From positions 7,393-71,392 of the forward strand of contig JAZRPC010000078.1 of NCBI GenBank assembly GCA_045649005.1: a stretch of 64,000 nucleotides of DNA, written 5' to 3'. This document shows, one piece after another, positions 1 through 64,000 of the stretch. The notes under the pieces were generated by a model, which did not search any database, was not told where the DNA came from, and was given only the letters and a program-made list of their open reading frames with translations. Within the stretch, counting starts at the first letter, position 1; each line of letters begins with the position of its first letter. The position numbers and the translations under genes are program-made. This DNA is from Acutalibacteraceae bacterium (lineage in GTDB: Bacteria; Bacillota; Clostridia; Oscillospirales; Acutalibacteraceae).

Positions 1-1
1 G

Positions 2-421
2 TTAATAGAAAAAGCGGGTGAGGCTGACGGTTTTATTTTCGGCTCTGCCGTTCACTATGCGGCACCATCGGGAACAATCTGTGCAGTTCTTGACAGAGCT
101 TTTTATGCCGGCGGTAAAAATTTCAAATACAAGCCCGGTGCGGCAATTCTCAGCTGTCGAAGAGCAGGCTCAACTGCGGCGTTTGATGTTTTGAATAAAT
201 ATTTTACAATCAGCAATATGCCCCTTGTTTCCTCGGGCTATTGGAATATGGTCCACGGCTCAAAGGCTGAGGATGTTTTAAAGGATGAAGAGGGTCTGCA
301 GGTGATGAGAACTCTCGGCAGAAATATGGCTTGGATTCTTAAATGTATTGAGCTTGGTAAATGTAACGGTGTCACAAGACCAGAGGATGAGCCTAAAATC
401 CGAACTAATTTTATCAGATAA
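2..421 (+). CDS. flavodoxin-like / NADPH-dependent FMN reductase family protein, C-terminal part (5' end outside window)
   Basis: The frame is open from the window edge to TAA at 419-421. The translation ...GFIFGSAVHYAAPSG...LSCRRAGSTAAFDVLNKYF... looks like the multimeric flavodoxin / iron-sulfur flavoprotein family. Confidence 0.6.
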   Translation, partial: LIEKAGEADGFIFGSAVHYAAPSGTICAVLDRAFYAGGKNFKYKPGAAILSCRRAGSTAAFDVLNKYFTISNMPLVSSGYWNMVHGSKAEDVLKDEEGLQVMRTLGRNMAWILKCIELGKCNGVTRPEDEPKIRTNFIR

Positions 422-485
422 TTGATTTTATATTTTAATGGTGATATACTACTAAGGATTACGATACACAGAAAGGAACTTTTCT

Positions 486-2189
486 ATGAACGACATTAAT
501 GCTCTTTATTCCCGTTGGTGCGAAAAAGCGGTGCTTGACGCTGATTTGCAGGCTGAACTCAAGGCTATCGACGGTAAAGAAGATGAAATACTTGACAGAT
601 TCTATAAGAACCTTGAATTCGGTACAGGCGGTCTGCGTGGCGTTATCGGTGCGGGCACAAACAGAATGAACGTTTACACCGTCGGTCAGGCAACACAGGG
701 TCTTGCGGATTACCTCAACGAAACCTTTGAGGAGCCCTCAGTTGCCATCGCATACGATTCAAGAATCAAATCCGACGTTTTTGCCGAATGTGCCGCAGGC
801 GTTCTTGCTGCAAACGGCATCAAGGTGTATATTTACCCTGAGCTTATGCCCACACCTATGCTTTCTTTTGCTGTCAGAAGACTCGGTTGCTCCTCGGGTA
901 TTGTGCTTACCGCAAGCCATAATCCCTCAAAATACAACGGCTTTAAATGCTATGATCCCCGTGGCTTCCAGATAACGGACGAAGCTGCCACTAAAACGTA
1001 TGAATATATGAAAAAAGTTGATATGTTCGACGGTGTTAAACGAATGAGCTTTGAGGATGCTCTTGCTGAGGATTACGTTGATTACATCGAAGATTGGCTC
1101 AAGGATGAGTTTATTGAGTGCGTGCTTGACTGCTCAGTTAACAAGGATGTTGTTAAAAAATCGGGCATAAAGGTCCTTTACACACCACTTAACGGAACAG
1201 GCAACAAGCCCGTTCGCCGTGTTCTCAAAAAATTAGGTGTCAGCGACCTTCGTGTTGTAAAAAGTCAGGAAAAGCCCGACGGCAATTTCCCCACTTGTCC
1301 TTATCCTAACCCCGAAATCCGTCAGGTATTTGAGGAAGGTCTTAAAATGACCGAGGAATTTCCCGCAGATATTATGATTGCTACCGACCCCGACTGTGAC
1401 CGTGTTGGTATTGCTGTTCGTGATAACGGCGAATACAAGCTGATGACAGGTAACGAAGTTGGCGCAATGCTTTGTGAATATATTCTCACTCAGCTTAAAG
1501 AAAAAGGTAAATTGCCCGAAAATCCCGTTGTTGTTAAAACTATTGTTACAACACCCCTTATTTCCGCCATCTGCAAAGAATACGGCGCAGAAATGGCAGA
1601 CCTTCTCACAGGCTTCAAATACATCGGCGAGCTTGTAACAGAGCTCGACGAAAAGGGTGAGGGCGAGCGTTACGTTCTCGGTCTTGAAGAGAGCTACGGC
1701 TATCTCACAGGCACACACGCCCGTGACAAGGACGGCGTAAATGCCGCAATGATTATTTGCGAAATGGCTGCTTTCTATAAATCAAAGGGTATAACCCTCT
1801 GGCAGTTTATGAACAGCATCTATGAAAAATACGGTTTCTTCTTCAATCAGCTTGACAACTACGCATTTGAAGGTGCGGCAGGTATGCAGAAAATGGCTGA
1901 TATGATGGATTCTCTTCGCAACAATCCGCCCGCAGAAATCTGCGCAAGCAAGGTTGTTTGGGTGGGCGACTACAAAACAGGCAAAACAACTGATGGCGAA
2001 ACAGGTCTCCCAAAATCAAACGTGCTCTCATACAGGATGGAGAGTGGCGATGCTGTAATCGTCAGACCTTCAGGCACAGAGCCCAAAATCAAGATATATA
2101 TTACTGCAAAAGCAACATCAAGAGAGGAAGCAGAAGCAAAGCTTGCAACAGTTTCAGCAAGTGTAAAAGAGCTTTTGGGAATTGAATAA
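486..2189 (+). CDS. phosphoglucomutase/phosphomannomutase family phospho-sugar mutase
   Basis: 567-aa ORF with the active-site serine loop TASHNPSKYNGFK, the Mg loop ATDPDCDR and the sugar-binding GLEESYGY motif. An RBS precedes the ATG. Confidence 0.9.
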   Translation: MNDINALYSRWCEKAVLDADLQAELKAIDGKEDEILDRFYKNLEFGTGGLRGVIGAGTNRMNVYTVGQATQGLADYLNETFEEPSVAIAYDSRIKSDVFAECAAGVLAANGIKVYIYPELMPTPMLSFAVRRLGCSSGIVLTASHNPSKYNGFKCYDPRGFQITDEAATKTYEYMKKVDMFDGVKRMSFEDALAEDYVDYIEDWLKDEFIECVLDCSVNKDVVKKSGIKVLYTPLNGTGNKPVRRVLKKLGVSDLRVVKSQEKPDGNFPTCPYPNPEIRQVFEEGLKMTEEFPADIMIATDPDCDRVGIAVRDNGEYKLMTGNEVGAMLCEYILTQLKEKGKLPENPVVVKTIVTTPLISAICKEYGAEMADLLTGFKYIGELVTELDEKGEGERYVLGLEESYGYLTGTHARDKDGVNAAMIICEMAAFYKSKGITLWQFMNSIYEKYGFFFNQLDNYAFEGAAGMQKMADMMDSLRNNPPAEICASKVVWVGDYKTGKTTDGETGLPKSNVLSYRMESGDAVIVRPSGTEPKIKIYITAKATSREEAEAKLATVSASVKELLGIE

Positions 2190-2284
2190 TGTTTTCTAAA
2201 AAATTTATAAGAGGACTCTGCATCTTTTTGGCAGGCCTGATGGTTCTTAGCGTCGGAGCGGCAGTTCTTTCGGCAATATTTTAA
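2189..2284 (+). CDS. possible 31-aa hydrophobic micropeptide, translationally coupled to the mutase gene (TAATG overlap)
   Basis: My own translation is MFSKKFIRGLCIFLAGLMVLSVGAAVLSAIF*: basic N-terminus plus one TM-like helix. It is below the ORF-track cutoff and I have no homology evidence. Confidence 0.25.
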   Translation: MFSKKFIRGLCIFLAGLMVLSVGAAVLSAIF

Positions 2285-2293
2285 AATAAAAAT

Positions 2294-2327
2294 AGTGACC
2301 AAACAGATTGTTTGGTCACTATTTTTT
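2294..2327. terminator. bidirectional rho-independent terminator
   Basis: Perfect 12-bp stem agtgaccaaaca / tgtttggtcact with a 3-nt loop. An A-run lies upstream and a T-run downstream. It sits between convergent genes. Confidence 0.75.
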
Positions 2328-2337
2328 GCTTTTTTAC

Positions 2338-2481
2338 TTAGCAGCAGCCACAATCGTTGCCACGATAGTTGTTGTTGCAGCCACAGCCACAGTCGTTGCC
2401 GTTACCGTTACCGCAGAACAAAATGAGGATAATAAGGATAATGATCCAGGAGCAGTTGTTTCCGTTGAATAAGCAGTTCAT
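2338..2481 (-). CDS. small Cys/Gly/Asn-rich membrane peptide (47 aa), YjcZ-like sporulation-peptide flavour
   Basis: My own translation is MNCLFNGNNCSWIIILIILILFCGNGNGNDCGCGCNNNYRGNDCGCC*. A strong RBS (AAAGGGGG) lies 7 nt upstream of the ATG, and the terminator follows directly downstream. Not in the ORF track (<60 aa). Confidence 0.5.
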   Translation of the reverse strand: MNCLFNGNNCSWIIILIILILFCGNGNGNDCGCGCNNNYRGNDCGCC

Positions 2482-2588
2482 TCTTTAACCCCCTTTCAAT
2501 GCATAATATGTTATTGTGAGAAATTTGTTACACAATGAATATATGTAACAAATGGGAACAGAATATGGGTTGAAAAGAGGTGAGCGTT

Positions 2589-2735
2589 GTGGCATTCGAT
2601 TTTGATTTTGACAGATTTCAAAGAAGAAAATCCAACTCATACAATGATTTCGACAGCGATGAATTCGATTATGAATTTGCAGAGGATTTCGATTTTGATG
2701 AGGAATTTGATGATGAGGACGGTTTTGCACTTTAA
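2589..2735 (+). CDS. possible 48-aa highly acidic Phe/Asp-rich peptide
   Basis: GTG start 6 nt after the RBS AAGAGGTGA. Translation is VAFDFDFDRFQRRKSNSYNDFDSDEFDYEFAEDFDFDEEFDDEDGFAL*. It is divergent from the Cys-rich peptide gene. Confidence 0.35.
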   Translation: MAFDFDFDRFQRRKSNSYNDFDSDEFDYEFAEDFDFDEEFDDEDGFAL

Positions 2736-2737
2736 TC

Positions 2738-2766
2738 TTGAATTGTTTTAGTTTTTATCGTATAAT
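2738..2766 (+). promoter_or_regulatory. sigma-A type promoter upstream of mcsA
   Basis: TTGAAT (2738-2743), 17-nt spacer, TATAAT (2761-2766). Confidence 0.5.
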
Positions 2767-2798
2767 GTTAGAAGATTATTACTTTTGAGGTGTTTGCC

Positions 2799-3293
2799 GT
2801 GCTTTGTCAGAATTGCAATAAAAACGAAGCAAATATGCATATGAAACGTATCATAAACGGTCACGCCGCTGAGGTTCACCTTTGCTCGGATTGCGCCCGT
2901 TCTCTCGGGTATGGTGATGCTTTTTCGGGCGTTGGCCTCGGCTTCAGTGATTTTTTTGAGGATTTGTTTCATAAAAACGAATTAAGTGCTTCTACTGTGC
3001 GTTGTCACGGGTGCAATAAAAGCTTTGAAGAAATTGCTTCGGATGGTGAAATGGGTTGTGCCGAATGCTATGTTACGTTCTTCGACAAAATCCAACCCCT
3101 TATCCACCGTTTGCATGGCAGAGCAACCCATATCGGTAAAAAGCCGCACTCTGAAAACAGCTTTTCACCCGATGAAAGGCTTCAGCAGTTGAAAATTGCC
3201 CTTCAATCTGCGGTTGATAACCAGGATTTTGAGCTTGCTGTAAAGCTCAGAGATGAAATAAACGGTTTAATTTCTGAAGGGGGTGCTTTCTGA
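2799..3293 (+). CDS. mcsA: protein arginine kinase activator McsA (UvrB/UvrC-motif protein)
   Basis: N-terminal CxxC zinc-finger pairs (LCQNCNKNEA, CSDCA, CHGCN, CAECY) and a C-terminal UvrB/C motif (QDFELAVKLRDEI). A GTG at 2799 follows the GAGGTG RBS; the ORF track starts at 2790. It lies directly upstream of mcsB. Confidence 0.8.
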   Translation: MLCQNCNKNEANMHMKRIINGHAAEVHLCSDCARSLGYGDAFSGVGLGFSDFFEDLFHKNELSASTVRCHGCNKSFEEIASDGEMGCAECYVTFFDKIQPLIHRLHGRATHIGKKPHSENSFSPDERLQQLKIALQSAVDNQDFELAVKLRDEINGLISEGGAF

Positions 3294-4303
3294 TGGGTGC
3301 AAAATGGTATCTCGGCACAGGTGCCCAGAACGACGTTGTTATCAGCACAAGTTTGCATCTTGCAAGAAACCTCAGGCATTTTCCTTTCCCCTCAAGGTTA
3401 TCGGTGCCCGAAAAAATAAAGGTTAACAGCATTGTGAAATCTGCAGTTGATTCCGTTGAGGGTTATGATTTCAACTACTTTGAGTTGAAAACCTTGTCAC
3501 AATCCGAGCTTGTTTCTTTGGCTGAAAGGTATCTTGTCAGCCCGGAATTTGCATCTTCAAGAGATGGCAAGGCATTGCTTATTACCGATGATGAATCTGT
3601 CAGCGTTATGCTCAATGAGGAGGATCACATTCGTCTTCAGGTTATGTATGCAGGCTTCGCCCTTGAGGAAGCATACAGAACGGCTGACAGAATCGACAAC
3701 GAGCTCAACCGCAAGCTTGAGTATGCGTTTGACGACAACCTCGGTTATCTCGCCCAGAATCCTATGGCATTGGGCACGGGTATGAGAGCTTCCGTGGTTC
3801 TTCACCTGCCTGCACTTGTTGCGGCATCACAGATAACAAAGCTCATTACAACGGTTTCAAAGTTGGGTCTTTCTTTACAGGGCTCTTACGGTGAGGGTGC
3901 TGCGGCAAAGGGCGATTTGTTCAGACTCAGCAATACACTGACTCTGGGCATTTCCGAAAAAGCGGCAATAGATAACCTTAAATCCATAGCGTTGCAGATT
4001 GCGGCACAGGAGCGAATTGCAAGAGAAGAAATTTTCAAAAACGCAATAACAGAGGATAAAATATACAGAGCATACGGTGTTCTCAAATATGCAAGGCTTA
4101 TTGACACCAACGAGTTTATGGAGCTTATTTCATTAGTTCGCCTTGGTGCTGTCAAAGGGCTCATTAAAATGGATACAGCCAAAATAGAGGCACTTATGAT
4201 TCAGATGCAGCCCGCAACAATATCCCTTTCTGTTGACAGACCTCTTGACAGAGTGGAGCGGGATAAGCTCCGGGCACTTCTCGTCAGACAAAATCTTATT
4301 TGA
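3293..4303 (+). CDS. mcsB: protein arginine kinase McsB (ATP:guanido phosphotransferase)
   Basis: 336-aa ORF with a guanido-kinase catalytic-domain pattern (NEEDHIRLQ, LGTGMRASV, SLQGSYGEG). Its start overlaps the mcsA stop. Confidence 0.9.
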   Translation: MGAKWYLGTGAQNDVVISTSLHLARNLRHFPFPSRLSVPEKIKVNSIVKSAVDSVEGYDFNYFELKTLSQSELVSLAERYLVSPEFASSRDGKALLITDDESVSVMLNEEDHIRLQVMYAGFALEEAYRTADRIDNELNRKLEYAFDDNLGYLAQNPMALGTGMRASVVLHLPALVAASQITKLITTVSKLGLSLQGSYGEGAAAKGDLFRLSNTLTLGISEKAAIDNLKSIALQIAAQERIAREEIFKNAITEDKIYRAYGVLKYARLIDTNEFMELISLVRLGAVKGLIKMDTAKIEALMIQMQPATISLSVDRPLDRVERDKLRALLVRQNLI

Positions 4304-4309
4304 AATTAA

Positions 4310-4338
4310 CTGTCGGAATTAATATTCCGACAGTTTTT
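4310..4338 (+). terminator. rho-independent terminator after mcsB
   Basis: Stem ctgtcggaat / attccgacag, 4-nt loop, then TTTTT. Confidence 0.75.
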
Positions 4339-4411
4339 CTTGATAATAATATAAAACTATGTTATTATTTTTCTTGTTGTGTATATAACAAAACGTTGAA
4401 CAGGGGTAGTT

Positions 4412-5341
4412 ATGTTACAAAAAGTAAATTCAAAAAGCTTGTTTTCATCACTTTTGATGATTCTTGCCGCATTTATATGGGGCACGGCATTTGTTGCCCA
4501 AAGCACCGGTCTTGAAAAAATCGGTAATTTCACTTTTCTTGCATTCAGGTCATATCTTGCGGTAATTGTTCTTTTGCCTGTTTCATTTATTATTTATAAA
4601 AACAATAAGAAAAGGGTAGGTAACGGGGAGCATAATCAAAATAAAACGTTTATTTCAAAAAAACTGATAATTGGTGCATTTCTTTGCGGAATTGCGCTTT
4701 GTCTTGCTTCTGCTTCGCAGCAATACGGAATTGTTCTTTCAGGTGTGGGTAAATCGGGCTTTCTGACTACGCTTTATATTCTTATGGTGCCGATTATCGG
4801 TTTGTTTTTAAAGAAAAAGGTCAAGCCCGTTCTGTGGCTGTGTATTGCTATTGCACTTTGCGGTATGTATTTTCTTTGCGTAACCGAAACCGGCAGAATA
4901 ACCGTTGGCGATGCGCTGCTTATTCTTTGCGCCTTTCTTTTTGCGGTGCAGATAATGATAGTTGACCATTTTGTGAAGTTCGTTGACGGTGTTCGCTTGT
5001 CTTTGGTTCAGTTTGCAGTAACCGCAGTTATTTCAACAATATGTATGTTCGCCTTTGAAAGCCCCGATATTGAAGCCATAAAAAGTGCGTGGGTTTCAAT
5101 TTTTTATGCCGGTGTGCTGTCATCGGGCGTGGCTTTCACCTTGCAGATTGTTGCACAGAAAAACCTCAACCCGACGGTTGCAAGCCTTTTAATGAGTCTT
5201 GAGTCGGTTTTTGCCGTTCTTGCGGGTGCGGTCTTCGGCGAAAGACTTTCTGCAAACGAGATTTTCGGTTGCGTTCTTGTGTTTGTTGCAATAATACTTG
5301 CACAGCTTCCTGTTGAAAAACTATTAAAAAAGAAAAAATAA
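4412..5341 (+). CDS. DMT (EamA) family transporter
   Basis: 309 aa, about 10 TM segments in two EamA-like halves, with a typical N-terminus ...AAFIWGTAFVAQ... Confidence 0.85.
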   Translation: MLQKVNSKSLFSSLLMILAAFIWGTAFVAQSTGLEKIGNFTFLAFRSYLAVIVLLPVSFIIYKNNKKRVGNGEHNQNKTFISKKLIIGAFLCGIALCLASASQQYGIVLSGVGKSGFLTTLYILMVPIIGLFLKKKVKPVLWLCIAIALCGMYFLCVTETGRITVGDALLILCAFLFAVQIMIVDHFVKFVDGVRLSLVQFAVTAVISTICMFAFESPDIEAIKSAWVSIFYAGVLSSGVAFTLQIVAQKNLNPTVASLLMSLESVFAVLAGAVFGERLSANEIFGCVLVFVAIILAQLPVEKLLKKKK

Positions 5342-5346
5342 AAATC

Positions 5347-5386
5347 AGTCGTGTTCACAGTGGCAAAAAGAACACGACTTTTTTTG
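5347..5386 (+). terminator. rho-independent terminator
   Basis: Stem agtcgtgttc / gaacacgact followed by TTTTTTT. Confidence 0.7.
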
Positions 5387-5468
5387 TGCATAAAGCCATA
5401 CCCAAAAACATTGTCAATGTATTTATTATGTGTTAAAATAATATAAATATATTTTTAGGGGGAACCTT

Positions 5469-7238
5469 ATGAGCAACGAAAACAAAAGCTCTATTGTCGA
5501 CAAAGGCAAAATGCTGTTCGGCGAAATCAAGGAGCATTGGAATACCCCTGCCGAGGGTAAATATGTTCCGTACAAAGAATATAAGGATGTTGTAATCGGT
5601 GTCGGTGCAAACTACACGGGCTCAAAAACTCTTGAGTATATCGGCTTCTGGTCAAGCTGCTTCCTCATTATGCACCACTACAAATTGCCGTATCTTACAT
5701 TCTCGGTTATCGGCCTTTTAAATATGCCTCTGGGTTATATTTCTGCCCTTATATGGTGGTATGTTTGCGATAACCTTGGCTTTTTACCGAAAAAGACCGA
5801 GAAAAAGGTATATCTTGTCTATGGTCTTATGATGGGGTTCGGCATTTCAACGCTATTGTTCGACTATTCAAGGCTATTCGACCAATCGGGCTCGTTTATC
5901 ACTATTCTCAACAGCTTTGAGGGTATGAATGCCACGGCGTGCTTTAAAACCTTTGGTACCCATTTTCTATATACAGGTTGGGTGGGTGCCCGTAATATAT
6001 TCTGGCGTAAGAAGCTGATTCCTAAATACGGCAGATACAAATACAGCCTCTATTGTGACGTTATACCGAAATGTGTAATGGTTATTCTTATAGGCTGGCT
6101 TCCTGTTTATAACATTGCAGACGTTGCAACACGTGTTTGGGTTGCAAACCTTCTTTTTGCTACATACAACGTGTTCGGCTTCGGTAACGTGCTTGAGGAA
6201 TGCTCAAAGAGAATAAGCCCCAATTTACAGGAAAGAATCCTTGTCAGAAGCTATCCTGTAAAAATATCACACATTTTCAACTCAATTCTTGCGATTATTC
6301 TCCCTGCAGTTGTCGGTATGCTCCGCCACGAATGGGCAGATATCAACTTCTATAGATTTGTTATCCCGATAACGTTCTGCATATCAGCAGCGTTCACAAT
6401 GGGTCTTGCGGGCAGAATTAAAGAAAGAATACCTCAACCGCCCATTGAAAAGAAGGTTCAGATTAAATTCTGGGACGGTATGCTGGGTGTTATGAAGAAT
6501 AAATACCTGCTTATTAAAACCGTTGTTGACCTTATTGATGCTTTGGGTAATGGTATGCTTCCTTTTGCAACAATTCTTTATTTCTACACGTTCCGTCTCA
6601 GCGGTCTGCCATACAGCCTTATTGTTGCACTCATATCCTTTGCGGGCACCCCGCCGGATCTGCTTTCCCCCTATTTCCTCAAGAAATTTTCATACAAACA
6701 GATTATGATTTTCTATCAGCTCAGCCGTGCTATCGGTAATGCCGTTATCGCTGTTGCGATGTGGACTCTTGGTGATAATCTTGCCCTTTGCGGAACAATC
6801 TGTATTGTAGTTCTCTTCTTTATGGAAATGACAAAGACCGTTCCAACAACCGCAGGTCATGATATGGGTGTGCGTATCAATGACTATCAAATGTATTTGT
6901 CGGGTGAACGTCTTGAAAGCTTTGCCGGTATTTTCGGCTGGTTTACAGGACCCATCACAACCTTTATTGGTCTTATAATCCCCATTTTCTTGTTGAAATA
7001 CGGCTTTAACAGCAACTGGGAAATCCTTTTCTTTGACGGTTCAAGACGAAATATTGTTGTTGTTCCCATTATTGTTGATGCAATCGGCTTCTTCCTTATG
7101 ACGATTCCGTATCTTTTCTGGGATTACGATAACAAAAAGCAGAACCTTGTTATGGAGGTTCTTAAACGCCGTGCCGAGGTAACGGAAAAAAAGGCACGGG
7201 AAGAGGGAGTCACCATTTCCGGTGGCTATAAAGGTTAA
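5469..7238 (+). CDS. polytopic membrane protein, distantly MFS/GPH-symporter-like
   Basis: 589 aa with 12 or more hydrophobic segments. The N-terminal region is arranged like glycoside-pentoside-hexuronide transporters. This is a weak family call. Confidence 0.5.
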   Translation: MSNENKSSIVDKGKMLFGEIKEHWNTPAEGKYVPYKEYKDVVIGVGANYTGSKTLEYIGFWSSCFLIMHHYKLPYLTFSVIGLLNMPLGYISALIWWYVCDNLGFLPKKTEKKVYLVYGLMMGFGISTLLFDYSRLFDQSGSFITILNSFEGMNATACFKTFGTHFLYTGWVGARNIFWRKKLIPKYGRYKYSLYCDVIPKCVMVILIGWLPVYNIADVATRVWVANLLFATYNVFGFGNVLEECSKRISPNLQERILVRSYPVKISHIFNSILAIILPAVVGMLRHEWADINFYRFVIPITFCISAAFTMGLAGRIKERIPQPPIEKKVQIKFWDGMLGVMKNKYLLIKTVVDLIDALGNGMLPFATILYFYTFRLSGLPYSLIVALISFAGTPPDLLSPYFLKKFSYKQIMIFYQLSRAIGNAVIAVAMWTLGDNLALCGTICIVVLFFMEMTKTVPTTAGHDMGVRINDYQMYLSGERLESFAGIFGWFTGPITTFIGLIIPIFLLKYGFNSNWEILFFDGSRRNIVVVPIIVDAIGFFLMTIPYLFWDYDNKKQNLVMEVLKRRAEVTEKKAREEGVTISGGYKG

Positions 7239-7251
7239 GGGGGTGAGTTGA

Positions 7252-8466
7252 ATGAGTAAAAAAGAAAAGAAAAGTGTTAACGATTGGGCAACCGATGTTC
7301 AGCTTGATATTCCGGAGGACGAAATATGGACATATCAGGTACCCGGCCTTGCGGCACCTCATATCAACAAGCCCTATAAGCATTATAATTTAAAAAAGAC
7401 AGTTTTCGTCATTGTTATTTTAATAGCGGTTTCGCTTTCTATGTTTTTCAGTATAATGGCTTTGCAAAATGATACTTTTGAATATACCGAAACCAAAAAT
7501 GGCATTGAGTTTTCAAAATTCAGCAATACAGGTTACCTTTATGAGCTTGATATTGACTATGTAAGCGACGTTGAGTATATCCCGGGTAACAACGATCCCA
7601 ACACAAACTTCAAGGTTGTTAAGGACGAAAACAAGCCTATTACTTCTGTCAGACAGTTTACTCTTAATTGTGACGACAAAATCAAAACAATCAGAATAGG
7701 CGAAAACGTTGAATACGTTGACACTAAAGCGTTTTATTCCTGCTGGGCATTGCAGAATATTGAGGTTGATGAAAATAACCGCCACTACTGCGACGTTGAC
7801 GGGGTTCTTTACAATAAAGATAAAACAGCACTTCTTTGCTACCCCTGTGACCACGACGAATATCTTCGTCAGAAATACGGCTACGAGAGAGAGCTTTATA
7901 AAGACGAGGTCACACCCGAATATGAAAAAGATGTTCAGACCTACGTTGTTCCTGCAACGGTTGTGAAGCTTGATGAAATGTGCTTTAACTACGCAAACCT
8001 CAGAAAAATCTATTTGCCTGAGGGGCTCAAGAGAATTGAAACTCTGGCGGTTTTCAAGCTCCACGAAAGAGTTGACCAATGGGGCACAACACCATCGCTT
8101 ACCAATATCTATTCATATAAATCCGATGATGTAATCGATACTCATTTTACATCAGAGAAAGCTCTTGGCGAGGTTTACAACTCGTTACCCGAGGGGCTTG
8201 AATTTATCGGTTCCGATGCTTTCAGCTATAATCAGGCGCTCTCATACGTCTATATTCCCGAAAGCGTTACCCACATCGGGCACCACGCTTTCTGGGATAC
8301 GGTGTATAAAGAGGGCGGCGAGCTCAAGGGCGTTAGTGTTATGAACGTGGCTGTTTCTGAAGAGGAATTCGATAAACTTGAAATAGGCGACGATTGGAAG
8401 CCTAAATACGACTATCTTCTCTTTAAAAAGGCTGTTGACACAGCGTTTAACGCAGAAAGAAAATAA
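7252..8466 (+). CDS. membrane-anchored leucine-rich repeat protein (BspA-type LRR)
   Basis: N-terminal TM (VFVIVILIAVSLSMFFSIMAL) followed by BspA-like LRR units (AFYSCWALQNIEV..., CFNYANLRKIYLPEGLKRIE, AFSYNQALSYVYIPESVTHIG). Confidence 0.7.
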   Translation: MSKKEKKSVNDWATDVQLDIPEDEIWTYQVPGLAAPHINKPYKHYNLKKTVFVIVILIAVSLSMFFSIMALQNDTFEYTETKNGIEFSKFSNTGYLYELDIDYVSDVEYIPGNNDPNTNFKVVKDENKPITSVRQFTLNCDDKIKTIRIGENVEYVDTKAFYSCWALQNIEVDENNRHYCDVDGVLYNKDKTALLCYPCDHDEYLRQKYGYERELYKDEVTPEYEKDVQTYVVPATVVKLDEMCFNYANLRKIYLPEGLKRIETLAVFKLHERVDQWGTTPSLTNIYSYKSDDVIDTHFTSEKALGEVYNSLPEGLEFIGSDAFSYNQALSYVYIPESVTHIGHHAFWDTVYKEGGELKGVSVMNVAVSEEEFDKLEIGDDWKPKYDYLLFKKAVDTAFNAERK

Positions 8467-8470
8467 AAAA

Positions 8471-8504
8471 TAACTGTGTATTCATTTTTTTGAATACACA
8501 GTTA
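8471..8504. terminator. bidirectional terminator between convergent genes
   Basis: 14-bp perfect stem taactgtgtattca / tgaatacacagtta with a T6 loop, flanked by A- and T-runs. Confidence 0.75.
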
Positions 8505-8515
8505 TTTCATTTTAT

Positions 8516-9175
8516 TCAGTTTTTATCAGCAAGTCTGAAAACATCCTCCTGCTTGCCGATTACCATTATGTAATCGCCTTGGCTGAAGGTGTAGTTTGCA
8601 CCGGGGGCGGGGGTTATGGCGTCGCCGTTTTTAACGGCAATAATATTTACCTTGAACTTTTTTCTGACGTCAATCTCAACGATTGTCTTGCCAAGCCAAC
8701 CCGAAACCACGGGGATTTCATAAATTGCATATTCATCGGTAATTTGTATAAGGTCAACGATGTTTTTGGCATTGTATTTTATACCTGTTTTTTCAGCAAT
8801 CTGTTTTTCAGCATAAATTACGTCGTCAGCACCGATTTTTAAAAGCAGATTTGCCTGTCTGTCACGGTTAGCAGTTGAAACAACGAATTTTGCACCAAGC
8901 TCCTTGAGCATCGAGGTTATTTCAAGTGAAGCCTGAAAATCCTGTGCTGTGCAGACAAAGCACACATCAAAATTGTTTATACCAAGTGACCTGAGAACAC
9001 CCTCGTTGCGGCAATCGCCCACAAAGGAGTCTGTGAAAACTGTTGTTAATCTGTCGATTTTTTCTGCATCCTTGTCAACAACTACAACGTCGTTACCAAG
9101 CTCTATGAGCTTCATTGCAAGATGCTTTCCGAATCTGCCTGTGCCTATTATAAGAAAAGATTTCATAATTTTCAC
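8516..9175 (-). CDS. trkA: Trk/Ktr potassium uptake system NAD-binding subunit (TrkA/KtrA)
   Basis: 219 aa with an RCK_N Rossmann motif (IIGTGRFG) and a C-terminal RCK_C domain. It lies directly downstream of trkH. Confidence 0.9.
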   Translation of the reverse strand: MKIMKSFLIIGTGRFGKHLAMKLIELGNDVVVVDKDAEKIDRLTTVFTDSFVGDCRNEGVLRSLGINNFDVCFVCTAQDFQASLEITSMLKELGAKFVVSTANRDRQANLLLKIGADDVIYAEKQIAEKTGIKYNAKNIVDLIQITDEYAIYEIPVVSGWLGKTIVEIDVRKKFKVNIIAVKNGDAITPAPGANYTFSQGDYIMVIGKQEDVFRLADKN

Positions 9176-9177
9176 CT

Positions 9178-10521
9178 TTAACCAACCAATATTTTTTCTT
9201 CGGGTCTGTCTAACGGAACATTCATACGTTTTTCTGCAAGTGAGAGCATCAACGTTAAACCTCCCACACGTCCGCCAAACATTAAAAGAGCAATAATAAT
9301 TTTCGATGCAATGCAGAGGGTGGATGTAATTCCCCGTGTGAGTCCAACCGTGCCCACTGCAGAAATAACTTCAAATAAAACGGTTGAAATGTCGCTGCTT
9401 TCAATAGCAGAGATTACAATAGCCGCAACCAAAGAAGCCGACACGTAAACCGTGAAAATTGCAGATGCCTGTTTGAGTGCATCGTCGGGCAGACGTCTTT
9501 TGAAAATTTGAGGGTGGGTGTCGTGACGTGCGGCAGCAATCATTGAAAGAACAAGCACCGCAAGGGTAGTGGTTTTTAAACCGCCTGCGGTGGAGCCGGG
9601 GCTACCGCCCACAAGCATCAGAATATCGGTTATTATTTCACTACTGTCACCCATAGCGTTTAGGTCAACCGTGTTCATACCCGCAGTTCTTGGGGAAACC
9701 GCCATAAATGCGGCGTTGACTATCTTGTCGAATAAATTCATATCCCTTAATACACCGTTGTATTCAAAAACAAAGAACAGTATCAAGGGTATGAAAACAA
9801 GTGTTGCGGACGTTGATAATACAAGCTTCGAGTGCAGAGAATATTTCTTTAGCTTTGTTTTATATGTTAAAACGTCTGACCAGACGAGGAAACCTATACC
9901 ACCGATAGAAATAAGAAGCATTATGGTTATCAGAACTATCGGGTCATCTGAAAAATGGGTGAATGATGAGAATTTTTCGTATTTACCCATTAAATCGAAG
10001 CCTGCGTTACAGAAAGCGGAGATTGAATGGAACACAGCATTGTAAACACCTTGCCCCCATCCCATTTTCGGAATGAATCTGCAGGCAAGGATAATTGCAC
10101 CAAGCCCCTCGAAAAGAAGAGTGCCTTTAATAATGCGTTTAAGCAGAACAACAACACCACTCAATCTCAGGTTACCCTCTGCCTGCATTAGCAATCTGCG
10201 TTCATACAAGCCAATCCGCTTTTTCAAGAAAACGGAAAAGGTGGATATAAACACCATAAAACCCAATCCGCCGATTTGTATAAGGGTTAAGATAACAATT
10301 TGACCGAAAAGTGACCAATAGGTGCAGGTGTCAAAAACGATAAGACCTGTGACACAGCCGGCACTCGTTGCGGTAAATAACGCATCAATGGGGGAGGTGA
10401 ATTCACCGTTTGCAGATGATATGGGCAGGCACAGCAGGATTGTTCCCAACAGTATCATCATAACAAAGCTCAGAACGATTATCTGAGTGTACGTAAGCTT
10501 TTTGAATAACTTTTTTATCAT
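9178..10521 (-). CDS. trkH: Trk/Ktr potassium transporter membrane subunit (TrkH/KtrB)
   Basis: 447 aa, polytopic, with repeated selectivity-filter-like motifs (TAGCVTGL, CNAGFD, RTAGMN, STAGGLK). Confidence 0.9.
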   Translation of the reverse strand: MIKKLFKKLTYTQIIVLSFVMMILLGTILLCLPISSANGEFTSPIDALFTATSAGCVTGLIVFDTCTYWSLFGQIVILTLIQIGGLGFMVFISTFSVFLKKRIGLYERRLLMQAEGNLRLSGVVVLLKRIIKGTLLFEGLGAIILACRFIPKMGWGQGVYNAVFHSISAFCNAGFDLMGKYEKFSSFTHFSDDPIVLITIMLLISIGGIGFLVWSDVLTYKTKLKKYSLHSKLVLSTSATLVFIPLILFFVFEYNGVLRDMNLFDKIVNAAFMAVSPRTAGMNTVDLNAMGDSSEIITDILMLVGGSPGSTAGGLKTTTLAVLVLSMIAAARHDTHPQIFKRRLPDDALKQASAIFTVYVSASLVAAIVISAIESSDISTVLFEVISAVGTVGLTRGITSTLCIASKIIIALLMFGGRVGGLTLMLSLAEKRMNVPLDRPEEKILVG

Positions 10522-10528
10522 AGTTCAA

Positions 10529-12062
10529 TCAGGCTTTCCAAAATTTTCTGTCAAGACTTCTGTATTGTATAGCCTCAAGAATGTGCTTGTTTTCAATGGT
10601 TTCGCTTCCGTCAAGGTCAGCGATTGTTCTTGAAACCTTTAATATTTTGTCGTAGGCTCTTGCAGATAAGCCGAGCTTTTCAAAGGACATTTCCAAGGTT
10701 TTGGATGCGGCTTCGGAAAGCACGCAAAACTTTCTTGTTAATGCAGAGTTCATTCGTGCGTTACAGCTTATGCCGGTTCCCTCAAAGCGTTCAAGCTGAA
10801 TTTTTCTTGCCGCATTTACTCTTTCACGTATCATTGCGGAGGGCTCAGCCTCCTCTGTGTCTGAAAGGTTGTTGTAATCAACGGGGGGGGACCTCGATAT
10901 GTATATCAAGCCTGTCAAGAAGCGGACCCGAGACCTTTGAAAGATAGCGGGCGGGTGCACCCTTGGGACAGGTGCATTCACGTGTGGGGTGGCTGAAATA
11001 TCCGCAAGGGCAGGGATTCATTGCGCAAACAAGCATAACCGAGCAAGGGTATGTCAGAGCGCAAGCCGCACGGGATATTGTTATTGTGCCGTTTTCAATA
11101 GGCTGGCGCAAAACCTCCATTGTGCTTCTTGAAAATTCGGGCAATTCATCGAGGAATAATACGCCGTTGTGGGCAAGCGAAAGCTCGCCGGGCTTAGGTA
11201 TTGTTCCGCCACCGGAAAGACCGGCGGGTGAAACGGAGTGGTGAGGTGCCCTGAACGGGCGGTAGTTAATTATGGGCTTATCCTTTGAAAGGTGACCCGA
11301 TAACGAATAAATCTTTGTTGTTTCAAGAGCTTCTTCCACAGTTATATCGGGCAAAATTGATGGTATACGCTTTGAAAGCATACTTTTACCCGAGCCGGGT
11401 GGGCCAATCATCATAACGTTGTGCCCGCCTGCGGCGGCAACCTCCAGGGCACGCTTTGCCGCAAACTGACCCTTAACATCCTTGAAATCGGGGAGATAAT
11501 CGGGTAAATCATAGTGTCTGAAGGATTGAAATTCAACGGGTTCAATTTTCACCGTGTCGTTTATGTGGTTAACAAGCTGGTTAAGAGTTGAGACACCGTA
11601 AACGTTGATTCCTTCAATAACAGCGGCTTCTGAGCAGTTGTCAAAGGGAACGTAAACGTCCTTGATACCGTGAGCTTTAGCCGCAATTACCATTGGCAGA
11701 ACACCTTTAATGCCCTTAACTGCACCCGAAAGGGAAAGCTCGCCTACAAAAACTGCATCCTTGTAATCGCCCCTTATTTGCTTTGTGGCTGAAAGAACTG
11801 CAACAGCCATTGGCAAATCGTAGACAGAGCCCTCCTTTTTTATGTCGGCAGGTGCGAGGTTAAAGGTGTGGTGTGAACTCATATGCATCTGAAGACCGGA
11901 GTTGTTTATTGCCGCAACAACTCTTTGCTTTGATTCGCTTACAGCCGTATCCGGCAAGCCAACAACGTCAACGGTAAATTTGCCGCCTGTTATATTAAGT
12001 TCAACGTCAATCATATAGGACTCAAGACCAAGGAGCCCTATACTTTTTATTTTAGCAAACAT
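10529..12062 (-). pseudogene. comM: Mg-chelatase-like ATPase ComM/YifB, frameshifted in a C8 homopolymer
   Basis: Two overlapping ORFs (10878-12062 and 10529-10981) together make a normal ~510-aa YifB, with Walker A GPPGSGKS. The first frame ends ...HIEVPPR*. Removing one C from the run at 10883-10890 gives ...[17 protein letters not shown]..., which continues into the second ORF. Confidence 0.85.
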
Positions 12063-12075
12063 AATTACTCCTCAA

Positions 12076-14928
12076 TTATTCGTCTGTTTCGCTGTTTGTT
12101 TCATCCGCATTTTCAACAGCGACAGGGATATCAACAGTCTCGAAAATTGTTTCCGTTTCTTCTTTATACAATTCGGGCTTGAATTCAAAGAATCCTGTTT
12201 TGCTGATATAGAGAAGAATGAGCATTATAACCAAGGTAATACCGGAAATTACACAGCCCTCAATTAATCCTGTTGGCGTGTATTTTAATCTGATGTCGTG
12301 TTCACCCTTGGTGATTTCAACACCGAGAAGAGCATCGTTGCCGATGGAAACGATTTTATCTTGAGATACTTTTTCACCGTCGATATATACAGACCAGCCT
12401 GTGTCATAGTTTATGGAGGTGTAAAGTATGCCGTTTTCCGAAACGTTTATTTTGCCCTCTATTTCAGTTTCATCAAACTTTTCAATGTTGAGTGAATCTG
12501 CTTTGAGCTGTTTGTAGCCGGCATCAAAGGCGCCCTGATTAAGGCTTACGGCATAAAGATAAATGTAGCCCTCGTTACCCTCTTTAATGGGGGCAAAAAT
12601 TTTGACTGTGTCGCCGGCTTTCATATAGCCAAGGTCCATTACGTAGGGCTTTGTGTCAATAGTCTGTGCAACAACGTTGCCGTCGGGGAGTGTGTAGGTA
12701 ACACTCTGGATGTTTGTTGCACCTGTCTTGAGATAGACGTAAACGTTGCCGCTTTGAATAACCTCAAGGTTAAAGGTGAGTGATGAGCCTGCAACCTCGC
12801 CGGCTGTTTTGTAGGGATAGCATCCTGAGCCTGCAAACATAGCGTCGTTACAGCTTGCGCCAACGCCTGAAATATCGGTTACTTCAACTTCGCTGAAAAC
12901 GTTATATATACCTGTTGCGTAGCCGAACATATCACTCTGCACCTCAAAGGGATTGCTGTTGTCGTGGGACCATTGTGCCATTTCTTCATTAACTCTGAAG
13001 GCAACGGGTAAAGAATATTTATTTTCGTATGCTGTATACTTATCAACCGTGAACAGTTCGTTGTAGATATCGGGGTTCATAGGTGCTTTGGGGCCGTTGA
13101 CGTTATCCACAATATAGTCAAGCGAGAAGAAGGTGTTGTAAATCGGTGTTTGTCTGTGGTAGGTGTAGCTGTTTATGAAGTTACTGAACATACCAAGGTG
13201 GGAGTGCATATTTGAAACCTTTTCATACGCCATCGACGAGAAGGTTGAAACGCCGTTGTAATAATACCAGCAGGGATCCATTCTTGCTCTTAGTGAGGTC
13301 AACTCCATTCTGTAATCATCGTTGCCCTCGTATTCATCGAGCTTTTCTTTCATTTGAGTGAAGCCCTCGTAGTCGCCGACAAAGTTGTGCTTTGTTTGGT
13401 CCATACTGTAGTTGTTTGTGTTGGCAACCGTGTATTCTGCACAAACAGAGCAGAGTATAAGTGCCGCCGCCGCAACAGCGGGGTATTTGTCGCTTTTAAG
13501 AATGCCCAATGCAAGGCAATAGATTCCAATGAATGCAACGCAGACCCATACGCCCGTTTCGCTGAAATTCTTCGAGCCGATTTCCTGAACCATTATTATG
13601 AAAAATACGGTGGCTGTTCCCACGCCGATAATCTGGCGTGATGTGTATTCCTTTATGAAGGTGAGTGCCTTGAAGGCAAAGGTCAGCAAAAGGAATGAGT
13701 ACATATATGAGAATCTGTAGGGCAGGTCGTTGGGGAAGTGAAGACCATGCCAGATAAAGTTGAGGTAGTTGGTGTAAAAGCTTGCGAACATAACACCCAT
13801 AATACCAACGCTGAAAACCTTTTCCTTGAGAGAAACTCTGTTTGAAAAGATAAATAACGGCACAAGCATAACGGTGAGAATGCCGCAATAAATATTGGGT
13901 AAAACATCTTCGCCGCTGCTTCTGATTGTGGGGTCAAGATATGCAAGGTGGTTTGCAAGAAAATCGAAAATTGAGAAATATGTTCTGAATTCCTGCGGCC
14001 ACGTGCCGGACGTTGCGGAGCAGTTTGCGAGAATGTTGTAAACGGGTAAAAGAACGCAGGCAGAAAGCAAGCCGGCACCAACAGAAGCAAAGGCGAATCT
14101 CACACCGCTGTCGAAAAATTTGGAGTTTCTGAGGGTGTTTACGATATTTGTGAAAAAGCCCTTGATTGATTTTTGGCGTTTTGCAAGCTTTCCGAAATAG
14201 GTTTCTGTGAAAGAATAGTTTGCAAAATAGTAATAAATAAAATAAAGAACCGAGAAAATGCAGACCATATAGCCCATATAGTAGTTAGTCACAAGTGTAA
14301 GGGCAAGGGTTATGGTGTACAGCTTCATTTTACGCTGGCTGATGAGCTTTTCAAGACCAAGCATTACAAGGGGGAAAAGGTAAAACGCATCAATCCACAT
14401 TACGTTCCAATAATATGCAATAAAGAAGCCGCTACAGGCGTAAAGCACACCGAAAGCCGATGCAAGAGGCGAGCGGTGGTCGAATTTTTTAGTGATGAAA
14501 TATGAGAATGTAAAGGACGCCAATATAGCCTTGACAAATATCATTGCCGCAATAGCCTCGGGCATATTTTCATGGCCGAAAAGAAGCATAAAAATAAGCG
14601 TCGGAGATGAAAGGTAATTGAAGAAGTTGCCGAGGAAGGGGCCGCCACCGCCGGAGGTCCACGAATAAATAAGGCTGTCACCACCCATTATTCTTTCATA
14701 AAGCTCGGCAAAAAGCGGACCGTATTGGTGGTAAAGGTCCATACGGAGAATGGTTGTTGTGCCGAAGGGCGCAAGGTCATAGCAATAATAGACAACAAGC
14801 ATTATTGCGGCGGTGCAAAGCCCGCCAAGAAAGCAATAGCGTGTGTTGTATGCCTTTCTAGCCAATGGGTTGTGATTGAACTTTTTCTTCAAGAAATTTA
14901 TCATTTGTTTTTCATCCTTTGTTGGCAT
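12076..14928 (-). CDS. YfhO family membrane protein (putative glycosyl transferase/flippase-like)
   Basis: 950 aa with many N-terminal TM helices, a large extracytoplasmic C-terminal region and a final TM. This is typical YfhO architecture. Confidence 0.75.
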   Translation of the reverse strand: MPTKDEKQMINFLKKKFNHNPLARKAYNTRYCFLGGLCTAAIMLVVYYCYDLAPFGTTTILRMDLYHQYGPLFAELYERIMGGDSLIYSWTSGGGGPFLGNFFNYLSSPTLIFMLLFGHENMPEAIAAMIFVKAILASFTFSYFITKKFDHRSPLASAFGVLYACSGFFIAYYWNVMWIDAFYLFPLVMLGLEKLISQRKMKLYTITLALTLVTNYYMGYMVCIFSVLYFIYYYFANYSFTETYFGKLAKRQKSIKGFFTNIVNTLRNSKFFDSGVRFAFASVGAGLLSACVLLPVYNILANCSATSGTWPQEFRTYFSIFDFLANHLAYLDPTIRSSGEDVLPNIYCGILTVMLVPLFIFSNRVSLKEKVFSVGIMGVMFASFYTNYLNFIWHGLHFPNDLPYRFSYMYSFLLLTFAFKALTFIKEYTSRQIIGVGTATVFFIIMVQEIGSKNFSETGVWVCVAFIGIYCLALGILKSDKYPAVAAAALILCSVCAEYTVANTNNYSMDQTKHNFVGDYEGFTQMKEKLDEYEGNDDYRMELTSLRARMDPCWYYYNGVSTFSSMAYEKVSNMHSHLGMFSNFINSYTYHRQTPIYNTFFSLDYIVDNVNGPKAPMNPDIYNELFTVDKYTAYENKYSLPVAFRVNEEMAQWSHDNSNPFEVQSDMFGYATGIYNVFSEVEVTDISGVGASCNDAMFAGSGCYPYKTAGEVAGSSLTFNLEVIQSGNVYVYLKTGATNIQSVTYTLPDGNVVAQTIDTKPYVMDLGYMKAGDTVKIFAPIKEGNEGYIYLYAVSLNQGAFDAGYKQLKADSLNIEKFDETEIEGKINVSENGILYTSINYDTGWSVYIDGEKVSQDKIVSIGNDALLGVEITKGEHDIRLKYTPTGLIEGCVISGITLVIMLILLYISKTGFFEFKPELYKEETETIFETVDIPVAVENADETNSETDE

Positions 14929-15062
14929 TAATATACATAGTAAATAATACCATAACAGTATTTTTCTTTCAATGCTTTTATGGTTTTATTTTTTAATAAA
15001 GGGTTAATTTTGTTCTAAAACGGGACAAGTGAAAATACAATGTTTTGAAAGGACTGGTCAAT

Positions 15063-15983
15063 ATGAAGGAGTTTTTAAATGCCGTGTCGTTATTGCCCCG
15101 TGAATATAGCGAGCTGTTTAGCGGTATTGATAAAAAAATCGTTGAACAAATTCGTGAAATACGTTTCAGAAGCGGTGAAGCCATAACGCTGAACACAAGA
15201 AATGAAAAATATTTCATCAATAAAAGCGGTAGTCTGAGCGTGGCGTATTCTGAGGGTGTAGTCAAGGTCGATGACAAGGGTCTGCAGGAAATTGTGTTCT
15301 GCCTTGCAAGACGGTCGCTTCATACATATCAGGATATGATTGCCAAAGGCTTTATCCCGCTTAAAGGCGGCTGTAAGGCGGGGGTTGCGGGCAGAGCCGT
15401 TATGAAAAACGGCGCCGTGTATTCCGTTTCGCATTTTAATTCGGTGAATATAAGAATATCAAGGGAATATTACGGCTGTTCAAAAGAAATAACGGGTTTA
15501 CTTGGCGGTGATTATGAATCATTTCTCATAATCGGTTCGCCCCTTTCGGGTAAAACCACGTTGTTGCGTGATTTGTGCAGATATTTCTCGGGCAAAAACC
15601 GAATGACTCCTCTGAAAACAGCCATAGTTGACGAGCGTGATGAAATAGCATCAAGGTCCTTCGGCGAGGGACCCGACGTGGGTGTGCACACCGACGTTCT
15701 GACACTTTACCCAAAAGCCGTGGGCATAGAAATAGCCCTGCGTACGCTGTCGCCCGATATAATTGTTGTTGACGAAATCGGCACCGAGGAAGAAGCTAGA
15801 GCTATGCTTTCGGGTATGAACAGCGGTGTTAAATTTATTGCCACCGCACACGGCGATTCCTTTGAAGAGGTGCTGAAAAGACCTAGCATTAAAACGTTGG
15901 TGGACGCAAAGGTTTTCACAAAAGCCATTGTTCTTGAGGGCAAGGGCAAGCCCTGTACAGTACGGGAGATGATTTCGATTTGA
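15063..15983 (+). CDS. spoIIIAA: stage III sporulation protein AA (ATPase)
   Basis: Walker A GSPLSGKTTLLRD and Walker B IVVDEIG. It is the first gene of an eight-gene spoIIIA-order operon. The ATG at 15063 lies inside the track ORF 15045-15983. Confidence 0.9.
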   Translation: MKEFLNAVSLLPREYSELFSGIDKKIVEQIREIRFRSGEAITLNTRNEKYFINKSGSLSVAYSEGVVKVDDKGLQEIVFCLARRSLHTYQDMIAKGFIPLKGGCKAGVAGRAVMKNGAVYSVSHFNSVNIRISREYYGCSKEITGLLGGDYESFLIIGSPLSGKTTLLRDLCRYFSGKNRMTPLKTAIVDERDEIASRSFGEGPDVGVHTDVLTLYPKAVGIEIALRTLSPDIIVVDEIGTEEEARAMLSGMNSGVKFIATAHGDSFEEVLKRPSIKTLVDAKVFTKAIVLEGKGKPCTVREMISI

Positions 15984-16426
15984 GAACGTTTTTTTCGCTG
16001 GTAATGGCAATAAGCTTTGTGTATTTCTGTGTTTGTGATTCACAAAAGCAAAAGAATAAAACCCGGCTTCTGGACGAGGTGGTAAGGTTCGTTGGTTTTG
16101 TTAAAAGTGAATTGAATTACAGGAACTCGGATTATGAATCGCTATACGAGATAAGTCGTGGCGAGGGCTATAAATACATAACCTTTGAAAATAAGAAAAT
16201 AGGTTTGGACGGATGTGCGGAGGATAAGGTTTCGGCGGAGTTTTCGGCTTTTATTGAAAAAATCGGTACAACCGACGGTGAGGGACAATTATCCTTATGC
16301 GATGAGTACAGGGAAAGATTTGTAGATATTCTAAACGTTCAACGTCAGAAAGAGAAGGAAAAGCTCAGAGTTAATACCGCTGTCAGCGTAATGGGTGCGT
16401 TGAGTGTGTTCATTTTCTTTTTGTAG
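15980..16426 (+). CDS. spoIIIAB: stage III sporulation protein AB
   Basis: 148 aa. The call rests on position, size, a TM at each end and an overlapping start with AA. Confidence 0.8.
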   Translation: MRTFFSLVMAISFVYFCVCDSQKQKNKTRLLDEVVRFVGFVKSELNYRNSDYESLYEISRGEGYKYITFENKKIGLDGCAEDKVSAEFSAFIEKIGTTDGEGQLSLCDEYRERFVDILNVQRQKEKEKLRVNTAVSVMGALSVFIFFL

Positions 16427-16434
16427 GAGGCAAA

Positions 16435-16629
16435 ATGGATTTAACGTTAGTTTTTAAGATTGTTATTGTGGGCATAGTCATATCAATAATGAATCAGCTT
16501 TTGCAAAAGGCGGGTAAAGAGGAATACACCCTGCTCACCACAATAGCAGGATTAATTATTGTTCTGATGATGGTTCTGCCTCACATCACCGAGCTGAAAG
16601 ACGTTTTGACGTCTGTGATGGAGTTTTGA
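16435..16629 (+). CDS. spoIIIAC: stage III sporulation protein AC
   Basis: 64-aa two-TM protein in the AC position. Confidence 0.85.
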   Translation: MDLTLVFKIVIVGIVISIMNQLLQKAGKEEYTLLTTIAGLIIVLMMVLPHITELKDVLTSVMEF

Positions 16630-17006
16630 ATGTATTCGTTTTAGCCGGTGCTTCAATAATCGGCATAGTTATGTTATCCGTTCTGAAAAATTCTTCGGGC
16701 GAAATTGCAACAATTGCCCGAATCGGCTTCGTTTTTGTTATATTATTGGCTGTTTTGCCCGAGATTAATACTTTGAAAAATTCTTTAGCTCTTTTGGAGA
16801 AATATGATTTTTTCAGTACCTCGTCTATGAAAATTCTATTTAAAGCATTCGGTATTCTGAGCATCGGCTCTGTTGCGGCGGATATTTGCCGAGATAATTC
16901 AGAGGGTGCAATAGCCAACGTTATTGAGATTTGTGTAAAAATACTTGCCCTTTGCTGTGCATTGCCTGTTTTTACGGCAGTTATCGAGATTGCGGCATCT
17001 TTTTGA
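16626..17006 (+). CDS. spoIIIAD: stage III sporulation protein AD
   Basis: 126-aa four-TM protein. The TTG start overlaps the AC stop, and it sits in the AD position. Confidence 0.8.
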   Translation: MNVFVLAGASIIGIVMLSVLKNSSGEIATIARIGFVFVILLAVLPEINTLKNSLALLEKYDFFSTSSMKILFKAFGILSIGSVAADICRDNSEGAIANVIEICVKILALCCALPVFTAVIEIAASF

Positions 17007-17013
17007 ATTTGAA

Positions 17014-18126
17014 ATGGTAAAAAAGTGTTTAATTTTATTCTTTAGTGTTGTTTTTGCGTTTTTGTTTTCTTTTACCTGCTTTGGCGGGTACGAAAATATT
17101 GATGAATATGCCGAGGAGTTTGATTTTGATGAAATGGTGGATTCCGTTGATGACGAAACTGTTGGTATTCTCAACGAAATAGGCATTGATGAAATAAGCT
17201 ATGAGGATTTGTTTTCTGTAAATCTTCGCAAAATTTCCGAGGTTTTATTTGATTTGTTTAAAAAATCCTTTACCGAGCCATTTTCGTTTCTGGTAACAGC
17301 AATGAGCATTGTTCTTGTAACCTACGTGCTGACTGTTTTCGTTTCGTCAAAGGAAATTGTGGCAACCATAGGCTCCGCCGTGTTGGTGCTTTGCGCCGCT
17401 GTGCCTGTTGCGGGGGCGGTGACTAACGCCTTTTCCGTGCTGGAAGCAACGGGTGCGTTCACAACCGTTTTTACAGGGGTTTTTTGTGCGATTATTTCTT
17501 CGTCGGGCAATATTGCTCTCGGCACGTCATACGCATCGTTGGCGGTGTTTTCGAACGCCACCTTTTCGGGGCTGCTGTCGGGCTTCAGCAAACCCGCCGT
17601 CAGCGCTATGTGCTCACTAAGCTTTCTTTCATGTTTTGACGTTTATAAATTCAGCTCCAAGCTGTCGTCAACAATAAAGAAAATATATATTTCGTTTTTG
17701 GGCTTTGTCGCAACGTTCTTTTCGGGGATTGTTACTCTCAAGGGTGTTCTCGGAGCGGGGGCGGATTCCTTAACCGCAAGAGGTGTTAAGTTTGTTGTGG
17801 GCAGAACCGTTCCCGTTGTGGGCGGCGCCGTGAGTGATACATATTCTGCACTTGTTTCAAGTCTCACGCTTATCAGAAGCACGGTTGGAGTTTTCGGCAT
17901 AGCTACCGTGGTGCTTACCGTTCTGCCAACACTTTTTCAGCTTCTTTCGTGGGTTTTGGTGTTAAACATAGTGATAATGCTCTCCGAATTTCTGGGGAGT
18001 GAGGGTGTTTTCGGAATGCTCGGTGTTTTAAAGGATGCACTTATTCTCTTAGTTGCAACAATCATATTTTCAGCCGTTATTTTTGTTGTGTCGGTTGGTA
18101 TTATTATTTTTATAAAAGGTGTCTGA
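17014..18126 (+). CDS. spoIIIAE: stage III sporulation protein AE
   Basis: Signal/TM N-terminus (MVKKCLILFFSVV...) followed by a polytopic SpoIIIAE-like body. The in-frame ATG at 17014 avoids the overlap with AD implied by the track ORF start at 16945. Confidence 0.85.
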   Translation: MVKKCLILFFSVVFAFLFSFTCFGGYENIDEYAEEFDFDEMVDSVDDETVGILNEIGIDEISYEDLFSVNLRKISEVLFDLFKKSFTEPFSFLVTAMSIVLVTYVLTVFVSSKEIVATIGSAVLVLCAAVPVAGAVTNAFSVLEATGAFTTVFTGVFCAIISSSGNIALGTSYASLAVFSNATFSGLLSGFSKPAVSAMCSLSFLSCFDVYKFSSKLSSTIKKIYISFLGFVATFFSGIVTLKGVLGAGADSLTARGVKFVVGRTVPVVGGAVSDTYSALVSSLTLIRSTVGVFGIATVVLTVLPTLFQLLSWVLVLNIVIMLSEFLGSEGVFGMLGVLKDALILLVATIIFSAVIFVVSVGIIIFIKGV

Positions 18127-18127
18127 A

Positions 18128-18598
18128 ATGGCGGATGTAATTAAAACTGTTCTTTTTAACTATGCTTGTTGTGCCTTTGCGGGCGGGTTTATGGAGTACG
18201 TTTTGCCAGGCAAGGCAAGAGGTATGCTAAAGGGCATTGTGGCGGTTGTTCTTATACTTTCGGTTGCAATACCCATTATTGACTCTGAGGTTGAAATACC
18301 CGATTTTGTGCCTCAACACACCGAAAACGAAAATCAAACGGTTGATAGCCTTATGCATACAGCAAACCTTACCGAAAGAAAAATTAAAAAGGAAGTGCAG
18401 GAAATACTCATAAACGAAGGGGTAAATGAATATGAAATATATGTAACCACAACTGTTGACGAGGGAAGCGTTACTGTTTTTCTTGAGAGTGTGTATATCG
18501 AAGTCGGCAAAGCCTTTCACGATAAAGCGGATACAATATTGCAAAAAATTACAGGTGACTATAAAAGCGTGACAAAAATCGGAGTTAAAAATGAATAA
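18128..18598 (+). CDS. spoIIIAF: stage III sporulation protein AF
   Basis: Two N-terminal TMs plus a soluble domain. The ATG lies 6 nt after the AAAGGTG RBS, in the AF position. Confidence 0.8.
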   Translation: MADVIKTVLFNYACCAFAGGFMEYVLPGKARGMLKGIVAVVLILSVAIPIIDSEVEIPDFVPQHTENENQTVDSLMHTANLTERKIKKEVQEILINEGVNEYEIYVTTTVDEGSVTVFLESVYIEVGKAFHDKADTILQKITGDYKSVTKIGVKNE

Positions 18599-19127
18599 TA
18601 TTTTCACAAAGCTCAGAAAGTTGAATTTATCAAAAAAGCAAACCGCATTTGTTATTATCGGCATAATCGTTTTTATAATTATGGTGGCGGGTGAGCTTTT
18701 GGGCTCGTCAACCGAGATTGATTCTTCAACAGAGGAATCAATAAACTCCGAAGAATACATAAAAAACACCGAAAAAGAGCTAGAAAACATAATCGGAGAT
18801 ATACAGGGGGCGGGCAAGGTTAAGGTTATGATTACCCTTGAAAGCTGCTACGAAAACGTGTATGCAACGGGTTCTAATGTCAAAACAGATGAAGAAGCAG
18901 ATGCCAGCAAGGCTGAATATCAAGAAGAATACATAGTGCTCAAAAACGGCTCAAATAACGAGGAATGTCTTGTTATAAAGGTTTTTGAACCAACGGTAAA
19001 GGGTGTTGCTGTGGTGGCACAGGGTGCAGATAACCCGACTGTTAAAAATGCAATTTTGCAGACGGTGTGTGCTTTGTTTGATATCAGCAGTGCAAAGGTT
19101 TCTGTTGAAAAAATGCAAAATAATTGA
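18591..19127 (+). CDS. spoIIIAG: stage III sporulation protein AG
   Basis: N-terminal TM and a C-terminal ring-forming-domain-like region (GAGKVKVMITLES...VKGVAVVAQGA). Confidence 0.85.
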   Translation: MNNIFTKLRKLNLSKKQTAFVIIGIIVFIIMVAGELLGSSTEIDSSTEESINSEEYIKNTEKELENIIGDIQGAGKVKVMITLESCYENVYATGSNVKTDEEADASKAEYQEEYIVLKNGSNNEECLVIKVFEPTVKGVAVVAQGADNPTVKNAILQTVCALFDISSAKVSVEKMQNN

Positions 19128-19140
19128 GAGGTGGCATAAA

Positions 19141-19677
19141 ATGAATTTGCTAATAAAAAAACGTCAGCTTATACTTGCGATTCTTGTTATCGCTCTGGGT
19201 GCCGCAGTATTTGTTAATTGGTACTATTCGGGTGAAAATTCCAACGTTAAAAACCCCGTGGAAACAACAGACGGCGAATACGTGCAGAATCTTGGCGAGG
19301 CAAAATATGTTAACGCAAGCGGTGAAGCCGTTAACTATTTTGACGAGGTTAAGCTCAACAGGCAAAAGACAAGGGATGAAGCCCTCGACAAGCTCAATAA
19401 ATCGCTTAAAAGTGCAAAAAGCGGCTCAAAAGAGGCGGGGGAAATCACGGCTTCAATAGATAAGCTGTCAACAACAATAAAGCTCGAAAGCGATGTCGAA
19501 GCACTTATCGGCGCCAAGCTTTCAAGCGAGTGTGTTGTGGTTTTAAATGAAAGCTCGGCACAGGTCGTTGTGGCAAAGGGAGCCCTGAGTGGTGATGCAG
19601 CTTTACAGATAATGGATATTATTACCTCAAACACAGCTCTCGACTCTTCACAGATAGCTATTACCGAATCGAAATAA
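19141..19677 (+). CDS. spoIIIAH: stage III sporulation protein AH
   Basis: ATG at 19141 (MNLLIKKRQLILAILVIALGAAVFVNWY) follows a GAGAGGTGG RBS. It has an N-terminal TM and is the last gene of the operon. Confidence 0.8.
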   Translation: MNLLIKKRQLILAILVIALGAAVFVNWYYSGENSNVKNPVETTDGEYVQNLGEAKYVNASGEAVNYFDEVKLNRQKTRDEALDKLNKSLKSAKSGSKEAGEITASIDKLSTTIKLESDVEALIGAKLSSECVVVLNESSAQVVVAKGALSGDAALQIMDIITSNTALDSSQIAITESK

Positions 19678-19680
19678 TAA

Positions 19681-19709
19681 AAGAGGAACACTAATGTGTT
19701 CCTCTTTTA
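19681..19709. terminator. bidirectional terminator
   Basis: Stem aagaggaacac / gtgttcctctt, loop taat, then a T-run. Confidence 0.75.
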
Positions 19710-19723
19710 CTATTTTAGCTTTT

Positions 19724-21445
19724 TTATTCTATTTCTATTGAATTGAGTATTTTGCAGGCAAGCTCTTTGCTGTCACCCTCGTATTCGTCACGAATATTGA
19801 TAGTAATTGAATAATCCATATAAACGTTTGAGCTCTTGCAGCAGTTTAAGGTGTAAATTGTTCCGCCGGGTGCTGCTGTTACGCTGAGAATGCCGTCAAC
19901 TTTTTCTGATTGATAAATATAATGTGTTGTGTTATCGCCGGTATAATAAACGGTCATTAAATAGATTGATATAAATGCGGCAGCTTCGTATTTGTCGCTT
20001 GTGTCAAATTCAGAAATCTTTGCAGAGAGCTTTTGCCAATCTAACTCAGTCCGGGGATAATAGCCCAGCTTTTCTTCTACAATATCACGCATCTGCTTGA
20101 GAGCTTTTTTGCTTGTTGCATCATATTCCTTATAATCGAAAGCGTCAAGTAAAAGATCATCTGTGCCACAGTAATCATAAATAACATTGCAATAAAGCAT
20201 CACAGAATCATCCTTGTTTGAATAAATCGTTGTGTCTTTCTTAATGCTTAAATCTGCAGGGATGTCACATGTTAGATTTTCTTCTGTTATTGTATAAACC
20301 TTTTCCGCATCGCTGAAAGCAACAGAGTAATTATCAAATTCTTTCAGCTCGTTGATATAGTAACCGTTGCTTTTTATGCTTTCAACTAAATCCTGAATAA
20401 TCTTTGATGAATATATGTTAAATGCAGAAAATGATATTGTAACTGCTAAAATAACAGCCACAACTCCGATAACGGAATTTTTCGCATTTACAGGTTCTTT
20501 GTTGGGGAGGGGTCTATAGTATTTTTCAAGGTACAGAGAGCATCTGTATATAAGCATGCTTTCAAATACAAATACAAAAGCAAAGCATGTGAAAAGAAAC
20601 ATCAGATTACCAAGGTGAAAAATGCGATAAGTAAAATCTGATACGGTTTCTTCGGCATCAATGATTGAAATCATGTTTTTGTAAAACAAAATATCGTACG
20701 TAAGAAGCGGGGCTGCAACTAAAAAACCGCAAAACAGCTCTTTAAACAGGTGCTTTTGGGGCTTGTATTTAAAAATGCAATCGCTGAAAACAAACAGCAA
20801 GCTTGCAAGAAACGCAACGCACCAAAGAACAAGCAAGAGTATCGTTGAATATCCCGCATAAATCATTGACGCATTGTGGCAAAGAATACCTGCCATAATT
20901 CCAACATAACCCTTCAAATAGGTCGATTTGCTGTGAATAAGGGCTTTTGTGGGAATGCTTTTGATTTTAAAAAGTGACCATAGAATTAAGACGCAGGGTA
21001 TTATAAAGGCTGTATAAAATATTGTAACGTTTGTTAAAGGCTTTTCTGTGATATTCAGAAATAAAAACCAAGCAGTCAAAGCGATAACGGCAAAACCCGC
21101 AACAAAAGTGATAAAAGCAAGGGCTTTGCAAGTAGTTATATCTGCCATGAAACGCTTGCGGTAGTATGCATAAAGTGTTTCGTAATTTGCTTGTTTGATG
21201 AAGCGTGAGCGATAAATGTTGCCGTTATCAGAAGCGATGTTGTATTTTAACATTTTTAAATTATCGGTTTCTGTTGTTGCACCGCACAAGGCTTCAAGAT
21301 ATGCAATTTGCTTGCGTGACGGCTCCTTCTGACCACACAAAAACAAATCAACGTTTTTTTCTTTCGTTTTCAAAAGTCCCGCAATATCAGCTTTTGAAAA
21401 CTTTCTTTCATCAATAAGATATTGAATTAAATTGCCGCAGTTCAT
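19724..21445 (-). CDS. hypothetical protein: N-terminal XRE-like HTH, polytopic membrane region, C-terminal extracytoplasmic domain
   Basis: 573 aa. The N-terminus (NLIQYLIDERKFSKADIAGLLKTKEKNVDLFLCGQKEPSRKQIAYLEALCG) resembles HTH_3. About 7 TM helices follow, then a ~230-aa soluble C-terminus. Confidence 0.5.
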   Translation of the reverse strand: MNCGNLIQYLIDERKFSKADIAGLLKTKEKNVDLFLCGQKEPSRKQIAYLEALCGATTETDNLKMLKYNIASDNGNIYRSRFIKQANYETLYAYYRKRFMADITTCKALAFITFVAGFAVIALTAWFLFLNITEKPLTNVTIFYTAFIIPCVLILWSLFKIKSIPTKALIHSKSTYLKGYVGIMAGILCHNASMIYAGYSTILLLVLWCVAFLASLLFVFSDCIFKYKPQKHLFKELFCGFLVAAPLLTYDILFYKNMISIIDAEETVSDFTYRIFHLGNLMFLFTCFAFVFVFESMLIYRCSLYLEKYYRPLPNKEPVNAKNSVIGVVAVILAVTISFSAFNIYSSKIIQDLVESIKSNGYYINELKEFDNYSVAFSDAEKVYTITEENLTCDIPADLSIKKDTTIYSNKDDSVMLYCNVIYDYCGTDDLLLDAFDYKEYDATSKKALKQMRDIVEEKLGYYPRTELDWQKLSAKISEFDTSDKYEAAAFISIYLMTVYYTGDNTTHYIYQSEKVDGILSVTAAPGGTIYTLNCCKSSNVYMDYSITINIRDEYEGDSKELACKILNSIEIE

Positions 21446-21545
21446 TTTTGTACCTCCTCGTATTTATTAACTACATTTTATACTCAATACAATTTTTTGT
21501 CAATTAAAAAGCGTTTGCACCGTTTGGTGCAAACGCTCAATTTGT

Positions 21546-22475
21546 TTATTCGTCAAAAAGGGGGGTTGAGAAGTATCTTTCAGCGGTGTCTGGAAGAACG
21601 GCGATAACGGTTTTGCCTTTGCCAAGCTTTTTTGCAAGCTTCTTTGCCGCCGCAACGTTGGTGCCGCTTGAAATACCGCAAAGAATACCTTCCTTTGAAG
21701 CAAGCTCCTTTGCGGTGTTGAGTGCTTCTTCGTCTGTAACGATGCAGATGTCGTTATAAATTTCGGTGTTGAGAATGGGGGGGATAAGACCGTCGCCAAT
21801 GCCCATCTGTATATGCGTGCCGATAAGACCGCCGGAAAGAATAGCGGCATCCTCGGGCTCAACTGCCCAGATTTCCATATCGGGGTTAGCCTCTTTAAGA
21901 ACCTCGCCAATGCCGGTGAGCGTGCCACCCGTGCCGATACCCGCACAGAAGCCGTCAATGGGCTTGCCGACCTGCTCGAGAATTTCCGCAGCGGTTTTTT
22001 TGCGTTGAATTTCGGGGTTTGCGGGATTTTCGAACTGTTGGGGAACAAAAACGTTTTCATCCTCACGCTGCATTTTCAATGCAAGCTCAAGACATTCGTC
22101 AATGCATTTGCCGATGTTACCCGCATCGTGAACAAGAATAACCTCAGCGCCGTAGTGCTTGACGAGCTTTCTTCTTTCTTCGCTGACGGAGTCGGGCATG
22201 ATGATTATTGTTTTGTAGCCCTTAACAGCACCGACAAGAGCAAGACCGATTCCCTGGTTGCCGCTTGTGGGCTCAACGATTATTGTATCTTTATTGATTT
22301 TTCCCTCTTCTTCAGCCTTGAGAATCATGTTGTATGCCGTCCTTGTTTTAATTGAACCGCCAACGTTCAGACCCTCAAATTTAACAAGGATTTCTGCGCT
22401 GTCTTCATCAACAATTTTGTTAAGACGTATAACAGGCGTGTTTCCCATTGCCTCTAAAATATTGTTGCAAATCAT
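21546..22475 (-). CDS. cysK: cysteine synthase A (O-acetylserine sulfhydrylase)
   Basis: The PLP-lysine region LNVGGSIKTRTA, TSGNQGIGLA and the GTGGTLTG loop are present. The likely start is MICNNILEAMGNTPV at 22475, although the track ORF extends to 22508. Confidence 0.9.
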   Translation of the reverse strand: MICNNILEAMGNTPVIRLNKIVDEDSAEILVKFEGLNVGGSIKTRTAYNMILKAEEEGKINKDTIIVEPTSGNQGIGLALVGAVKGYKTIIIMPDSVSEERRKLVKHYGAEVILVHDAGNIGKCIDECLELALKMQREDENVFVPQQFENPANPEIQRKKTAAEILEQVGKPIDGFCAGIGTGGTLTGIGEVLKEANPDMEIWAVEPEDAAILSGGLIGTHIQMGIGDGLIPPILNTEIYNDICIVTDEEALNTAKELASKEGILCGISSGTNVAAAKKLAKKLGKGKTVIAVLPDTAERYFSTPLFDE

Positions 22476-22668
22476 TAATTGCACCTCAAAAAAAATATAT
22501 ATTACCATATTATGTATTTCATAAACACAGTTTACAAGTTTAGCATATTATCTGTTTTATTTCAAGATTTTTATTAATATTTTTAATTGTCAGGGTGACA
22601 GTGTCAGCGATAAATCCGCTCAATGTAAATCATATAAATTTCAGAAGTATTATCTTGCGGATAAACTA

Positions 22669-22697
22669 TTGATAAAAGTTTAATGTTGTGGTAATAT
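22669..22697 (+). promoter_or_regulatory. sigma-A type promoter for a structured leader
   Basis: TTGATA (22669-22674), 17-nt spacer, TAATAT (22692-22697). Confidence 0.5.
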
Positions 22698-22701
22698 ATG
22701 C

Positions 22702-22860
22702 TTGCGAGATGAATTTAATATTTTTCAGGAAATACTACGAGTATGTGTTTGTTAAAAACACGTGCTTCTTTCTCGTGGTTTTCCTGACTACAAGATTCGT
22801 CTCGCAAACGGAAGTTACGTGTTTTATTGCGTAGCTTCTGCTACGCATTTTTTGTTTTTT
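22702..22860 (+). ncRNA. unclassified structured 5' leader / attenuator (long irregular hairpin plus intrinsic terminator)
   Basis: P1: 22702-22714 pairs with 22795-22807 (13 bp). P2: 22726-22741 pairs with 22772-22786 (15 bp, one bulge). Apical hairpin: 22745-22761. Terminator: gcgtagc/gctacgc at 22829-22846 plus a U-run ending 3 nt before the GGAGGG RBS. An alternative 9-bp pairing exists between 22755-22763 and 22817-22825. Confidence 0.5.
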
Positions 22861-22873
22861 GTGGAGGGTTATT

Positions 22874-23272
22874 ATGATTGACATTATGCTTATGAGGGAG
22901 CTGCATTGTTATAGAAAAATGTATCACGTATTGTTTAAAACAATCAATGGCTGTGTAGATGTTTGCAAGGACCTTGTTGTGCGAGAAAAGCTGATAAAGG
23001 CTATGCAGGATGCAGAGGATATTTACACCGGCGAAGAGTATGAGGGCAAGGTGTTGACCGCAGACGAACGCATAATAGTGGAGCTGCTTTCTTTTATTAT
23101 GGATACCGAAATTTCACGTGTAAAAGAAGCGGATATGAAAATAGTAGATGATTGTGTTCAATGGTCTTTAACAATACAAGACAAGAAGATTGAATACTCG
23201 GAAGAAGAAGCTCGGGCGAAAATCAACAGAATATTAGAAATGGCAGGCATGAAAAAGGATTCAGAACAATAA
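22874..23272 (+). CDS. hypothetical protein (132 aa)
   Basis: ATG at 22874 lies 6 nt after GGAGGG. I recognise no motifs. Confidence 0.55.
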   Translation: MIDIMLMRELHCYRKMYHVLFKTINGCVDVCKDLVVREKLIKAMQDAEDIYTGEEYEGKVLTADERIIVELLSFIMDTEISRVKEADMKIVDDCVQWSLTIQDKKIEYSEEEARAKINRILEMAGMKKDSEQ

Positions 23273-23292
23273 TTGTTCTGAATCCTTTTTTC
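23253..23292. terminator. bidirectional terminator between convergent genes
   Basis: Long palindrome aggattcagaacaat / attgttctgaatcct flanked by an A-run and a T-run. Confidence 0.7.
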
Positions 23293-23293
23293 T

Positions 23294-24121
23294 TTATTCA
23301 ATATTGAGTAAATTGGCTAAATTGTCATACAGAATTGATTTTAATTGAATATCTGACAGACCTAAATCAAATAAAAACTCCAATTCATCCTCTTGCTTCC
23401 ACATCGGAAAATCTGTTCCGAAAATCACTCTGTCTGTGCCGTAAAGGTTGATTATTTCTTTTGCTTTTTCTTTTGAAAGGGCATAGAAGCTGGAGCAGGT
23501 GTCAACGTAGAAATTTTTGTATTTGCACAAAATCTGCGGAGCAGAATCCCACACAGACCATCCGCCGAAATGGGCACCGATTATTGTCAAATCGGGGAAC
23601 ATTTTGAGAATTTTCTCAACTCTGTCGGGGTTGGAGTTATCAAATCTTGAATCACCCGTGTGCAAAAGCACAGGCAGGTGATGCTTGTTGCAGATTTCAA
23701 AAATTCTGATTACCTTGGGGTCGTCAACCTTGAAGCTCTGAATATCCGGATGAAGCTTGACACCCTTTAATCCAAGGTCGATAAGGTGCGTTACATCATC
23801 TTCAAGACTTTCACTTTCGGGGTGAAGTGAACCAAAGCCAATGAATCTTTCGGGGAATTGCCTGACCTCTTCTGCTATAAAGGTGTTTATGCTTTGTGCG
23901 TGGTGGGGAGTTGTTGCAACCGAGGTTACAAGACATTTTTCGACTCCAACCGAATCGCATTGGTTTATGAGTGCTTTTGCCGTGCCCACAAAACCGCAAC
24001 CGTTAATAACCCCGGATTCGCTTATCTGATAAAACGTGTCAATGCTGTCTGTTGCCTTTCGGGCGATTTTGTCGGGGAAAATGTGACAATGGGAATCTAT
24101 TACTTTGAAATTTTTATACAT
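23294..24121 (-). CDS. amidohydrolase-family metal-dependent TIM-barrel hydrolase
   Basis: 275 aa with the N-terminal metal motif IDSHCHIFP, later HTGD and GTDFP. This is the PF04909-like amidohydrolase_2 pattern. Confidence 0.75.
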   Translation of the reverse strand: MYKNFKVIDSHCHIFPDKIARKATDSIDTFYQISESGVINGCGFVGTAKALINQCDSVGVEKCLVTSVATTPHHAQSINTFIAEEVRQFPERFIGFGSLHPESESLEDDVTHLIDLGLKGVKLHPDIQSFKVDDPKVIRIFEICNKHHLPVLLHTGDSRFDNSNPDRVEKILKMFPDLTIIGAHFGGWSVWDSAPQILCKYKNFYVDTCSSFYALSKEKAKEIINLYGTDRVIFGTDFPMWKQEDELEFLFDLGLSDIQLKSILYDNLANLLNIE

Positions 24122-24180
24122 AGCTGAAACCTTCTTTGAAACACAAAAGTCGGGCAGAGCCCGACTTTTCGTTATGCTTT

Positions 24181-26652
24181 TTAAACGCTGCCTGTTTTTT
24201 GAGAATTGTATCTGTCGATTGATTCCTCTCGCATTTTGTATTTGAGAATTTTACCTGCAGCATTCATCGGGAATTCGTTTACAAACAAGAAATATTTAGG
24301 AACCTTGTGCTTAGCAATAGATGCATATCCGTATTCCTTCATTTCCTTTTCGTCGGCTGTTTCGCCCTTGTGAAGAATAATCCAAGCGCAGCATTCCTCA
24401 CCGTATTGCTCATCGGGAACGCCAACAACCTGAACGTCACGAACCTTGGGGTTGGTAAGGTAGAATTCCTCGATTTCACGTGGGTAGAGGTTTTCACCGC
24501 CACGGATAATCATATCCTTGAGTCTTCCCGTAACCTTGTAATATCCGTCGGGAGTTCTCATACAGATATCGCCGGAATGGAGCCAGCCTTCGCTGTCTAT
24601 TGCCTGTGCAGTTGCTTCGGGCATTTTGTAATAGCCCTTCATAATGTTAAAGCCACGGGCAACAAATTCACCGCTTTGACCGTCGGGGAGCTCTTCACCT
24701 GTTTCAGGGTCGATAATCTTACATTCAACACCGGGGAAGGCGCTGCCCACAGTTTCTACACGGTGGTCAAGGTCTTCGTTAACTTCGCCCATAGTACAGC
24801 CGGGCGAAGCCTCTGTCTGGCCGTAAACCGAAATAATCTCACGCATATTCATTTCAACCGAAGCACGGCGCATGAGGTCTGCGGGGCAGTTTGCACCTGC
24901 CATAATGCCCGTTCTCATATATGAGAAATCGGTTTTCGCAAAGTCAGGGTGGCTGAACATTGCAATAAACATTGTGGGAACACCGTTAAAGCAGGTGATT
25001 CGCTCGTCGTTGACACAAGCAAGTGATGACTTGGGTGAGAAATAGGGAATGGGGTAAAGCGTTCCTCCGTGAGTCATCATAGAGGTCATAGAAAGCACCA
25101 TTCCGAAGCAATGGAACATAGGCACCTGAATCATCATACGGTCAGCGGTTGACAAATCCATTCTGTCGCCGATTGTCTTGCCGTTGTTTATGATGTTGCG
25201 GTGTGTGAGCATAACACCCTTCGGGAAGCCTGTTGTACCTGAGGTGTATTGCATATTACAAACATCGTCAGGCTTTACGAGAGATGAGCGTCTGCGGACC
25301 TCTTCTCTCGGAATAAGGGAAGAGCGTGACAGCATCTGCTCCCAGGTAAGGCAACCGTCCATATCAAAGCCGACGGTTACAACGTTACGAAGGAAGGGGA
25401 GGTTTTTTGAATACAAGGGTGAGCCGGGCTCAAGTGTTTTAAGCTCGGGGCAAAGCTCCTCAATAATCTCCTTGTAGTTAATGTCCTTGCAATACTCAAT
25501 CATAACGAGAGTATGTGTGTCTGACTGTCTGAGCAAGTATTCAATTTCGTGAATCTTATATGCTGTGTTAACGGTAACAAGAACTGCACCGATTTTTGTT
25601 GTTGCCCAGAAGGTGATGAACCATTGCGGAACGTTGGTTGCCCAAATTGCAACGTGGTCACCCGCTTTTACACCAAGTGAAATCAAGGCGGCGGCACATT
25701 CGTCAACGTCACGGCGGAATTGCTCATAGGTTCTTGTGTAATCAAGAGTAGGGTACTTGAACGCATACTGGTCAGGATATTTTTCCGCCATTGTGTCAAG
25801 CACTTCTGAAAAGGTTGTGTCTATAACGTCGTACTTTTTCCATACAAACGTACCCGTTTTATCACGGTTGTAATACGCACGGTCATAAACCTTTTTTTCA
25901 CGCCCTAAAGAGGAAATGTAGTTTGTGAAGTGGGTGAGAACTATATCAGCATCGCTGATTTCTTCATTCCAGGCGGCACAGATAAAGCCCTCGTAATTAA
26001 GTGAAGAAAGAGAATTTAATAATTTTTCAACGTCTAAATCGCCTTCGCCGATTAAAACGGTTTTGCCGTCCTTCATATCTCCAAGGCGCACATATTTAAT
26101 GTATGCACCAAGATTTTTGATAGTGGTTTCAGCAGTTTCGCCCGCACCGAAATATGTCCACCTTACGTTCCACGATACACCGATAGCCGCAGAGGCAAAG
26201 TGATTGATAACACCGATTACGTTTTCGGTTTTTGCAAGGTAACCAACGGTTTCAAATAAAATATTGACGTCGCCCGTTTCCGCACGCTTGATTGCCGCTG
26301 ACATCTTTTCGTCGAGCACCTCGAAGGGTGTTTTGACTTCTGTGCGGACAATAACGTTTTCAATGCCCGATGCTGCCGCCATAGTAACGTATTTCTCAAT
26401 AAGCTCGGCAGTAGTTTCCTCGCTTTCAACAGGGGCAGGTATACGAAGTGCCGAAACAGAGAGGTTTCTGTTGACAAGCTTCCTTTTTGCATCGGCGATA
26501 CGGTCACGCCTTAATATGCTGTCGTGATGCGAGCTTCGTTCCTTTATGGCGTCGTAAATTTCAAAGCCTTCAAAACCGTAGTCAAAGGCATAACGACAGG
26601 TGTCAAGAAATGAAGCCCGACTTACGTTCTTGGTTGAAAATACAATTTTCAT
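24181..26652 (-). CDS. fusion protein: xylose-isomerase-like TIM barrel (N) plus AMP-dependent acyl-CoA synthetase/ligase (C)
   Basis: 823 aa. The first ~270 aa look like the sugar-phosphate isomerase/epimerase (AP_endonuc_2) fold. The remainder has adenylate-forming motifs YTSGTTGFPKGV, GQTE, GWLHSGD, DMIIRGGENLYPREIE and AGKILK. The GAGGAGG RBS lies inside the 3' end of the upstream gene. Confidence 0.8.
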   Translation of the reverse strand: MKIVFSTKNVSRASFLDTCRYAFDYGFEGFEIYDAIKERSSHHDSILRRDRIADAKRKLVNRNLSVSALRIPAPVESEETTAELIEKYVTMAAASGIENVIVRTEVKTPFEVLDEKMSAAIKRAETGDVNILFETVGYLAKTENVIGVINHFASAAIGVSWNVRWTYFGAGETAETTIKNLGAYIKYVRLGDMKDGKTVLIGEGDLDVEKLLNSLSSLNYEGFICAAWNEEISDADIVLTHFTNYISSLGREKKVYDRAYYNRDKTGTFVWKKYDVIDTTFSEVLDTMAEKYPDQYAFKYPTLDYTRTYEQFRRDVDECAAALISLGVKAGDHVAIWATNVPQWFITFWATTKIGAVLVTVNTAYKIHEIEYLLRQSDTHTLVMIEYCKDINYKEIIEELCPELKTLEPGSPLYSKNLPFLRNVVTVGFDMDGCLTWEQMLSRSSLIPREEVRRRSSLVKPDDVCNMQYTSGTTGFPKGVMLTHRNIINNGKTIGDRMDLSTADRMMIQVPMFHCFGMVLSMTSMMTHGGTLYPIPYFSPKSSLACVNDERITCFNGVPTMFIAMFSHPDFAKTDFSYMRTGIMAGANCPADLMRRASVEMNMREIISVYGQTEASPGCTMGEVNEDLDHRVETVGSAFPGVECKIIDPETGEELPDGQSGEFVARGFNIMKGYYKMPEATAQAIDSEGWLHSGDICMRTPDGYYKVTGRLKDMIIRGGENLYPREIEEFYLTNPKVRDVQVVGVPDEQYGEECCAWIILHKGETADEKEMKEYGYASIAKHKVPKYFLFVNEFPMNAAGKILKYKMREESIDRYNSQKTGSV

Positions 26653-26653
26653 T

Positions 26654-28042
26654 TTATGCCTCCTCGAATACGATTTTGTTCAATGCATTGATATATGCTC
26701 TGATGCTTGCGGCAACAATGTCGGTAGAGGTGCCGTTACCTGAATAAAGCTTGCCGTTGTTGCGAAGCCTTACAAGTGCAGAGCCGAGTGCTTCTTTTCC
26801 CTTAGTTACGGATTGCACCTGGAAATCATCAAGCTCGTAGTGGTGACCTATGCACTGCTCAATTGCACGGAAAACGGAGTCGATAGGACCGTCACCGTTA
26901 CTTACACCGCAAATGATTTCGTCGTTGCATTTCAAGGTAACCTGAGACATAGAGGCTGACATGTTACTGCTGGTTGTTGTATATGTTTCAAAGTGGTAGG
27001 TGGAGGGAGCCTGCATGGCTGAGCTTGCAATAATTGCCTCAAATTCCTTGTAGCCGACGGCACCCTTTCTTTCGCAAACCTGCTTAATAACCTTGTGAAC
27101 ATTGCCGATGTCAGAATCTGAAAGCTCGTAGCCTAACACAGCGGCTGCCTGGGCAATCTGCGCAATTGTGGAATCAGAGTCAATAAGAATCTTTTTACCT
27201 TCGCTTATTGAATTGTTGTTTTCATATTCATCGTGGTTAATGCTTGATAACATATCGTCAATGCTTGCGTGGATTTTTGTGTTATTAAGTTTAAATTCGG
27301 CATTAACCTGCTTGCCGCAAGCATTTATTGCGTCGGAAATCTCACCTGTGAGAAGTGTGTTTTTGCCCGCCATTGCACATTTAATGCCGTCAGCACCGCT
27401 TTTGATTGCAGAAAAAGCACATGCAACTGCCATATTGATGCGGTCAGATACCTGCACGTAAACAGGGATGCTTACGGCTTCCTTTACGCTTGAAACCAAT
27501 TCAGCAATATCATCGGGGGTTGAAGCGCCTGCATCATCGCAGATTGTTACCATGCCGGCACCGCACTGCTCAGCCTCTTTAACTGCGGCAATAAGGAAGT
27601 CTTTATCTGCTCTTGTTGCATCAAGTGCAGAAAACTCAACGTCAGAGCAAAGAGCTTTTGCTTCTTTGATGAGCTCTTTGATTCTGTCGAGCATTTTTGC
27701 TTGCTTTACGTGGTATGTGTATTCCATCTGAATGGTGGATACGGGAAGCTCAACCTGAAGGCGGGGCTTCTGAGCATCCTTGATGCAATCCCAAGCGCAC
27801 GAAACGTCTTCGGTTGTGAACCCTACGGGGATTGCGAAAACAGCATTCTGCACGTTCTGGGCGATTGTTTTATAAATAATTTTATCTTCACGAGGGGATT
27901 TTATTGCAGGGATTTCAATAACGTCAACACCGATTTTGTCGGCACAGGCTGCGATTGCTGACTTTTCACGGAATAGCAAGGATACAGCTCTGTCCTCTGA
28001 AATCTTTTTAAGTGTGATGTCTGAAATAATAATTTTTTTCAT
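26654..28042 (-). CDS. 2-isopropylmalate synthase-like protein lacking the catalytic metal ligands but retaining the LeuA C-terminal regulatory domain
   Basis: This is an HMGL/LeuA-like TIM barrel, but DTTLRDGEQ is replaced by DITLKKISE and HCHNDLGLAV by QVSDRINMAV. The C-terminus (GDGPIDSVFRAIEQ...DIVAASIRAYINALNKI) matches the LeuA dimerisation/allosteric domain. The likely start is the second ATG (28042), with proper RBS spacing; the ORF track extends to 28051. Confidence 0.7.
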   Translation of the reverse strand: MKKIIISDITLKKISEDRAVSLLFREKSAIAACADKIGVDVIEIPAIKSPREDKIIYKTIAQNVQNAVFAIPVGFTTEDVSCAWDCIKDAQKPRLQVELPVSTIQMEYTYHVKQAKMLDRIKELIKEAKALCSDVEFSALDATRADKDFLIAAVKEAEQCGAGMVTICDDAGASTPDDIAELVSSVKEAVSIPVYVQVSDRINMAVACAFSAIKSGADGIKCAMAGKNTLLTGEISDAINACGKQVNAEFKLNNTKIHASIDDMLSSINHDEYENNNSISEGKKILIDSDSTIAQIAQAAAVLGYELSDSDIGNVHKVIKQVCERKGAVGYKEFEAIIASSAMQAPSTYHFETYTTTSSNMSASMSQVTLKCNDEIICGVSNGDGPIDSVFRAIEQCIGHHYELDDFQVQSVTKGKEALGSALVRLRNNGKLYSGNGTSTDIVAASIRAYINALNKIVFEEA

Positions 28043-28082
28043 TTTGCTCATCCTTTCAGCAGATAAAATATAATGTAATATA

Positions 28083-28371
28083 AATAGCCAATAAAAAAGC
28101 CCTGAGATTCGAAAATCTCAGGGACGAATTTTTAAAAAATCCGTGGTACCACCCCGGTTACTGACAAAGGTCAGTCACTCATTAGGACTCTTAATTAAGT
28201 CTGTAGCCATGGTAACGGGGCCGCCGTAACTCCTTACACGAGGTGTCGGTTGGGGAGCTCTGCTCCGGAACGAGACCGAATTTTTGCAACGCACCGACTC
28301 ACAGCAACCGTCGGCTCTCTGAAACGTGAAACCAAAAACACGTAATTCCTTCATCGCATTTGAAAAATATT
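28083..28371 (-). promoter_or_regulatory. T-box leader, specifier read as CUC (Leu)
   Basis: Read on the minus strand: K-turn GCGAUGAAGGAA...UUCCGGAGCA and the AGAGAG bulge. The distal loop is GGUUGCUGUGAG. Specifier CUC followed by a purine immediately precedes the lower helix (28272-28274). The T-box sequence is GGGGUGGUACCACGG (28141-28155). The terminator is cccugagauu/aaucucaggg plus U6 (28083-28113). Confidence 0.85.
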
Positions 28372-28377
28372 GAAAGA

Positions 28378-28406
28378 ATGATAACATTCTTTGGTTTCTT
28401 TGTCAA
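28378..28406 (-). promoter_or_regulatory. sigma-A promoter of the Leu T-box operon
   Basis: On the minus strand: TTGACA (28406-28401), 17-nt spacer, TATCAT (28383-28378). Confidence 0.6.
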
Positions 28407-28446
28407 CACTTTTTTATAAAAAATTAAACAAATAGCAAAAAAACTC

Positions 28447-28475
28447 TTGACACATAATATATAAAGTGATAAAAT
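28447..28475 (+). promoter_or_regulatory. sigma-A promoter of the first plus-strand T-box operon
   Basis: TTGACA (28447-28452), 17-nt spacer, TAAAAT (28470-28475). Confidence 0.65.
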
Positions 28476-28484
28476 CCTTGCAAT

Positions 28485-28766
28485 TGAAAATATCACAAAT
28501 AAAAGCTGTGACGAAGACGGTTGAAAATTACAACTTCCAGAGAGTCGGCGGTTGCTGCGAGCCGATAGCTTGTGTTTTCAAAACCTATCACTTCTGAGCT
28601 GAAGGTCCGAAAAATTTTTTTAGTAGGCGCCTTCCGAGAATGCTGCGTTAGTGCAACGGGGTTGTTGGACTCCTGAGTGGCAATTTTATTGCAATTTGAG
28701 TGGTACCGCGGATTAATTTTCGTCTCAAAGTAAAACCAAAGGGTTTTGTTTTGGGGCGTTTTTTAT
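28485..28766 (+). promoter_or_regulatory. T-box leader, specifier read as AUC (Ile)
   Basis: K-turn GCUGUGACGAAG...CUUCUGAGC, AGAGAG, distal loop GGUUGCUGCGA. AUC followed by A lies directly 5' of the lower-helix strand CUUC (28587-28590). The T-box sequence is AAUUUGAGUGGUACCGCG (28694-28710). The terminator stem is 28721-28758 plus U6. Confidence 0.85.
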
Positions 28767-28807
28767 TTGTGAGTTTTTGATAATGCTTTATGAAGGAAGG
28801 AATCATT

Positions 28808-31081
28808 ATGCAGAACAATTCAGTTACAAACAAGCTTGCAGAGGTCGCAAAGCGTATTGGTGAACTCCGTGACATTTACGGCTTTTCTGTTAAGGAAATG
28901 GCTGAAAAAACCGAACTCACATTGGAGGAATATCTCTCTTTTGAACAAGCAAAAGAGGATTTGCCCTTCTCTTTTATTCACAAATGTGCTCTTGCTTTTG
29001 ACGTTGAAATAACAGACCTTCTTGAGGGTCAGAGTGCAAAGCTCACAACATACAACGTAACACGTAGGGGAAAGGGTCAGACAACAGCTAATGAAGATGG
29101 TATTCTGATTCAGAATCTTGCACCTAAGTTCAGAAATAAGCTTGCAAATCCCTATTGGGTTAAATATGAATACAGAAGCGAGCTTCAGTCTATGCCCATT
29201 GAGCTTGCAACTCACTCGGGTCAGGAGTTTGACCTTGTTATCAAGGGCTCCCTTAAAGTTCAGATTGGTGAGCATACAGAAATTCTTCACGAGGGTGACA
29301 GCATTTTCTACAAAAGCTCAATTCCTCACGGTATGATCGCTGTTAATGGCGAGGATTGTCTTTTTCTTGCTATGGTTATGGCTGAGGATGAAGAGGTTGC
29401 AGACACAAATATGAACGCTGTCAGCGTTGCAGACACCACGAAGAGAATCCCTCTCATCTGCGACAAATTCATTAAAACAACCGAGGATGAGAACGGTGTT
29501 TGCACCGGTATAGATTTCGAAAACGAAGATGAATTCAACTTTGCTTTCGACGTTGTTGACGAAATCGGCAGACAGTATCCTGAAAAGCTTGCTATGCTTC
29601 ATATTGCAGACGATATGACTGAGCACCGTTTTACCTTCAAGGATATTAAAGAGGGTTCATCACAGGCGGCAAACTATTTCAAATCCTTGGGCATCAAAAA
29701 GGGTGACAGAGTTCTTCTTGTTCTCAAGCGTAACTATCAGTTCTGGTTGGCAATTCTCGGTCTTCATAAGCTTGGTGCAGTTGCAATCCCCGCAACAAAT
29801 CAGCTTGTTGTTCATGATTATGAATACCGCTTCAATGCCGCAGGTGTTTCCGCTGTTGTTGTAACCGCCGACGGTGTTGCAACCGATTACATCGACGAGG
29901 CTCAGAAAAATTGCCCCACTCTTAAAACAAAAATCGTTGCCAACGGCAAAAAAGAGGGTTGGCATTGCTTTGATGAAGAATATGCTCTCTTCAGCCGCCG
30001 ATTTGTCCGTGCTGAGGATGCACCCTGTGGTAACGACCCCATGATTATGTTCTTCACATCCGGCACAACAGGCTACCCGAAAATCGCAACCCATTCCCAT
30101 AAATATCCCTTGGGTCATTTTCTTACAGCTAAATACTGGCATTGTGTTGAACGTGACGGAATCCATTTCACAATTTCCGAAACGGGTTGGGGTAAGGCTC
30201 TTTGGGGCAAGCTCTACGGACAATGGCTTTGCGAGGGTGCAGTTTTCGTTTATGACTTTGAACGCTTTGATGCTTCAAAGATTCTTCCTATGTTTGCAAA
30301 GTACAATATCACAACCTTCTGTGCACCCCCCACAATGTACAGAATGCTTATAAAACAAGATATTTCACAGTATGATTTGTCATCAATAAAGCACGCCACA
30401 ACAGCGGGTGAGGCTCTTAACCCCGAGGTTTTCAAGCAGTTTGAAAAAGCAACAGGTCTCAGAATCCACGAGGGCTTCGGTCAGACTGAAACAACTCTTT
30501 CAATCGCAAACTTCAAAGGCACTAAAATTAAAATCGGAGCTATGGGTCAACCCACACCTCTTTATGATATCGATATAGTTGACCCCGACGGCAGACCCGT
30601 TGCCGACGGCGAAACAGGCGAAATTGTTGTTCATACTGACGGCAAGATTCCCTGCGGTCTTTTCCTTGGTTATTATAACGACCAAGAGAAAACAGACGAG
30701 GTGTGGCACGATGGTCTTTACCACACAGGTGACACCGCATGGCGTGATGAGGACGGTTATCTCTGGTACGTTGGTCGTGTCGATGACGTTATCAAATCAT
30801 CCGGCTACCGCATCGGACCATTCGAAATCGAAAATGTTATTATGGAGCTCCCTTATGTTCTTGAGTGTGGTGTTTCTGCCGCTCCCGATGAGGTGAGGGG
30901 TCAGGTTGTTAAAGCAAGCATTGTTCTGACCCCCGGCACAGAAGGAACAGAAGAACTCAAGAAAGAGATTCAGAAATATGTAAAGGAGCATACAGCACCT
31001 TACAAATATCCCAGAATCGTTGTTTTCCGTGATGAGCTTCCTAAGACAATCAGCGGCAAAATCATAAGAAATAAGCTTTGA
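28808..31081 (+). CDS. fusion protein: XRE-type HTH plus cupin plus AMP-forming (medium-chain type) acyl-CoA synthetase
   Basis: ATG at 28808 follows a GGAAGG RBS. The HTH_3-like N-terminus is LRDIYGFSVKEMAEKTELTLEEYLSFE. The cupin motif is HSGQEFDLVIKGSLKVQIGEH...GDSIFY...PHG. The ACS body has FFTSGTTGYPK, GFGQTE, YHTGD, GRVDDVIKSSGYRIGPFEIE and PKTISGKI. Confidence 0.85.
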   Translation: MQNNSVTNKLAEVAKRIGELRDIYGFSVKEMAEKTELTLEEYLSFEQAKEDLPFSFIHKCALAFDVEITDLLEGQSAKLTTYNVTRRGKGQTTANEDGILIQNLAPKFRNKLANPYWVKYEYRSELQSMPIELATHSGQEFDLVIKGSLKVQIGEHTEILHEGDSIFYKSSIPHGMIAVNGEDCLFLAMVMAEDEEVADTNMNAVSVADTTKRIPLICDKFIKTTEDENGVCTGIDFENEDEFNFAFDVVDEIGRQYPEKLAMLHIADDMTEHRFTFKDIKEGSSQAANYFKSLGIKKGDRVLLVLKRNYQFWLAILGLHKLGAVAIPATNQLVVHDYEYRFNAAGVSAVVVTADGVATDYIDEAQKNCPTLKTKIVANGKKEGWHCFDEEYALFSRRFVRAEDAPCGNDPMIMFFTSGTTGYPKIATHSHKYPLGHFLTAKYWHCVERDGIHFTISETGWGKALWGKLYGQWLCEGAVFVYDFERFDASKILPMFAKYNITTFCAPPTMYRMLIKQDISQYDLSSIKHATTAGEALNPEVFKQFEKATGLRIHEGFGQTETTLSIANFKGTKIKIGAMGQPTPLYDIDIVDPDGRPVADGETGEIVVHTDGKIPCGLFLGYYNDQEKTDEVWHDGLYHTGDTAWRDEDGYLWYVGRVDDVIKSSGYRIGPFEIENVIMELPYVLECGVSAAPDEVRGQVVKASIVLTPGTEGTEELKKEIQKYVKEHTAPYKYPRIVVFRDELPKTISGKIIRNKL

Positions 31082-31202
31082 TAAATCACGAATCAGAGCA
31101 TTTACTCACCTTGCAGTACCTTTGTACAGCTTCGGTTCATAAATAACTCCGATTCATCGATTTCTCTCTGCTTACAATTTGCTATAAATTATAATAAAAA
31201 AC

Positions 31203-31231
31203 TTGACATTTACCTTATATTATGGTATCTT
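31203..31231 (+). promoter_or_regulatory. probable sigma-A promoter of the second plus-strand T-box operon
   Basis: TTGACA (31203-31208), 17-nt spacer ending TGg, and a weak -10 TATCTT (31226-31231). Confidence 0.45.
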
Positions 31232-31239
31232 TGAGGAAA

Positions 31240-31509
31240 TTGAATAAAAAGGCGTTGAAGAAAAGGGCGCAATCATTTCACCTTGCAGAGAAGTGGCGGT
31301 TGGTGCAAGCCACAGGTTGAGAGATTGATGTTTGTAGTTTCCGAGCCGGGAGGAAGAACAGCTTTCGCTTAGTAGAACCTCTCCGTGATTGCTGCGTAAA
31401 GGCATAGAAGTTGTTGGACTTCGAGAGAGGCAGTTTAAACTGCAATTTGAGTGGTACCGCGGGTATATTTTTACTCGTCTCAAAGAATATCTTTGGGACG
31501 AGTTTTTTA
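31240..31509 (+). promoter_or_regulatory. T-box leader, specifier read as GUA (Val)
   Basis: K-turn GGCGUUGAAGAAA...UUUCCGAGCC, AGAGA, distal loop GGUUGGUGCAA. GUA followed by G lies directly 5' of the lower-helix strand UUUC (31334-31337). The T-box sequence is AAUUUGAGUGGUACCGCG (31445-31461). The terminator is cucgucucaaag/cuuugggacgag (31474-31502) plus U6. Confidence 0.8.
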
Positions 31510-31539
31510 TTGTGTCCCTACAAAAACGGAGGAAAGATT

Positions 31540-33834
31540 ATGGACAAAATCACCGGTCTTGATTTTAAAATCAAGGAGATGGCTGCCCGTATTCGGGAAT
31601 TGCGTGAAATTGAGGGCTACACCACAGCCGAGATGGCTTCAAAAACGGGTGTTGCCGAAAGTGAATACATTGCTTGCGAAAATGGTGAAAGCGATCTTAA
31701 CTTTGCATTCATTTATCGTTGTGCACTTGCGTTCAATGTTGATGTTTCAAGCATCATAGAGGGTAGCACACCCAAGCTCACAAACTACGTTTTCACAAAA
31801 GCGGGTAAAGGGCAGAAGATTGAAAAAGCTCACGGAATGACTTATTTCAACCTTGCTTCAAAATTCAAAAATAAAATTGCCGAGCCTCTTTTTGTTGAGG
31901 CTACATACAGCGAAGAAAATCAGAATAAAGATATTGAGCTCACTTCTCACGACGGTCAGGAGCTTGACATTGTTGTTGAAGGTAAGCTGAAGGTTCAGGT
32001 GGGTGAGCACTCAGAGATTCTCGGCCCCGGTGACAGCATCTATTATGATTCTCTCACCCCTCACGGTATGATTGCTGTTGACGGTAAGGATTGTACCTTC
32101 TACGCTATCGTTCTTAATCCGTCGGGTGAGCCTATCCCTGAGCTTCAGCACGTGAAGACTGAGGAGTATAAAGAACCTGTCAAGGTTAAAGAGGATAAAA
32201 AAGAAAGAATTTATCATAAATTCATTGATGTTGAGCGTAACGAAAAAGGTACACCCACATCAATCAAATTTAAAAATACAGAAAACTTCAACTTTGCATA
32301 TGACCTTATTGATGCTCTCGCAGACAGGGAGCCCGATAAATTGGCAATGCTTCATATTGCAAGAGATAAGACCGAAAGAAGATTCACTTTTAAGGATATG
32401 AAGCGTGGCTCCGCTCAGGCGGCGAACTACTTTAAATCCTTGGGCATCAAAAAGGGCGACAGGGTTATGCTCATACTCAAGCGCCATTACCAGTATTGGT
32501 TTGCAATGCTCGGTCTTAATAAATTGGGTGCTATCGGTATACCTGCTCCCAACCAGTTGCAGGAGCACGACCTTGAATATCGTTTCCAGGCTGCGGGTAT
32601 CAAGGCAATTATCTGCACAACAGACGGCGACGTTGCAAATCAGGTTGATATGGCGGCTGAAAAGTGCCCCGACCTTAAAATCAAAATCGCAGTTGGCGAA
32701 GAACGTGACGGTTGGAGAAATTACGACGAAGAAAGTAAGCTCTTCAGCTCCCATTACGAAAGGGGCGAAAATGCTCCTGGTGGCGACGATTTGATGCTTA
32801 TGTTCTTCACATCGGGCACAACAGGCTACCCCAAAATTGCCGCACATAGCTACACATACGCTCTCGGTCATTTCCACACAGCCAAATATTGGCATAATGT
32901 TGACCCCGACGGCCTTCATTTCACAATTTCTGACACAGGCTGGGCAAAGTCTATGTGGGGCAAATTCTACGGCCAATGGCTTTGCGAAGCGGCTCTTTTC
33001 GTTTACGACTTTGACCGCTTTGATGCAGCAGACATTCTTCCCATGTTTGCAAAACACAACATCACAACGTTCTGTGCACCGCCTACAATGCTCAGAATGA
33101 TGATAAAACAAGATATTTCAAAATACGATTTCTCTTCCGTTAAGCATATGACAACAGCGGGCGAGGCTCTTAACCCCGAGGTTTATCGTCAATTCGAAAA
33201 GGCAACAGGCCTCCAGATTCTCGAAGGCTTTGGTCAGACTGAAAGCACAATGATTATCGGTAATATGACAGGCGCACCCCACAAAATCGGTTCTATGGGT
33301 AAACCTGCTCCCATTTATGATGTTTGCCTTGTTGATGCAGACGGCAACAAAGTTAATGTCGGTGAAAATGGTGAAATCGTTGTCAACGTAAAAGATGGCG
33401 CTCCCTGTGGTCTCTTCAAGGGCTACTATAACGACGAAGAAAAAACCAAAGAGGTTTGGCACGACGGCTACTATCATACAGGTGACGTTGCCTGGATGGA
33501 TGAAGACGGCTTCTATTGGTATGTTGGTCGTGTGGATGACGTTATTAAATCCTCAGGCTATCGTATAGGTCCATTTGAAATCGAAAGCGTTATTATGGAG
33601 CTTCCCTACGTTCTTGAGTGCGGCGTTTCTGCTGCTCCTGATGAAGTCAGAGGACAGGTTGTTAAAGCAAGCATAGTTCTTGTTCCCGGAACAGAGGGTA
33701 CGGAAGAACTCAAAAAAGAGATTCAACAGTACGTTAAGGAGAAAACTGCTCCTTATAAATATCCCCGAATCGTTGTATTCCGTGATGAATTGCCAAAAAC
33801 AACCAGTGGTAAGATTCAGCGAAATAAATTATAA
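31540..33834 (+). CDS. fusion protein: XRE-type HTH plus cupin plus AMP-forming acyl-CoA synthetase (tandem paralog of 28808-31081)
   Basis: ATG at 31540 follows a GGAGGAAAG RBS, and the domain order is the same. The last 101 residues differ from the paralog at only 6 positions. In a 56-residue HTH segment, 26 residues are identical. Confidence 0.85.
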   Translation: MDKITGLDFKIKEMAARIRELREIEGYTTAEMASKTGVAESEYIACENGESDLNFAFIYRCALAFNVDVSSIIEGSTPKLTNYVFTKAGKGQKIEKAHGMTYFNLASKFKNKIAEPLFVEATYSEENQNKDIELTSHDGQELDIVVEGKLKVQVGEHSEILGPGDSIYYDSLTPHGMIAVDGKDCTFYAIVLNPSGEPIPELQHVKTEEYKEPVKVKEDKKERIYHKFIDVERNEKGTPTSIKFKNTENFNFAYDLIDALADREPDKLAMLHIARDKTERRFTFKDMKRGSAQAANYFKSLGIKKGDRVMLILKRHYQYWFAMLGLNKLGAIGIPAPNQLQEHDLEYRFQAAGIKAIICTTDGDVANQVDMAAEKCPDLKIKIAVGEERDGWRNYDEESKLFSSHYERGENAPGGDDLMLMFFTSGTTGYPKIAAHSYTYALGHFHTAKYWHNVDPDGLHFTISDTGWAKSMWGKFYGQWLCEAALFVYDFDRFDAADILPMFAKHNITTFCAPPTMLRMMIKQDISKYDFSSVKHMTTAGEALNPEVYRQFEKATGLQILEGFGQTESTMIIGNMTGAPHKIGSMGKPAPIYDVCLVDADGNKVNVGENGEIVVNVKDGAPCGLFKGYYNDEEKTKEVWHDGYYHTGDVAWMDEDGFYWYVGRVDDVIKSSGYRIGPFEIESVIMELPYVLECGVSAAPDEVRGQVVKASIVLVPGTEGTEELKKEIQQYVKEKTAPYKYPRIVVFRDELPKTTSGKIQRNKL

Positions 33835-33857
33835 TGTATAAAAAGAAGGTGAAAAAG

Positions 33858-34520
33858 ATGCAAAGTAAACGAATGACCCTTTTTGCAGGGCACTACGGTA
33901 GCGGCAAAACAAATATTGCCGTTAACTACGCTTTGTATCTTAAAAGCCTTGGCGAAAACGTCGTTATTGCTGACCTTGATATCGTTAATCCCTATTTCAG
34001 AACACGAGACAGTCTTGAGGATTTGAACAAAGCAGGAATCAAATTGATTTCCTCAGCGTTCGCAAACTCAAACGTTGATTTACCTGCTTTGCCGCAGGAT
34101 GTTTATTCTCTTCTTGACAAACGTGAAGAAAAGGCGATAATGGATATTGGCGGTGATGACCGTGGTGCTTACGCTTTGGGTAGATATGCAGACGCTATTA
34201 AAGATGAAAACGACTATGAAATGCTTTTCGTTTTCAATAAATATCGTCCGCTAACACCCGATGCAGAATCTGCTTTTGAAATAATGCAGGAAATTGAAGC
34301 GGCGTGCAAGGTTAAATTCACCGCAATAGTCAATAACTCCAACCTTGGTGAAAGCACCACGGCAGAGGATGTTTTAAATTCGGTTGACAGTGCCGAAAAA
34401 TTGTCTGAATTAACAGGCTTGCCTGTTAAAATGACAACTGTCACAGAAAATTTAGTTAATAATCTCAACGGAAAAATTTCAAATCTGTTTCCGCTGACTT
34501 TACAAAAAAAGATAATTTAG
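33858..34520 (+). CDS. P-loop NTPase (MinD/CooC-like SIMIBI fold), function unknown
   Basis: Walker A GHYGSGKT and Walker-B-like VVIADLD. The ATG at 33858 follows a GAAGGTG RBS (track ORF starts at 33834). Confidence 0.6.
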   Translation: MQSKRMTLFAGHYGSGKTNIAVNYALYLKSLGENVVIADLDIVNPYFRTRDSLEDLNKAGIKLISSAFANSNVDLPALPQDVYSLLDKREEKAIMDIGGDDRGAYALGRYADAIKDENDYEMLFVFNKYRPLTPDAESAFEIMQEIEAACKVKFTAIVNNSNLGESTTAEDVLNSVDSAEKLSELTGLPVKMTTVTENLVNNLNGKISNLFPLTLQKKII

Positions 34521-34531
34521 GAGGCAGAAAA

Positions 34532-34738
34532 ATGGCAAAAGTAACATTCGCAGAAAATGTTTGCAAGGGTTGCGGTTTGTGCGTAACTGCTTGTCCCAAG
34601 AAAATTGTGGAACTTGATTCTGCAAAGCTTAACGCAAAAGGTCATCATCCTGCACATTGTATCGATGATAGCAAGTGTATCGGTTGCGCATTTTGTGCAA
34701 CAATGTGCCCCGACTGCGCTATAACTGTTGAAAGGTAA
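34532..34738 (+). CDS. 2x[4Fe-4S] ferredoxin, delta-subunit type of 2-oxoacid:ferredoxin oxidoreductases
   Basis: 68 aa with two CxxCxxCxxxCP motifs (CKGCGLCVTACP, CIGCAFCATMCP). It lies immediately upstream of a KorA/VorB-like start. Confidence 0.8.
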   Translation: MAKVTFAENVCKGCGLCVTACPKKIVELDSAKLNAKGHHPAHCIDDSKCIGCAFCATMCPDCAITVER

Positions 34739-34748
34739 GGTGAAATAA

Positions 34749-35348
34749 ATGGGTGAGAAAGTTTTAATGAAAGGTAATGAGGCTATCGCCGAGGCTGCAA
34801 TCAGAGCAGGTTGTATGCATTATTTCGGTTACCCCATTACTCCCCAGACAGAAATTGCCGCATATATGGCAAAAAGAATGCCCAAAGTTGGTGGCGGTCA
34901 GGAGCAGAACGTTCACTCCGGCACGGAGGCAACCCCCGCAATATTCTCATTCGGTGCTGCCGCAAATGCCGCAGGCGACGTGGCTGCAAACTCTGCCTAT
35001 GTTGCAGAACTAAAAAAACAATTGTTGCAGGGCATAGAAAATATATCTTGCGTAACAATAAACTCTCCGGAGGATGCAATCCCCTATATTCTCAACATTT
35101 CAATCCTCGGCCTACCCAGCCAGCCCATTGTTAATTTTATGAGTGACAAGGGCATTTACATTTCCGCAGGCTCTGCTTGCAAAATGGGTCACAGAAGCCC
35201 TGTGCTCACAGCTATGGGTCTTTCGCCCGAGGTTACAGACAGCGCTGTGAGAATCAGCCTGAGCAGATACAACACACCTGAAGAGATTGATTATCTAATA
35301 AGCGCAATTACAGAAGCCGCTCAAAAATACGGCAAAAAACAAAGGTGA
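34749..35348 (+). pseudogene. chimeric ORF: N-terminal ~50 aa of a 2-oxoacid:ferredoxin oxidoreductase alpha subunit fused in frame to the C-terminal ~150 aa of cysteine desulfurase NifS/IscS
   Basis: Residues 1-49 ([43 protein letters not shown]) are a typical KorA/VorB N-terminus. From [14 protein letters not shown] onward the sequence is NifS-like ([20 protein letters not shown]...[15 protein letters not shown]). The junction is at GGT GGC GGT (34890-34898). The PLP-lysine region of NifS and all TPP/CoA domains of the oxidoreductase are absent. Confidence 0.75.
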
Positions 35349-35352
35349 GAAA

Positions 35353-36540
35353 ATGAAAGAAATTATTCTTATAAAAGATGGTGAGCTTGCTCTCAAGGGT
35401 CTTAACAGGTCAACCTTTGAGGATATGCTCGTTAAAAACATACGTTGGCGCATCAAGCCCTTTGGCTCATTCCAATTCAAAAAATCGCAGTCAACCGTCA
35501 CGGTTACTCCTCTTGACGAAAACGCCGACCTTGATGCGGCGGCTGATGAAATTTCAAGAGTATTCGGTATTGCAGGCTATTCAAGAGCCGCAGTCGCCGA
35601 AAAGGATATTGACAAAATCCTCGAGCTTGCGCCCGTGTATCTCAAGGACCAGCTCGAAGAAGCTGAAACCTTCAAGGTTGAGGCAAAACGAAGCGACAAG
35701 AAATTTCCCCTTACCTCACCCGAAATCTCGGCGATGGTGGGTGGCAAAATTCTTGAAAGCTTCCCCCACCTTCGTGTTAACGTCAAGAATCCCGACATTA
35801 CCGTTACGGTTGAAATCCGTGATGAAGCATATATCCGTGGCAACCAATTAAAGGGTGCGGGCGGTATGCCTGTTGGTTCATCCGGCAGGGGACTTCTTCT
35901 TATCTCCGGCGGTATCGACAGCCCCGTTGCAGGCTATATGATGGCAAAACGAGGAATCGACCTTGTGGGTATCCACTTTGCATCACCACCCTACACCTCG
36001 CTTCGCTCCGAGCAAAAGGTTCACGACCTTCTTTCAAAGGTTGCACGTCACAGCGGCAGAATTTGGCTCCACACAGTCCCCTTCACAGAAATCCAGGAAA
36101 TGATTCGTGAAAAATGCCCCGAGGAGTATTTCACAATTATTATGCGCCGTTTTATGATGCGTATTTCTTGTATGCTTGCAGAAACCACCGATTGTCACGC
36201 TCTTATAACAGGCGAAAGCGTTGCACAGGTTGCAAGCCAGACAATGCTTGCTCTCGGTTGCACCGACGCAGTTGCAAACCAGCCCGTATTCAGACCGTGC
36301 ATCGGCATGGATAAAGAAGAAATTATCCGAATTTCAAGAAAAATCGAAACCTTCGATATTTCCATACAGCCCTTTGAGGACTGTTGCACAGTCTTCACAC
36401 CCAAGCACCCCAAAACGAAGCCTCATCTCCCCGACATTGAGGCGGCTGAAAGCGTGCTTGATATTGAGGGGCTTTGCAAACGTGCCTTTGAGGGCATCAC
36501 AAGAATAGCTATCAATTCAAGCGGTGTTGAAAATGTCTGA
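35353..36540 (+). CDS. thiI: tRNA 4-thiouridine(8) synthase ThiI
   Basis: 395 aa with a THUMP-like N-terminal region and the PP-loop SGGIDSPVA. There is no rhodanese domain, which is the Firmicute type. Confidence 0.9.
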   Translation: MKEIILIKDGELALKGLNRSTFEDMLVKNIRWRIKPFGSFQFKKSQSTVTVTPLDENADLDAAADEISRVFGIAGYSRAAVAEKDIDKILELAPVYLKDQLEEAETFKVEAKRSDKKFPLTSPEISAMVGGKILESFPHLRVNVKNPDITVTVEIRDEAYIRGNQLKGAGGMPVGSSGRGLLLISGGIDSPVAGYMMAKRGIDLVGIHFASPPYTSLRSEQKVHDLLSKVARHSGRIWLHTVPFTEIQEMIREKCPEEYFTIIMRRFMMRISCMLAETTDCHALITGESVAQVASQTMLALGCTDAVANQPVFRPCIGMDKEEIIRISRKIETFDISIQPFEDCCTVFTPKHPKTKPHLPDIEAAESVLDIEGLCKRAFEGITRIAINSSGVENV

Positions 36541-37027
36541 AACTGAACTTATTAATCTTGCCGAAAAGGCGGTAAAAAAGCTTTCTGAAAAAAGCAAGAC
36601 TCTTGCCCTTGCCGAGTCCTGCACGGGCGGTCTTGTCAGCAAGCTCATAACCGACGTCAGCGGTGCATCTGCCGTTTATATGGGTGGCGTGTGCTCATAC
36701 TCAAACTCGGTTAAAATGAAAATTCTCGGTGTTAAAGAAGCCACCCTTTCAGAGCACGGTGCCGTAAGCGAACAGGTCGCCGTGCAAATGGCACAGGGTG
36801 TCAGAGTGGCACTTGGTGCAGATATCGGCATTGGCATCACAGGCATTGCCGGTCCCCTCTCAGACAACACCCAAAAGCCGGTTGGGCTCATATACGTCTG
36901 CATTTCAGACGGTGAAACCACAACAACCCGTGAATTACGGAACAATTTCACAAACGACATAAGAACTAACAACAGATTATCTGCCGCTAAAACGGCATTG
37001 AGTCTATTAGGTGATATAAATGAGTAA
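36533..37027 (+). CDS. CinA-family nicotinamide-nucleotide amidohydrolase domain protein (PncC-like)
   Basis: The CinA C-terminal domain pattern is present (LALAESCTGGL, GGVCSYSN, GITGIAGP). The ATG at 36533 overlaps the thiI stop. Confidence 0.8.
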   Translation: MSETELINLAEKAVKKLSEKSKTLALAESCTGGLVSKLITDVSGASAVYMGGVCSYSNSVKMKILGVKEATLSEHGAVSEQVAVQMAQGVRVALGADIGIGITGIAGPLSDNTQKPVGLIYVCISDGETTTTRELRNNFTNDIRTNNRLSAAKTALSLLGDINE

Positions 37028-38096
37028 GAAAAGCAAAAACGAACCCGTTTCGGATTTTCAGTATTTCAAGGGTGCTGAAGAAACTGTTTTCAGAACAGAC
37101 GAAACGCAGAAAAAAGAGGTAATAAAACACCTCAAAGCAAAAAAACGCAAAAAAACATTTCTGACTGCCCTCAGTTATATTTTGGCTGCAGTTGTTGTTG
37201 TATCGGGCTTCTTTGTTGGTAAAAAGGGCATTGAAAAATACCTTGTTCTTAAACAGGAAACCGACTTTTACGATTCAGCAGTCATCCCCGATGACGTAAA
37301 AAAAGAGCTTGATACCCTGAGCGAGGCTGAACAGTGGGCGTACCTTTACGAAAAATACCCCGAGCTTCTCGACGTTAAGTTCCCCACAGGCATCCTTTAC
37401 GATTATGCCCTGTATTATGCTAAAAACCCTCAGACGGTCGGCTACCTTAAAATCGACGGCACAAAGGTGGACACACCCGTTGTGCAGGCAGATAATGACA
37501 AATACTATCTCCGCCACGACTTCAACGGCAAATCAACAAGCTACGGTGCAGTTTTCGCATCTTATATAGACGATTTTCAGCCCTTTGACAGAAACACTCT
37601 TCTATACGGTCACAATATGTTTGACGGTGAGCGTTTCGCCGCCCTTGCCAACTACAAGAGCATGGATTATTTCAAAAAGCACCCCATTATTCAGTTTGAC
37701 ACGCTTTTTGAAAAGCATAAATGGAAGGTTTGTGCAGTAATCCTCACAAACGGCTCCGTTGACAGCAACAACGGCTACTTCTTCGATTTCACGTTTGATA
37801 ATTGCTCAGATGCCTGCTTCGAAGAATACATTGAAGAAATAAACAAGCGCAAGCTTTACGACACAGGTGTTGATATTCTTCCCACAGATAAGCTCCTCAC
37901 TCTTTGCACCTGCACCTATGAATTCGACGATGCAAGACTTCTTGTTATTGCGAGAATGGTGCGTGAGGGTGAATCTGAGGAGGTTGACACAAGTCTTGCA
38001 AGGTTTAAAAAAGACCCTGTGAAATACCCCGAAAGCTATTATGACAATCCTCGTCAGAATCCCTACAAAGACGATAAAAAATTCTATTTATATTAA
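37020..38096 (+). CDS. srtB: class B sortase with a long N-terminal TM-anchored extension
   Basis: TM segment FLTALSYILAAVVVVSGFFV, then sortase B motifs (YYLRHDF, LYGHNM, catalytic TLCTCTY, LLVIARMVR). Confidence 0.8.
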   Translation: MSKKSKNEPVSDFQYFKGAEETVFRTDETQKKEVIKHLKAKKRKKTFLTALSYILAAVVVVSGFFVGKKGIEKYLVLKQETDFYDSAVIPDDVKKELDTLSEAEQWAYLYEKYPELLDVKFPTGILYDYALYYAKNPQTVGYLKIDGTKVDTPVVQADNDKYYLRHDFNGKSTSYGAVFASYIDDFQPFDRNTLLYGHNMFDGERFAALANYKSMDYFKKHPIIQFDTLFEKHKWKVCAVILTNGSVDSNNGYFFDFTFDNCSDACFEEYIEEINKRKLYDTGVDILPTDKLLTLCTCTYEFDDARLLVIARMVREGESEEVDTSLARFKKDPVKYPESYYDNPRQNPYKDDKKFYLY

Positions 38097-38107
38097 GAGG
38101 TGTGAAC

Positions 38108-39586
38108 ATGAAAATCAAAGCATTTTCATTTGAACAAAACAGCTACGCTCTTGCCCCCGTTAAGCAGAGCGTTACTGAAAACATCACTGAAAGCGGTATG
38201 TTTTTCGAAAGTTTTTCGGATGCAAACGTCCTCTTCAACGAAATATCCGCCGCTTTATCCTCCAGCGATGCAATCCTTTTGGGTGTTGAAAGCGAGCTTT
38301 TCCTCAAATTCAAGCCCATTCTCATAAAAGCATTCAGCTTTACCCCCGCATACAGCGAAAAAATCGATAAAAAAATCGGTAGCAAAATAACCGATCCCAA
38401 ATTAAGAAAAGCCCACACACTCGTGCCCGACGAGTGCTCCGAGCTTCTTTCGGATGACGGTCTTTTCAGCGGCTTCTACGTTAAATCACAGGAGCAATAT
38501 ATTGTTGTGTTCCCCCTTCTTGAGGATGCACTCCCCCATATGCTCACAGAATCCGACCTTCCCTTCTTTAAAAGCCACGCAAAAAGCGTTTCGGTGCCCG
38601 ACGACGTTGAAATCGACCCCGAATCATTATCACAGGCAGAGGCTATTGTTGCAAAGCTCATAAAAAACGATATAAAGCTTGCAATCCCCTCCACCCCCGC
38701 TGCAAAGCTTCTCAAAGAAGAAATTAAAAATTGCCCCAACAACGAAAACATCGTTTTGTTTACACCCTTTGTTAACGACGAGGGCATCAGCGATCCCAAG
38801 GAATATGCCGCCCAGCTTGCAAAGGGCGCAATGGATTTGAGAAGCACCGAGCTCGGCGCCACAATCTCCAACATCTTCCGTGAAAAGAAGGGTGAAACGG
38901 TTACAAACTATTATTCATTCATAGCAGTTGCAACCGCCGACAAAATCGTTGTTAAAAAGCTTTTTGCCGACACGGGCGAAAACGTTGATAACCTCATAGC
39001 AGAGGCAACAACCGAATTATACGCTATGATGGATAAATACCTTGACGAGGTTATTTTCAAGAAAACAGCCACCGATGAAGAAAAAGCAAAATATGAGCAG
39101 GCTCTTATCGAGGCAGAATATCAGGCAGATGTGCGTCCCTCCGCCTCAATCGGTAAAAAGGGAACAATCGCCGCTATCATAATACTTGCGATTGCGGTTA
39201 TAGTTTGCGTTATTCTCGGCTTTAAATTCGGCGGGTATTTCGTCAAGCCCTCCGACGCACCCGAGGCTCAGTCGCTTCAGTCAGGCGGCACAACCGCAGG
39301 CACCGTTCCGGCTATCCCCGAAAACACAGAGCCCGACTACACAGAATATGATTCCGAGCCCGGCTCGACTACGGATATTTTCGATATTGACCCCACAGAA
39401 AACCTTATCCCCGTGCCCAATACCGACAGACCCGTAATTAACTACACACCCAACAACAATCAGGGCTCAGGCAACAACGAAAAGCCTAAGGAAGACGAAA
39501 CAGAAAAACCAAGCGAAACAGAGAAAGAGACAACCACCGAGCCCAAGGAAGAGCCCACAGAGGACTTTGAGGGTGCTGAGTGGTAA
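38108..39586 (+). CDS. hypothetical protein with one TM near the C-terminus and a Pro/Thr/Glu-rich tail
   Basis: ATG at 38108 follows AAGAGGTG. The TM is IAAIIILAIAVIVCVILGF, and the tail is low-complexity (ETEKPSETEKETTTEPKEEPTED). I recognise no family. Confidence 0.55.
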   Translation: MKIKAFSFEQNSYALAPVKQSVTENITESGMFFESFSDANVLFNEISAALSSSDAILLGVESELFLKFKPILIKAFSFTPAYSEKIDKKIGSKITDPKLRKAHTLVPDECSELLSDDGLFSGFYVKSQEQYIVVFPLLEDALPHMLTESDLPFFKSHAKSVSVPDDVEIDPESLSQAEAIVAKLIKNDIKLAIPSTPAAKLLKEEIKNCPNNENIVLFTPFVNDEGISDPKEYAAQLAKGAMDLRSTELGATISNIFREKKGETVTNYYSFIAVATADKIVVKKLFADTGENVDNLIAEATTELYAMMDKYLDEVIFKKTATDEEKAKYEQALIEAEYQADVRPSASIGKKGTIAAIIILAIAVIVCVILGFKFGGYFVKPSDAPEAQSLQSGGTTAGTVPAIPENTEPDYTEYDSEPGSTTDIFDIDPTENLIPVPNTDRPVINYTPNNNQGSGNNEKPKEDETEKPSETEKETTTEPKEEPTEDFEGAEW

Positions 39587-39616
39587 TAACGCTGATTATA
39601 TAAAGGAGAGATATTT

Positions 39617-40633
39617 ATGGCAGTACTCGTAACAGGCGGCGCCGGCTACATCGGCTCCCACACAGCTATTGAATTGCTCAATTCAGGCAAGGATATAGTT
39701 ATCATTGACAACTTCTATAACAGTTGCCCCAAGGTTCTTGACAGAATCAAGGAGCTTTCAGGCAAAAGCTTTGCATTCGAAGAATGCGACATCAGAGATG
39801 CCGATGGTCTCAGAAAGGTGTTCGATAAATACGACATTGACTCCGTCATCCATTTCGCAGGTCTCAAGGCAGTTGGCGAATCATGTCAGAAGCCCTTGCT
39901 TTATTACGAAAACAACATCAGCGGTACCGTTACTCTTTGTGAGGTTATGGCTGAAAAGGGCTGTAAGAAAATGGTTTTCAGCTCATCCGCAACTGTTTAC
40001 GGCGAACACAACATTTCACCCCTCAACGAAACAATGAAAACAGGCGGCACAACAAACCCCTACGGCACAACAAAATATTTTATTGAGCAGATTCTCACCG
40101 ACACCGCAAAGGCTGACCCGGAATGGAGCGTTTGTCTTCTCAGATACTTCAACCCCATCGGCGCTCACGAAAGCGGCAAAATCGGTGAAAGCCCCAACGG
40201 AATCCCCAACAACCTTATGCCCTACATAACACAGGTTGCTGAAGGCAAGCGTGAATTTCTCAACGTTTACGGCGACGATTACGACACACCCGACGGCACC
40301 GGTGTGCGTGACTATATCCACGTTGTTGACCTTGCCAAGGGTCACCTCAAGGCATTGGATAAAATCACAGCAGAAAACGGCACATTTGTTTACAATCTCG
40401 GCACAGGCACAGGCTACAGCGTTCTGGAGGTTGTTGCCGCATTCGAAAAGGCTTCAGGCGTTAAGGTTCCATATAAAATCGCACCCCGTCGCCCCGGCGA
40501 CCTTGCAACCTGCTACTCCGACCCCTCAAAGGCACAGCGTGAGCTTGGTTGGAAGGCAGAAAAAGGCATTGATGAAATGTGTGCCGATTCCTACAGATGG
40601 CAACACAACAACCCCAACGGTTACGAGGACTGA
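39617..40633 (+). CDS. galE: UDP-glucose 4-epimerase
   Basis: GGAGYIGSH Rossmann motif, YGTTK catalytic Tyr-x3-Lys, 338 aa. Confidence 0.92.
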
Positions 40634-40639
40634 TAATTT

Positions 40640-42487
40640 TTGCAATTTGTTCCCTTTAATTCAAGAGACATAAAGCACAAATCAAAATTCGGCAGCATAG
40701 CCTCAAACGAAAGTTTGAGGCTTTGTGTTCTTATGCCCCGTTCCTTTTCCTGCAACAAGGTTACCCTCGTTTGCCACGCCGACGGCAAAGAGCCCTTCTG
40801 CAAGGACCTTTTCTGGTGCGGCATGAACGGCGAAAACGAGGAGTGGTGGGATATTACCCTCTCCTTTGAAACGGGTCTTTATTTTTACCACTTCACCTAT
40901 GAAACACCCTTTGGCACGGGTAACATTTTTCTTCGCTCATCCGGTTGTGGTGAATTTGCACCCGACGGCAAGGAATGGCAGTTAACTGTTTTTGACAAAG
41001 GCTACAAAACACCTGATTGGATAAAGGGTGGCATAATGTACCAGATTTTCCCCGACCGCTTTAATATTGGTAATGCTGATATTCAAAATGTTCCCGATGA
41101 CAGAATAATTCACCAATCCACAAAAGAAGAACCCGTCTGGCAGCCAAACGAGCACGGGAAAATACTTAACAACGATTACTTCGGCGGTAACCTCAAGGGC
41201 ATTGAAGAAAAGCTACCCTATATAGCCGGCTTGGGAGTAAACGTCATTTATCTCAACCCCATTTTTGAGGCTCATTCAAACCACCGCTACAACACCGCTG
41301 ATTACAGCAAAATCGACCCGCTTCTCGGCTCCGAAAAGGATTTTTGTGACCTTTGCAAAGCTGCCGAAAAGCACAACATTAAAATAATTCTCGACGGTGT
41401 TTTCAGCCACACGGGCTCAGACAGCATCTATTTCAACCGTGAACAGCGCTACAACAGTGCGGGTGCCTTCAACGCAGAAAACAGCCCCTATAAAGACTGG
41501 TTCACCTTTGAGGCAGATGGTAAATATAAATCCTGGTGGGGCATAGACACCCTCCCCGAAACGAACGAAGAAAACGACAGCTTTATTGAATACGTGGCAG
41601 GCAAAAACGGAATCGCTAAAAAGTGGCTTGATGCGGGTGCGTACGGCTACCGCCTTGACGTTGCCGATGAATTGCCCGACAAATTTCTTGATGCATTCAC
41701 AAAAGCCGTAAAATCAATTAACGACGATTACCTCGTTATAGGTGAGGTGTGGGAGGATGCAAGCAACAAATTCAGCCACGGCGGCAGGCGTCGCTACCTT
41801 TTGGGAGAACAGCTTGACAGCGTAATGAACTACCCCTTTGCAAATGCCATTCTCACCTTTGTGCGTTACGGCGTGGCAGAGAATTTTATGGAATCCGTGG
41901 TGTCAATCTGTGAAAACTACCCCAAATGCGCCCTTGATTGTATGATGAACCACATTGGCACCCACGACACCGCAAGAGTTCTCACAAGCGTTATATTCGA
42001 CGAAATAGAGCATAAGCCACGAAACATTCAAGCAACCTACAAGCTCAGCGAAAGTGACTGCAAGAAAGCAAAATCACTTCTCAAAACCGCCTCTGTTCTT
42101 CAATACACTCTGCCCGGCTTCCCCTCTCTTTACTATGGTGATGAAGCAGGTATGCAGGGTGGCGGCGACCCATTTAACCGAGGCTTTTTCCCTTGGGGGA
42201 ATGAAGACATCGACCTTCTCCAATGGTATAAGGAGCTCGGTAAAATAAGAAATAGCCTCACCTGTCTCAGAGACGGTGTTTTCAAACCATATTCCGCAAT
42301 GCTCTCGTGCGTGGCATACACAAGAGAAAGCGAAAACGAAAAGATATTCGTTATCGCTAACATGAACCCCCACGAAATTGACTATTATCTACCCGAGGAA
42401 TTTAAGTACAAAAGCGAATTGCTCACAGGTACCCGTACCTCGGATTTTGTGAAAATCAAGCCATACGGCACAGCTATAATAAAATAA
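40640..42487 (+). CDS. glycoside hydrolase family 13 (neopullulanase/cyclomaltodextrinase-like alpha-amylase)
   Basis: GH13 conserved regions DGVFSHTG, GYRLDVADE, EVWED and NHIGTHD are present. The TTG start at 40640 preserves the N-terminal domain. Confidence 0.85.
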   Translation: MQFVPFNSRDIKHKSKFGSIASNESLRLCVLMPRSFSCNKVTLVCHADGKEPFCKDLFWCGMNGENEEWWDITLSFETGLYFYHFTYETPFGTGNIFLRSSGCGEFAPDGKEWQLTVFDKGYKTPDWIKGGIMYQIFPDRFNIGNADIQNVPDDRIIHQSTKEEPVWQPNEHGKILNNDYFGGNLKGIEEKLPYIAGLGVNVIYLNPIFEAHSNHRYNTADYSKIDPLLGSEKDFCDLCKAAEKHNIKIILDGVFSHTGSDSIYFNREQRYNSAGAFNAENSPYKDWFTFEADGKYKSWWGIDTLPETNEENDSFIEYVAGKNGIAKKWLDAGAYGYRLDVADELPDKFLDAFTKAVKSINDDYLVIGEVWEDASNKFSHGGRRRYLLGEQLDSVMNYPFANAILTFVRYGVAENFMESVVSICENYPKCALDCMMNHIGTHDTARVLTSVIFDEIEHKPRNIQATYKLSESDCKKAKSLLKTASVLQYTLPGFPSLYYGDEAGMQGGGDPFNRGFFPWGNEDIDLLQWYKELGKIRNSLTCLRDGVFKPYSAMLSCVAYTRESENEKIFVIANMNPHEIDYYLPEEFKYKSELLTGTRTSDFVKIKPYGTAIIK

Positions 42488-42521
42488 AGTGTATTCAGCT
42501 TGTCGCTGAATACACTTTTTT
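42486..42521. terminator. bidirectional terminator
   Basis: Stem aaagtgtattcagc / gctgaatacacttt, loop ttgtc, flanked by A/T runs. Confidence 0.75.
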
Positions 42522-42528
42522 ATGTTTA

Positions 42529-44832
42529 TTAATAAGCATCGCAATAGAGCTTGCCCGCCTCTGCATCAATGCCCTTAACCGCCATCAATTCCGAAACGGT
42601 AACTAACTGGTAGCCCTCTTTAACAAGCCAGGGAACAATGGTCTCCGTGGCAGATGCGGTTGAGCCGTAAAGGTCGTGCATAAGCACTATTGAGCCGTCA
42701 CGCACGTCTTTTTTGATTGCCGAAACAACGCTGGAGGCGTTTCTGTTTTTCCAGTCCAATGTGTCAACAGACCAGTTGAACATGGGGTACATAACCGAGC
42801 TTCTCACGGTTGAATTAACCGCACCGCCCGGCGTTCTCACAATAACGGGTGCAACACCTGTTATTTTTTCAACTGCCTTGTTGGTGGCGTTGATTTCTTC
42901 TTTTATTTTTGCCGAGCCCACAGAGGTGAGAATCGTGTGATTATATGTGTGGTTACCGATTTCACAGCCCATTTCAAAGCTCCGCTTTATGCAATCCTTA
43001 TATGTGTTAACCCTTGAGCCGACAACAAAGAATGTTGCTCTTGCATCGTATTTTTCAAGAGTGTCGAGGATTCTTGTTGTTACGGGTGTGTATGGCCCAT
43101 CGTCATAGGTAAGCGCCACCATAGGCTTGTTGGGGTCAATTCCGTAAATCGTTTTCGCCGTTGAAACAAGGCTGACGTTTTCATCTGTGAGAACGGTTAT
43201 TCTGTAATAATTAAGCTTTCCGAACGCAGGCTTTTTGTGAACGTATTCCGTGTTCTTCTTGCCCTTTATTTCGGCAACCTTTTTCCAATCCTCGCCCTCT
43301 GCTTTGCGCTCGATTTTGTAGCCTGTTGCAAGCTCGGATTTACTCCAACCGATAACAACGCCGTTTGGCGAATGTGCAAGCATCAATTCGGGAGCAAGTG
43401 CGAAAATAACCTTTAACCCGTTTTTGTCATAACTGCCCTTATAAGAGCCTTTGATTTGCTTTACGGTGTAATAATATGTTTTGCCGTCCTTGGCGGTTGT
43501 GTCAGAGAATGATGTTTTGCCCTTGCCCACACTGCCAAGCTTTTTCCACGAGCCCGCTTTGCTGTCTTTCCTGTAAACAATATATTCATCGGCAGAGCCC
43601 ATATTCTTCCAACTGATTTTAACACCCGAACGGCTGCAGGTTGCCTTTATGCTTTCAGGGGTTTTCAAGGCGAGGCACTCAACACTCTTTGTTGATTTTG
43701 CACTTTTTACGTTATCCGCCGTAACGGAAGCAACGCTGTAAAGATATTTTTCGCCGTTTTTAATGGCGGAATCTGTGTATTTTTCACCTTTAACCGTGCC
43801 GATTTTTGCCCACTCGGTGTTGGCGGTTTTTCTGTAAACAACGTATTTCACAGCACCCTCCGCCTTGCTCCATTTAACAACAATTTTGTCGCTTGTATTG
43901 GTTGCAGATTTCATAATCGGTGCGTTTATGTATGTTATTGTCAGCCCTGTGTGATAACCGCTGATGCTGTTTTTCGTTTTTGCCTTGACGGTGTAGGTGT
44001 ATTCCGAGCCGCCTGAAACCGATTTATCCGAATAACTGTTTTTATCGCCGCCAACCGTTGCAACCCTTAACCAGGCTGAGCCGTTGGTTTTTTTATAAAT
44101 CACGTATTCATCGGCATTGGGACATTTCTGCCATTCAAATTTAACAAATCCGTCGCCGTTTGACACCTTTTTTGGTGCGGGGGCTTGTATAAAGGGCTTG
44201 CTTTTTTTTGCACTTGCCGCACTTTGCTCCCCGCCCTTGAGAGCAATAATTTTATATTGATTGCTGACCCCTGCCTTAACATCCCTGTCAACGAATTCGG
44301 TTTTTGCGGGGTCTGTAATTTTTGCAATTCTTTTATATTTCGTATTTACGCTTTTATAAATAACATAGCCGTCAGAACCTTCTGAAAACTTCCATTCAAA
44401 ACGGATTCCCTCAACCGCATTTTCAAGAGTCGTTATCCTCGGGCAAGGGATATGCGTAAGCTCTGCGCCATCGGTTAGGGGGCTATCGTTATATGCATTA
44501 TATGAGCAAACGGAATATGTATATTTTTCACCGCCCGAAACGTTCACGTCGCTATATGAATTAATATAGCAGCCCCTCAGATCTGCGATTTCTTCATTTT
44601 CACCGCCGTTTGTGCTTCGATATATTTTGTAGCCCGCAACGTTTTCCGCCGGGCTCCAGGTGATGCACACACCCGTTACCGAGTTAGAAGCAGAAACCGC
44701 CTCAGGTGACGGGGGGATAATATTTCTGCTGTCGCCTGCAAGTGTGAATGACGTTGCACAGAATGTAAACACCGCAACAACCAGGGAAAGCACAAGTGAT
44801 TTCAAAAGTATTTTTTTCATTTTCTTCTCCAA
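42529..44832 (-). CDS. secreted polysaccharide deacetylase (NodB domain) with six Fn3-like repeats
   Basis: A signal peptide is followed by six ~85-aa modules, each with a W...GY.IYR/K...Y.Y.V pattern. The C-terminal NodB motifs are LTYDDGP, GNHTYNH and LMHD. Confidence 0.85.
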   Translation of the reverse strand: MEKKMKKILLKSLVLSLVVAVFTFCATSFTLAGDSRNIIPPSPEAVSASNSVTGVCITWSPAENVAGYKIYRSTNGGENEEIADLRGCYINSYSDVNVSGGEKYTYSVCSYNAYNDSPLTDGAELTHIPCPRITTLENAVEGIRFEWKFSEGSDGYVIYKSVNTKYKRIAKITDPAKTEFVDRDVKAGVSNQYKIIALKGGEQSAASAKKSKPFIQAPAPKKVSNGDGFVKFEWQKCPNADEYVIYKKTNGSAWLRVATVGGDKNSYSDKSVSGGSEYTYTVKAKTKNSISGYHTGLTITYINAPIMKSATNTSDKIVVKWSKAEGAVKYVVYRKTANTEWAKIGTVKGEKYTDSAIKNGEKYLYSVASVTADNVKSAKSTKSVECLALKTPESIKATCSRSGVKISWKNMGSADEYIVYRKDSKAGSWKKLGSVGKGKTSFSDTTAKDGKTYYYTVKQIKGSYKGSYDKNGLKVIFALAPELMLAHSPNGVVIGWSKSELATGYKIERKAEGEDWKKVAEIKGKKNTEYVHKKPAFGKLNYYRITVLTDENVSLVSTAKTIYGIDPNKPMVALTYDDGPYTPVTTRILDTLEKYDARATFFVVGSRVNTYKDCIKRSFEMGCEIGNHTYNHTILTSVGSAKIKEEINATNKAVEKITGVAPVIVRTPGGAVNSTVRSSVMYPMFNWSVDTLDWKNRNASSVVSAIKKDVRDGSIVLMHDLYGSTASATETIVPWLVKEGYQLVTVSELMAVKGIDAEAGKLYCDAY

Positions 44833-44940
44833 AAGTGTTGATACATATATTATACTCTCTTGCAGAAAAAATCACAATACACAATTCCCTTTTTTATTAC
44901 ATTTTCCGACATTTATTTTCCTTATTTTTCTTTCTATTCG

Positions 44941-44969
44941 TTGACAAGGCTTTTTAAAAATATTACAAT
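44941..44969 (+). promoter_or_regulatory. consensus sigma-A promoter
   Basis: TTGACA (44941-44946), 17-nt spacer, TACAAT (44964-44969). Confidence 0.6.
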
Positions 44970-44986
44970 AATTATTCAGAGTTTTT

Positions 44987-46075
44987 TTGAAAGGGTGTGG
45001 TGTTGTGAGCGACAAATCATATGGCATTTCTCTTGTTATTTTATCCTGCTTTGCTTCTGTTGTCCTTATTCTGGGAACTGTTCTTTGCCTTTTCCCCATA
45101 AAACACGAAATAACAGCACCAACAGAAAATCCGCCTGTAACCGAGGCTGTTGCCACCCCCACTATTGTTGATGATTCTGCACCCGAAAGCTTTGATTCAA
45201 TAATTTCAACAATCTCGCTTTTAAAAAGCACCTATCCCGACATTCTCGGTGTGCACACAGCGGGCTATTCAGAAAACGGACGTGAGCTTATGATGCTCAA
45301 ACTCGGCACGGGTGAAAAAAAGGCACTTCTCGTCGGTGCAATCCACGCACGTGAGCATATCACAACTAAATACCTTTTAAGGGTGACGGAGGATTATTGC
45401 CGTGCCTTTTACAGTCAATCGGGCTACTACGGTGCATACAATATAAAAGCGCTACTGAGTGAATATACCCTTTATATAATCCCCTGCACAAACCCCGACG
45501 GTCTTGAGATAATCTCCGGCAGGCAAAGCGTGAAAAACGGTGTACGTGTTTCAGAGCTCTCAGAATACAAATCAAACGCCAACGGAGTTGACCTTAACAG
45601 AAACTTCCCCCTTGCCTGGGATTACATAAACAACAACGTTCATTCCCCCGCAGATTATTATTTCAAGGGCTATGAAAGCGGCTCCGAGGCAGAAACAAAA
45701 GCTCTTATGAATCTTTGTGAAAAAAATGGTTTCGATTTTCTCATTTCATTTCACATAAAAGGCAACTGCATTTTCTGGGGCGACAACCACAACACACAAA
45801 ACAACGCCCTTTACAAAGCCTTTGCCACCGACATTGCCGCTCCTTGCTCATTGTATCTTCCCGACCCAACCAAGAAAGCCAAGGACTATGGCGGGGGCTT
45901 TGAAAACTGGTTCAGACACACCTTTAACAAGCCCGGTATATGTATTGAGCTTGCCGACAACGAAAATAAAATTCTCCCCTTAGCAGATGCAAACTACAAG
46001 GATTTTGAATCATTCGTAAACTACGAAAAAACATCATTCGCCCCTGCGGCGGCTATGGCATCCGCCAATAAATAA
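44987..46075 (+). CDS. M14 family zinc carboxypeptidase (gamma-D-glutamyl-meso-DAP peptidase-like)
   Basis: N-terminal TM, zinc motif HAREHIT, later NPDG and DLNRNFP. The start is uncertain: TTG at 44987 or GTG at 45005. Confidence 0.8.
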   Translation: MKGCGVVSDKSYGISLVILSCFASVVLILGTVLCLFPIKHEITAPTENPPVTEAVATPTIVDDSAPESFDSIISTISLLKSTYPDILGVHTAGYSENGRELMMLKLGTGEKKALLVGAIHAREHITTKYLLRVTEDYCRAFYSQSGYYGAYNIKALLSEYTLYIIPCTNPDGLEIISGRQSVKNGVRVSELSEYKSNANGVDLNRNFPLAWDYINNNVHSPADYYFKGYESGSEAETKALMNLCEKNGFDFLISFHIKGNCIFWGDNHNTQNNALYKAFATDIAAPCSLYLPDPTKKAKDYGGGFENWFRHTFNKPGICIELADNENKILPLADANYKDFESFVNYEKTSFAPAAAMASANK

Positions 46076-46089
46076 GAAAAGAGAAGCTT

Positions 46090-47355
46090 ATGAAAACCCA
46101 ACAATATCTTGAAAACAAAAAACTTTCCACGTTGATTTTCGCCGCCTGCTTTGCGGCATACACCTCCTCATATATCGGCAGAATCAACCTTTCTGCGGCA
46201 CTTCCCGCAATTATCGGCGAGGGTCTTTTCACAAAATCCCAAGCCGGCATAATAGGCTCCGCCTTCTTTTTTGTCTATGGTGCGTTTCAGATAATCAACG
46301 GCTTTCTCGGTGATAAAATTTCACCCTTTAAAATGATTATCACCGGCACCTTCCTTTCGGGGCTTGCCAACATAGCCATGACAATGTGCTCATCAAATAT
46401 TGCTATGGCTGTGATATGGGGCTTCAACGGCTTCGCCCTCTCGCTTCTGTGGTCGGCAATTCTCAAAATCCTCGCAAACATCATTAACGACGATATGCGC
46501 CAGAAAGCCTGCCTCAACATAAGCGCAACGCTCCCCATCGGCACGGTTGTGGCATATCTGCTGGCTTCACTTTCCATAAAATTCCTCAACTGGCGATATG
46601 TATTTTATATTCCTGCGGCAATCCTTATTATTGTCTGCGTTTTCTTCACATCAGCATATTTCACAATAAAGCCCCACATAACTCAAAGGGCAATTCAGAC
46701 CCCCACCTCAACGGGTAAAGACCCCAAAAAATCCTCAACTGTAAAGCTCTTACCCTTGCTACTGCTTGCAGGTGTGTTTATAGTTCTCCCCGCCGACGCC
46801 ATTCACGGCGCCATAAAAGAGGGCATCACAACCTGGGTGCCCACAATGATAACCGAGGTTTATTCAACCGACGCTTCATTCTCGGCATTTCTTTCAATTC
46901 TTTTGCCAATATTCAACCTTTCGGGAGTTTATATCATCACCCCCGTTTACAATAAGCTTTTCAAGAAAAACGAGTTGAAAACCGCCGCCGCAATCCTCAC
47001 CTTTGCGCTGGCACCCCTTTCACTTCTCATTTTCATAAAAGACCTTCCCATAATTGTCAGCGTCGCTCTGCTTGCAGTTATCACCACCGCTATGCACGCC
47101 TTCAACTATATGATAATCACTCTTGTGCCAATGCGCTTTGCATTCTGCTCAAGAACCGCAACCGTCACAGGCATTATGAATGCCACCGCCTACGTCGGCT
47201 GTGCCGCCGCTTCATACGGCTTCGGTGTTATCTCAGACAAAATCGGCTGGAACGGTACTATTGTTGTCTGGCTTGTGCTTGACGCTGTGGGAATGCTCAT
47301 AACACTTCTTGCAACAGGCAAGTGGAAACGCTTTATTAAAGGAGAAAGCAAATGA
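46090..47355 (+). CDS. MFS transporter (organophosphate:Pi antiporter-like N-terminal signature)
   Basis: 421 aa with 12 TMs and the motif YIGRINLSAALP. Confidence 0.8.
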   Translation: MKTQQYLENKKLSTLIFAACFAAYTSSYIGRINLSAALPAIIGEGLFTKSQAGIIGSAFFFVYGAFQIINGFLGDKISPFKMIITGTFLSGLANIAMTMCSSNIAMAVIWGFNGFALSLLWSAILKILANIINDDMRQKACLNISATLPIGTVVAYLLASLSIKFLNWRYVFYIPAAILIIVCVFFTSAYFTIKPHITQRAIQTPTSTGKDPKKSSTVKLLPLLLLAGVFIVLPADAIHGAIKEGITTWVPTMITEVYSTDASFSAFLSILLPIFNLSGVYIITPVYNKLFKKNELKTAAAILTFALAPLSLLIFIKDLPIIVSVALLAVITTAMHAFNYMIITLVPMRFAFCSRTATVTGIMNATAYVGCAAASYGFGVISDKIGWNGTIVVWLVLDAVGMLITLLATGKWKRFIKGESK

Positions 47356-47918
47356 ACGTTTACGATTTCGACGAAACAATATACGACGGCGAAAGTGTTT
47401 TAGATTTTTTCTTCTTTTACACAAAAAGAGATAAATCAATTTTAAAATATATCCCAAGAGTTCTTTGGGCATTCGCAAAATATAAAATGGGTAAAATCAC
47501 CGTTGAAAAGGCACTTTCACAATATGCCGCACCCGTTACCGAGCTTTTCAACGAAAAGGGCAATATCCCACAGGAGTTTCAGGCATTTTGGGATACGCAC
47601 ATGCACAAAATAAAGCCCTTTTACAAGGATATTCAGAGTGATGACGACCTTATTATCTCCTGCTCACCCGAGTTTTCTCTTGAGATAATCTGCAAGCGCC
47701 TCGGCATAAAAAGCTACCTGGGCACAGTTGTTGACGCCGAAACGGGTGAAATAAAGCGCCTTTGTCTTCGTGAAAACAAGGTCAAGGCATTTTTTGAGGA
47801 ATACCCCGACACAGAAATCGAGAATTTCTACACCGACTCCCTCAACGACCAGCCCCTTATCGATATCAGCAAAAACGCATACCTTGTCAAAGGTGATAAA
47901 ATAACAAAAATAAAATAA
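47352..47918 (+). CDS. HAD-superfamily hydrolase (subfamily IB-like)
   Basis: N-terminal DxD motif in MNVYDFDETIYDG and a C-terminal acidic motif YTDSLNDQPL. The start overlaps the MFS stop. Confidence 0.7.
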   Translation: MNVYDFDETIYDGESVLDFFFFYTKRDKSILKYIPRVLWAFAKYKMGKITVEKALSQYAAPVTELFNEKGNIPQEFQAFWDTHMHKIKPFYKDIQSDDDLIISCSPEFSLEIICKRLGIKSYLGTVVDAETGEIKRLCLRENKVKAFFEEYPDTEIENFYTDSLNDQPLIDISKNAYLVKGDKITKIK

Positions 47919-47970
47919 AAAACATAACCTCCGCCACCTAAGAATATACTGAAGTGACGGAGGTGTTATT

Positions 47971-48252
47971 ATGACAGATGAAAAAAGAACGGGGCTTATC
48001 CCCCACAACTGCATTCTTGAAGACAGGCGTACCCTGTCCGTTTCGGGCGTTAACGATGTCGGTAGCTTTGATGAAGAAATGATAATTGCTTCAACGGATT
48101 ACGGCGAGCTCACCGTAAAGGGTGAAAAGCTCCACATAACAAAGCTTTCACTTGAAATAGGCGAGCTGTGTATTGAGGGCAACATCGCCGCTCTTTCTTA
48201 TGCAGACGTGCCCGATAAAAACGTCAGCTTCTTCTCGAAAGTGTTCAGATAA
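47971..48252 (+). CDS. yabP: sporulation protein YabP
   Basis: 93 aa with the YabP pattern (LSVSGVNDVGSFDEEMI...LTVKGEKLHITKLSLE.GEL.IEG). Confidence 0.9.
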   Translation: MTDEKRTGLIPHNCILEDRRTLSVSGVNDVGSFDEEMIIASTDYGELTVKGEKLHITKLSLEIGELCIEGNIAALSYADVPDKNVSFFSKVFR

Positions 48253-48818
48253 TGTACAGCGTTCCCCATTCACAACAACTGAGTATTTTCCTTTCTTCAT
48301 TAGGTGTGGGCTTTATCCTCGGCATTTTTTACGATATTCTCAGAGCCGTGAGACTGAGCATAACAAAAAGCAAAAAGGCTTGCGTGTTTTTTGATATCCT
48401 GTATTTTATTATTACCGCTATTGTTTCTTTTATTTTCATCCTCGCCGCCAACAAGGGTGAAATCCGTTTTTATATTATTGCGGGTGAACTAATCGGCTGG
48501 GCTTTTTATTACCTTTCGTTCGGCATTGCCGTTGTGAAATTCACAGATAAACTCGTAGCCGCTTTCCGTAGCTTCTGCTCGTTGATTTTCAGGGTAATAA
48601 CCCTTCCATTTCGTGTGGTTATAAGACTAATTAAAGCCATCATTAAAAAATTATCGCCCATTTTTAAAAAAACAGAAAAAAAGTCAACAAAAATACAAAA
48701 AAAGGTATTGCAAAAACTACACTTGTATGTGTATAATTTATTTGGTGTGTTTTGTGCAAAACCAAACAAGCATTCGAAAGGCGGTAACAGCGATGGCAAA
48801 GAACAAAAAGCGCAATAA
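48252..48818 (+). CDS. yabQ: spore cortex biosynthesis protein YabQ
   Basis: Multi-TM protein immediately after yabP (ATG overlaps its stop). The gene order yabP-yabQ-divIC-yabR is conserved. Confidence 0.8.
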   Translation: MYSVPHSQQLSIFLSSLGVGFILGIFYDILRAVRLSITKSKKACVFFDILYFIITAIVSFIFILAANKGEIRFYIIAGELIGWAFYYLSFGIAVVKFTDKLVAAFRSFCSLIFRVITLPFRVVIRLIKAIIKKLSPIFKKTEKKSTKIQKKVLQKLHLYVYNLFGVFCAKPNKHSKGGNSDGKEQKAQ

Positions 48819-49098
48819 AAAGTCACGCAACATCAGCGTTATTCTTCTCATTGCCACCATTGCCGTTGTTGTTTTTTTCGTTGTTTCTTTTGTTAAGGTG
48901 AACAACGAAAAAAAACAGAAGGAACAGCAAAAAGCCGAGCTTTCAAGCCTTTACGAAAGCCAGACCGAGGCCAACTCTAATCTCAAAGAAACGATTAAAA
49001 ACGGCGTCGATGATGACCTTGCAGAAAACCACGCACAGGATGAGGGGTATGTCAAGCCAAACCAACACGTTTATATTGACATCACACCCGGCGCTTAA
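48793..49098 (+). CDS. divIC: septum formation initiator family protein (DivIC/FtsB-like)
   Basis: In-frame ATG at 48793 gives MAKNKKRNKKSRN, a TM, then a coiled-coil-like region. Position also supports the call. The track ORF starts earlier, at 48727. Confidence 0.65.
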   Translation: MAKNKKRNKKSRNISVILLIATIAVVVFFVVSFVKVNNEKKQKEQQKAELSSLYESQTEANSNLKETIKNGVDDDLAENHAQDEGYVKPNQHVYIDITPGA

Positions 49099-49136
49099 AA
49101 ATACGGCGTTTAAATTTTATTCAGTTGAGGTAAACT

Positions 49137-49598
49137 ATGGCAGTGGAAATCGGTTCGATTCTTGAAGGAAAAGTTACAGGCATCACAAATTTCGGGGCAT
49201 TCGTTGAGCTTCCCGACAAAACAACAGGTATGGTACATATCTCTGAGGTTTCAAACACCTTTATTAAGGACATTCACGAGAAGCTCTCTGAGGGTGACAC
49301 AGTAAACGTCAAGGTTATTGACATTAACGAAAAAGGCAAGGTTGCCCTTTCAATCAAAAAAGCTCTCCCCCCCGAAGAAGAATCAAAGCCGAAGCGTCCC
49401 GCAGGCGACAGACCAAAAAGAAGCCAGCCCCCTGTATGGACAGGTACGCAGCATTCCGAGCCCGAAAATATGTCTTTTGAAGATATGATGGCAAAATTCA
49501 AGAGCGTCAGCGATGAAAAAATGAGCGACCTTAAAAAGAACAATGTTGCAAAACGTGGTGCATCAACACCAAGACGTGGCGGCAATTCAAGAGGCTAA
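49137..49598 (+). CDS. yabR: S1 domain RNA-binding protein (YabR-like)
   Basis: S1 fold signature GSILEGKVTGITNFGAFVEL...GMVHISEVS followed by a basic tail. Confidence 0.85.
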   Translation: MAVEIGSILEGKVTGITNFGAFVELPDKTTGMVHISEVSNTFIKDIHEKLSEGDTVNVKVIDINEKGKVALSIKKALPPEEESKPKRPAGDRPKRSQPPVWTGTQHSEPENMSFEDMMAKFKSVSDEKMSDLKKNNVAKRGASTPRRGGNSRG

Positions 49599-49639
49599 AT
49601 GACTAAAACCGTGCTTTTTGGCACGGTTTATGTTTTGGA

Positions 49640-50491
49640 GTGAAGATTTTGAGAGAAATAAATGTTTCTTTAATTGAAGATGCTGTTTGTGACCTTTTTA
49701 TAGAGGCAAACGCCCATCTTCCCAAAGAGCTTGAAAACAAAATAAAGGCTTGCACCGAAAGCGAAAGCAACCCCCTTGCCAAAAGCATTTTCTGTGATAT
49801 GTGCAAAAATCTTGAAAAGGCAACGGAGCTCAGTATACCTATTTGTCAGGATACGGGCATGGCTGTTCTTTTCTGCGAGCTGGGGCAGGACGTTAACCTT
49901 GTGGGTGGCGATTTTAACGAAGCGGTAAACAAGGGTGTCAGCCGTGCCTATAAAGACGGCAAAATGCGTTGCTCAATAGTAAGCGACCCATTAAAAAGAG
50001 TCAACACCGATGACAATACCCCCGCACTTATCCATCTCACCATTGTCCCCGGTGACAAAATCAAACTCACCGCCGCACCCAAGGGCTTCGGTAGCGAAAA
50101 TATGAGCAGACTTAAAATGTTCACACCCTCTGCCACGGTGGAGGATATTGCAAATTTCGTCGTTGAAACCGTAAAAATCGCAGATTCAAACCCCTGCCCC
50201 CCCATTGTTGTGGGTGTAGGCATCGGCAGCGATTTTGAGGGCTGTGCCATCCTTTCAAAAAAGGCACTTTGCAGAAATATTGAAGAACGCCATCCCGATG
50301 AATTTTATAAAAGCCTTGAAGAAGATTTACTTAAAAAAATCAATAGCCTTAACATCGGCGCTCAAGGCTTCGGCGGTGACATAACCGCTCTTGGGGTGAA
50401 TATCGAAACTGCCCCCACCCATATTGCGGGCTTGCCCGTTGCGGTTAACATCGGTTGCCACGTAACACGTCATAAAGAGCTTGTGCTTTAA
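49640..50491 (+). CDS. Fe-S type hydro-lyase (class I fumarate/tartrate hydratase), alpha subunit
   Basis: 283 aa with PICQDTGMAV and the AAPKGFGSEN pattern typical of FumA/TtdA alpha subunits. An alternative TTG start at 49649 has better RBS spacing. Confidence 0.8.
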   Translation: MKILREINVSLIEDAVCDLFIEANAHLPKELENKIKACTESESNPLAKSIFCDMCKNLEKATELSIPICQDTGMAVLFCELGQDVNLVGGDFNEAVNKGVSRAYKDGKMRCSIVSDPLKRVNTDDNTPALIHLTIVPGDKIKLTAAPKGFGSENMSRLKMFTPSATVEDIANFVVETVKIADSNPCPPIVVGVGIGSDFEGCAILSKKALCRNIEERHPDEFYKSLEEDLLKKINSLNIGAQGFGGDITALGVNIETAPTHIAGLPVAVNIGCHVTRHKELVL

Positions 50492-50496
50492 TCTGT

Positions 50497-50596
50497 AGGG
50501 GCGGGTCTTGACCCGCCCGTTTTTATATTCGATTTTTGCGGGACGGTCAAGACCGTCCCCCATTTTTAGTTGCAAGTTGGAAATGGCAAGTGGCAC
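50497..50596. repeat. GC-rich palindromic hairpin repeats (two inverted copies) plus a CAAGTGG-type short tandem motif
   Basis: Hairpin gggcgggt-cttg-acccgccc (50499-50518) and hairpin gggacggt-caag-accgtccc (50540-50559), followed by ttgcaagttggaaatggcaagtggca (50570-50595). Related to 61989-62090. Confidence 0.7.
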
Positions 50597-50598
50597 TT

Positions 50599-51255
50599 CT
50601 AACTCCTAACCCCTAACTTTTCCCTCAGCTCTTCATATATTTCCAAAAGCTTAAATCTCACAATATACTTCTCCCCGCCGTTTACTATTTTCTCACCCGA
50701 GGGTGAAAGGTATTCGGCGGTTTTTTCTTTGTCGCCCTTCACGTCATCGGCAACGGGTATGCACAACGGCGGAAACATTACGCACCACCAATTTTTGCCC
50801 TTTCCCTCACCGAGAACAACCTTTAAAGAGGTGTATTCCCCTGCGGGGAAAATCAGGTCACCGTATTTTCGGGTTTCATAGTATTCCTTTTGAAGAGTTA
50901 TGTGTGCACCGTAATAAAAGCCGTAATCCTCAAGTGTTTTCAGAACTGTTTCAAGAAGCTCCTGCTTTGAGGCTTCAAAATACTCCTCTGCATTCTCCAC
51001 AGTCACACCGTTTGAAAGAATGGCTGCATTCGTTCTGAGCAAAGCATCTCTTACCCTGAGCTTTACCGCCTGATCAATTTCTGAATCGCTGTTTGCAAGA
51101 ACATGGAGTCTGACAACGCTTTCCCTCACCGATTCTGCAGACGCAGAAAAAAAAGAAATACCGAAAGCGAAATACAGCGCAAGAAACACCGCAACAATTT
51201 TCAAAAGAAGCTTGTCACGCTCACCGTTAAAGGATTTGTAAGTAAAAACAGACAT
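50599..51255 (-). CDS. spoIIR: stage II sporulation protein R
   Basis: N-terminal TM plus the signature VVRLHVLANSDSEIDQAVKLRVRDALL and NWWCVMFPPLC. The likely ATG is at 51255; the track extends to a TTG at 51273. Confidence 0.9.
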   Translation of the reverse strand: MSVFTYKSFNGERDKLLLKIVAVFLALYFAFGISFFSASAESVRESVVRLHVLANSDSEIDQAVKLRVRDALLRTNAAILSNGVTVENAEEYFEASKQELLETVLKTLEDYGFYYGAHITLQKEYYETRKYGDLIFPAGEYTSLKVVLGEGKGKNWWCVMFPPLCIPVADDVKGDKEKTAEYLSPSGEKIVNGGEKYIVRFKLLEIYEELREKLGVRS

Positions 51256-51311
51256 AAAAAACCGTCCCTTCAATCATTATGTAAAATGATTGTGGACGGT
51301 TTTTTCTTGCT

Positions 51312-52202
51312 TTATTCAATTTCTGTAATTTTTACTCCGTACTCCACTGGGTGGCAAAGGTAAACCTCCGGGAAATCGTTTTTTAATTGGTCAATGGCTT
51401 TCTGTGCCTTTTCTTCTTCCTTGAATATTCCGTAAACCACAGAGCCCGAGCCCGTCATACAAGCTGCCAAAGCTCCGTTTTTGTTTAAAATGTGCTTTAT
51501 GTCTACTCTGCCCGCAATGTCAAACGCCTGTTCAAAAACGTTGCTGCAATATTTCATTGCTTCGTCACTTTCAGAGTCTGCAAGAAGCTCAAGCATAACA
51601 TTGTTTTTCGGGTGCTTCATATTTTCCACAGAATCAACCGCCGCATAAGCCTCTTTTGTTGAAACACCGTCTTTGGGTTTGACGATAACAACCGGGTATT
51701 TTTCAATATCGGGGAGCGGAGCCACAACAGCACCCGTGTCAAGTGCCAACGCTGTGCCACCCACAATACAGAACGGAATATCTGCGCCAACCTTCACACC
51801 TATTCGGCAAAGCACCTTTTCCGGTAAATCCGTTTCAAAAATTTTGTTGAGTGCCACAAGAACAGCCGCACCGTCACCGCTGCCGCCGCCCATACCCGCC
51901 TGGGACGGAACCTTTTTATCAATGTGGATGTGTATGCCCTTATTATCTTTTATGCCTGTGTATTCAAAAAATCTTTCGGCACATTTATATACTATATTAC
52001 TTTTGTCTGTGGGAATACCCTCATCACTACATGAAATGGTAATCTCCTCGCCCTTTGTCTTTTCAACAGTAATTGTGTCTGCAAGGTCAAGGGATTGCAT
52101 AATTGTAAAAAGCTTGTGATAGCCGTTTTTCTTGATTCCCGTAATATCCAATAACAGATTAATTTTCGAATTGGCTTGCAAAGTAAGTTTCACAAAAACC
52201 AC
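51312..52202 (-). CDS. ispE: 4-(cytidine 5'-diphospho)-2-C-methyl-D-erythritol kinase
   Basis: GHMP kinase motif PSQAGMGGGSGDGAA and the N-terminal KINLLLDI pattern. Confidence 0.9.
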   Translation of the reverse strand: MVFVKLTLQANSKINLLLDITGIKKNGYHKLFTIMQSLDLADTITVEKTKGEEITISCSDEGIPTDKSNIVYKCAERFFEYTGIKDNKGIHIHIDKKVPSQAGMGGGSGDGAAVLVALNKIFETDLPEKVLCRIGVKVGADIPFCIVGGTALALDTGAVVAPLPDIEKYPVVIVKPKDGVSTKEAYAAVDSVENMKHPKNNVMLELLADSESDEAMKYCSNVFEQAFDIAGRVDIKHILNKNGALAACMTGSGSVVYGIFKEEEKAQKAIDQLKNDFPEVYLCHPVEYGVKITEIE

Positions 52203-52323
52203 TCCTCTCTCCCGTATTTTACCATATATATTGTAAATTTAAAAGATTTTTTTATTTTTTGTTTTGCTCTGTTATTTTTTCTATGTTTGTGGTATGATAC
52301 TAAATTGGAAAGAAGGTAGAATT

Positions 52324-53139
52324 ATGTCAGATTTCAGAATTTACGATTTACATACCCACACCATCAATTCACAAGACGGCAACCACCCCGTTGAGCTTAT
52401 GACAGAAACCGCTATTGAAAATGGTATTGAATGCGTTGCATTTACAGACCATTGCGAGGTTGACGTTCTTTACAGAGACGGCTTCGATAAGCGTGCCGCC
52501 CAAAGCTATATTGATATTTCAAGAGCAAAAATCCAGTATGCAGATAAAATAAAAATCCTCCGTGGTATTGAGCTTGCACAGCCCCACTATGCACCAAAGC
52601 TTGCAGAGAAAATCATTTCGGCAAACGAGTATGACGAAATAATCGGTTCAATCCATAACCTGAGAGGTATGCCCGATTTTTACGATTTCAAATCCTTTGA
52701 CGGCTTCGTTATTGAGGAGCTGATAGACGAGTATTTCGACGAGCTTATTGCTATGCTTGAATGGGGCAACTTTGACGTTCTCGCACACATCACATACCCC
52801 TTCCGCTACATTTTCAACCTTTGCGGTTACATTGAGGATATCAACAAATATTCTAAAAAGGTTGACGAGCTTCTCAAGCTCTGCGCCGAAAAAGACAAGG
52901 CTCTCGAAATCAATATGGGTGGTCTTAAATACCCCATCAACAAGCCCTCGCCCGATATCGACACCGTGAAACGCTACAAGGAATTGGGCGGCAGACTTAT
53001 AAGCGTTGGCTCCGATTCACACTATGCAGAGCGCATCGGCTTCGGCATTCTCAACGCATACGAAATCGCTCTCGAAGCAGGCTTCAAAAGTATCGCTGTT
53101 TTTGAAAACAGAAAGGCGTCTGAAATCGCTATTAAATAA
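52324..53139 (+). CDS. PHP-domain phosphatase, HisJ (histidinol-phosphatase) family
   Basis: DLHTHT N-terminal metal motif, later FTDHCE, GSIH, AHITYP and GSDSH. ATG at 52324 follows GAAGGTAG. Confidence 0.7.
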   Translation: MSDFRIYDLHTHTINSQDGNHPVELMTETAIENGIECVAFTDHCEVDVLYRDGFDKRAAQSYIDISRAKIQYADKIKILRGIELAQPHYAPKLAEKIISANEYDEIIGSIHNLRGMPDFYDFKSFDGFVIEELIDEYFDELIAMLEWGNFDVLAHITYPFRYIFNLCGYIEDINKYSKKVDELLKLCAEKDKALEINMGGLKYPINKPSPDIDTVKRYKELGGRLISVGSDSHYAERIGFGILNAYEIALEAGFKSIAVFENRKASEIAIK

Positions 53140-53453
53140 TATTCAGTTTTTCGTTTTATAAATACAAATTAGTGTATATTTACCACTCAAACCCAAAAAT
53201 CCACGTTTTGAAATCTGATTTTTGCATACTGAGTGCGTAAAGCACAATGCTTGTCAATGTTCAAAAACCTGTCAAAAATGTCAATAACCTTTGATTATAT
53301 TTCTCATAAGGAATATTGTTGTAAAGTAACTGACTTTACATTGACAGAGTTTTGAACATTCTGCATTTTTTTCGACTTGTATATACATTTGCATATACAT
53401 TACAACAATTTTTTCACAAAGCAAATCTACATATTAAAAAGGGGCTGATTCTT

Positions 53454-54341
53454 TTGCGAAAAATCGAATACACAGTCACAGAAGAATTCAACAACAGACC
53501 CCTTCTTCACTTTCTCAAATGTCACGTCAGCCTCTCTGCAAGAATAGTTCAGACTCTTCGCCACACCCACGGCTCGATTCTTGTGAATGGCAACTTTGCC
53601 CGTGTTGTGGATACTGTAAAAACAGGCGACAGAATAACAATAACTCTGCCGGAAAAAACTCCACCACCCCTTTTGTGGGCAATGCCCCTTAACGTTATTT
53701 TTGAGGATGACGACCTTCTTGTTATAAACAAGCCCTCGGGCATATCCGTTCACCCCACCTATAACCACCCAAACGAAACTCTGTGCAACGCAGTTGCCCA
53801 CTACCTCACCGAAAAAAGCGGTGAACCTGCAACAGCCCGTGCAGTTGGCAGGCTTGACAAAGTAACCTCAGGCGTGATGATATTTGCAAAAAACAAATTC
53901 GTTGCTTCACGGCTCAACGGCAATATGGATAAAACCTATCTTGCATTAGCCACAGGTAAAACTCCTGCCGACGGAACCATCAATGCACCCATATACAGAC
54001 CCGACCCCAACAAAACCTCACGTGCTGTTGGCGATGGCGACGAAGCAATCACCCACTATAAAACACTTTCACAAACGGATGATATCTCCCTTGTTGAAAT
54101 CGTAACCGAAACCGGCAGAACTCACCAGATACGTGTTCACATGGCGCACATCGGCTACCCCCTCAAGGGCGACGAAATGTACGGCGGCGAGGTCACCGAA
54201 AGCCTCACCCGTGCGGCTTTGCATTGCTACCGTGTGACCCTCACAAACCCCATAACACAAAAAGAATCGACCTTCGTTGCACCCCTCCCTGAAGATATGA
54301 AAAAAGAGGCAGAAAAAAACAATATTTTCCTTGACAAATAG
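53454..54341 (+). CDS. RluA-family 23S rRNA pseudouridine synthase (RluD-like, S4 domain plus catalytic domain)
   Basis: Catalytic motif GRLDKVTSGVMIFAK and HQIRVHMA. The probable TTG start at 53454 follows AAAAGGGG; the track ORF begins at 53352 inside promoter-like AT-rich DNA. Confidence 0.8.
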   Translation: MRKIEYTVTEEFNNRPLLHFLKCHVSLSARIVQTLRHTHGSILVNGNFARVVDTVKTGDRITITLPEKTPPPLLWAMPLNVIFEDDDLLVINKPSGISVHPTYNHPNETLCNAVAHYLTEKSGEPATARAVGRLDKVTSGVMIFAKNKFVASRLNGNMDKTYLALATGKTPADGTINAPIYRPDPNKTSRAVGDGDEAITHYKTLSQTDDISLVEIVTETGRTHQIRVHMAHIGYPLKGDEMYGGEVTESLTRAALHCYRVTLTNPITQKESTFVAPLPEDMKKEAEKNNIFLDK

Positions 54342-54359
54342 CCATTGTTCTGTTACAAT
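54331..54359 (+). promoter_or_regulatory. perfect-consensus sigma-A promoter for rplU-prp-rpmA
   Basis: TTGACA (54331-54336, inside the last codons of the pseudouridine synthase gene), 17-nt spacer, TACAAT (54354-54359). Confidence 0.65.
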
Positions 54360-54365
54360 GGCTTT

Positions 54366-54453
54366 TGCCGCATATTAAGGGCGGGCTGTGTTATGCCCAA
54401 AATCACCTAGGTGAGCCTTGTTAGCGAGACTGAAAGAAAGCAGGTAAAAATCT
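54366..54453 (+). promoter_or_regulatory. possible ribosomal protein L21 leader
   Basis: About 88-nt 5' UTR with hairpins (gggcgggctgtgttatgccc; tcacctaggtga) in the position where Firmicutes carry the L21 leader. It is not verified against a model. Confidence 0.35.
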
Positions 54454-54765
54454 ATGTACGCAATCATTGAAACAGGCGGAAAGCAGTACAAAGTTGAGAA
54501 CGGCGATGTAGTATTCATCGAAAAGCTCGACGTTGAAGCAGATTCCGTTGTAACCTTCGATAAGGTTATTGCTGATGGTGCAGATGACGGTATCAAAGTC
54601 GGTGCTCCTTATGTTGACGGTGCAACTGTCAGCGCAAAGGTTCTTAAAAACGGCAAAGGTAAGAAAGTCGTTGTTGCAACCTACAAACCCAAAAAGAATG
54701 AAAAACGTAAAATGGGTCACAGACAGCCCTACACAAAGGTTGAGATTTCAGCTATCAACGCTTAA
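54454..54765 (+). CDS. rplU: 50S ribosomal protein L21
   Basis: [14 protein letters not shown]... is a canonical L21 N-terminus; 103 aa. Confidence 0.97.
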
Positions 54766-54768
54766 TCC

Positions 54769-55089
54769 ATGATTAAGGTTAAACTTTTTCGTTCTGAAAA
54801 CGATTCACCCTCAGGCTTCGAGATTTCAGGTCATGCGGGCTTCGCATCCCACGGCAACGACATAGTTTGCTCGGCAGTTTCCTCTGCGGCATATATGGCA
54901 GCCAACACCATTATCGAAATAATGGGCATTGATGCAACAGCCGACGTCAGCGACGGCAGAATGAAAATCCTCGTCCCCCCCGAGAGTGCAGACAAATCAA
55001 AAGACACATTGCTTGGTCTTGAGCTTCATTTAAAAGAGCTCAGCAGGCAATACCCCAATAATGTTACAATAACTATTACGGAGGTGTAA
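54769..55089 (+). CDS. prp: ribosomal-processing cysteine protease Prp
   Basis: 106 aa located between rplU and rpmA, with the motif SGHAGFASHGNDIVCSAVS. Confidence 0.9.
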   Translation: MIKVKLFRSENDSPSGFEISGHAGFASHGNDIVCSAVSSAAYMAANTIIEIMGIDATADVSDGRMKILVPPESADKSKDTLLGLELHLKELSRQYPNNVTITITEV

Positions 55090-55092
55090 CGA

Positions 55093-55377
55093 ATGCTTAA
55101 AATCAATATCCAGTTATTTGCTCATAAAAAAGGTATGGGTTCTACCCGTAACGGCCGTGATTCTGAATCAAAAAGACTCGGTGCTAAAAGAGCAGACGGT
55201 CAGTTTGTTCTTGCAGGTAACATCCTCGTAAAGCAGAGAGGCACTAAAATCCATCCCGGCACAAACGTAGGCAAAGGCAAAGACGACACACTCTTCGCTC
55301 TTGTTGACGGTAAGGTTGCTTTCGAGCGTCTTGGTAAAGACCGCAAAAAGGTTAGTGTTTACCCCGTTGAGCAATAA
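55093..55377 (+). CDS. rpmA: 50S ribosomal protein L27 (with Prp-cleaved N-terminal extension)
   Basis: [30 protein letters not shown]...; the extension precedes the conserved AHKKG. Confidence 0.97.
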
Positions 55378-55391
55378 TCAACAAACAATTT

Positions 55392-55424
55392 TCACCCTAT
55401 CCAAACGGATAGGGTGATTTTTTT
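55392..55424 (+). terminator. rho-independent terminator after rpmA
   Basis: Stem tcaccctatcc / ggatagggtga, loop aaac, then T7. Confidence 0.85.
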
Positions 55425-55502
55425 GTCTCAAAACAGCCAATAATATAATTGTATATATTTCCCCCGTTCATAAAGAGTTAACAAAAAAATTTTGAAATAA
55501 TG

Positions 55503-55531
55503 TTGACAAAATAAAACAATCGGGGTATATT
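55503..55531 (+). promoter_or_regulatory. sigma-A promoter of the hrcA operon
   Basis: TTGACA (55503-55508), 17-nt spacer, TATATT (55526-55531). Confidence 0.65.
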
Positions 55532-55541
55532 ATTAACAGAG

Positions 55542-55568
55542 TTAGCACTCTGAAGATGAGAGTGCTAA
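55542..55568 (+). promoter_or_regulatory. CIRCE operator (HrcA binding site)
   Basis: TTAGCACTC-N9-GAGTGCTAA, a perfect match to the consensus, located between the promoter and hrcA. Confidence 0.95.
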
Positions 55569-55599
55569 CAGGTGCTAAAAACAAAAAAGAGGTGATTCC

Positions 55600-56628
55600 G
55601 TGGCAGACCTTACCGAGCGCAAGAAAAAAATTCTTGCCATCATAATTGAACGTTATATCGCCACGGGTGAGCCCGTCGGTTCAAAAACAATCTGCTCCGA
55701 AATGGGTAACGCCGTTTCATCTGCAACAATCAGAAACGAAATGGCAGACCTTGTCGATTTCGGCCTTCTTGAACAGCCCCACACCTCCGCCGGCAGAATC
55801 CCCTCACAGGCAGGCTACAGATACTATGTTGACAATCTGATGTCCGCTTATGAGCTCGGGGTTGAGGAGCAGGAGCGAATCAAAATCTGGCTTCAGTCCT
55901 TTGCAGGCGAGCCCGACAAGCTCCTTGAAAAAGCGAACAGCATCCTCGCCGAGCTTACGGATTGCGTGGCAGTTTCATCCTCACCGGCAGACAGTGAGGC
56001 ATTCATAAAAAGAATTGAGCTTGTTCCCCTCAGCTCACACACGGCTATGATTGTTCTTCTCGCAACCTCAGGTATTTTAAAAAGCACGGTTGTCAGAAGC
56101 GAGGCTGAAATAAACGTTGATATCGCTGAGGTGTTCTACAACATAACTCAGAACTACTTCATTGACAAAAACGTTTCAAACATAACCGTTACGTTTATTC
56201 AGACTCTTGTTGCTTCTCTCGGTGAGCGTGTGTTTATAATGTCGCCGTTTCTGTGTGCTATCGCCGATTTGTGCAAGGCTGTTAAAACCACCGACATCCA
56301 CCTCAAGGGTCAATCAAACATATTAAACCACAGCGAATTTTCCGACGATGCTTTTTCTATTATGGATTTTCTTTACAGAGAAACCCCGATTGAGAATATG
56401 CTCAACGCTCAGAAAAAGCCCCTAAGCGTCTCCATCGGAACAGAAAATATATATAAAGAGTTGAAAAAATCCTCAACAATTTTCTCAAAATACTCCGTGG
56501 GCGACCGTGACAGCGGCTCAATCGGAATAATCGGCCCCACAAGAATCGATTATGCAAGGCTCATTCCCAGCATAAGCTATCTTGCGGGAGTAATCGGAAC
56601 TCTTCTTTCCGAAACGTTGGACGAATAA
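55600..56628 (+). CDS. hrcA: heat-inducible transcription repressor HrcA
   Basis: GTG start after AAGAGGTGA. The N-terminal winged helix is ERKKKILAIIIERYIATGEPVGSKTI. Operon context also supports the call. Confidence 0.93.
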   Translation: MADLTERKKKILAIIIERYIATGEPVGSKTICSEMGNAVSSATIRNEMADLVDFGLLEQPHTSAGRIPSQAGYRYYVDNLMSAYELGVEEQERIKIWLQSFAGEPDKLLEKANSILAELTDCVAVSSSPADSEAFIKRIELVPLSSHTAMIVLLATSGILKSTVVRSEAEINVDIAEVFYNITQNYFIDKNVSNITVTFIQTLVASLGERVFIMSPFLCAIADLCKAVKTTDIHLKGQSNILNHSEFSDDAFSIMDFLYRETPIENMLNAQKKPLSVSIGTENIYKELKKSSTIFSKYSVGDRDSGSIGIIGPTRIDYARLIPSISYLAGVIGTLLSETLDE

Positions 56629-56655
56629 CATACCATTTATATAGGAGTGAAAACA

Positions 56656-59108
<2,453 letters not shown>

Positions 59109-59181
59109 TAAATAATTCCAAAAAGACGGCTCTTCACGAGCCGTCTTTGACGGGATATATTCCTAAAAGAAAGGAATTATT

Positions 59182-60336
59182 ATGGCAGATAAACGAGATT
59201 ATTATGAGGTGTTGGGCGTTGAAAAAAGCGCAACACCCGACGACATAAAAAAAGCTTACCGCAAGCTTGCCAAGCAATACCACCCCGACCTTAACCCCAA
59301 CAACAAAGAGGCTGAGGCAAAGTTCAAGGAAGTTAACGAGGCATACGAAATTCTTTCGGATTCAGACAAGAAAGAAAAGTATGACCGCTTCGGCTTCGCA
59401 GGAGTTGACCCAAGCTATGCTGCAGAGCACGGCGGCGGTTTTGGTGGCTTTGGCGGCGGCTTCGGCGGTATGGAGTTTGATTTGGGCGACATTTTCGGAT
59501 CATTCTTCAACGGCTTTGGCGGTGGCGGCAGAAGCAACCCCAACGCCCCCCGCAGAGGTAGTGACATACAGGCTAACGCATTTCTCACTTTTGAAGAGGC
59601 TGCAAAGGGATGCAAGAAAACAATCGAATTTCAACGCATCGAGCAATGTGACGAATGTGGCGGTTCAGGTGCCGCAAAGGGCTCTTCACCCCAGACCTGC
59701 CCCGACTGTAACGGCAGAGGTCAGGTCAACGTTCAGCAGAGAACACCCTTCGGCACAATCAGTACATCAAAAACCTGTCAGCGTTGCGGCGGTAAAGGTA
59801 CATTCAACCCCAACCCCTGCTCACGCTGCAAGGGTGCAGGCAGAATCAGACGCACCGTTAAAAAGGACATCAACATTCCCGCAGGCATTGACGACGGTCA
59901 GATTTTCAAGGTCAGAGGCGAAGGCAACACAGGTCTCAACGGTGGCCCCGCAGGTGACCTTGGCGTTGTTGTCTCTGTTAAGCCCCACCCCTTCTTTGAG
60001 CGTGACGGCTACAACGTTTGGTATGAAACAACAGTAACCTTTGTTCAGGCGGCTCTTGGTGACAAATTGAGAGTTCCCACACTTGACGGCAACGTTGAAT
60101 ACGAGCTTCCCGCAGGCACACAGCCCGGTGACATATTCAAGCTCAAGGGCAGAGGTATCCCTGTGCCCAACAGCTCAAGACGTGGCGACCAGCTCATACA
60201 GGTTTCTGTTGATGTTCCCAAAAATCTTAACGAAGCACAAAAGCAAGCACTTCTCAAATTCAACGAAACAATGGGCAACAAGCCCGTTCAACCCGAAGAG
60301 AAAAAAGGCTTCTTTGGCGGCAAAAAGAAAAAATAA
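59182..60336 (+). CDS. dnaJ: molecular chaperone DnaJ
   Basis: J domain with the HPD motif (YHPDLNP), a G/F-rich region and four CxxCxGxG zinc-finger repeats. Confidence 0.97.
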
Positions 60337-60341
60337 AGAAG

Positions 60342-60379
60342 ATTCCCGCACAACTTTTTTGTTGTGTGGGAATTTTTTT
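60342..60379. terminator. bidirectional terminator after dnaJ
   Basis: Stem attcccgcacaac / gttgtgtgggaat with a T6 loop, followed by T6. Confidence 0.8.
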
Positions 60380-61109
60380 AACGATTAAACTTCGATAAAT
60401 CTATATTAATTCCGCCATTTCCCGTTGTAGTCGGGGTGGGCATGTATGGTATGAGCACCTCTGCAAGGTTGCAGATAGGCATAGACTGAACATAGACCTT
60501 ACCGGGGCCGGTAACCTTTGTGTTAAACACACCCTCGCCACCGAAAAGAACGTTTTTGACGCCCTTTATTGTCTGAATCTCAATGGTACAGGTTTCGCTC
60601 ATTGCCGCAAGGTGACCCGTGTCAATTATAATACTCTCGCCAACGCCAAGTGAATATTCCTTACAATGGCCGTCTATCTCAACAAACACAACGCCGTTAC
60701 CGCTGACCTTCTGCATAATAAAGCCCTCGCCACCAAAGAAGCCCGTGCCGAATCTGTGGTGAAAGTGAACAGAAAGGTCAAGACCCTTCTCCATAGCGAG
60801 AAAGCCCTTACGCTGAATGATTATTCCGCAACCGGGTGTAACCTCAAAGGGGATTATTGACCCGGGGAAGCTTGACGAAAACGCTATCATTCCCATGCCG
60901 GAAACAGAAGTGTATTCATTAAGGAAAATCGACTCACCGGAAAACATTCTGCCGAATGCCTTTTTAAGTCCCCCGCCTGCATTTGTAGCCATCTGCATAT
61001 TGGGGCTCATCCAGCTCATTGAGCCACGCTCGGTGCAAAGAGTCTGCCCCTCCTGTGGGTAGCATATAACAACAGGCAGCGTGCCGCCTTCTATTTCATA
61101 TCTTAACAT
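60378..61109 (-). CDS. AIM24/TIGR00266 family protein (DUF124)
   Basis: 243 aa with the typical pattern GSMSWMSPNMQM...FSGESIFLNEYT...GGEGFIMQKVSG.G.VF and VQSMP. Confidence 0.75.
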   Translation of the reverse strand: MLRYEIEGGTLPVVICYPQEGQTLCTERGSMSWMSPNMQMATNAGGGLKKAFGRMFSGESIFLNEYTSVSGMGMIAFSSSFPGSIIPFEVTPGCGIIIQRKGFLAMEKGLDLSVHFHHRFGTGFFGGEGFIMQKVSGNGVVFVEIDGHCKEYSLGVGESIIIDTGHLAAMSETCTIEIQTIKGVKNVLFGGEGVFNTKVTGPGKVYVQSMPICNLAEVLIPYMPTPTTTGNGGINIDLSKFNR

Positions 61110-61243
61110 ATCAAAGCCTCCTTATATTATCTTTATATTTTCAAAGTAACACAATATTCCGCCAAAGTCAATTAAAAATTGTTGTCAACATCAAAGGGCT
61201 ATGATACAATGATTACAGTTAATCGGAAAGGGAGTGACAGAAT

Positions 61244-61987
61244 TTGGCTGACGAATTACAGATACTCAAAAACCGCTTCAACGATTTGTATGAAAGGTCA
61301 AGAAGCCGCAATATTTACTGCTACAGCGATTTTCTGAATTTATATGAGCAGACTGTTCTTCTTTCACAGTTCAGATTCGGCTTTTCTCTTTTCGGCGGCT
61401 ACGAGGATGCCGAAAGAAAAATTGCGATTTTCGGCACACCAAACGAAATGGGATATGAGTCTGACCCGCCATTAAAAATAATCAAGGCTTCTCCCCTGTC
61501 ACAAAAATTCTCAGACGAGCTGACTCACCGTGATTTTCTCGGCTCACTTATGGGTCTTGGCATAAAAAGAGAAACCCTGGGAGATATAATAATAGCCGAC
61601 AACTGCGGCTACGTTTTCTGTCTCGAGACTATGGCACAATTTATAATCGATAATCTCCTTACTATCAGGCGAACAAGCGTCAGCTGTGAATTTTGCGACA
61701 CACTCCCCACAGATGCTCTCCCGAAACCACAGGAAAAGCTCATAATAGTTTCATCTATGCGACTTGATGCATTGATTTCTGCCGTTTATAATCTCTCAAG
61801 AACAAAAAGCGCCGCCCTTGTGGACGGCGAAAAGGTCTTTATAAACAGCAAGCTTTCCACAAGCACCTCAAAGGCCGTTGAAGTGGGCGAAACCGTCTCC
61901 GTAAGGGGCTACGGCAGATTCCGTTGCACCGAAATACAGGGCGATACGAGAAAGGGCAGAGTCAGGATATTGTGCGAAGTATATTGA
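61244..61987 (+). CDS. YlmH-like RNA-binding protein (S4 domain)
   Basis: TTG start after GGGAG. The pattern is FLNLYEQ...F.LFGGYEDAERK...HRDFLGSLMGLGIKRE, with a C-terminal S4-like RLDALIS segment. Confidence 0.7.
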   Translation: MADELQILKNRFNDLYERSRSRNIYCYSDFLNLYEQTVLLSQFRFGFSLFGGYEDAERKIAIFGTPNEMGYESDPPLKIIKASPLSQKFSDELTHRDFLGSLMGLGIKRETLGDIIIADNCGYVFCLETMAQFIIDNLLTIRRTSVSCEFCDTLPTDALPKPQEKLIIVSSMRLDALISAVYNLSRTKSAALVDGEKVFINSKLSTSTSKAVEVGETVSVRGYGRFRCTEIQGDTRKGRVRILCEVY

Positions 61988-61988
61988 A

Positions 61989-62090
61989 AGTTGCAAATTG
62001 CAAGTGGCAAGTGGCAAGTTTCGGGGCGCAAAAATGCGCCAATTATAATTAAGCGAATTCAAATGTAGGGTACGGTCTTGACCGTACCGC
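61989..62090. repeat. second locus of the hairpin / CAAGTGG repeat family
   Basis: ttgcaaattgcaagtggcaagtggcaag (61991-62018), small hairpin ggcgca-aaaa-tgcgcc (62025-62040), and hairpin ggtacggt-cttg-accgtacc (62069-62088) preceded by tgtagg, as at 50494. Confidence 0.7.
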
Positions 62091-62109
62091 AAAGAAAGGA
62101 TTGTATTAT

Positions 62110-63036
62110 ATGAAAACAATGAAACTCGGCAAAAGCGGCGTTGACGTGCCCGTAATTGCAGTTGGCTGTATGCGAATGGCTGACAAAACCGTTGACGAAG
62201 CAAAAGAGCTTCTCGACACCGCAATGGGTGCGGGGCTCAACTTTTACGACCACGCTGACCTTTACGGCGGCGGCAAAAGTGAAGAGGTTTTTTCAAAAGC
62301 AATCGGTATGAACGACGATGTTCGTGAAAAAATAATTCTTCAATCGAAATGCGGTATCTGCCCCGGCAAGGTTATGTTCGATTTTTCAAAGGAGCATATA
62401 ATAAAATCAACCGAGGGCTGCCTTAAACGATTGGGCACAGATTACCTCGATTTTCTTCTTTTGCACCGCCCCGACACACTCTACGAGCCCGAGGAGGTTG
62501 CAGAGGCATTTGCAATTCTTAAAGAAAGCGGTAAGGTTAAGCATTTCGGTGTTTCAAACCAGAATCCGATGCAAATGCGTCTTTTGCAAAAATACCTTGG
62601 CGAAGAGCCCATCTGTGCAAACCAGCTTCAATTCAGCATCACCGATTGCCACATTGTAAAGCATGGCCTTTATGTTAATATGAGAGAAGACAACGCAATA
62701 GACCGTGACGGCGGTGTGCTTGAATATTGCAGATACGAGGACATTACAATCCAGGCATGGTCTCCCTTCCAATACGGCTTTTTCGAGGGTGTTTATGTTG
62801 ACAACCCCGATTTCCCCGAAATCAATGCAAAGCTTCAGGAATTAGCCGATAAATATGGGGTTACAAAATCCACAATCGTTATTGCATGGATTCTTCGCCA
62901 TCCCGCAAAAATGCAGCCCTTAACAGGCACAATGAACCCCGAAAGACTTCTTGAATGTGCCGCCGCAAGCGATATCACCCTCACAAAGCAGGAATGGTAC
63001 GAAATCTTTTCAAGCGCAGGAAATGTTATTCCGTAA
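62110..63036 (+). CDS. aldo/keto reductase
   Basis: AKR pattern (GCMRM, FYDHADLYG, LLLHRPD, GVSN). The ATG at 62110 lies inside the track ORF that starts at 62101. Confidence 0.85.
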   Translation: MKTMKLGKSGVDVPVIAVGCMRMADKTVDEAKELLDTAMGAGLNFYDHADLYGGGKSEEVFSKAIGMNDDVREKIILQSKCGICPGKVMFDFSKEHIIKSTEGCLKRLGTDYLDFLLLHRPDTLYEPEEVAEAFAILKESGKVKHFGVSNQNPMQMRLLQKYLGEEPICANQLQFSITDCHIVKHGLYVNMREDNAIDRDGGVLEYCRYEDITIQAWSPFQYGFFEGVYVDNPDFPEINAKLQELADKYGVTKSTIVIAWILRHPAKMQPLTGTMNPERLLECAAASDITLTKQEWYEIFSSAGNVIP

Positions 63037-63056
63037 GGGCAAAGTTTCACTTTGCC

Positions 63057-63186
63057 TCGATATAAATCCTGATGAATTTTCGATATATCTTACGATTCGA
63101 TATACCTTCGGTTCTATATGTGCCTTTCGGCACGAGATAATAAGGATTTATATCATATCGACTTTAGCAACGCTAAATATATCGAA
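63057..63186. repeat. cluster of five (T)TCGATAT(A) motifs, three direct and two inverted
   Basis: Direct copies: ctcgatataa (63057), ttcgatatat (63079), ttcgatatac (63097). Inverted copies are at 63156-63161 and 63177-63186; the latter is the exact reverse complement of the 63079 10-mer. gatataaatcc (63059) and ggatttatatc (63144) form an additional inverted repeat. Confidence 0.6.
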
Positions 63187-63254
63187 CAAGCTTGCTTGTA
63201 TATTGATAATACCATGCGAATTTCGGAATACAAATAAATTAAGGAGGTAAACTA

Positions 63255-63854
63255 ATGAAAATAAAGAGCAATAGCAAACTAAGAATTATTATTTTTCAAA
63301 TTTGTGCGGTTATCTTTTTTCTTTTAGGAATAGCCGGGCGCATTTTACAAAAGCACGACTATGATTTATTGTTCCTAGGAAGACCAATCATAGCTTATTT
63401 TTTTATGATTTGTTTTCTTTTATCTTACTCAACTGAGTTTTTAGTGATATCACTTTTATTTAAAAAAACCAATAAGGCATCCTTTTTCCTTACATATATA
63501 ATTTTAATACCATTAACTTTATTTCATATATACTGTATGATCATTTCATTACCCTCGGACGTAACTACAAAAATGTATAAATACCCCGAATTCGACACAA
63601 CAATAGTAATAGAAAATGGTGATGACCTTTTTGGTGATTATTCACGAATATACGAAACAAAAAATAAAATTCTTCTCAAGTATATTACTGTTTTAGATGG
63701 CACCCCTTCACCACTTGGATATGAAACTTCGTATGATGTGGAAATTAAAAATAATAAAATAATTTATACTTATAACGATGATTTCGATGAAACCGTCAAA
63801 AATCAACTTATTCTTGAATATGAAAACGGACATTTCAAAGAAGTAACCGACTAA
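63255..63854 (+). CDS. hypothetical membrane protein in AT-rich DNA
   Basis: 199 aa with three N-terminal TM helices. AAGGAGG RBS. It is visibly more AT-rich than its neighbours. Confidence 0.55.
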   Translation: MKIKSNSKLRIIIFQICAVIFFLLGIAGRILQKHDYDLLFLGRPIIAYFFMICFLLSYSTEFLVISLLFKKTNKASFFLTYIILIPLTLFHIYCMIISLPSDVTTKMYKYPEFDTTIVIENGDDLFGDYSRIYETKNKILLKYITVLDGTPSPLGYETSYDVEIKNNKIIYTYNDDFDETVKNQLILEYENGHFKEVTD

Positions 63855-63859
63855 CAAAA

Positions 63860-63896
63860 ATGAGCTGTAAAAAACTTTCGTTTTTTTACAGCTCAT
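63860..63896. terminator. bidirectional terminator
   Basis: Stem atgagctgtaaaaaa / tttttttacagctcat with loop ctttcg. Confidence 0.75.
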
Positions 63897-63901
63897 CTCT
63901 T

Positions 63902-64000
63902 TTATATTTTCCTAACCTTAATTACGTCTTCGTTAGCATCGAGTGCTTTAACAACCGCATCGGGGATTTTGTCAGCAACAACAAGTGTATATGCAAAATC
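63902..64000 (-). CDS. 3' end of a gene running in from the window edge (ACT-domain-like C-terminus)
   Basis: My own translation is ...DFAYTLVVADKIPDAVVKALDANEDVIKVRKI*. This resembles the terminal strand-helix-strand of ACT regulatory domains. Only 32 codons are visible. Confidence 0.3.
   Translation of the reverse strand, partial: DFAYTLVVADKIPDAVVKALDANEDVIKVRKI

Follow-up and report, generated by a model that had tools for sequence, protein, structure and literature searches.

Our analysis of a 64,000-nt stretch of DNA from an Acutalibacteraceae bacterium (the window) indicates that the salvage of branched short-chain fatty acids to Val, Ile and probably Leu is likely organized as a T-box regulon, with computational evidence throughout. 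The Ile and Val branches of this regulon are well supported, and the Leu branch is weaker. The preliminary description of this DNA had proposed one synthetase for each amino acid, and this proposal is supported here and withstood computational attempts at refutation, with a Leu branch that is built differently. The locus points to a set of genes rebuilding Val, Ile and Leu from branched short-chain fatty acids, probably in many gut and rumen Clostridia. No earlier description of a T-box regulon for branched-chain fatty acid salvage was found in the literature: CoA, ferredoxin and oxidoreductase genes are unmentioned among the T-box targets in Wels et al. 2008, as are acyl-CoA, ligase and oxidoreductase genes in Sun et al. 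2013.

T-box leaders and specifier-to-gene pairing

The window contains three complete T-box leaders, as had been reported, each matching the Rfam family RF00230 over its full length (model positions 1–219). The Leu leader (28117–28363, minus strand; T-box sequence GGGUGGUACCACGG) scores 102.0 bits (E 2.3e-21), the Ile leader (28499–28730, plus strand) 105.9 bits (E 2.3e-22) and the Val leader (31246–31485, plus strand) 92.1 bits (E 8.7e-21), the last being 0.9 bit below the RF00230 gathering score of 93. Every leader has its own promoter-like site of the form TTGACA-17-TAnnnT with a TG extension, namely TTGACA-17-TATCAT for Leu (28378–28406, minus strand), TTGACA-17-TAAAAT for Ile (28447–28475, plus strand) and TTGACA-17-TATCTT for Val (31203–31231, plus strand). 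At the other end, an intrinsic terminator hairpin with a U-run overlaps the T-box sequence in all three cases (Leu, 28100–28123, minus strand, with a 10-bp stem; Ile, 28721–28758, and Val, 31473–31503, both plus strand).

The covariance-model alignment to RF00230 places CUC followed by G in the specifier position of the Leu leader (28274–28272, minus strand), AUC followed by A in that of the Ile leader (28587–28589, plus strand) and GUA followed by G in that of the Val leader (31334–31336, plus strand), at coordinates identical to those assigned previously. We take AUC, GUA and CUC to be the specifiers of the Bacillus ileS, valS and leuS leaders, respectively. The specifier register is fixed because the adjacent 4-bp helix covaries (GAAG:CUUC, GGAA:UUCC, GAAA:UUUC and GGAG:CUCC) and has all its base pairs intact in 239 of the 246 distinct leaders. 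In their architecture, the leaders resemble the branched-chain amino acid (BCAA) T-boxes of Bacillota, such as those of B. subtilis ileS, valS, leuS and the ilv-leu operon, which likewise belong to RF00230 and combine a stem I bearing a K-turn, specifier loop, AG bulge and distal loop with the UGGUACC T-box sequence and a competing terminator. By comparison, the targets differ: instead of tRNA synthetases, de novo ilv/leu enzymes and transporters, they are acyl-CoA synthetases, a ferredoxin-dependent 2-oxoacid oxidoreductase and IlvE, as expected for salvage by reductive carboxylation.

On the question raised earlier, whether orthologous loci keep the pairing of specifier and paralog, no cross-assignment was observed among the ~250 T-boxes of ~160 related loci, including 215 leaders upstream of a gene for an HTH-cupin-acyl-CoA synthetase (HTH-cupin-ACS). 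When the residue after the Trp of the A4 motif is Gly, the specifier is AUC in all 106 cases; when it is Ala, the specifier is GUA or GUC in 102 of 103 cases; and the leader of the LeuA-like gene carries CUC or CUG in 40/40 instances. In distant loci, Rfam's own alignments also place agreeing triplets in the specifier position. A T-box was undetected in ~11% (25/229) of the family members having enough upstream sequence.

Ile- and Val-leader operons

The Ile leader is followed by an ORF at 28790–31081 (plus strand), and the Val leader by one at 31540–33834 (plus strand; 764 aa), which encode HTH-cupin-acyl-CoA synthetases with 63% identity to each other. Translation of the Ile-type protein probably begins at the ATG at 28808, where a GGAAGG Shine-Dalgarno sequence is present; the product then has 757 aa, the length seen in relatives. 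An N-terminal HTH_XRE plus cupin module of ~215 residues, unmentioned in the preliminary description, is present on both proteins, and His137, Glu141 and His175 of its cupin part do not vary among HTH-cupin-ACS proteins.

When 101 Val-type and 103 Ile-type proteins, reaching down to 55–61% identity, were aligned, the ANL catalytic motifs proved invariant in all 204 sequences. The only position that perfectly discriminates the two types is the pocket residue Ala469 of the Val-type and Gly468 of the Ile-type enzyme (ORF numbering), followed by Met472/Leu471 with 96%. The closest solved structure is that of the archaeal medium-chain acyl-CoA synthetase MacsMa from Methanosarcina acetivorans (3ETC; 633 bits over residues 241–762, E 7e-189), which has Gly at the discriminating position like the Ile-type enzymes, differs in being without the HTH-cupin module, and prefers 2-methylbutyrate as substrate (PMC10455477). 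Among NCBIfam models, both fused synthetases score best with that of MbcS, the S. aureus methylbutyryl-CoA synthetase (NF047394); as their ~440 bits fall short of the equivalog cut-off of 850, they are ruled out as MbcS orthologs. These closest characterized relatives activate 2-methylbutyrate or isobutyrate, and a preference for unrelated acids, named earlier as a possible objection, is thus not indicated. The Ile-type protein is a candidate 2-methylbutyrate-CoA ligase, and the Val-type protein a candidate isobutyrate-CoA ligase.

Of 69 Ile units, 68 are monocistronic. By comparison, the Val operon continues, as described before, into a gene for a SIMIBI-class P-loop NTPase of ~220 aa (33834–34520, plus strand), conserved between synthetase and ferredoxin in relatives, a gene for a 2x[4Fe-4S] ferredoxin corresponding to the delta-type subunit of 2-oxoacid:ferredoxin oxidoreductases (34532–34738, plus strand), and the start of a gene for a VorB-type alpha subunit of 2-oxoisovalerate:ferredoxin oxidoreductase (VOR). 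The ORF containing this start, however, is a chimera: its first 49 codons (34749–34896, plus strand) are joined in frame to the C-terminal ~150 codons of a NifS/IscS cysteine desulfurase (34897–35348, plus strand). Collinearity with VorB of relatives stops at 34896, and the NifS/IscS fragment beyond the 34896/34897 junction is outside the regulon and marks a rearrangement or assembly junction. With just 49 codons left of the VOR alpha subunit, and with neither the VOR beta and gamma subunits nor IlvE encoded at the window's locus, the pathway is incomplete here as assembled.

In relatives, the full operon encodes the synthetase, the P-loop protein, the ferredoxin, VorABG and the branched-chain aminotransferase IlvE. 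Among the 68 Val-leader operons with enough sequence, 61 have the P-loop, ferredoxin and VorA/B/G genes after the synthetase, 58 of these 61 with IlvE as well, so that the neighbors are those of the expected pathway and not unrelated genes. The proteins of the closest relative clearly pass the respective cut-offs (VorB, 560.7 bits vs 399; IlvE, 499.6 bits vs 307). The four-subunit enzyme of the relatives (ferredoxin, VorA, VorB and VorG) has an alpha subunit scoring above the VorB cut-off and is similar to the anabolic VOR of rumen bacteria and methanogens, and the logic of the pathway agrees with classical labelling studies on the reductive carboxylation of branched acyl-CoAs. The arrangement found here differs in that a dedicated synthetase, the P-loop protein and IlvE share one operon with VOR under a Val T-box, and in that the window's copy is truncated.

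Leu-leader operon

The first gene after the Leu leader encodes a LeuA-like pseudoenzyme of 465 aa with HMGL-like and LeuA_dimer domains (26654–28051, minus strand), and the synthetase comes second, in contrast to the preliminary description. Every catalytic residue (Arg, Asp, Glu, His and His) has been replaced in the LeuA-like protein, whose C-terminal regulatory domain is conserved. One nucleotide past its stop codon starts the gene for an 823-aa fusion, TIM-ACS (24181–26652, minus strand), in which a xylose-isomerase-like TIM barrel (AP_endonuc_2) is joined to an AMP-forming acyl-CoA synthetase. The TIM-ACS gene follows the LeuA-like gene in 38/38 loci; in 37 loci, the ends of the two tblastn matches lie 5–12 nt apart. 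This TIM-barrel-fused synthetase, described before as a paralog, is FadD/PRK12583-like and shares just 25% identity with its Ile and Val counterparts, so that it is not a close paralog. Conservation within TIM-ACS is highest in the ligase domain, and the ANL motifs of the window protein are intact by eye. It belongs to a different ANL subfamily, for which no characterized branched-chain member was found, and is a candidate isovalerate-CoA ligase. A 275-aa Amidohydro_2 protein (23294–24121, minus strand) is encoded downstream of TIM-ACS, as in 11 of 26 relatives. In the relatives examined, the Leu operon usually adjoins the Ile/Val synthetase-VOR-IlvE cluster, on either side.

Proposed salvage route and alternative readings

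The general route would lead from fatty acid to acyl-CoA, 2-oxoacid and amino acid, with the end product sensed via tRNA. All three leaders are predicted to be transcription-attenuation T-boxes, in which the matching uncharged tRNA would pair with the specifier (GUA, AUC or CUC) and stabilize the antiterminator, allowing RNA polymerase to read into the genes. The Val leader would thereby switch on the isobutyrate-type synthetase and, in intact relatives, also the P-loop protein, the four-subunit VOR and IlvE, and isobutyrate would be converted to isobutyryl-CoA, by reductive carboxylation to 2-oxoisovalerate, and then to valine. The Ile leader would induce the paralogous 2-methylbutyrate-type synthetase, and the Leu leader the catalytically dead LeuA-like protein, translationally coupled to the different synthetase acting on isovalerate. 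VOR and IlvE may be common to all three branches. Their location under the Val leader only, together with the single-gene Ile unit, counts against the proposed regulon, as Ile or Leu limitation alone has no obvious way to raise VOR. We infer the substrates of the synthetases and the anabolic direction, as well as roles in the regulon for the HTH-cupin, pseudo-LeuA, TIM-barrel, P-loop and amidohydrolase parts.

An acyl-CoA product could also serve membrane lipids, and the match to MbcS, which in S. aureus contributes to making branched-chain fatty acids from carboxylic acid precursors (PMC10026030, PMC11167679), would fit synthetases that supply branched primers for this purpose, not amino acids. 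This is improbable: the fused synthetases sit with VOR and IlvE, which turn acyl-CoA into amino acid, under T-boxes that gate expression by the charging of Val, Ile and Leu tRNA, and fatty acid synthesis genes were not found in the conserved cluster. The reverse flux, from BCAAs to branched fatty acids, is conceivable inasmuch as VOR and IlvE are reversible enzymes. Such a catabolic role is scarcely credible, given that T-boxes switch genes on when an amino acid is scarce, not when it is plentiful, and that AMP-forming synthetases push acyl-CoA formation and are unused for ATP conservation in fermentation; neither a phosphotransacylase/kinase pair nor an ADP-forming synthetase was found in the cluster. 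For the Leu operon, the distant ligase subfamily, the extra TIM barrel, the frequent Amidohydro_2 neighbor and the absence of a next-step enzyme would also suit a pseudo-LeuA, TIM-barrel-ligase and amidohydrolase that perform or regulate some other leucine-related reaction. We regard this as rather unlikely in view of the invariable Leu specifiers, the usual adjacency to the Ile/Val cluster and the preserved ligase domain, which argue for isovalerate salvage.

The HTH-cupin-ACS proteins might, finally, act mainly as regulators that bind DNA, with the ligase fold serving as their sensor. Known regulators share the HTH_XRE plus cupin architecture (nearest PDB match 1Y9Q, weak but spanning both domains), the homologue P0124 has destroyed catalytic motifs, and the N-terminal 131 residues hold 12 of 18 clade-specific positions in the first sequence set. 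The invariance of the catalytic motifs and the tracking of the specifier by the pocket residue nevertheless make this very improbable compared with working enzymes, and the regions upstream of the leaders showed no operator conserved beyond the −35/−10 elements. In fusing such a module to the N-terminus of a metabolic enzyme, these proteins resemble trigger enzymes such as BirA and PutA, and the HTH-cupin module could act as an allosteric sensor instead of a DNA binder.

T-box leaders for leucine, isoleucine and valine

All three leaders are recognized by the Rfam T-box model (RF00230) over its full length: the Leu leader at 28363..28117 on the minus strand (102.0 bits), the Ile leader at 28499..28730 on the plus strand (105.9 bits) and the Val leader at 31246..31485 on the plus strand (92.1 bits, E 8.7e-21). 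Relative to the gathering score of 93 bits, the Ile and Leu leaders lie above and the Val leader 0.9 bit below; we accept all three as members of the family, the Val leader being marginal. The covariance-model alignment places CUC followed by G (28274..28272, minus strand) in the specifier position of the Leu leader, AUC followed by A (28587-28589) in that of the Ile leader and GUA followed by G (31334-31336) in that of the Val leader, the same triplets and coordinates that the preliminary description had proposed. In each case the triplet and its purine form the four positions 5' of the lower stem-I helix. Stem I carries a K-turn, specifier loop, AG bulge and distal loop, and the elements UGA...GAG, AGAGA and GGUUGNUG are common to the three leaders, as is the T-box sequence UGGUACC(G/A)CG. 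A near-consensus extended -10 promoter precedes each leader. At the other end, each T-box match overlaps at its 3' end with a terminator hairpin followed by a U-run (28123..28100 on the minus strand for Leu, 28721..28758 on the plus strand for Ile and 31473..31503 on the plus strand for Val). Full-length match, specifier, promoter and overlapping terminator together identify the three leaders, at the sequence level, as ordinary transcription-attenuation T-boxes for Leu, Ile and Val. No tRNA genes were found within the window.

The pairing of specifier and gene type is kept across relatives. A species-representative scan with one genome per species returned more than 543 relatives, of which the best 80 share at least 75% identity and come nearly all from Acutalibacteraceae, Oscillospiraceae or "Clostridia" MAGs of human and ruminant guts; a metagenome scan queried with a distant representative added 80 further loci at 48-64% identity. 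T-boxes were located with nhmmer, specifiers were taken from the profile alignment and a structure-aware rule, and the most distant loci were cross-checked with Rfam. A stem-I covariance model of our own was dropped, since the MAFFT alignment of three sequences behind it misplaced the Leu specifier. A strict regular-expression caller missed 20 complete leaders, which by inspection and Rfam vary in the K-turn or AG bulge and carry the specifiers expected; five further hits that it left uncalled are cut off at a contig end or spurious. The 4-bp helix adjoining the specifier shows covariation, with all of its pairs formed in 239 of 246 distinct leaders, and so sets the register in which the specifier is read.

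With this register, the LeuA-like gene lies downstream of CUC or CUG in 40/40 leaders. Among 215 leaders upstream of genes for HTH-cupin-acyl-CoA synthetases (HTH-cupin-ACS), Gly after the Trp of the A4 motif goes with AUC in 106/106 and Ala with GUA or GUC in 102/103, the exception being an ambiguous GUCAA; a contig end truncates five more, and one was unscored since its pocket motif was not found. None of the scored leaders is cross-assigned, and the pairing seen in the window thus holds in orthologous loci. A T-box was not detected in 25 of the 229 family members with enough upstream sequence (about 11%), mostly divergent metagenomic lineages.

One locus of a high-GC metagenomic lineage (L157, 4640..9262) apparently holds two tandem genes of about 750 aa, of which tblastn ties only the second to the family; this gene has Leu at the pocket position and is without a T-box. 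It had seemed to represent a third pocket type with its own T-box sequence, a match that is due to chance, as Rfam finds no T-box there. The locus may belong to a branch of the HTH-cupin-ACS family that differs in regulation or in specificity. A Phe (UUC) T-box in another locus (L042, 6..184) was likewise set aside as unrelated, as it stands in the canonical arrangement before pheS-pheT.

Synthetases of the Ile and Val units

The proteins behind the Ile leader (757-763 aa) and the Val leader (764 aa) are 63% identical, and both consist of an N-terminal HTH_XRE domain, a cupin domain and a complete AMP-forming acyl-CoA synthetase. The ATG at 28808, rather than position 28790, is the probable start of the Ile gene, because it is preceded by a Shine-Dalgarno sequence and gives 757 aa, as in relatives. 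The AMP-binding and AMP-binding_C domains match Pfam with E values of 1e-64 to 1e-66. Since the motifs TSGTxGxPK, GQTE, YHTGD and GRxDDxIKxSGYRIG are invariant in all 204 sequences, the HTH-cupin-ACS proteins are predicted to be working ligases.

Comparison of 101 Val-type with 103 Ile-type proteins reveals a single perfectly discriminating column, Ala469/Gly468, the residue after the A4-motif Trp; Met472/Leu471, three residues further on, discriminates at 96% in each group. We take the residue after this Trp to line the acyl pocket, as in acetyl-CoA synthetases. A correspondence of the smaller Gly with a C5 acid and of the larger Ala with a C4 acid would be chemically sensible. The best solved structure for the synthetase is MacsMa of Methanosarcina acetivorans (PDB 3ETC, E 7e-189), which has Gly at the discriminating position (SGWGKCVWGK), like the Ile-type enzymes, and for which 2-methylbutyrate is the substrate of preference (PMC10455477). 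The similarity to 3ETC and the covariation of the Ala/Gly pocket with the specifier suggest that the Val-type enzyme would prefer isobutyrate and the Ile-type enzyme 2-methylbutyrate. The best NCBIfam model for both synthetases is MbcS (NF047394), with 439 and 444 bits against an equivalog cut-off of 850, and both are relatives of MbcS, not orthologs. In S. aureus, MbcS supports the synthesis of branched-chain fatty acids from carboxylic acid precursors (PMC10026030, PMC11167679).

The N-terminal part of these proteins has the layout of an HTH_XRE-cupin regulator (Pfam HTH_19/HTH_3 and Cupin_2), with a two-domain match to 1Y9Q. The module is constrained, with invariant His137, Glu141 and His175; residues 11-131 hold 12 of the 18 positions that were clade-specific in the first data set. 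Aligned regions upstream of 81, 66 and 35 leaders show -35 and -10 elements only, with no conserved operator; operator sites may lie elsewhere. The fusion occupies little sequence space, with only about three full-length clusters at 50% identity carrying it. A homologous protein of 758 aa from outside the window (P0124, 44% identical) has its ANL motifs destroyed, the A3 motif reading SYSYGMAKP, YHTGD being changed to FHTGT and the A10 Lys to Val; it is probably an enzyme-derived regulator or sensor.

The Leu unit and its degenerate LeuA-like protein

The Leu leader is followed by a 465-aa LeuA-like protein (26654..28051, minus strand), an 823-aa fusion of a xylose-isomerase-like TIM barrel to an acyl-CoA synthetase (24181..26652, minus strand) and an Amidohydro_2 protein, the first two genes being one nucleotide apart in the window. 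Two statements of the preliminary description have to be revised here. It held that no leader controls an ilv/leu-type gene, but the Leu leader heads a LeuA-like gene; it also described all three leaders as controlling synthetase paralogs, but the Leu-unit synthetase belongs to a FadD/PRK12583-like subfamily and is only 25% identical to the Ile and Val synthetases.

The LeuA-like protein retains the LeuA layout (HMGL-like and LeuA_dimer, Pfam E 2e-31 and 3e-31), with DTTLRDGEQ turned into DITLKKISE, SPED into SALD and HCH into QVS. Every catalytic or metal-binding residue is thereby replaced, namely the Arg and the metal-binding Asp of DTTLRDGEQ, the Glu of SPED and both His of HxH. None of 38 orthologs retains the Asp, the Glu or either His, each of these being substituted or deleted, and a single one keeps the Arg; all the lost catalytic positions apart from that of the Glu are variable, and conservation is highest in the C-terminal LeuA_dimer domain. 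Against its best NCBIfam model the protein reaches 255.8 bits, with the cut-off at 532. Given the replaced residues and this score, the protein is therefore not LeuA. The TIM-barrel ligase gene follows in 38/38 loci, in 37 of them only a few nucleotides away, and the Amidohydro_2 gene comes next in 11 of 26 relatives. We infer that the LeuA-like protein acts as a leucine-responsive regulatory partner of the coupled ligase, and the Leu specifier and genomic company suggest isovalerate as a candidate substrate of the ligase.

In a close relative (L001), two ORFs of 491 and 322 aa (1614..4073) take the place of the single TIM-barrel ligase gene, and an insert of about 1 kb between the Leu and Ile leaders carries a 205-aa ORF of unknown function (6093..6710).

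A bolder reading adds a protein-level sensing layer, in which the LeuA-like protein (pseudo-LeuA) would be a leucine-binding regulatory subunit of the isovalerate-activating ligase and the HTH-cupin modules of the Ile and Val enzymes would be end-product sensors or autoregulators. In pseudo-LeuA, the leucine-responsive regulatory domain alone is under strong constraint and the gene is translationally coupled to that of the ligase; the HTH-cupin modules combine the invariant His-Glu-His triad with clade-specific residues. We regard such a layer as rather unlikely; if it exists, each branch would be under the control of both tRNA charging, through the T-box, and the free amino acid.

The Val operon and a proposed route for isoacid assimilation

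Downstream of the synthetase, the Val operon of the window encodes a P-loop protein (33834..34520), a 2x[4Fe-4S] ferredoxin and an ORF that opens with 49 codons of the VorB type. The window is thus short of a complete 2-oxoisovalerate:ferredoxin oxidoreductase (VOR): of its subunits, the delta ferredoxin is present together with a 49-codon stretch of alpha. The last ORF (34749..35348) is chimeric, joining VorB codons 1-49 in frame to the last ~150 codons, the C-terminal third, of a NifS/IscS desulfurase. The junction lies at 34896/34897 inside GGTGGCGG (KVGG/GQEQ), and collinearity with relatives ends at 34896. The AIM24 gene, which follows ilvE in relatives, is found 25 kb away on the other strand (60378..61109). 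An exact-sequence look-up returned no other record of the chimeric ORF, ThiI or the Val-type synthetase of the window. The junction stems either from a rearrangement accompanied by a deletion or from chimeric assembly.

Relatives carry the operon in full. The closest species representative, a MAG labelled Oscillospiraceae SIG572 (L004), has a 99% identical synthetase, and it and three other close loci (L001 to L003) all encode the synthetase, P-loop protein, ferredoxin, VorA, VorB, VorG and the branched-chain aminotransferase IlvE. In L004, the alpha subunit scores 560.7 bits against the VorB model (cut-off 399) and the last gene 499.6 bits against the branched-chain aminotransferase model (cut-off 307). 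The P-loop protein, ferredoxin and VorA/B/G are present in 61 of the 68 Val-leader operons with enough downstream sequence, and IlvE too in 58. In the related loci L004-L163, the Val leader alone has VOR and IlvE under it. Of 69 Ile units, 68 are monocistronic, and the Leu, Ile and Val units are mostly adjacent, in varying orientation.

That T-boxes control amino acid genes is textbook knowledge, and that isoacids are reductively carboxylated belongs to classical physiology; Macs, MbcS and VOR have been characterised as enzymes. Rumen and gut Clostridia need or use isobutyrate, 2-methylbutyrate and isovalerate, the "isoacids" also given as feed additives. In the literature searched, we found no assignment of genes for the uptake of isoacids into amino acids, and no description of the operon as a basis for isoacid assimilation or of the fused and degenerate proteins. 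Full-text search returned no link of T-boxes to acyl-CoA synthetases or VOR, although T-box surveys were incompletely covered and a prior mention is possible.

Our comparison suggests the following route. A shortage of Val, Ile or Leu would leave the matching tRNA uncharged, and its binding to the cognate leader would prevent termination. The ligase then made would activate isobutyrate, 2-methylbutyrate or, probably, isovalerate; VOR with reduced ferredoxin would reductively carboxylate the acyl-CoA, and IlvE would aminate the resulting 2-oxoacid. This anabolic direction is probable, and VOR and IlvE may serve all branches in common. The operons would then constitute a concrete and widespread gene set for isoacid assimilation, the more than 543 matches in species-representative genomes falling mostly in Acutalibacteraceae and other Oscillospirales from human and ruminant guts. 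The T-box specifier would serve as a built-in specificity label that names the amino acid served by each enzyme, and it singles out the pocket residue, Ala or Gly, on which the choice between C4 and C5 acids probably depends. While no new principle is involved, the set of T-box-controlled genes is extended to ferredoxin-dependent reductive carboxylation, and unusual proteins come to light (the HTH-cupin-fused synthetase, pseudo-LeuA and the TIM-barrel-ligase fusion) that may be new regulatory devices. These results are relevant to gut and rumen microbiology and to work on T-boxes and enzyme specificity.

The P-loop protein, a conserved NTPase encoded between synthetase and ferredoxin, matches no NCBIfam model, and its PDB matches, to MinD, ParA and SRP, are weak (E at least 0.02). 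Its conserved motifs are GHYGSGKTN, DLDIVNPYFR, GGDDRGA and NNSNLG, the last of which resembles a degenerate NKxD motif. In one related locus (L083), a Gut-1 RNA (RF01706, 72.8 bits) lies at 1024..1100, a few kb upstream of the cluster.

Follow-up and report, generated by a model that had tools for sequence, protein, structure and literature searches.

A TIM barrel::acyl-CoA ligase fusion under a predicted leucine T-box in an Acutalibacteraceae bacterium: a candidate activating enzyme for leucine synthesis from isovalerate

What purpose does a sugar-isomerase-type barrel serve at the head of an acyl-CoA ligase, in an operon that appears to respond to leucine? This question is raised by a stretch of 64,000 nucleotides from an Acutalibacteraceae bacterium (contig JAZRPC010000078.1; in this work, the window). 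A single uninterrupted frame on its minus strand (24181-26652) encodes an 823-aa protein with both domains, preceded by a degenerate relative of LeuA and followed by a small metal hydrolase. In this work, we ask whether the fusion is genuine, which reaction its ligase is likely to perform, and what may have become of the barrel.

An 823-residue fusion and its ligase domain

The fusion protein is characterized by three Pfam domains: PF01261 (AP_endonuc_2; residues 20-229, 45.4 bits against a cut-off of 31.1), PF00501 (residues 287-675, 318.6 bits against a gathering threshold of 29.9), and PF13193 (residues 726-801, 57.4 bits against 24.5). The frame and these domains confirm the reading given in a first-pass annotation, made from the nucleotide letters alone, of a xylose-isomerase-like TIM barrel joined to a complete ligase. 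That annotation knew of no characterized enzyme with such a domain combination, and none was found in the literature searched either.

Because the source genome is a fragmented metagenome-assembled genome (MAG), with a chimeric join near position 34994 of the same contig, a frameshift or an assembly error could in principle have merged two separate genes. Such an origin is extremely improbable, as the uninterrupted frame recurs in hundreds of independent assemblies, complete genomes among them, and the segment at the junction between barrel and ligase is conserved. The three-domain set is repeated in more than 120 protein clusters (at least 89% identity), 209 of 399 sampled Clostridia contain a match to the barrel, which mostly lies within frames of 820-900 aa, and 28 of 41 related genomes carry an open fusion frame of 820-866 aa; on these counts, a merge was rejected. 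Fragments of the fusion originate from many families. Thus, the two genes are not separate in all relatives, an outcome against which the first-pass annotation had asked that its reading be checked, and the fusion is real and old. One genome, G034, has a split form with the gene order ligase, TIM barrel, double GNAT, and the adjacency of the first two speaks for ligase and barrel being functionally linked; this form, which has no T-box and whose barrel is only 25% identical, was left out of the evidence for a role in leucine metabolism. In the full-length AF2 model (pTM 0.59), the domains are confident and the linker is disordered (pLDDT <50), with no confident interface between barrel and ligase.

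The ligase part (24181..25881, minus strand; residues 258-823 and the stop codon) consists of ANL N- and C-domains, and with PF00501 and PF13193 both above gathering it belongs to the ANL superfamily of acyl-CoA synthetases. Four patterns were sought: (S/T)GTTGxPKG for the P-loop, YGxTE, RxKD..GG for the hinge, and GKxxK, which contains the catalytic lysine. All core motifs are present, as the P-loop YTSGTTGFPKGV, YGQTE, the hinge GRLKDMIIRGGEN, and AAGKILK, and across 35 fusions no variation is seen in the first three or in K801. The motifs quoted in the first-pass annotation, YTSGTTGFPKGV, DMIIRGGENLYPREIE, and AGKILK, were all recovered.

The closest NCBIfam model, PRK12583 (NF009233), scores 665.8 bits, under its cut-off of 832, so the fusion represents a branch related to PRK12583 and is not a member by the NCBI criterion; the fusion of G033 scores 728.5 bits against the same model. 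No NCBIfam model reached its cut-off for the ligase, and MbcS (NF047394, cut-off 850 bits) was not among the 25 best models. The nearest stand-alone ligases are 51-52% identical, with alignments that start at residue 258-261 of the fusion, and the dN/dS of the ligase part relative to G014 is 0.030. The PRK12583 / FACL-like ANL acyl-CoA synthetases, a branch that we take to be ACSF2-like, share its N- and C-domain layout, the catalytic lysine, and all the other core motifs. Unlike them, the fusion carries an additional N-terminal TIM barrel of 250 residues, a leucine T-box, and a dead LeuA partner. The literature searched held nothing relevant on a bacterial isovalerate-CoA ligase or a characterized PRK12583 member.

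Leucine control and the neighbouring genes

Upstream of the fusion, a T-box leader with terminator and antiterminator occupies 28117..28363 on the minus strand (Rfam RF00230, 102 bits against a gathering threshold of 93). The cmscan alignment places CUC followed by G in the specifier position, and a terminator scan finds a terminator-like hairpin at 28100-28123. The score above gathering, together with a leucine codon in the specifier, points to a leucine-class T-box that would drive the operon of the dead LeuA (pLeuA) and the fusion. Of the 21 related loci scanned, 19 (10 loci and 9 of 11 further named loci) have a leader of this kind ahead of the pLeuA/fusion operon, and in 17 of these 19 the specifier is clearly CUC or CUG, as it is in the window; these counts include covariance-model matches only, a strict regular expression having missed most leaders. 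The operon had already been described as controlled by leucine, which these predicted specifiers support.

Between the leader and the fusion lies pLeuA (26654..28051, minus strand), a catalytically dead LeuA paralogue that combines a degenerate HMGL-like barrel (PF00682, 109.6 bits) with an intact leucine-binding LeuA_dimer domain (PF08502, 108.4 bits). All LeuA NCBIfam models score it under their cut-offs, the best equivalog at 255.8 bits against 532, and alignment to the LeuA structures 3ewb and 3rmj shows KKISE in place of RDGEQ and QVS in place of HxH; by both motifs and equivalog score, it is not a 2-isopropylmalate synthase LeuA. Its stop codon stands 1 nt ahead of the fusion ATG. Apart from pLeuA, no LeuA_dimer protein occurs in G000, G014, G007, G028, G002, G038, and G031. 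These genomes and G026 are the eight of the 10 examined that are without true LeuA or LeuB, defined as no LeuA_dimer protein besides pLeuA and no LeuB above cut-off, whereas G033 possesses both enzymes. The source genome is a 78%-complete MAG, and the absence rests on its more complete relatives.

Two further ligases are encoded divergently from this operon, on the plus strand. The first T-box leader there (28499..28730; RF00230, 105.9 bits) has AUC, an isoleucine codon, followed by A in its specifier, and precedes an HTH-cupin::MbcS-like acyl-CoA ligase (28790..31081; HTH_19, Cupin_2, AMP-binding, AMP-binding_C). The best model for this ligase is MbcS (NF047394; 439 bits, under the cut-off of 850), and its substrate is putatively 2-methylbutyrate. 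Another leader (31246..31485), with the valine specifier GUA, scores 92.1 bits, slightly under the gathering threshold of 93 (E 7.5e-21 in a 601-nt search). It is followed by a second HTH-cupin::acyl-CoA ligase (31540..33834; Pfam HTH_19/HTH_3, Cupin_2, AMP-binding, AMP-binding_C), which putatively acts on isobutyrate and whose start we infer to be the first in-frame ATG past the T-box. Both belong to the branch of MbcS of Staphylococcus aureus and the MacS-type short branched-chain synthetases, and the job proposed for the leucine ligase, activation of exogenous branched short acids, is the same. The leucine ligase is nevertheless only ~25% identical to its two neighbours and bears a TIM barrel as its head where they bear an HTH-cupin; it was recruited from another ANL branch.

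The same strand continues with a P-loop NTPase (33834-34520), a 2x[4Fe-4S] ferredoxin (34532-34738), and 79 N-terminal residues of VorB (34749-34994), which is cut at the chimeric join. Contig C11 opens with the remaining VOR and IlvE genes of G000. The order is intact in G014, a close relative: P-loop, ferredoxin, VorB, beta, gamma, IlvE. In G014, VorB scores 560.7 bits with NF005507 (cut-off 399), and IlvE 497 bits with NF009897 (cut-off 307). VorB and IlvE lie upstream of the leucine operon in at least nine named loci, and a VorB orthologue (67-86% identity) is present in all five further genomes tested.

A proposed route to leucine and the downstream hydrolase

We consider it probable that the three ligases form a system that uses branched short-chain fatty acids to rebuild branched-chain amino acids, with the 823-aa protein as its member for leucine. 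Labelling studies have shown since the 1960s that rumen bacteria can make leucine by carboxylating isovalerate, and the fusion is most likely the isovalerate-CoA ligase of this classical route, elimination and gene context pointing to isovalerate as its substrate. The gene set fits the steps of the route, namely acid activation, ferredoxin-dependent reductive carboxylation, and transamination, and so does the habitat, as related MAGs come from the ruminant and horse gut; the classical route itself was defined by labelling experiments. PMC7356843 (refs 42, 47) cites this conversion of isovalerate into leucine by rumen bacteria. The literature searched held no paper that identifies the activating enzyme with a TIM::ligase fusion.

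According to this proposal, uncharged tRNA-Leu would stabilize the antiterminator of the CUC T-box when leucine is short, and the dead LeuA and the fusion, whose genes would be translationally coupled, would then be produced. The ligase domain would convert isovalerate, ATP, and CoA into isovaleryl-CoA. Gene content and the classical Allison pathway suggest that the VorB-type ferredoxin oxidoreductase would carboxylate isovaleryl-CoA reductively to 2-oxoisocaproate, which IlvE would aminate to leucine.

A different use of the same product has to be weighed. MbcS-type ligases of S. aureus supply branched fatty-acid primers (PMC10026030, PMC11167679). Likewise, the main purpose of the ligase could be to prime the synthesis of iso-branched membrane fatty acids with isovaleryl-CoA, and not to serve leucine synthesis; it would be switched on when leucine, the usual primer source, is scarce. 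The neighbouring sister ligases are MbcS-like, and a leucine T-box would equally suit a shortage of primer. We regard this role as unlikely to be the main one: the cluster itself includes VorB, ferredoxin, and IlvE, the ligase is coupled to a dead LeuA predicted to sense leucine, and the genomes are missing LeuA and LeuB, which calls for another route to leucine. The ligase could also fill both roles.

The last gene of the operon (AMH; 23294-24121, minus strand) encodes a 275-aa Amidohydro_2 metal hydrolase (PF04909, 105.9 bits against a gathering threshold of 26.4) with an HCH motif at residues 11-13, in agreement with the PF04909-like hydrolase first noticed there. Besides the Pfam score, the HxH and the later His and Asp ligands place it in this family, the HxH presumably on strand 1 and the Asp on strand 8. 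The 12 orthologues compared all retain residues H11, H13, K122, H124, H154, H184, and D237. Binuclear hydrolase sites of the amidohydrolase superfamily follow the pattern HxH, Lys, His, His, Asp, and the invariant Lys122 suggests a bridged binuclear site in AMH as well. Its nearest solved relatives are the uncharacterized BB4693 (3irs) and 3cjp of Clostridium acetobutylicum, and it has no characterized close relative in the family.

The first-pass annotation had proposed that the ligase activates a short branched acid and that the amidohydrolase reversibly and non-oxidatively (de)carboxylates a compound related to 2-oxoisocaproate. PF04909 does include reversible decarboxylases, and an AMH orthologue follows the ligase in the locus at 38 of 80 named loci, its gene overlapping that of the ligase in G038 and G028. 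We nevertheless consider this chemistry very unlikely. Similarity to the decarboxylases of the family (LigW, ACMSD, gamma-resorcylate decarboxylase) is marginal, their structures matching with E values of 1e-5 to 1e-2 over parts of the protein only, while the best matches are uncharacterized hydrolase-like proteins and HxH, Lys122, His154, His184, and Asp fit a binuclear hydrolase site. The suggested check of gene neighbourhood also spoke against it: 38 of 80 loci is the full extent of the association, and orthologues at seven unlinked loci have unrelated neighbours, with no T-box found in association with these seven.

In addition, a terminator-like hairpin (24145..24169, minus strand; 11-bp stem, 6 GC pairs) separates AMH from the ligase gene in the window. 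Its minus-strand sequence shows a GC core of 7 bp and then UUUUGUGUUU, and for this reason it looks like a terminator; a hairpin noted earlier at 24148-24170 is thus present, although not weak, as it had been called. A longer hairpin at the end of the operon (23251..23291; 19-bp stem, terminator scan) is shared with a convergent ORF of 137 aa. Finally, the cluster already contains VOR, a dedicated carboxylating enzyme, and the VorB-type oxidoreductase is a better candidate for the carboxylation than the amidohydrolase. Of the leucine-tied activation and (de)carboxylation first suggested, the tie to leucine holds, with T-boxes at 19 of 21 loci, and the part given to the amidohydrolase finds no support, considering its binuclear pattern and its absence from about half of the operons. 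By its residues and distribution, AMH appears to be an optional, dispensable accessory metal hydrolase of the operon and not its carboxylating enzyme.

The barrel domain and its possible function

The barrel (25903..26652, minus strand; residues 1-250) yields a confident AF2 domain model (pLDDT 90.3, pTM 0.86), which Foldseek matches to UlaE (3cqj) with a TM of 0.76 and a probability of 1.00. AsbF 3-dehydroshikimate dehydratase (3dx5), MJ1311 (3wqo), and IolI (1i60) have the same fold (TM 0.70-0.76 for the four). The Pfam score above gathering and the (beta/alpha)8 fold make it a member of the PF01261 xylose-isomerase-like barrels, whose relatives also include ketose 3-epimerases. In contrast to these relatives, it is fused to a ligase and stands outside any context of sugar metabolism.

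Catalytically active members of the family are defined by Glu-Asp-His-Glu metal ligands at the C-terminal strand ends. In columns set by profile alignment to AsbF (E142, D172, H198) and MJ1311, the barrel of the window has E134, N162, R189, and A227, and only one of the four canonical ligands (E134) is left; the first-pass annotation did not mention the loss of the other three. In the window's clade, Asp has thus become Asn, His has become Arg, and Glu has become Ala, and the Lys preceding the conserved Asp is replaced by Gly. Fusions linked to pLeuA have an eroded canonical site in several forms (ENAHNV, ENDHAE, GQAHNV, EEEHSV), whereas fusions without pLeuA, as well as stand-alone relatives, keep the full set, as xylose-isomerase-like barrels do. 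The full set in fusions without pLeuA indicates that the ancestral barrel was probably an enzyme, whose reaction would have no place in the proposed leucine pathway. The stand-alone relatives (five loci, 43-49% identity) occur after purL, beside a kinase, or beside a transposase, and no ligase, T-box, or consistent neighbours were found at these loci.

Judging from its residues, the barrel of the window's clade is apparently no longer a metal enzyme, and yet it is under strong purifying selection (dN/dS of 0.045 relative to G014). It is therefore most likely a non-catalytic head for docking or regulation, in which the leucine-binding dead LeuA may also take part. N162, R189, and G191 are present in all complete barrels of ~68 loci (47-93% barrel identity), and E31, E134, W161, E172, D192, E203, and W228 are conserved in the pocket. 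The strong selection, these clade-invariant residues, the conservation of several pocket residues in all clades, and the adjacent split genes of G034 would also be compatible with a barrel that is still an enzyme, in which a remodelled, metal-independent site has Arg189 in place of the metal and the fusion is truly bifunctional, acting on the substrate or product of the ligase. We find this improbable: the varied erosion among pLeuA-linked fusions resembles that of a dispensable catalytic site, the route from isovalerate to leucine requires no additional step, and stand-alone relatives (47-49% identity) occur in unrelated contexts.

Returning to the non-catalytic head, we suggest, tentatively, that the metal-less barrel and the dead LeuA might form a joint leucine-sensing allosteric apparatus on an isovalerate-CoA ligase, with the fusion as the activating enzyme of the isovalerate route. 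If so, end-product feedback on the first step of isovalerate carboxylation would be added to control by the T-box. The literature searched assigns no genes to the activation step or its control, and the operon offers a concrete, testable candidate for both. The conversion of an enzyme domain into a conserved non-catalytic module, beside a second pseudoenzyme, would make a useful case for the origin of accessory and regulatory domains. The barrel occurs in about half of the sampled Clostridia, including many abundant gut and rumen organisms without the standard leucine pathway. These bacteria are predicted to depend on branched short-chain fatty acids from their neighbours, a dependence that would be relevant to their cultivation and to models of cross-feeding in the gut.

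The fusion protein and its distribution

The ORF at 24181-26652 (minus strand) encodes one 823-aa protein in which three Pfam domains lie in a single frame: a PF01261 xylose-isomerase-like TIM barrel (residues 20-229, 45.4 bits), PF00501 (residues 287-675, 318.6 bits) and PF13193 (residues 726-801). The first-pass annotation, which described a single ORF joining a TIM barrel to a complete ligase, is borne out by this, and every ligase motif that it cited is found in the protein. The ligase is by all motifs an ordinary ANL enzyme. Its nearest stand-alone relatives are 51-52% identical, and their alignments begin at query residue 258-261, so the linker between barrel and ligase comprises just a few residues. 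The fusion falls under every curated equivalog cut-off, the best match being PRK12583 (665.8 bits vs. 832).

The doubt that this ORF could be a frameshift or an assembly merge is dispelled by the occurrence of the same fusion in many assemblies; the fusion is real. The same three domains are present in more than 120 protein clusters at ≥89% identity. In 28 of 41 related genomes, an open frame of 820-866 aa extends from the barrel across the junction into the beginning of the ligase; these genomes span at least nine families of the order, with barrel identities from 93% down to 36%. Of 399 genomes sampled evenly from the class, 209 contain a barrel match (E ≤1e-20); most of these matches are fusions of 820-900 aa, and some are stand-alone proteins of 270-300 aa. 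By family, the copies belong to Oscillospiraceae, Ruminococcaceae, Acutalibacteraceae, Christensenellaceae and Lachnospiraceae, with a few more in spirochaete MAGs. Among named relatives, Acutalibacteraceae MAGs stand nearest to the window, and the remaining named loci are from the gut of sheep, goat, deer, buffalo and horse. Sequence databases contain many examples of the architecture, under generic names alone: copies, both fragments and full-length, are called only 'AMP-binding protein', 'TIM barrel protein' or 'fatty-acyl-CoA synthase' at their source. The literature searched yielded no characterised member, in line with the earlier remark that the combination is unfamiliar from characterised enzymes.

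The leucine operon and its neighbours

The leader at 28117-28363 (minus strand) is a T-box (102 bits against a gathering threshold of 93) with CUC in the specifier position, as expected from the earlier description of the operon as Leu-controlled. It is followed by a 465-aa ORF (26654-28051, minus strand) encoding a degenerate LeuA paralogue, referred to here as dead LeuA, then by the fusion gene and by a 275-aa Amidohydro_2 ORF (23294-24121, minus strand). Between the last two genes, the hairpin previously called weak is real, with an 11-bp stem (24145-24169); it is rather terminator-like, as on the coding strand a GC-rich stem is followed by a U-rich tail.

A tblastn map of synteny at 15 loci gives the order T-box, dead LeuA and TIM::ligase, with the amidohydrolase directly after the fusion in G014, G002, G038 and G028; the three fusions that are most distant (G033, G026 and G027) have the T-box directly before them, without dead LeuA. 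Dead LeuA lies directly upstream of the fusion in 80 of 80 named loci. T-boxes, counted as covariance-model hits only, were found in 10 loci of the first set besides the window's own leader, and in 9 of 11 further named loci. Besides the window's own CUC, a clear CUC or CUG specifier is read in 17 of 19 other leaders. One locus is ambiguous, and the leader of one Ructibacterium sp. MAG (L081:4300-4542) carries CCC where all others that read clearly carry CUC or CUG; this could reflect a sequencing error, a dead switch or shifted specificity. In G036, a further T-box (L020:2054-2298, 111 bits) precedes a 435-aa ORF some 2 kb ahead of the Leu operon; the aligned specifier of this T-box is UUC (Phe). 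Another structured RNA, a full-length OLE (ornate large extremophilic) RNA (L039:3907-4530, 460 bits), was seen in contig C51 of G026, a gut Clostridia genome of the same order.

Divergent from the Leu operon, an Ile (AUC) T-box is followed by an HTH-cupin::MbcS-like ligase. The 135-nt gap between the two divergent T-boxes contains two near-consensus, back-to-back promoters (28378-28475), each with an extended -10 TG: the minus-strand one reads TTGACA-17-TATCAT and the plus-strand one TTGACA-17-TAAAAT. A Val (GUA) T-box at 31246-31485 (plus strand), which scores 92.1 bits, just below the Rfam gathering threshold of 93, and is missed by a default scan, precedes a second HTH-cupin::ligase, whose start is probably near 31540 and not at the TTG at 31411. 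After this second sister ligase come genes for a P-loop NTPase and a 2x[4Fe-4S] ferredoxin, and then an oxidoreductase alpha subunit of which the first 79 residues are encoded. The ORF at 34749-35348 consists of VorB residues 1-79 (to ~34994) and then the unrelated C-terminus of a NifS/IscS-like class-V aminotransferase, with ThiI next, while contig C11 of the same MAG opens with VorB residues 85-354, the beta and gamma subunits and the branched-chain aminotransferase IlvE; the window's contig is therefore probably chimeric or broken at the VorB/NifS-like join. The cluster is intact in G014, a 97% complete relative, in which the alpha subunit passes the VorB model (560.7 bits vs. 399) and the aminotransferase passes the IlvE model (497 vs. 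307). At nine or more named loci, the Leu operon is closely preceded by VorB and IlvE, and in G028 the entire set lies on a single strand.

The barrel head and the amidohydrolase

The model of the barrel domain (pLDDT 90.3, pTM 0.86) superposes on UlaE, L-ribulose 3-epimerase, AsbF, MJ1311, YcjR and IolI with TM scores of 0.66-0.76. In a profile of 33 barrels aligned to AsbF and MJ1311, the four metal ligands of the family fall in the motifs xET, WDxxH, HxKD and xLEW, and their state varies by clade. Fusions without dead LeuA (G033, G026, G027, P0125 and P0129) and split barrels have the full set E, D, H165, H189, K191 and E227. The window's clade (~68 loci, barrel identity 47-93%) has E134, N162, R189 and G191, with A, S or D at position 227; N162, R189 and G191 are present in every complete barrel of this clade. 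Other dead-LeuA-linked clades either keep D, H, K and E, lacking only H165, or show various partial erosions (N..H.N.V, N..H.A.E, Q..H.N.V and E..H.S.V). From these differing ligand states the canonical metal site looks dispensable wherever dead LeuA is present, and it was lost more than once; as the lineages are few and related, this stands as a pattern, not as a statistical test.

The barrel domain is not decaying: the comparison with G014 gives the barrel a dN/dS of 0.045 and the ligase one of 0.030 (dS 0.6-0.9), and E31, E134, W161, E172, D192, E203 and W228 are conserved in all clades. It diverges faster than the ligase, with ~30% barrel identity at 65-70% ligase identity. Given an eroded ligand site in a domain that is not decaying, we read the window's barrel as a former enzyme retained as a non-catalytic head. 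The full-length model (pTM 0.59) has confident domains and a disordered linker, and is neutral on a fixed barrel-ligase interface.

Stand-alone barrel relatives (43-49% identity) lie in unrelated gene contexts. Two of them, ligand-intact and 47-49% identical (L043 and L045, in G322 and G064), are directly 3' of purL, a 1256-aa FGAM synthase gene, with no ligase nearby. A split form (L030, G034:C10, 6923-10386) comprises a stand-alone ligase (52% identical), a stand-alone, ligand-intact TIM barrel (25% identical) and then an overlapping double-GNAT gene; it is adjoined by two serpin genes and an SSF transporter, and no T-box is present at this locus.

The downstream protein was correctly recognized as a PF04909-like hydrolase (105.9 bits), with its HCH motif at residues 11-13. 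It is present at 38 of 80 named loci, in most of which its gene directly follows the fusion gene and in some of which it precedes the T-box, and several lineages have brought it into the operon in differing arrangements; in G038 and G028 its gene overlaps the ligase gene. Orthologues (38-47% identity) are also encoded by lone genes in unrelated contexts that have no T-box. A functional link to the operon is plausible, though not obligatory. The best solved relatives, 3irs and 3cjp, are both uncharacterised proteins, and the decarboxylases of the family match marginally. Residues H11, H13, K122, H124, H154, H184 and D237 are invariant across 12 orthologues, a set which we take to be closer to the Lys-bridged pattern of binuclear hydrolases than to that of mononuclear decarboxylases. 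The (de)carboxylase role proposed earlier is unlikely because the carboxylation step would already be supplied by the VorB-type 2-oxoacid:ferredoxin oxidoreductase (VOR); we commit only to an accessory metal hydrolase.

Leucine gene content and the proposed role of the ligase

Dead LeuA lacks RDGEQ and HxH in an alignment to the LeuA structures 3ewb and 3rmj, and retains the LeuA_dimer domain (108 bits). It is the only LeuA_dimer-containing gene in the window's own MAG (G000) and in G014, G007, G028, G002, G038 and G031; G026 contains none whatsoever. LeuB above the cut-off is absent from all eight of these genomes, the only paralogue scoring ~140 bits. G033 carries four LeuA-type genes and a true LeuB, and G027 two LeuA-type genes and no LeuB above the cut-off.

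A passage in PMC7356843, citing Allison (1962, 1966), refers to an isovalerate carboxylation route to leucine in rumen bacteria. The genes of the cluster match its activation, reductive carboxylation and transamination: the acid would be activated by the ligase, carboxylated reductively by VOR in a ferredoxin-dependent step and transaminated by IlvE. We infer both this direction of VOR and the flux to leucine. With three ligases under Leu, Ile and Val T-boxes, the Leu-controlled one should, by elimination, take isovalerate. We class it as a putative branched-acid CoA ligase under T-box control, which has a remodelled barrel head and is partnered by a pseudoenzyme.

Follow-up and report, generated by a model that had tools for sequence, protein, structure and literature searches.

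In Firmicutes, leucine synthesis is controlled by a Leu T-box on the ilv-leu operon and by a LeuA enzyme that is inhibited by leucine. Short-form LeuA (TIGR00973 / PRK00915), which includes E. coli LeuA and the solved structures 3ewb, 3rmj and 3eeg, consists of a DRE-TIM barrel, subdomain II and a LeuA_dimer domain. A regulatory subunit derived from a different enzyme is HisZ, a catalytically dead histidyl-tRNA-synthetase paralogue that serves the short-form ATP phosphoribosyltransferase HisG. LeuA paralogues have evolved by module loss, as in methylthioalkylmalate synthase (6e1j), isobutylmalate synthase and apple citramalate synthase, which are LeuA-derived enzymes without the regulatory domain (10.1101/2021.09.28.462264, PMC7826400). 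A requirement for branched-chain fatty acids and the carboxylation of isovalerate to leucine are known from ruminococci and other gut anaerobes. Formation of leucine by this carboxylation is established rumen physiology (PMC7356843). Reductive carboxylation, by which rumen anaerobes turn branched-chain fatty acids into branched-chain amino acids, and the branched short-chain acyl-CoA synthetases MbcS of S. aureus and Macs of M. acetivorans (3etc) provided further systems for comparison (PMC7356843, PMC10026030, PMC10455477).

The window, meaning the whole 64-kb stretch of DNA that was analysed, contains a LeuA-like gene at 26654..28051 on the minus strand, whose 465-aa ORF encodes a full-length LeuA homologue, here called pseudo-LeuA. 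Translation probably starts at the ATG at 28042 (M4), giving a protein of 462 aa, since this is the length of most homologues and the end of a Shine-Dalgarno sequence (GAAAGGA) falls at 28051. Pfam searches placed HMGL-like (PF00682) at residues 7-229 (E 2e-31) and LeuA_dimer (PF08502) at residues 335-460 (E 3e-31, 108 bits, model positions 5-130 of 131). Together with residue-level alignments, these matches bear out the sequence-only reading, made without database searches, that the ORF aligns with LeuA over its whole length. The AF2 model (pLDDT 91.6) was searched with Foldseek; its barrel superimposed on 3ewb at an rmsd of 1.5 A (TM 0.92), so that the DRE-TIM (HMGL-like) fold is present, and the full-length model matched M. 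tuberculosis LeuA. Pseudo-LeuA thus has the architecture of short-form LeuA, with the common regulatory motifs GDGPxDA and GxGxSTDIxxAS..AY..ALNK, but is ~45 residues shorter and is without the metal ligands, RDGEQ, GERAGN and the part of subdomain I that carries the catalytic His. Against the NCBIfam LeuA equivalogs it scored 190-256 bits where the cut-offs are 517-748; the best score (NF002086, 256 bits vs a cut-off of 532) had its strongest stretch at residues 286-463.

The degenerate barrel (27347..28039, minus strand; aa 5-235) was compared at residue level with the solved LeuA barrels (3ewb, 3rmj, 3eeg), with true LeuAs and with E. coli LeuA. In all three alignments DTTLRDGEQ is replaced by DITLKKISE and HCHNDLG by QVSDRIN, as had been read from the sequence; the metal-binding Asp of LRDGEQ has become Lys, and HCH has become QVS. 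Further substitutions are TSDxH to VSTIQ, EDATR to LDATR and PDTVG to CDDAG. NGIGERAGN is missing, with a 4-residue deletion, ~40 residues of subdomain I (HESGIHQDG...YEIM) have been deleted together with the catalytic His, and LGKHSGR is lost, with HSGR reading DSDS. A shifted His/Asp set was sought in the three independent alignments and none was found there. The earlier statement that all ligands had been lost holds for the metal Asp/His/His and is otherwise slightly too strong, as D11, T13, S105, D144, R147 and D172, which are shared with LeuA, remain in the barrel. Across the family, the former catalytic columns have an entropy of 2.5-3.7 bits, making them hypervariable and nearly unconstrained, and ~115 cluster representatives at 31-50% identity show the same catalytic losses. 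The proposal of a catalytically dead LeuA paralogue is supported by both the alignments and this family-wide variability; with its catalytic residues lost, pseudo-LeuA is predicted to be unable to carry out Claisen condensation.

The ORF is intact in all 80 species-level orthologues, and dN/dS was 0.09 for the barrel, 0.019 for the regulatory domain and 0.07 overall. Given these values, the intact ORFs and the depth of the family, pseudo-LeuA is under purifying selection and is not a decaying pseudogene. Conservation of the degenerate form in relatives, by which the sequence-only reading had proposed to tell the two apart, extends across the ~115 representatives. Constraint is distributed differently in the two families: pairwise identity of barrel and regulatory domain is 0.32 vs 0.56 in the pseudo-LeuA family and 0.43 vs 0.37 in true LeuAs, so that the pattern is reversed. 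Within the family barrel, PVSxVQMEY, DATRA[DE] and CDxAG are conserved.

The most conserved part of the protein is the LeuA allosteric/dimerisation domain (26672..27049, minus strand; aa 335-460). Its preservation had been claimed earlier, and the PF08502 match and the motifs GDGPIDSVFRAIEQ and DIVAASIRAYINALNKI, both present in pseudo-LeuA and both matching the regulatory domain of true LeuAs, agree with that claim. Residues G386, G388, G438, G440 and D444, in two Gly-rich loops, are invariant across the family; the beta-beta-beta-alpha units contribute two helices, and each loop lies at the N-terminus of one of them. Leucine bound to M. tuberculosis LeuA has its carboxylate between two helix N-termini (PMC11057210), and a regulatory domain of the LeuA type, taken in isolation, is a self-contained sensor of amino acids (PMC13381585). 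G423 of pseudo-LeuA, conserved in the family, aligns with G462 of E. coli LeuA, where G462D is a feedback-resistant allele used to abolish leucine feedback. The regulatory domains of M. tuberculosis LeuA and of Leptospira citramalate synthase were matched weakly by sequence search. Because M. tuberculosis LeuA, the only full-length LeuA structure, is too distant for alignment by sequence, the effector site was judged from the glycine equivalent to G462 and from the invariant loop residues. On these grounds a putative effector site looks kept in pseudo-LeuA, and the conservation pattern of the domain is consistent with, and not proof of, a sensing role.

Immediately downstream lies a gene for an 823-aa fusion (24181..26652, minus strand) of a xylose-isomerase-like TIM barrel (aa 20-229) and an acyl-CoA ligase (aa 287-801). 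Its ATG is 1 nt from the pseudo-LeuA stop, and a GAGGAGG lies inside the last codons of pseudo-LeuA, an arrangement that supports the translational coupling suggested before. When the co-occurrence of the two genes was surveyed, as the sequence-only reading had recommended, the fusion adjoined pseudo-LeuA in every locus with downstream DNA: it follows directly in 74/80 close loci and, down to 32% identity, in all distant loci where downstream DNA is available, with junctions of 1-nt gaps or 4-nt overlaps. A search with the 823-aa fusion returned only relatives of at least 89% identity, called 'AMP-binding protein' where named; among solved ligases, the nearest ones use feruloyl, malonyl and long-chain substrates. 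The idea that both barrels are dead across the family was rejected, as the TIM domain of the ligase retains a D/H/H/E metal motif in most lineages and only the clade of the window has lost it. An amidohydrolase_2 family protein (23294..24121, minus strand) is possibly encoded by the last gene of the operon; the gene is found downstream in 47/80 close relatives and is not universal in distant ones.

The operon is preceded by a sigma-70-type promoter (28378..28406, minus strand; TTGACA, 17 nt spacer, TG-TATCAT) with 11/12 matches and a TG extension. A Leu T-box leader follows at 28117..28363 on the same strand (Rfam RF00230, 102 bits vs a gathering score of 93, model positions 1-219), with the specifier CUC (Leu) at 28274-28272. 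The T-box sequence GGGUGGUACCACGG and then an intrinsic terminator (28093..28123, minus strand; 10-bp stem and U run) form a terminator/antiterminator switch. Among 78 relatives, the leaders form three diverged lineages that all keep the CUC specifier, and all distant relatives that have a T-box (12/12) carry CUN specifiers (CUG, CUC or CUA, all Leu). The Rfam match and the retention of the specifier in close and distant relatives corroborate the CUC Leu T-box previously noted before the LeuA-like gene. A divergent Ile T-box (28499..28730, plus strand; 105.9 bits, specifier AUC) and a third, Val T-box (31246..31485, plus strand; specifier GUA), which at 92.1 bits (E 8e-21) is 1 bit under the Rfam gathering score, also have specifiers conserved in relatives. 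The window therefore has three T-boxes (Leu, Ile and Val), one per ligase.

The Ile and Val T-boxes precede the other two ligases, HTH(XRE)-cupin-acyl-CoA synthetase 1 (28790..31081, plus strand), which is MbcS/Macs-like (PDB 3etc, E 9e-185), and HTH-cupin-acyl-CoA synthetase 2 (31537..33834, plus strand), assigned by domain search. These are followed on the plus strand by a P-loop (CbiA/ParA-like) protein (33834..34520), which accompanies the oxidoreductase in relatives, and by a 2-oxoacid:ferredoxin oxidoreductase (34532..34896), of which the delta gene (34532-34738) and the first ~50 alpha codons are present, the genes being cut at 34896. In relatives, the pseudo-LeuA/fusion pair lies on one strand with MbcS/Macs-like ligases, the P-loop protein, oxidoreductase delta/alpha/beta/gamma and a class IV (branched-chain) aminotransferase; the oxidoreductase genes are directly upstream of the pair in some lineages, and in one lineage the cluster adjoins Rnf. 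Within the 64-kb window neither the aminotransferase nor a canonical leuABCD was found. From this gene content, the cluster appears to use branched short-chain fatty acids as precursors of leucine, isoleucine and valine. This wider context, with its separate Leu, Ile and Val T-boxes, was missed in the sequence-only reading, and it gives the sensing idea its logic.

In the explanation proposed here, which is held with about even confidence, pseudo-LeuA would sense leucine on behalf of its partner, an isovalerate-CoA ligase in a fatty-acid-to-leucine route. A pseudo-isopropylmalate synthase that retains the LeuA accessory subdomain II and the leucine-binding regulatory domain would act as the obligate, translationally coupled partner of the TIM-barrel/acyl-CoA-ligase fusion, which most likely activates isovalerate to isovaleryl-CoA. 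Uncharged tRNA-Leu would cause readthrough at the CUC T-box, and the pair would be made. As free leucine rises, it would bind where the two regulatory domains meet in the dimer, and the degenerate barrel and subdomain II would relay the change to the ligase, probably via its N-terminal TIM domain, so that the ligase is throttled. Such a scheme would mirror the canonical two-layer control by a T-box and a feedback-inhibited LeuA. The sequence data show the lost catalytic residues, the strong selection, the invariable gene pairing, the Leu T-box and the gene content of the cluster; we infer that leucine is bound, that the two proteins form a complex, that the effect is inhibitory and not activating, and that the ligase uses isovalerate. 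Some observations sit less easily with a sensor: conservation of the regulatory domain could mean a protein-protein interface in place of a ligand site; the barrel is still selected, for which the model has no detailed reason; and the TIM domain of the ligase, with D/H/H/E kept in most lineages, may have chemistry of its own.

The invariable, translationally coupled pairing would also be expected of a non-sensing scaffold, which would either stabilise the ligase or dock it to the 2-oxoacid:ferredoxin oxidoreductase for channelling of isovaleryl-CoA, with the regulatory domain serving as a dimerisation or contact surface. The higher identity of that domain in the family than in true LeuAs (0.56 vs 0.37) points to a further constraint from an interface, selection on the barrel persists, and the placement of oxidoreductase genes directly upstream in some lineages also speaks for docking. 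A scaffold is nevertheless considered unlikely: the invariants are Gly-rich helix-cap loops and the G462 equivalent, which in true LeuAs are linked with binding of the effector or with the response to it and would be unexpected at a surface patch, and a scaffold has no need of a LeuA-derived domain specifically in a Leu-controlled operon. That operon control bears also on the identity of the effector. LeuA-type regulatory domains have evolved other specificities, e.g. for Ile in citramalate synthase, and the pocket side chains are not mappable by sequence here; the domain might thus sense 2-oxoisocaproate, isovalerate, Ile or Val, or leucine might activate or re-target the ligase. Every T-box upstream of pseudo-LeuA carries a Leu codon, however, and the domain scores as LeuA-type (NF002086, 256 bits) and much lower as citramalate-synthase-type (TIGR00977, 71 bits), and this reading is regarded as quite improbable.

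Selection on the barrel (dN/dS 0.09), its conserved PVSxVQMEY, DATRA[DE] and CDxAG, and the metal motif retained by the partner TIM domain in most lineages would fit a neofunctionalised barrel, one that, alone or with the ligase TIM domain, acts on isovaleryl-CoA or 2-oxoisocaproate by chemistry that needs no metal or is assisted by the partner, or that holds the CoA ester. The conserved barrel residues are, however, an inherited LeuA core (D11, T13, S105, MEY, K116, D144, R147 and D172, also found in true LeuAs), and no new conserved polar site was seen in the barrel. Positions lining the old active site are near-maximally variable, subdomain I, which in LeuA closes the active site and binds CoA, is deleted, and the metal motif of the partner is also lost in the clade of the window; little credence is given to new chemistry. 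An ordinary LeuA with shifted catalytic residues has in its favour that some sources call a family member '2-isopropylmalate synthase', but it is contradicted by the want of an alternative Asp/His/His set in the three alignments and by scores far under every LeuA equivalog cut-off. Its companion reading, a decaying pseudogene, is opposed by the 80/80 intact ORFs, the overall dN/dS of 0.07 and the depth of the family; both are refuted by the sequence data and are assigned almost no likelihood.

Set beside the described systems, the proposed leucine sensor resembles HisZ in being a paralogue, without catalysis, of an enzyme that recognises the amino acid of the pathway, and in that it would act in trans as an allosteric subunit of the first committed enzyme; fold and partner differ, and for pseudo-LeuA we infer the complex and the effector binding. 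The LeuA-derived synthases keep catalysis and drop feedback, and pseudo-LeuA is their mirror image, with the feedback module kept and catalysis dropped. As in the Firmicutes ilv-leu operon, a Leu-specific T-box is combined with a LeuA regulatory domain in the product of the first gene, but here the regulatory domain would work in trans, and its target would be a salvage-route acyl-CoA ligase instead of a synthase. With rumen reductive carboxylation of branched-chain fatty acids the cluster shares ligases strongly similar to Macs and MbcS, a four-subunit oxidoreductase and a branched-chain aminotransferase. In the literature searched, no description of the pseudo-LeuA family or module was found, nor a gene-level account of this route with a LeuA-like protein, a TIM-ligase fusion, HTH-cupin extensions or a triple T-box. 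A broader and more tentative proposal, given somewhat less than even weight, is that the LeuA regulatory domain, inside a LeuA shell that has been gutted, was exported to control a non-homologous enzyme in trans, so that the pseudo-LeuA dimer would confer leucine sensitivity on an isovalerate-CoA ligase. With the HTH-cupin ligases under Ile and Val T-boxes, this would define the genes and regulation of the classical route by which Clostridia of the rumen and the human gut turn branched-chain fatty acids into branched-chain amino acids, with a riboswitch, a ligase and a sensor module for each amino acid.

The cluster supplies a candidate, testable gene set and regulatory design for a long-known pathway for whose genes and control no account was found. 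If the sensor reading is true, this would apparently be the first LeuA-type regulatory domain to act beyond Claisen-condensing enzymes, as far as the literature found goes, and it would also be a clean addition to the few pseudoenzymes that have been turned into allosteric subunits. It also bears on annotation: the family is abundant and the name '2-isopropylmalate synthase' is given to a member by at least one source, so a canonical leucine pathway may be inferred by mistake in automated reconstructions. A single 90% cluster comprises 5796 members and appears in 1147 indexed contig-collection blocks, including human-gut metagenome assemblies; the metagenome scan was run with an 11-sequence family alignment. 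The family is carried by 322 genomes, and linked loci number more than 500. Proteins P0242, P0255, P0248 and P0251, in which MFS, MBOAT, response-regulator or TGT fragments are joined to LeuA_dimer, resembled Rosetta-stone fusions; they were treated as assembly chimeras because each begins with a truncated piece of a protein from an unrelated family.

The gene behind the leucine T-box (ORF 26654..28051, minus strand, 465 aa) encodes a LeuA-like protein, pseudo-LeuA, with a barrel that matches the HMGL-like Pfam family (residues 7-229, E 2e-31) and a LeuA allosteric/dimerisation domain, also recognised by Pfam (residues 335-460, E 3e-31) and here called the regulatory domain. Translation likely starts at the second ATG, at 28042, given a Shine-Dalgarno sequence, GAAAGGA, whose last base is 28051, and a length of 462 aa in most homologues. 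On the same strand lie a sigma-70-type promoter (28406-28378, 11/12 matches), a full-length T-box leader (28117-28363; RF00230-type, 102 bits against an Rfam gathering score of 93) from which the Leu specifier CUC was read at 28274-28272, and a terminator (28123-28093) consisting of a 10-bp stem and a U run. A single nucleotide separates the pseudo-LeuA stop codon from the ATG of the 823-aa gene (24181-26652, minus strand) and GAGGAGG lies inside the final pseudo-LeuA codons, so translational coupling of the two is plausible. The sequence-only reading, which had placed a LeuA homologue behind a CUC T-box and coupled it to an acyl-CoA ligase fusion, is borne out to that extent.

Motifs were compared with solved LeuA barrels, four true LeuAs (2-isopropylmalate synthases) and E. 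coli LeuA. DTTLRDGEQ of LeuA is replaced by DITLKKISE, TSDxH by VSTIQ, EDATR by LDATR, PDTVG by CDDAG, HCHNDLG by QVSDRIN and LGKHSGR by LIDSDST; NGIGERAGN carries a 4-residue deletion and is without ERAGN, and approximately 40 residues of subdomain I (HESGIHQDG...YEIM, with the catalytic His) are deleted. The DITLKKISE and QVSDRIN replacements had been reported from the sequence alone and were confirmed against both structures and sequences; none of these alignments yielded a substitute Asp/His/His set, so the catalytic residues have not merely shifted and the protein is still read as dead. The barrel of an AlphaFold2 model (102-sequence alignment, pLDDT 91.6) matches 3ewb with an rmsd of 1.5 Å and a TM score of 0.92, and the full-length model aligns to M. 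tuberculosis LeuA. Scores against the NCBIfam LeuA equivalogs are 190-256 bits, with cut-offs of 517-748. Judged by these motifs, the protein lacks LeuA's defining catalytic features, and the name isopropylmalate synthase should be avoided.

A scan in which a single genome represented each species found relatives in 322 genomes. The best 80 of the 322 (76-93% identity; ruminant and herbivore gut MAGs labeled Acutalibacteraceae, Congzhengia, Clostridia or Eubacteriales) all carry an intact full-length ORF, and dN/dS, calculated against the window gene, is 0.019 in the regulatory domain and 0.09 in both the barrel and the middle region. An exhaustive, profile-free search over 1.84 billion cluster representatives ranked ~115 full-length family proteins (450-480 aa, 31-50% identity) ahead of the first true LeuAs, and HxH and GEQ are absent from every one. 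Among 99 non-redundant members the old catalytic positions are close to free of constraint (entropy of 3.62 bits at the metal-binding Asp, 3.43 at the first His, 2.50 at the second His and 3.26 at the Glu of EDATR), and G386, G388, G438, G440 and D444 are invariant. Pairwise identity within the family is 0.32 in the barrel and 0.56 in the regulatory domain, and the corresponding values for nine true LeuAs are 0.43 and 0.37; the constraint pattern is the inverse of that of true LeuAs. Family members are numerous: 5796 fall in a single 90% cluster, and the commonest sequence of that cluster is indexed in 1147 contig-collection blocks, human-gut metagenome assemblies included.

The regulatory domain is preserved, as had been claimed, and scores as LeuA-type, not citramalate-synthase-type, in NCBIfam. 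M. tuberculosis LeuA binds leucine where the regulatory domains of the dimer meet, in a hydrophobic pocket in which the N-termini of two helices flank the carboxylate (PMC11057210); the invariant glycines of the family fall in loops right before both helices of the beta-beta-beta-alpha units in the secondary structure of the model. G423, conserved in 98/99 members, aligns with G462 of E. coli LeuA, where the G462D allele is used to remove leucine feedback (PMC6345581). Taken together, the glycine loops, the G423-G462 match and the domain-type score are good circumstantial evidence that the putative effector site is intact. An isolated LeuA-type regulatory domain is a self-contained amino-acid sensor (PMC13381585).

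Domain searches resolved the 823-aa partner into a xylose-isomerase-like TIM barrel and an acyl-CoA ligase in which every adenylation motif is present. This fusion gene lies 3' of the LeuA-like gene in 74/80 close loci, most of the others being loci too short to show what lies downstream, and across a diverse set of 85 metagenomic loci it comes next wherever downstream DNA exists, down to 32% identity, with an overlap or gap of a few bases at the junction. WDxHH, HVHLRD and SLEW are retained across most of the wider fusion family; in alignments they coincide with the D, H, H and E that form the metal site in xylose-isomerase-like barrels such as MJ1311 (3wqo), and outside the window's clade the TIM domain may catalyse a reaction itself. 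In the window's clade these motifs read WNVRW, YVRLGD and CAAW (TIM domain at 25864-26652, minus strand), so both barrels of the module look inactive there. Persistence of the pair after loss of the metal motif suggests that the conserved role of the TIM domain is structural.

The locus has one T-box each for Leu, Ile and Val. The Leu T-box controls pseudo-LeuA and the fusion; the Ile T-box (AUC; 28499-28730, plus strand) controls the first, and the Val T-box (GUA; 31246-31485, plus strand; 92.1 bits, E 8e-21, 1 bit under the gathering score of 93) the second of two paralogous ligases, together with a P-loop protein and an oxidoreductase. The Leu specifier is kept in three diverged leader lineages over 78 relatives (with single exceptions of CUU and CCC), the 12 leaders located 5' of distant family members all have CUG, CUC or CUA, and AUC and GUA are likewise conserved. 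The most economical interpretation gives each branched-chain acid a ligase of its own, which uncharged cognate tRNA induces. The paralogous ligases (28790-31081 and 31537-33834, plus strand, 763-765 aa) combine an XRE-type HTH, a cupin and a synthetase that resembles both M. acetivorans Macs (3etc, E 9e-185) and, at 439 bits, the MbcS model. Macs and MbcS use branched short-chain acids, 2-methylbutyrate among them, as substrates (PMC10455477, PMC10026030). Ligases seldom carry a DNA-binding domain, and these proteins may be sensors or trigger enzymes.

In many lineages (L111, L113, L159, L162 and L171 are example loci) the pair shares a strand with one or two such synthetases, the P-loop protein, 2-oxoacid:ferredoxin oxidoreductase delta, alpha, beta and gamma, and a class IV (branched-chain) aminotransferase; Rnf lies beside the cluster in one. 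Leucine synthesis from isovalerate by carboxylation then amination is established rumen physiology (PMC7356843). The P-loop protein (33834-34520, plus strand, 228 aa; weak CbiA/ParA/Zeta-toxin matches, no NCBIfam match), possibly a maturation factor, directly precedes the delta subunit in the window, as it does in most relatives that have this protein in the cluster. The ORF at 34749-35348 (plus strand), followed by thiI, joins the POR_N start of the alpha subunit (~50 residues) to the C-terminal third of a NifS-like class V aminotransferase; the breakpoint is 34896/34897, homology to 11 relatives ends exactly at 34896, and relatives such as L001 have the complete delta-alpha-beta-gamma set. 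This chimera is either a genuine deletion/rearrangement or an assembly join. An amidohydrolase_2 family gene (23294-24121, minus strand) lies 3' of the fusion gene beyond a hairpin (24145-24169); it is downstream in 47/80 close relatives and upstream on the opposite strand in some distant loci.

We propose, at about even chances, that pseudo-LeuA is the leucine-sensing partner of an isovalerate-activating ligase. The T-box would sense tRNA-Leu charging at the level of transcription and a dimer of regulatory domains free leucine. Loss of catalysis, the selection pattern, the gene linkage, T-box specificity and the contents of the cluster are shown by the data; we infer that isovalerate is the substrate, that leucine binds to the dimer, that the two proteins form a complex and that the effect is negative. 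The signal would travel along subdomain II and what is left of the barrel and throttle the ligase, with the N-terminal TIM domain of the ligase as its probable point of entry. Such a mechanism would give the salvage route the same control as canonical LeuA. HisZ, a dead synthetase paralogue regulating HisG, is alike in logic; here that role is proposed from sequence and gene linkage. Methylthioalkylmalate synthase (6e1j) is LeuA-derived and dropped the regulatory domain, as did isobutylmalate synthase and apple citramalate synthase; pseudo-LeuA is their mirror image.

A scaffold that senses nothing would also fit the conserved linkage and the strong constraint on the regulatory domain; we consider it unlikely. 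A different effector, or the opposite sign of effect, is quite improbable next to the LeuA-type domain and conserved Leu specifiers, and a neofunctionalised barrel, set beside the near-free catalytic positions, is very improbable. A true LeuA or a pseudogene is scarcely credible: with 80/80 ORFs intact, dN/dS of 0.019-0.09 and ~115 divergent members, the gene belongs to an old family under selection.

Otherwise the window consists of unremarkable clostridial chromosomal sequence (spoIIIA, hrcA-dnaK-dnaJ, trk and pgm among others), with no leu or ilv genes elsewhere in the 64 kb. Three large ORFs of 589, 573 and 494 aa (5469-7238, plus; 19724-21445, minus; 38102-39586, plus) matched nothing in Pfam at E <=1e-5 (1e-3 for the 573-aa ORF). 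No NCBIfam model for the family and no description of family or module in the literature were found; where NCBI records bear a name, which few do, pseudo-LeuA is a 'hypothetical protein' and the fusion an 'AMP-binding protein'. At least one public source labels a family member (P0437, for example) '2-isopropylmalate synthase', which on a dead protein could yield false leucine-prototrophy calls in metabolic reconstructions. Five metagenome-derived proteins (P0242, P0248, P0251, P0255, P0264) join MFS, response regulator, TGT, MBOAT or 7TMR-HD fragments to a near-identical LeuA_dimer tail; their N-terminal parts are truncated, and they are most likely assembly chimeras turned cluster representatives.

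Follow-up and report, generated by a model that had tools for sequence, protein, structure and literature searches.

A 199-codon vorB–nifS hybrid gene in an Acutalibacteraceae contig most likely reflects a wrong join between two loci of one genome

The closest described counterparts of the hybrid gene analyzed here are misjoined MAG contigs, scars of microhomology-mediated deletion, and the two enzymes that its halves resemble. Misjoined MAG contigs with a break in GC skew (SkewIT, PMC7717575) have a single junction between loci that are separate in all relatives, with disrupted skew at the junction, no independent support for it, and intact flanking genes; a disrupted GC skew is accepted as a sign of misassembly or inversion (PMC7717575). 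The ORF at positions 34749–35348 (+) of our 64-kb window (the whole stretch of DNA analyzed) is alike in each of these respects, but the overlap between its joined sequences is 7–9 nt, much shorter than the repeats behind the usual graph misjoins. Scars of microhomology-mediated (RecA-independent) deletions are similar in that one repeat copy is kept within an in-frame hybrid of two genes; unlike such scars, however, the window joins parents that are not neighbors and have opposite polarity, with a segment between them that would include essential genes, and no pseudogene decay. The first half of the ORF resembles VorB, the alpha subunit of 3-methyl-2-oxobutanoate (2-oxoisovalerate):ferredoxin oxidoreductase (PRK07119), in that residues 1–49 are those of the VorB of a relative (L086) and that ATPase and ferredoxin genes lie upstream, but it has only 49 of approximately 354 residues and lacks PFOR_II, the transketolase C-terminal domain, vorA, and vorC. 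The second half resembles thiI-linked NifS/IscS (TIGR03402/PF00266) in its C-terminal 150 residues with the SAGSAC motif and in the thiI–cinA–sortase order that follows, but it lacks the N-terminal ~226 residues, including the SGHK motif.

The ORF encodes 199 amino acids and sits between a ferredoxin gene (34532–34738, +) and thiI (35353–36540, +). The original prediction had read it as a chimera of a 2-oxoacid oxidoreductase alpha subunit and a cysteine desulfurase, and Pfam, NCBIfam, and tblastn all bore this out: VorB/KorA residues 1–49 are joined in frame to NifS residues ~227–376. Pfam assigned residues 15–72 to POR_N (28 bits) and residues 51–183 to Aminotran_5 (profile positions 244–371 of 371). 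Among the NCBIfam models, the match to VorB (PRK07119) starts at residue 3 (75.1 bits vs. a cut-off of 399), residues 3–50 match PRK08659 (2-oxoacid oxidoreductase alpha), and residues 47–193 match NifS (TIGR03402, profile positions 221–372; 87.1 bits vs. a cut-off of 530.75), so that all NCBIfam scores are well under the full-length cut-offs. When the full-length proteins of relatives were used as tblastn queries, VorB residues 1–49 aligned to 34749–34895 with 100% identity (L086) and NifS residues 226–376 aligned to 34887–35339. The vorB 5′ fragment (34749–34896, +; codons 1–49 of ~354) and the nifS 3′ fragment (34890–35348, +; residues 227–376 of a NifS of 376–377 aa) overlap at the join.

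Neither half is a complete enzyme. A full-length VorB/KorA combines POR_N, PFOR_II, and Transketolase_C over approximately 350 residues, as the 354-aa VorB of the relatives does with all three domains, and the chimera does not reach this composition. The large N-terminal domain and the PLP lysine of NifS/IscS are missing as well; the PLP-lysine motif SGHK, at residue 200 in the full NifS of L081 and L082, has no counterpart in the chimera. The C-terminal SAGSAC catalytic Cys loop, which the prediction had placed in the ORF, is indeed kept, at chimera residue 139 (residue 318 of full NifS). No tblastn match to vorA or vorC was found in the 64-kb window with the L086 VorA and VorC as queries, so that the neighboring subunits of a vor operon are absent from it, and the window contains neither further intact copies of vor or nifS nor the 5′ part of nifS.

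When 5.8 billion proteins were searched, 4,865 hits were obtained, and among the 120 matches listed with domains, the window's own protein was alone in combining PF01855 with PF00266. Conservation of the 199-aa architecture in other genomes, mentioned beforehand as what would mark a real gene, was thus not seen among the hits of this search. Look-ups of the exact proteins (the chimera, ThiI, and the upstream ATPase with 228-aa and 220-aa starts) also gave zero matches. That selection maintains the 199-aa hybrid as a true fusion gene with its own function is an idea to which we give virtually no credence. In its favor are an uninterrupted reading frame, a good ribosome-binding context taken over from vorB, and a NifS C-terminal domain and Cys loop that are kept and show purifying selection relative to orthologues; however, the purifying signal is explained by the fragment having belonged to an intact nifS until now, no homologue of the same architecture occurred among the search hits, and the product is without the PLP lysine, the large domain of NifS, and everything in VorB beyond 49 residues.

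The joint lies where it had been predicted, at codons 48–50 (34890–34898, GGT GGC GGT). DNA comparison with L086, L001, and L081–L085 showed that the string common to the same-species parents, (TT)GGTGGCG at 34888–34896, is either the 7-nt GGTGGCG (34890–34896) or the 9-nt TTGGTGGCG (34888–34896), depending on the nifS allele; loose contig ends of related strains fall at the same place. Across the join point, intact vorB reads ...AAAGTTGGTGGCGT(C/A)TTCCTTCAGGC, and intact nifS, with two alleles, reads ...AAGCCCCAC(GTTTAC/ATCCTT)GGTGGCGGTCAGGAG, which can also be written ..CCCCAC(GTTTAC/ATCCTT)GGTGGCGG. In the shared string originally proposed, GGTGGCGG, the eighth base, G, comes from nifS only. 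Strain polymorphisms touch both edges of the join (GTC/GTA at 34,898 in vorB, and GTTTAC vs. ATCCTT just before 34,888/34,890 in nifS), and the two tips overlap at the join by 10–11 nt with one or two mismatches. The genes neighboring the join are free of frameshifts; the sequence is accurate, and the join is well inside a long contig.

A deletion scar would look like what is seen here, an in-frame joint that retains one copy of a short direct repeat found in both parents, and a true microhomology-mediated deletion, in which the stretch from vorB codon 49 to nifS codon 227 was lost from the chromosome, would also leave the flanks in the orientation observed and would account for vorA, vorC, and the 5′ part of nifS being nowhere in the 64-kb window. 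Such a deletion further implies that the two parents lay in the same orientation on one molecule and flanked a dispensable segment. This was not what the relatives showed.

The related loci came from ruminant and other herbivore gut MAGs labeled Acutalibacteraceae, Oscillospiraceae, or Clostridia. From ~23.3 kb to 34,896, the window is collinear with the vor locus of L001–L009, L086, and L087. The order on this left side is LeuA-like and AP-endonuclease/AMP-binding genes (minus strand), two T-box leaders, two HTH–cupin–acyl-CoA synthetase genes, an ATPase gene, the ferredoxin gene, and vorB. The T-box leader of the operon at 28499–28730 (+) matched Rfam RF00230 with 105.9 bits (gathering score of 93); its specifier reads AUC (Ile) in the alignment, not Val as had been suggested. 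It is followed by the first HTH–cupin–acyl-CoA synthetase fusion gene (28790–31081, +), which is 84–86% identical to and collinear with its relatives, whose orthologues carry the Pfam domains HTH_19, Cupin_2, and AMP-binding; by a second paralogue (31537–33834, +; HTH_19, Cupin_2, AMP-binding, and AMP-binding_C); by a MinD/ParA-like P-loop ATPase gene (33834–34520, +; weak CbiA/ParA Pfam matches), which also lies upstream of the ferredoxin gene and vorB in all relatives; and by the gene for the 68-aa 2x[4Fe-4S] ferredoxin, the delta subunit of the oxidoreductase (Fer4-family Pfam; NCBIfam OGOR_delta/PorD). Linkage of the ATPase, ferredoxin, and vorB genes was seen in L001–L030 (the 30 related GTDB loci examined, of 594 related stretches), apart from three loci whose sequence stops at the ATPase gene or shortly after it and cannot show it. 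The vorB fragment is the final part of the window that is collinear with the vor locus of relatives. After the ferredoxin gene, the relatives continue with vorB (354 aa)–vorA–vorC–ilvE–lytR–sipL–pda–rplS–lepB–ylqF–rnhB: vorA encodes 250 aa (TPP_enzyme_C) and vorC 178 aa (POR), after which come a class-IV aminotransferase (ilvE-like), LytR_cpsA_psr, SipL/LysM, polysaccharide deacetylase, and rplS genes, and then one or more signal peptidases, a YlqF/RsgA-type GTPase, and RNase HII.

From 34,890 rightward, the window is collinear with a separate locus of its closest relatives, L081–L085, whose ThiI is 88–93% identical. The order nifS (376–377 aa)–thiI–cinA–sortase is found in all five, and the full order nifS–thiI–CinA–Sortase–491 aa–epimerase–amylase in L081, L082, L083, and L085. 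The right side is thus in its native context, as originally supposed: thiI (tRNA 4-thiouridine synthase; TIGR00342, 367.6 bits) is adjacent to nifS in each of these genomes, and the collinearity goes on through the cinA-like and sortase-like genes of the window (36524–38096, +). Upstream of the full nifS, the relatives carry a divergent ypeB (446 aa), then genes of 105, 808, and 751 aa, and an acyltransferase gene, with no vor genes up to 8.8 kb upstream. Conversely, none of the window ORFs from 34.9 to 64 kb had a match up to ~9.5 kb downstream of vorB in L001, L003, and L008. The vor and nifS loci are therefore more than ~9–10 kb apart in every relative examined, a lower bound set by the 10-kb flanks compared. 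In other words, each side of the window is collinear up to the breakpoint with a different locus, and the two loci are not adjacent, as in a chimeric contig. No contig of a relative that carries both loci was apparent between the ThiI and ATPase match lists. The vor locus of L086 lies on a 224,635-nt contig with ~88 kb more sequence downstream, and no ThiI cluster on this contig was apparent in the ThiI match list, which is a weak point of evidence.

These comparisons speak against the deletion. In none of the relatives are the partners adjacent; at least 9.5 kb after vorB and at least 8.8 kb before nifS are free of the respective partner, and the further ~88 kb downstream in L086, weakly, points the same way. 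The lost segment would moreover comprise no less than the ~9.5 kb after vorB and begin with ilvE, lytR, rplS, lepB, ylqF, and rnhB. In Bacillus subtilis, several genes of this kind, such as those for RplS, signal peptidase, and the YlqF-type GTPase, are essential or near-essential.

The two sides of the join also differ in replication polarity. On the + strand, all 4-kb windows up to ~34 kb have positive GC skew and all later ones negative GC skew, the cumulative skew reaches its maximum at 34,817, and a two-segment maximum-likelihood change point falls at 34,828 (log-likelihood ratio of 62.8), with an approximate 95% support interval of 34757–35459 that includes the join. The breakpoint thus coincides with a skew discontinuity of the kind seen in chimeric contigs. 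When the GC3 skew was decomposed, its sense-strand component was alike on both sides (−0.21 and −0.24), indicating the same codon habits left and right, and its strand-independent component changed from +0.10 on the left to −0.16 on the right. In the orientation of the window, skew is positive on both sides of vorB in the vor loci of relatives; in their nifS loci, the overall value is negative, as are most 2-kb bins to the left and right of nifS. Neither locus is therefore natively at a polarity switch, and the flip at the join indicates that two oppositely replicated domains have been connected. This opposite polarity rules out that a segment within one replication arm was deleted or tandemly duplicated; the remaining candidates are a misjoin, an intra-arm inversion with the join at one of its ends, and a deletion that spans the terminus. 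The switch by itself is no proof of an artefact, as it is expected in about half of random misjoins.

With a one-arm deletion excluded by the polarity of the flanks, what would be left of the deletion is a version crossing the terminus. This would be very large, and it fits poorly with read depths of related strains that differ by 12–18% between the two sides in three of four metagenome runs. We consider a deletion of any extent very improbable. The original claim that a local microhomology deletion had taken out vorA, vorC, the remainder of vorB, and about two-thirds of nifS does not hold for parents that are non-adjacent and of opposite polarity, and for the same reasons neither the loss of the oxidoreductase by this strain nor the loss of the sulfur donor next to ThiI is warranted.

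A real join could instead mark where a large balanced rearrangement of recent date (an inversion or translocation) has one of its ends, a reading that we regard as unlikely but less so than a deletion. In its most economical form, this would be an intra-arm inversion between oppositely oriented vorB and nifS genes through illegitimate recombination at (TT)GGTGGCG, which would split both genes and leave the reciprocal nifS5′::vorB3′ joint elsewhere in the genome, with the 5′ part of nifS followed by GGTGGCGT(C/A)TTCC as its expected sequence. Several observations agree with it: the join is clean, lies within a long and accurate contig, and is flanked by genes without frameshifts; a microhomology of 7–9 nt is well above that expected by chance for a random junction; an intra-arm event predicts the switch in the sign of GC skew that was observed; no essential gene would be removed; and both sides belong to the same organism according to the co-variation in depth described below. 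Against it, two conserved genes would have been inactivated at once in an event of a rare type, and neither the 12 runs that contain related strains nor the protein and contig collections searched show the join. Large bacterial inversions normally use long inverted repeats, and selection acts against intra-arm inversions that leave genes such as rplS pointing against replication; here, a large block of genes would be turned in this way. If the join is real, it would represent a ruminant-gut Acutalibacteraceae strain with a double knock-out of vorB and the thiI-linked nifS, caught before decay, in which the hit to vorB lies in a T-box-controlled operon for a branched-chain 2-oxoacid:ferredoxin oxidoreductase. 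It would then rank as a curiosity of modest weight: a large, microhomology-mediated rearrangement of a rare kind that knocks out two housekeeping functions in a gut bacterium not yet in culture.

The age of the event can be judged from the nifS remnant. Between 34,896 and 35,345, its comparison with intact nifS from three groups of strains gives 16–18 differing sites, of which 13–14 are synonymous and 2–4 non-synonymous (S = 104 and N = 346 sites), giving a dN/dS of approximately 0.07 relative to the intact orthologues. This low ratio indicates that the fragment has not been evolving as an old pseudogene, and without decay the event must be either very recent or one that never took place in the cell. 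An inversion is accordingly burdened by the demand that it be very recent.

To look at the join in related strains, which are roughly 93–98% identical and are other strains or species rather than the same clone, we compared Logan contigs of 12 runs (at least eight studies; cattle, sheep, and unspecified hosts) across it. No contig across the join was found in these 12 gut-metagenome runs. In all 12, the left contigs lose their match at 34,896 (in some other species at 34,886–34,894) and run on into vorB, their continuation T(C/A)TTCCTTCAGGCTGAAAGTGAAATCGCCG, also given as T(C/A)TTCCTTCAGGC..., encoding VorB ...GG-VFLQAESEIA. The right contigs of the 12 runs gain their match at 34,890 or 34,888 and have nifS sequence ahead of it, ...AAAGCCCCACGTTTAC or ...AAAGCCCCACATCC, encoding NifS ...KPHVY/KPHIL-GGGQE. 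The depths of left and right contigs co-vary (for example, 90/103, 10.8/9.8, 11.4/9.9, 5.8/3.8, 10.5/11.5, and 20–23/22.8), indicating that both halves derive from the same organism and that the join was made within one genome. The right side was 12–18% deeper than the left in three of the four runs mentioned above and 9% shallower in the fourth, which is weak evidence that the loci lie far apart. Divergence from the related strains was 2–8% on the left side and 3.6–4.3% on the right, with no consistent step in identity at the join of the kind that a mix of two different strains would produce.

One run, X3, was particularly informative on the layout of the parents. Its left contig goes on for 803 nt after the join, and 2,569 nt of its right contig precede the join, which suggested a collinear deletion of ~3.3 kb; this was ruled out by the order vorA, vorC, 368-aa gene ... 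rplS in the same run. The X3 contigs downstream of vorB (2,106, 533, 1,016, and 7,267 nt; depth of 86–90) follow the order of L001 past 9 kb, and the X3 nifS contig (8,015 nt; depth of 102.6) does not map to the L001 region downstream of vorB. This layout indicates that the parents are not neighbors even in the nearest strains. The two junction-spanning words that were sampled occurred in no indexed run, the best share of words in indexed runs being 0.53 for the junction stretch and 0.37 over 10 kb. Degenerate patterns for the junction and for its reciprocal both gave 0 matches in the JGI metagenomes, a collection that probably does not contain the strain; the second of these results counts, to that extent, against an inversion as well.

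We conclude that the 199-codon gene is most likely a wrongly joined contig within one genome rather than a biological deletion. Misassembly, which the original prediction had named as the alternative to a deletion scar, is thus the reading favored by synteny, skew, uniqueness, and the absence of decay. On this reading, the vor operon as far as vorB codon 49 would have been fused at the 7–9 nt string to the nifS–thiI locus from nifS codon ~227, the two stretches belonging to the genome of the same organism without being neighbors on its chromosome. A wrong join would explain at once why the sequence is unique, why the parents are not adjacent, why the polarity flips, and why there is no decay, all at no cost to the organism, which presumably still has intact vorBAC and nifS. 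The join was probably made during library preparation or assembly. An overlap of 7–9 nt is too short for a graph misjoin, which calls for a different mechanism: a template switch at the GC-rich microhomology may have produced a chimeric molecule, or two contig tips may have been closed on a short overlap at a place where many strains and species share sequence, with the true continuations of both loci missing or outcompeted during assembly. When a few read pairs link two tips, some assemblers will bridge the gap on an overlap of ~10 nt, even with one or two mismatches. The first 148 nt of vorB are common to many co-occurring strains and species, and depth rises there 3- to 17-fold and Logan unitigs break. 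Together with the polymorphisms at both edges of the join, this shared start marks sites where assembly graphs branch and contigs end.

Some points stand against a wrong join. An overlap of 7–9 nt is far under any de Bruijn k, and a short-read graph assembler would need reads that carry the join; true continuations that are lost or weaker are unusual in the middle of a 72-kb contig, where a real rearrangement would look just so; and a microhomology of 7–9 nt is also typical of illegitimate recombination in vivo.

If the join is an artefact, as judged most likely, it represents no new biological feature; the contig should then be split at 34,888–34,896, the 199-aa fusion protein should be left out of the annotation, and nothing should be inferred for this organism about the loss of the oxidoreductase or of the sulfur donor of ThiI. 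The case would then also serve as a worked example of diagnosing a junction within a long and accurate MAG contig in the absence of reads, through synteny, contigs of related strains from public runs, decomposition of GC3 skew, and the dN/dS of a fragment. Other public assemblies likewise contain chimeric contigs that involve vorB, which speaks for a wrong join here: two of them, L089 and L090, were among the best matches to the VorB N-terminus. L089 is a MEGAHIT k141 contig, a 553-nt "circle" whose first and last 141 nt are identical; in it, vorB leads back into the ferredoxin gene through an 11-nt string common to both, AAGAAAATCGT. L090 is a NODE of 1.6x coverage in which vorB switches to an N6-methylase gene.

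In relatives, the complete operon begins with a T-box leader, which is followed by two fusion proteins of about 760 aa each, combining HTH_19, Cupin_2, and AMP-binding domains, a MinD/ParA-like ATPase, a ferredoxin, vorB, vorA, vorC, and a class-IV aminotransferase. The operon region spans positions 4894–14339 in L086 and 5017–14357 in L087; the matching part of the window is 28790–34896. This arrangement looks like a pathway that would make branched-chain amino acids out of branched-chain fatty acids via reductive carboxylation, turned on by uncharged tRNA. The fusion of a regulator-like HTH-cupin module to an acyl-CoA synthetase is unusual.

The window contains a divergent pair of T-box leaders, at 28499–28730 on the forward strand and 28117–28363 on the reverse strand. 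The original prediction took the forward-strand leader to be a Val T-box; in our reading of the cmscan alignment, the specifier is instead AUC (Ile), followed by A and then the helix CUUC. The reverse-strand leader, with a LeuA/HMGL-like gene downstream, has the specifier CUC (Leu). The two acyl-CoA synthetase paralogues share approximately 63% identity, and the second is preceded by a spacer at 31440–31490. On contigs of related strains, “joints” linking the T-box leader region (window positions 28520–28750) to this spacer were observed, which suggests a common leader or terminator element together with a tandem duplication that confuses assemblies.

Two public-assembly contigs among the best matches to the VorB N-terminus also encode VorB chimeras. 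On the MEGAHIT contig L089 (ENA k141_1038609, positions 1–694), the terminal 141 nt at both ends are identical, making it a 553-nt “circle” in which vorB (at approximately nt 400) rejoins the ferredoxin gene at an 11-nt common string, AAGAAAATCGT; the protein called on it (P0029) is a VorB::ferredoxin chimera. On L090 (ENA NODE_27892, coverage 1.6×, positions 920–1909), the vorB homology stops at 1348 and the ORF then continues as an N6-DNA-methylase (P0034, PF01855+PF02384). Furthermore, nifS was called in two pieces (254 and 123 aa) at positions 2380–3512 of L084, a relative with the nifS–thiI locus (ENA NODE_16717, coverage 1.9×). It is probably split by a frameshift from sequencing error, a reminder that low-coverage assemblies of this kind yield broken nifS calls.

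On the right side of the window (34897–64000), the forward strand carries approximately 84% of the coding sequence, yet its GC skew is negative, and the nifS loci of relatives are likewise mostly forward-coding despite a negative GC skew. Provided that the leading strand is the G-rich one, genes in this block would mostly be oriented head-on to replication, an unexpected arrangement for a Firmicute.
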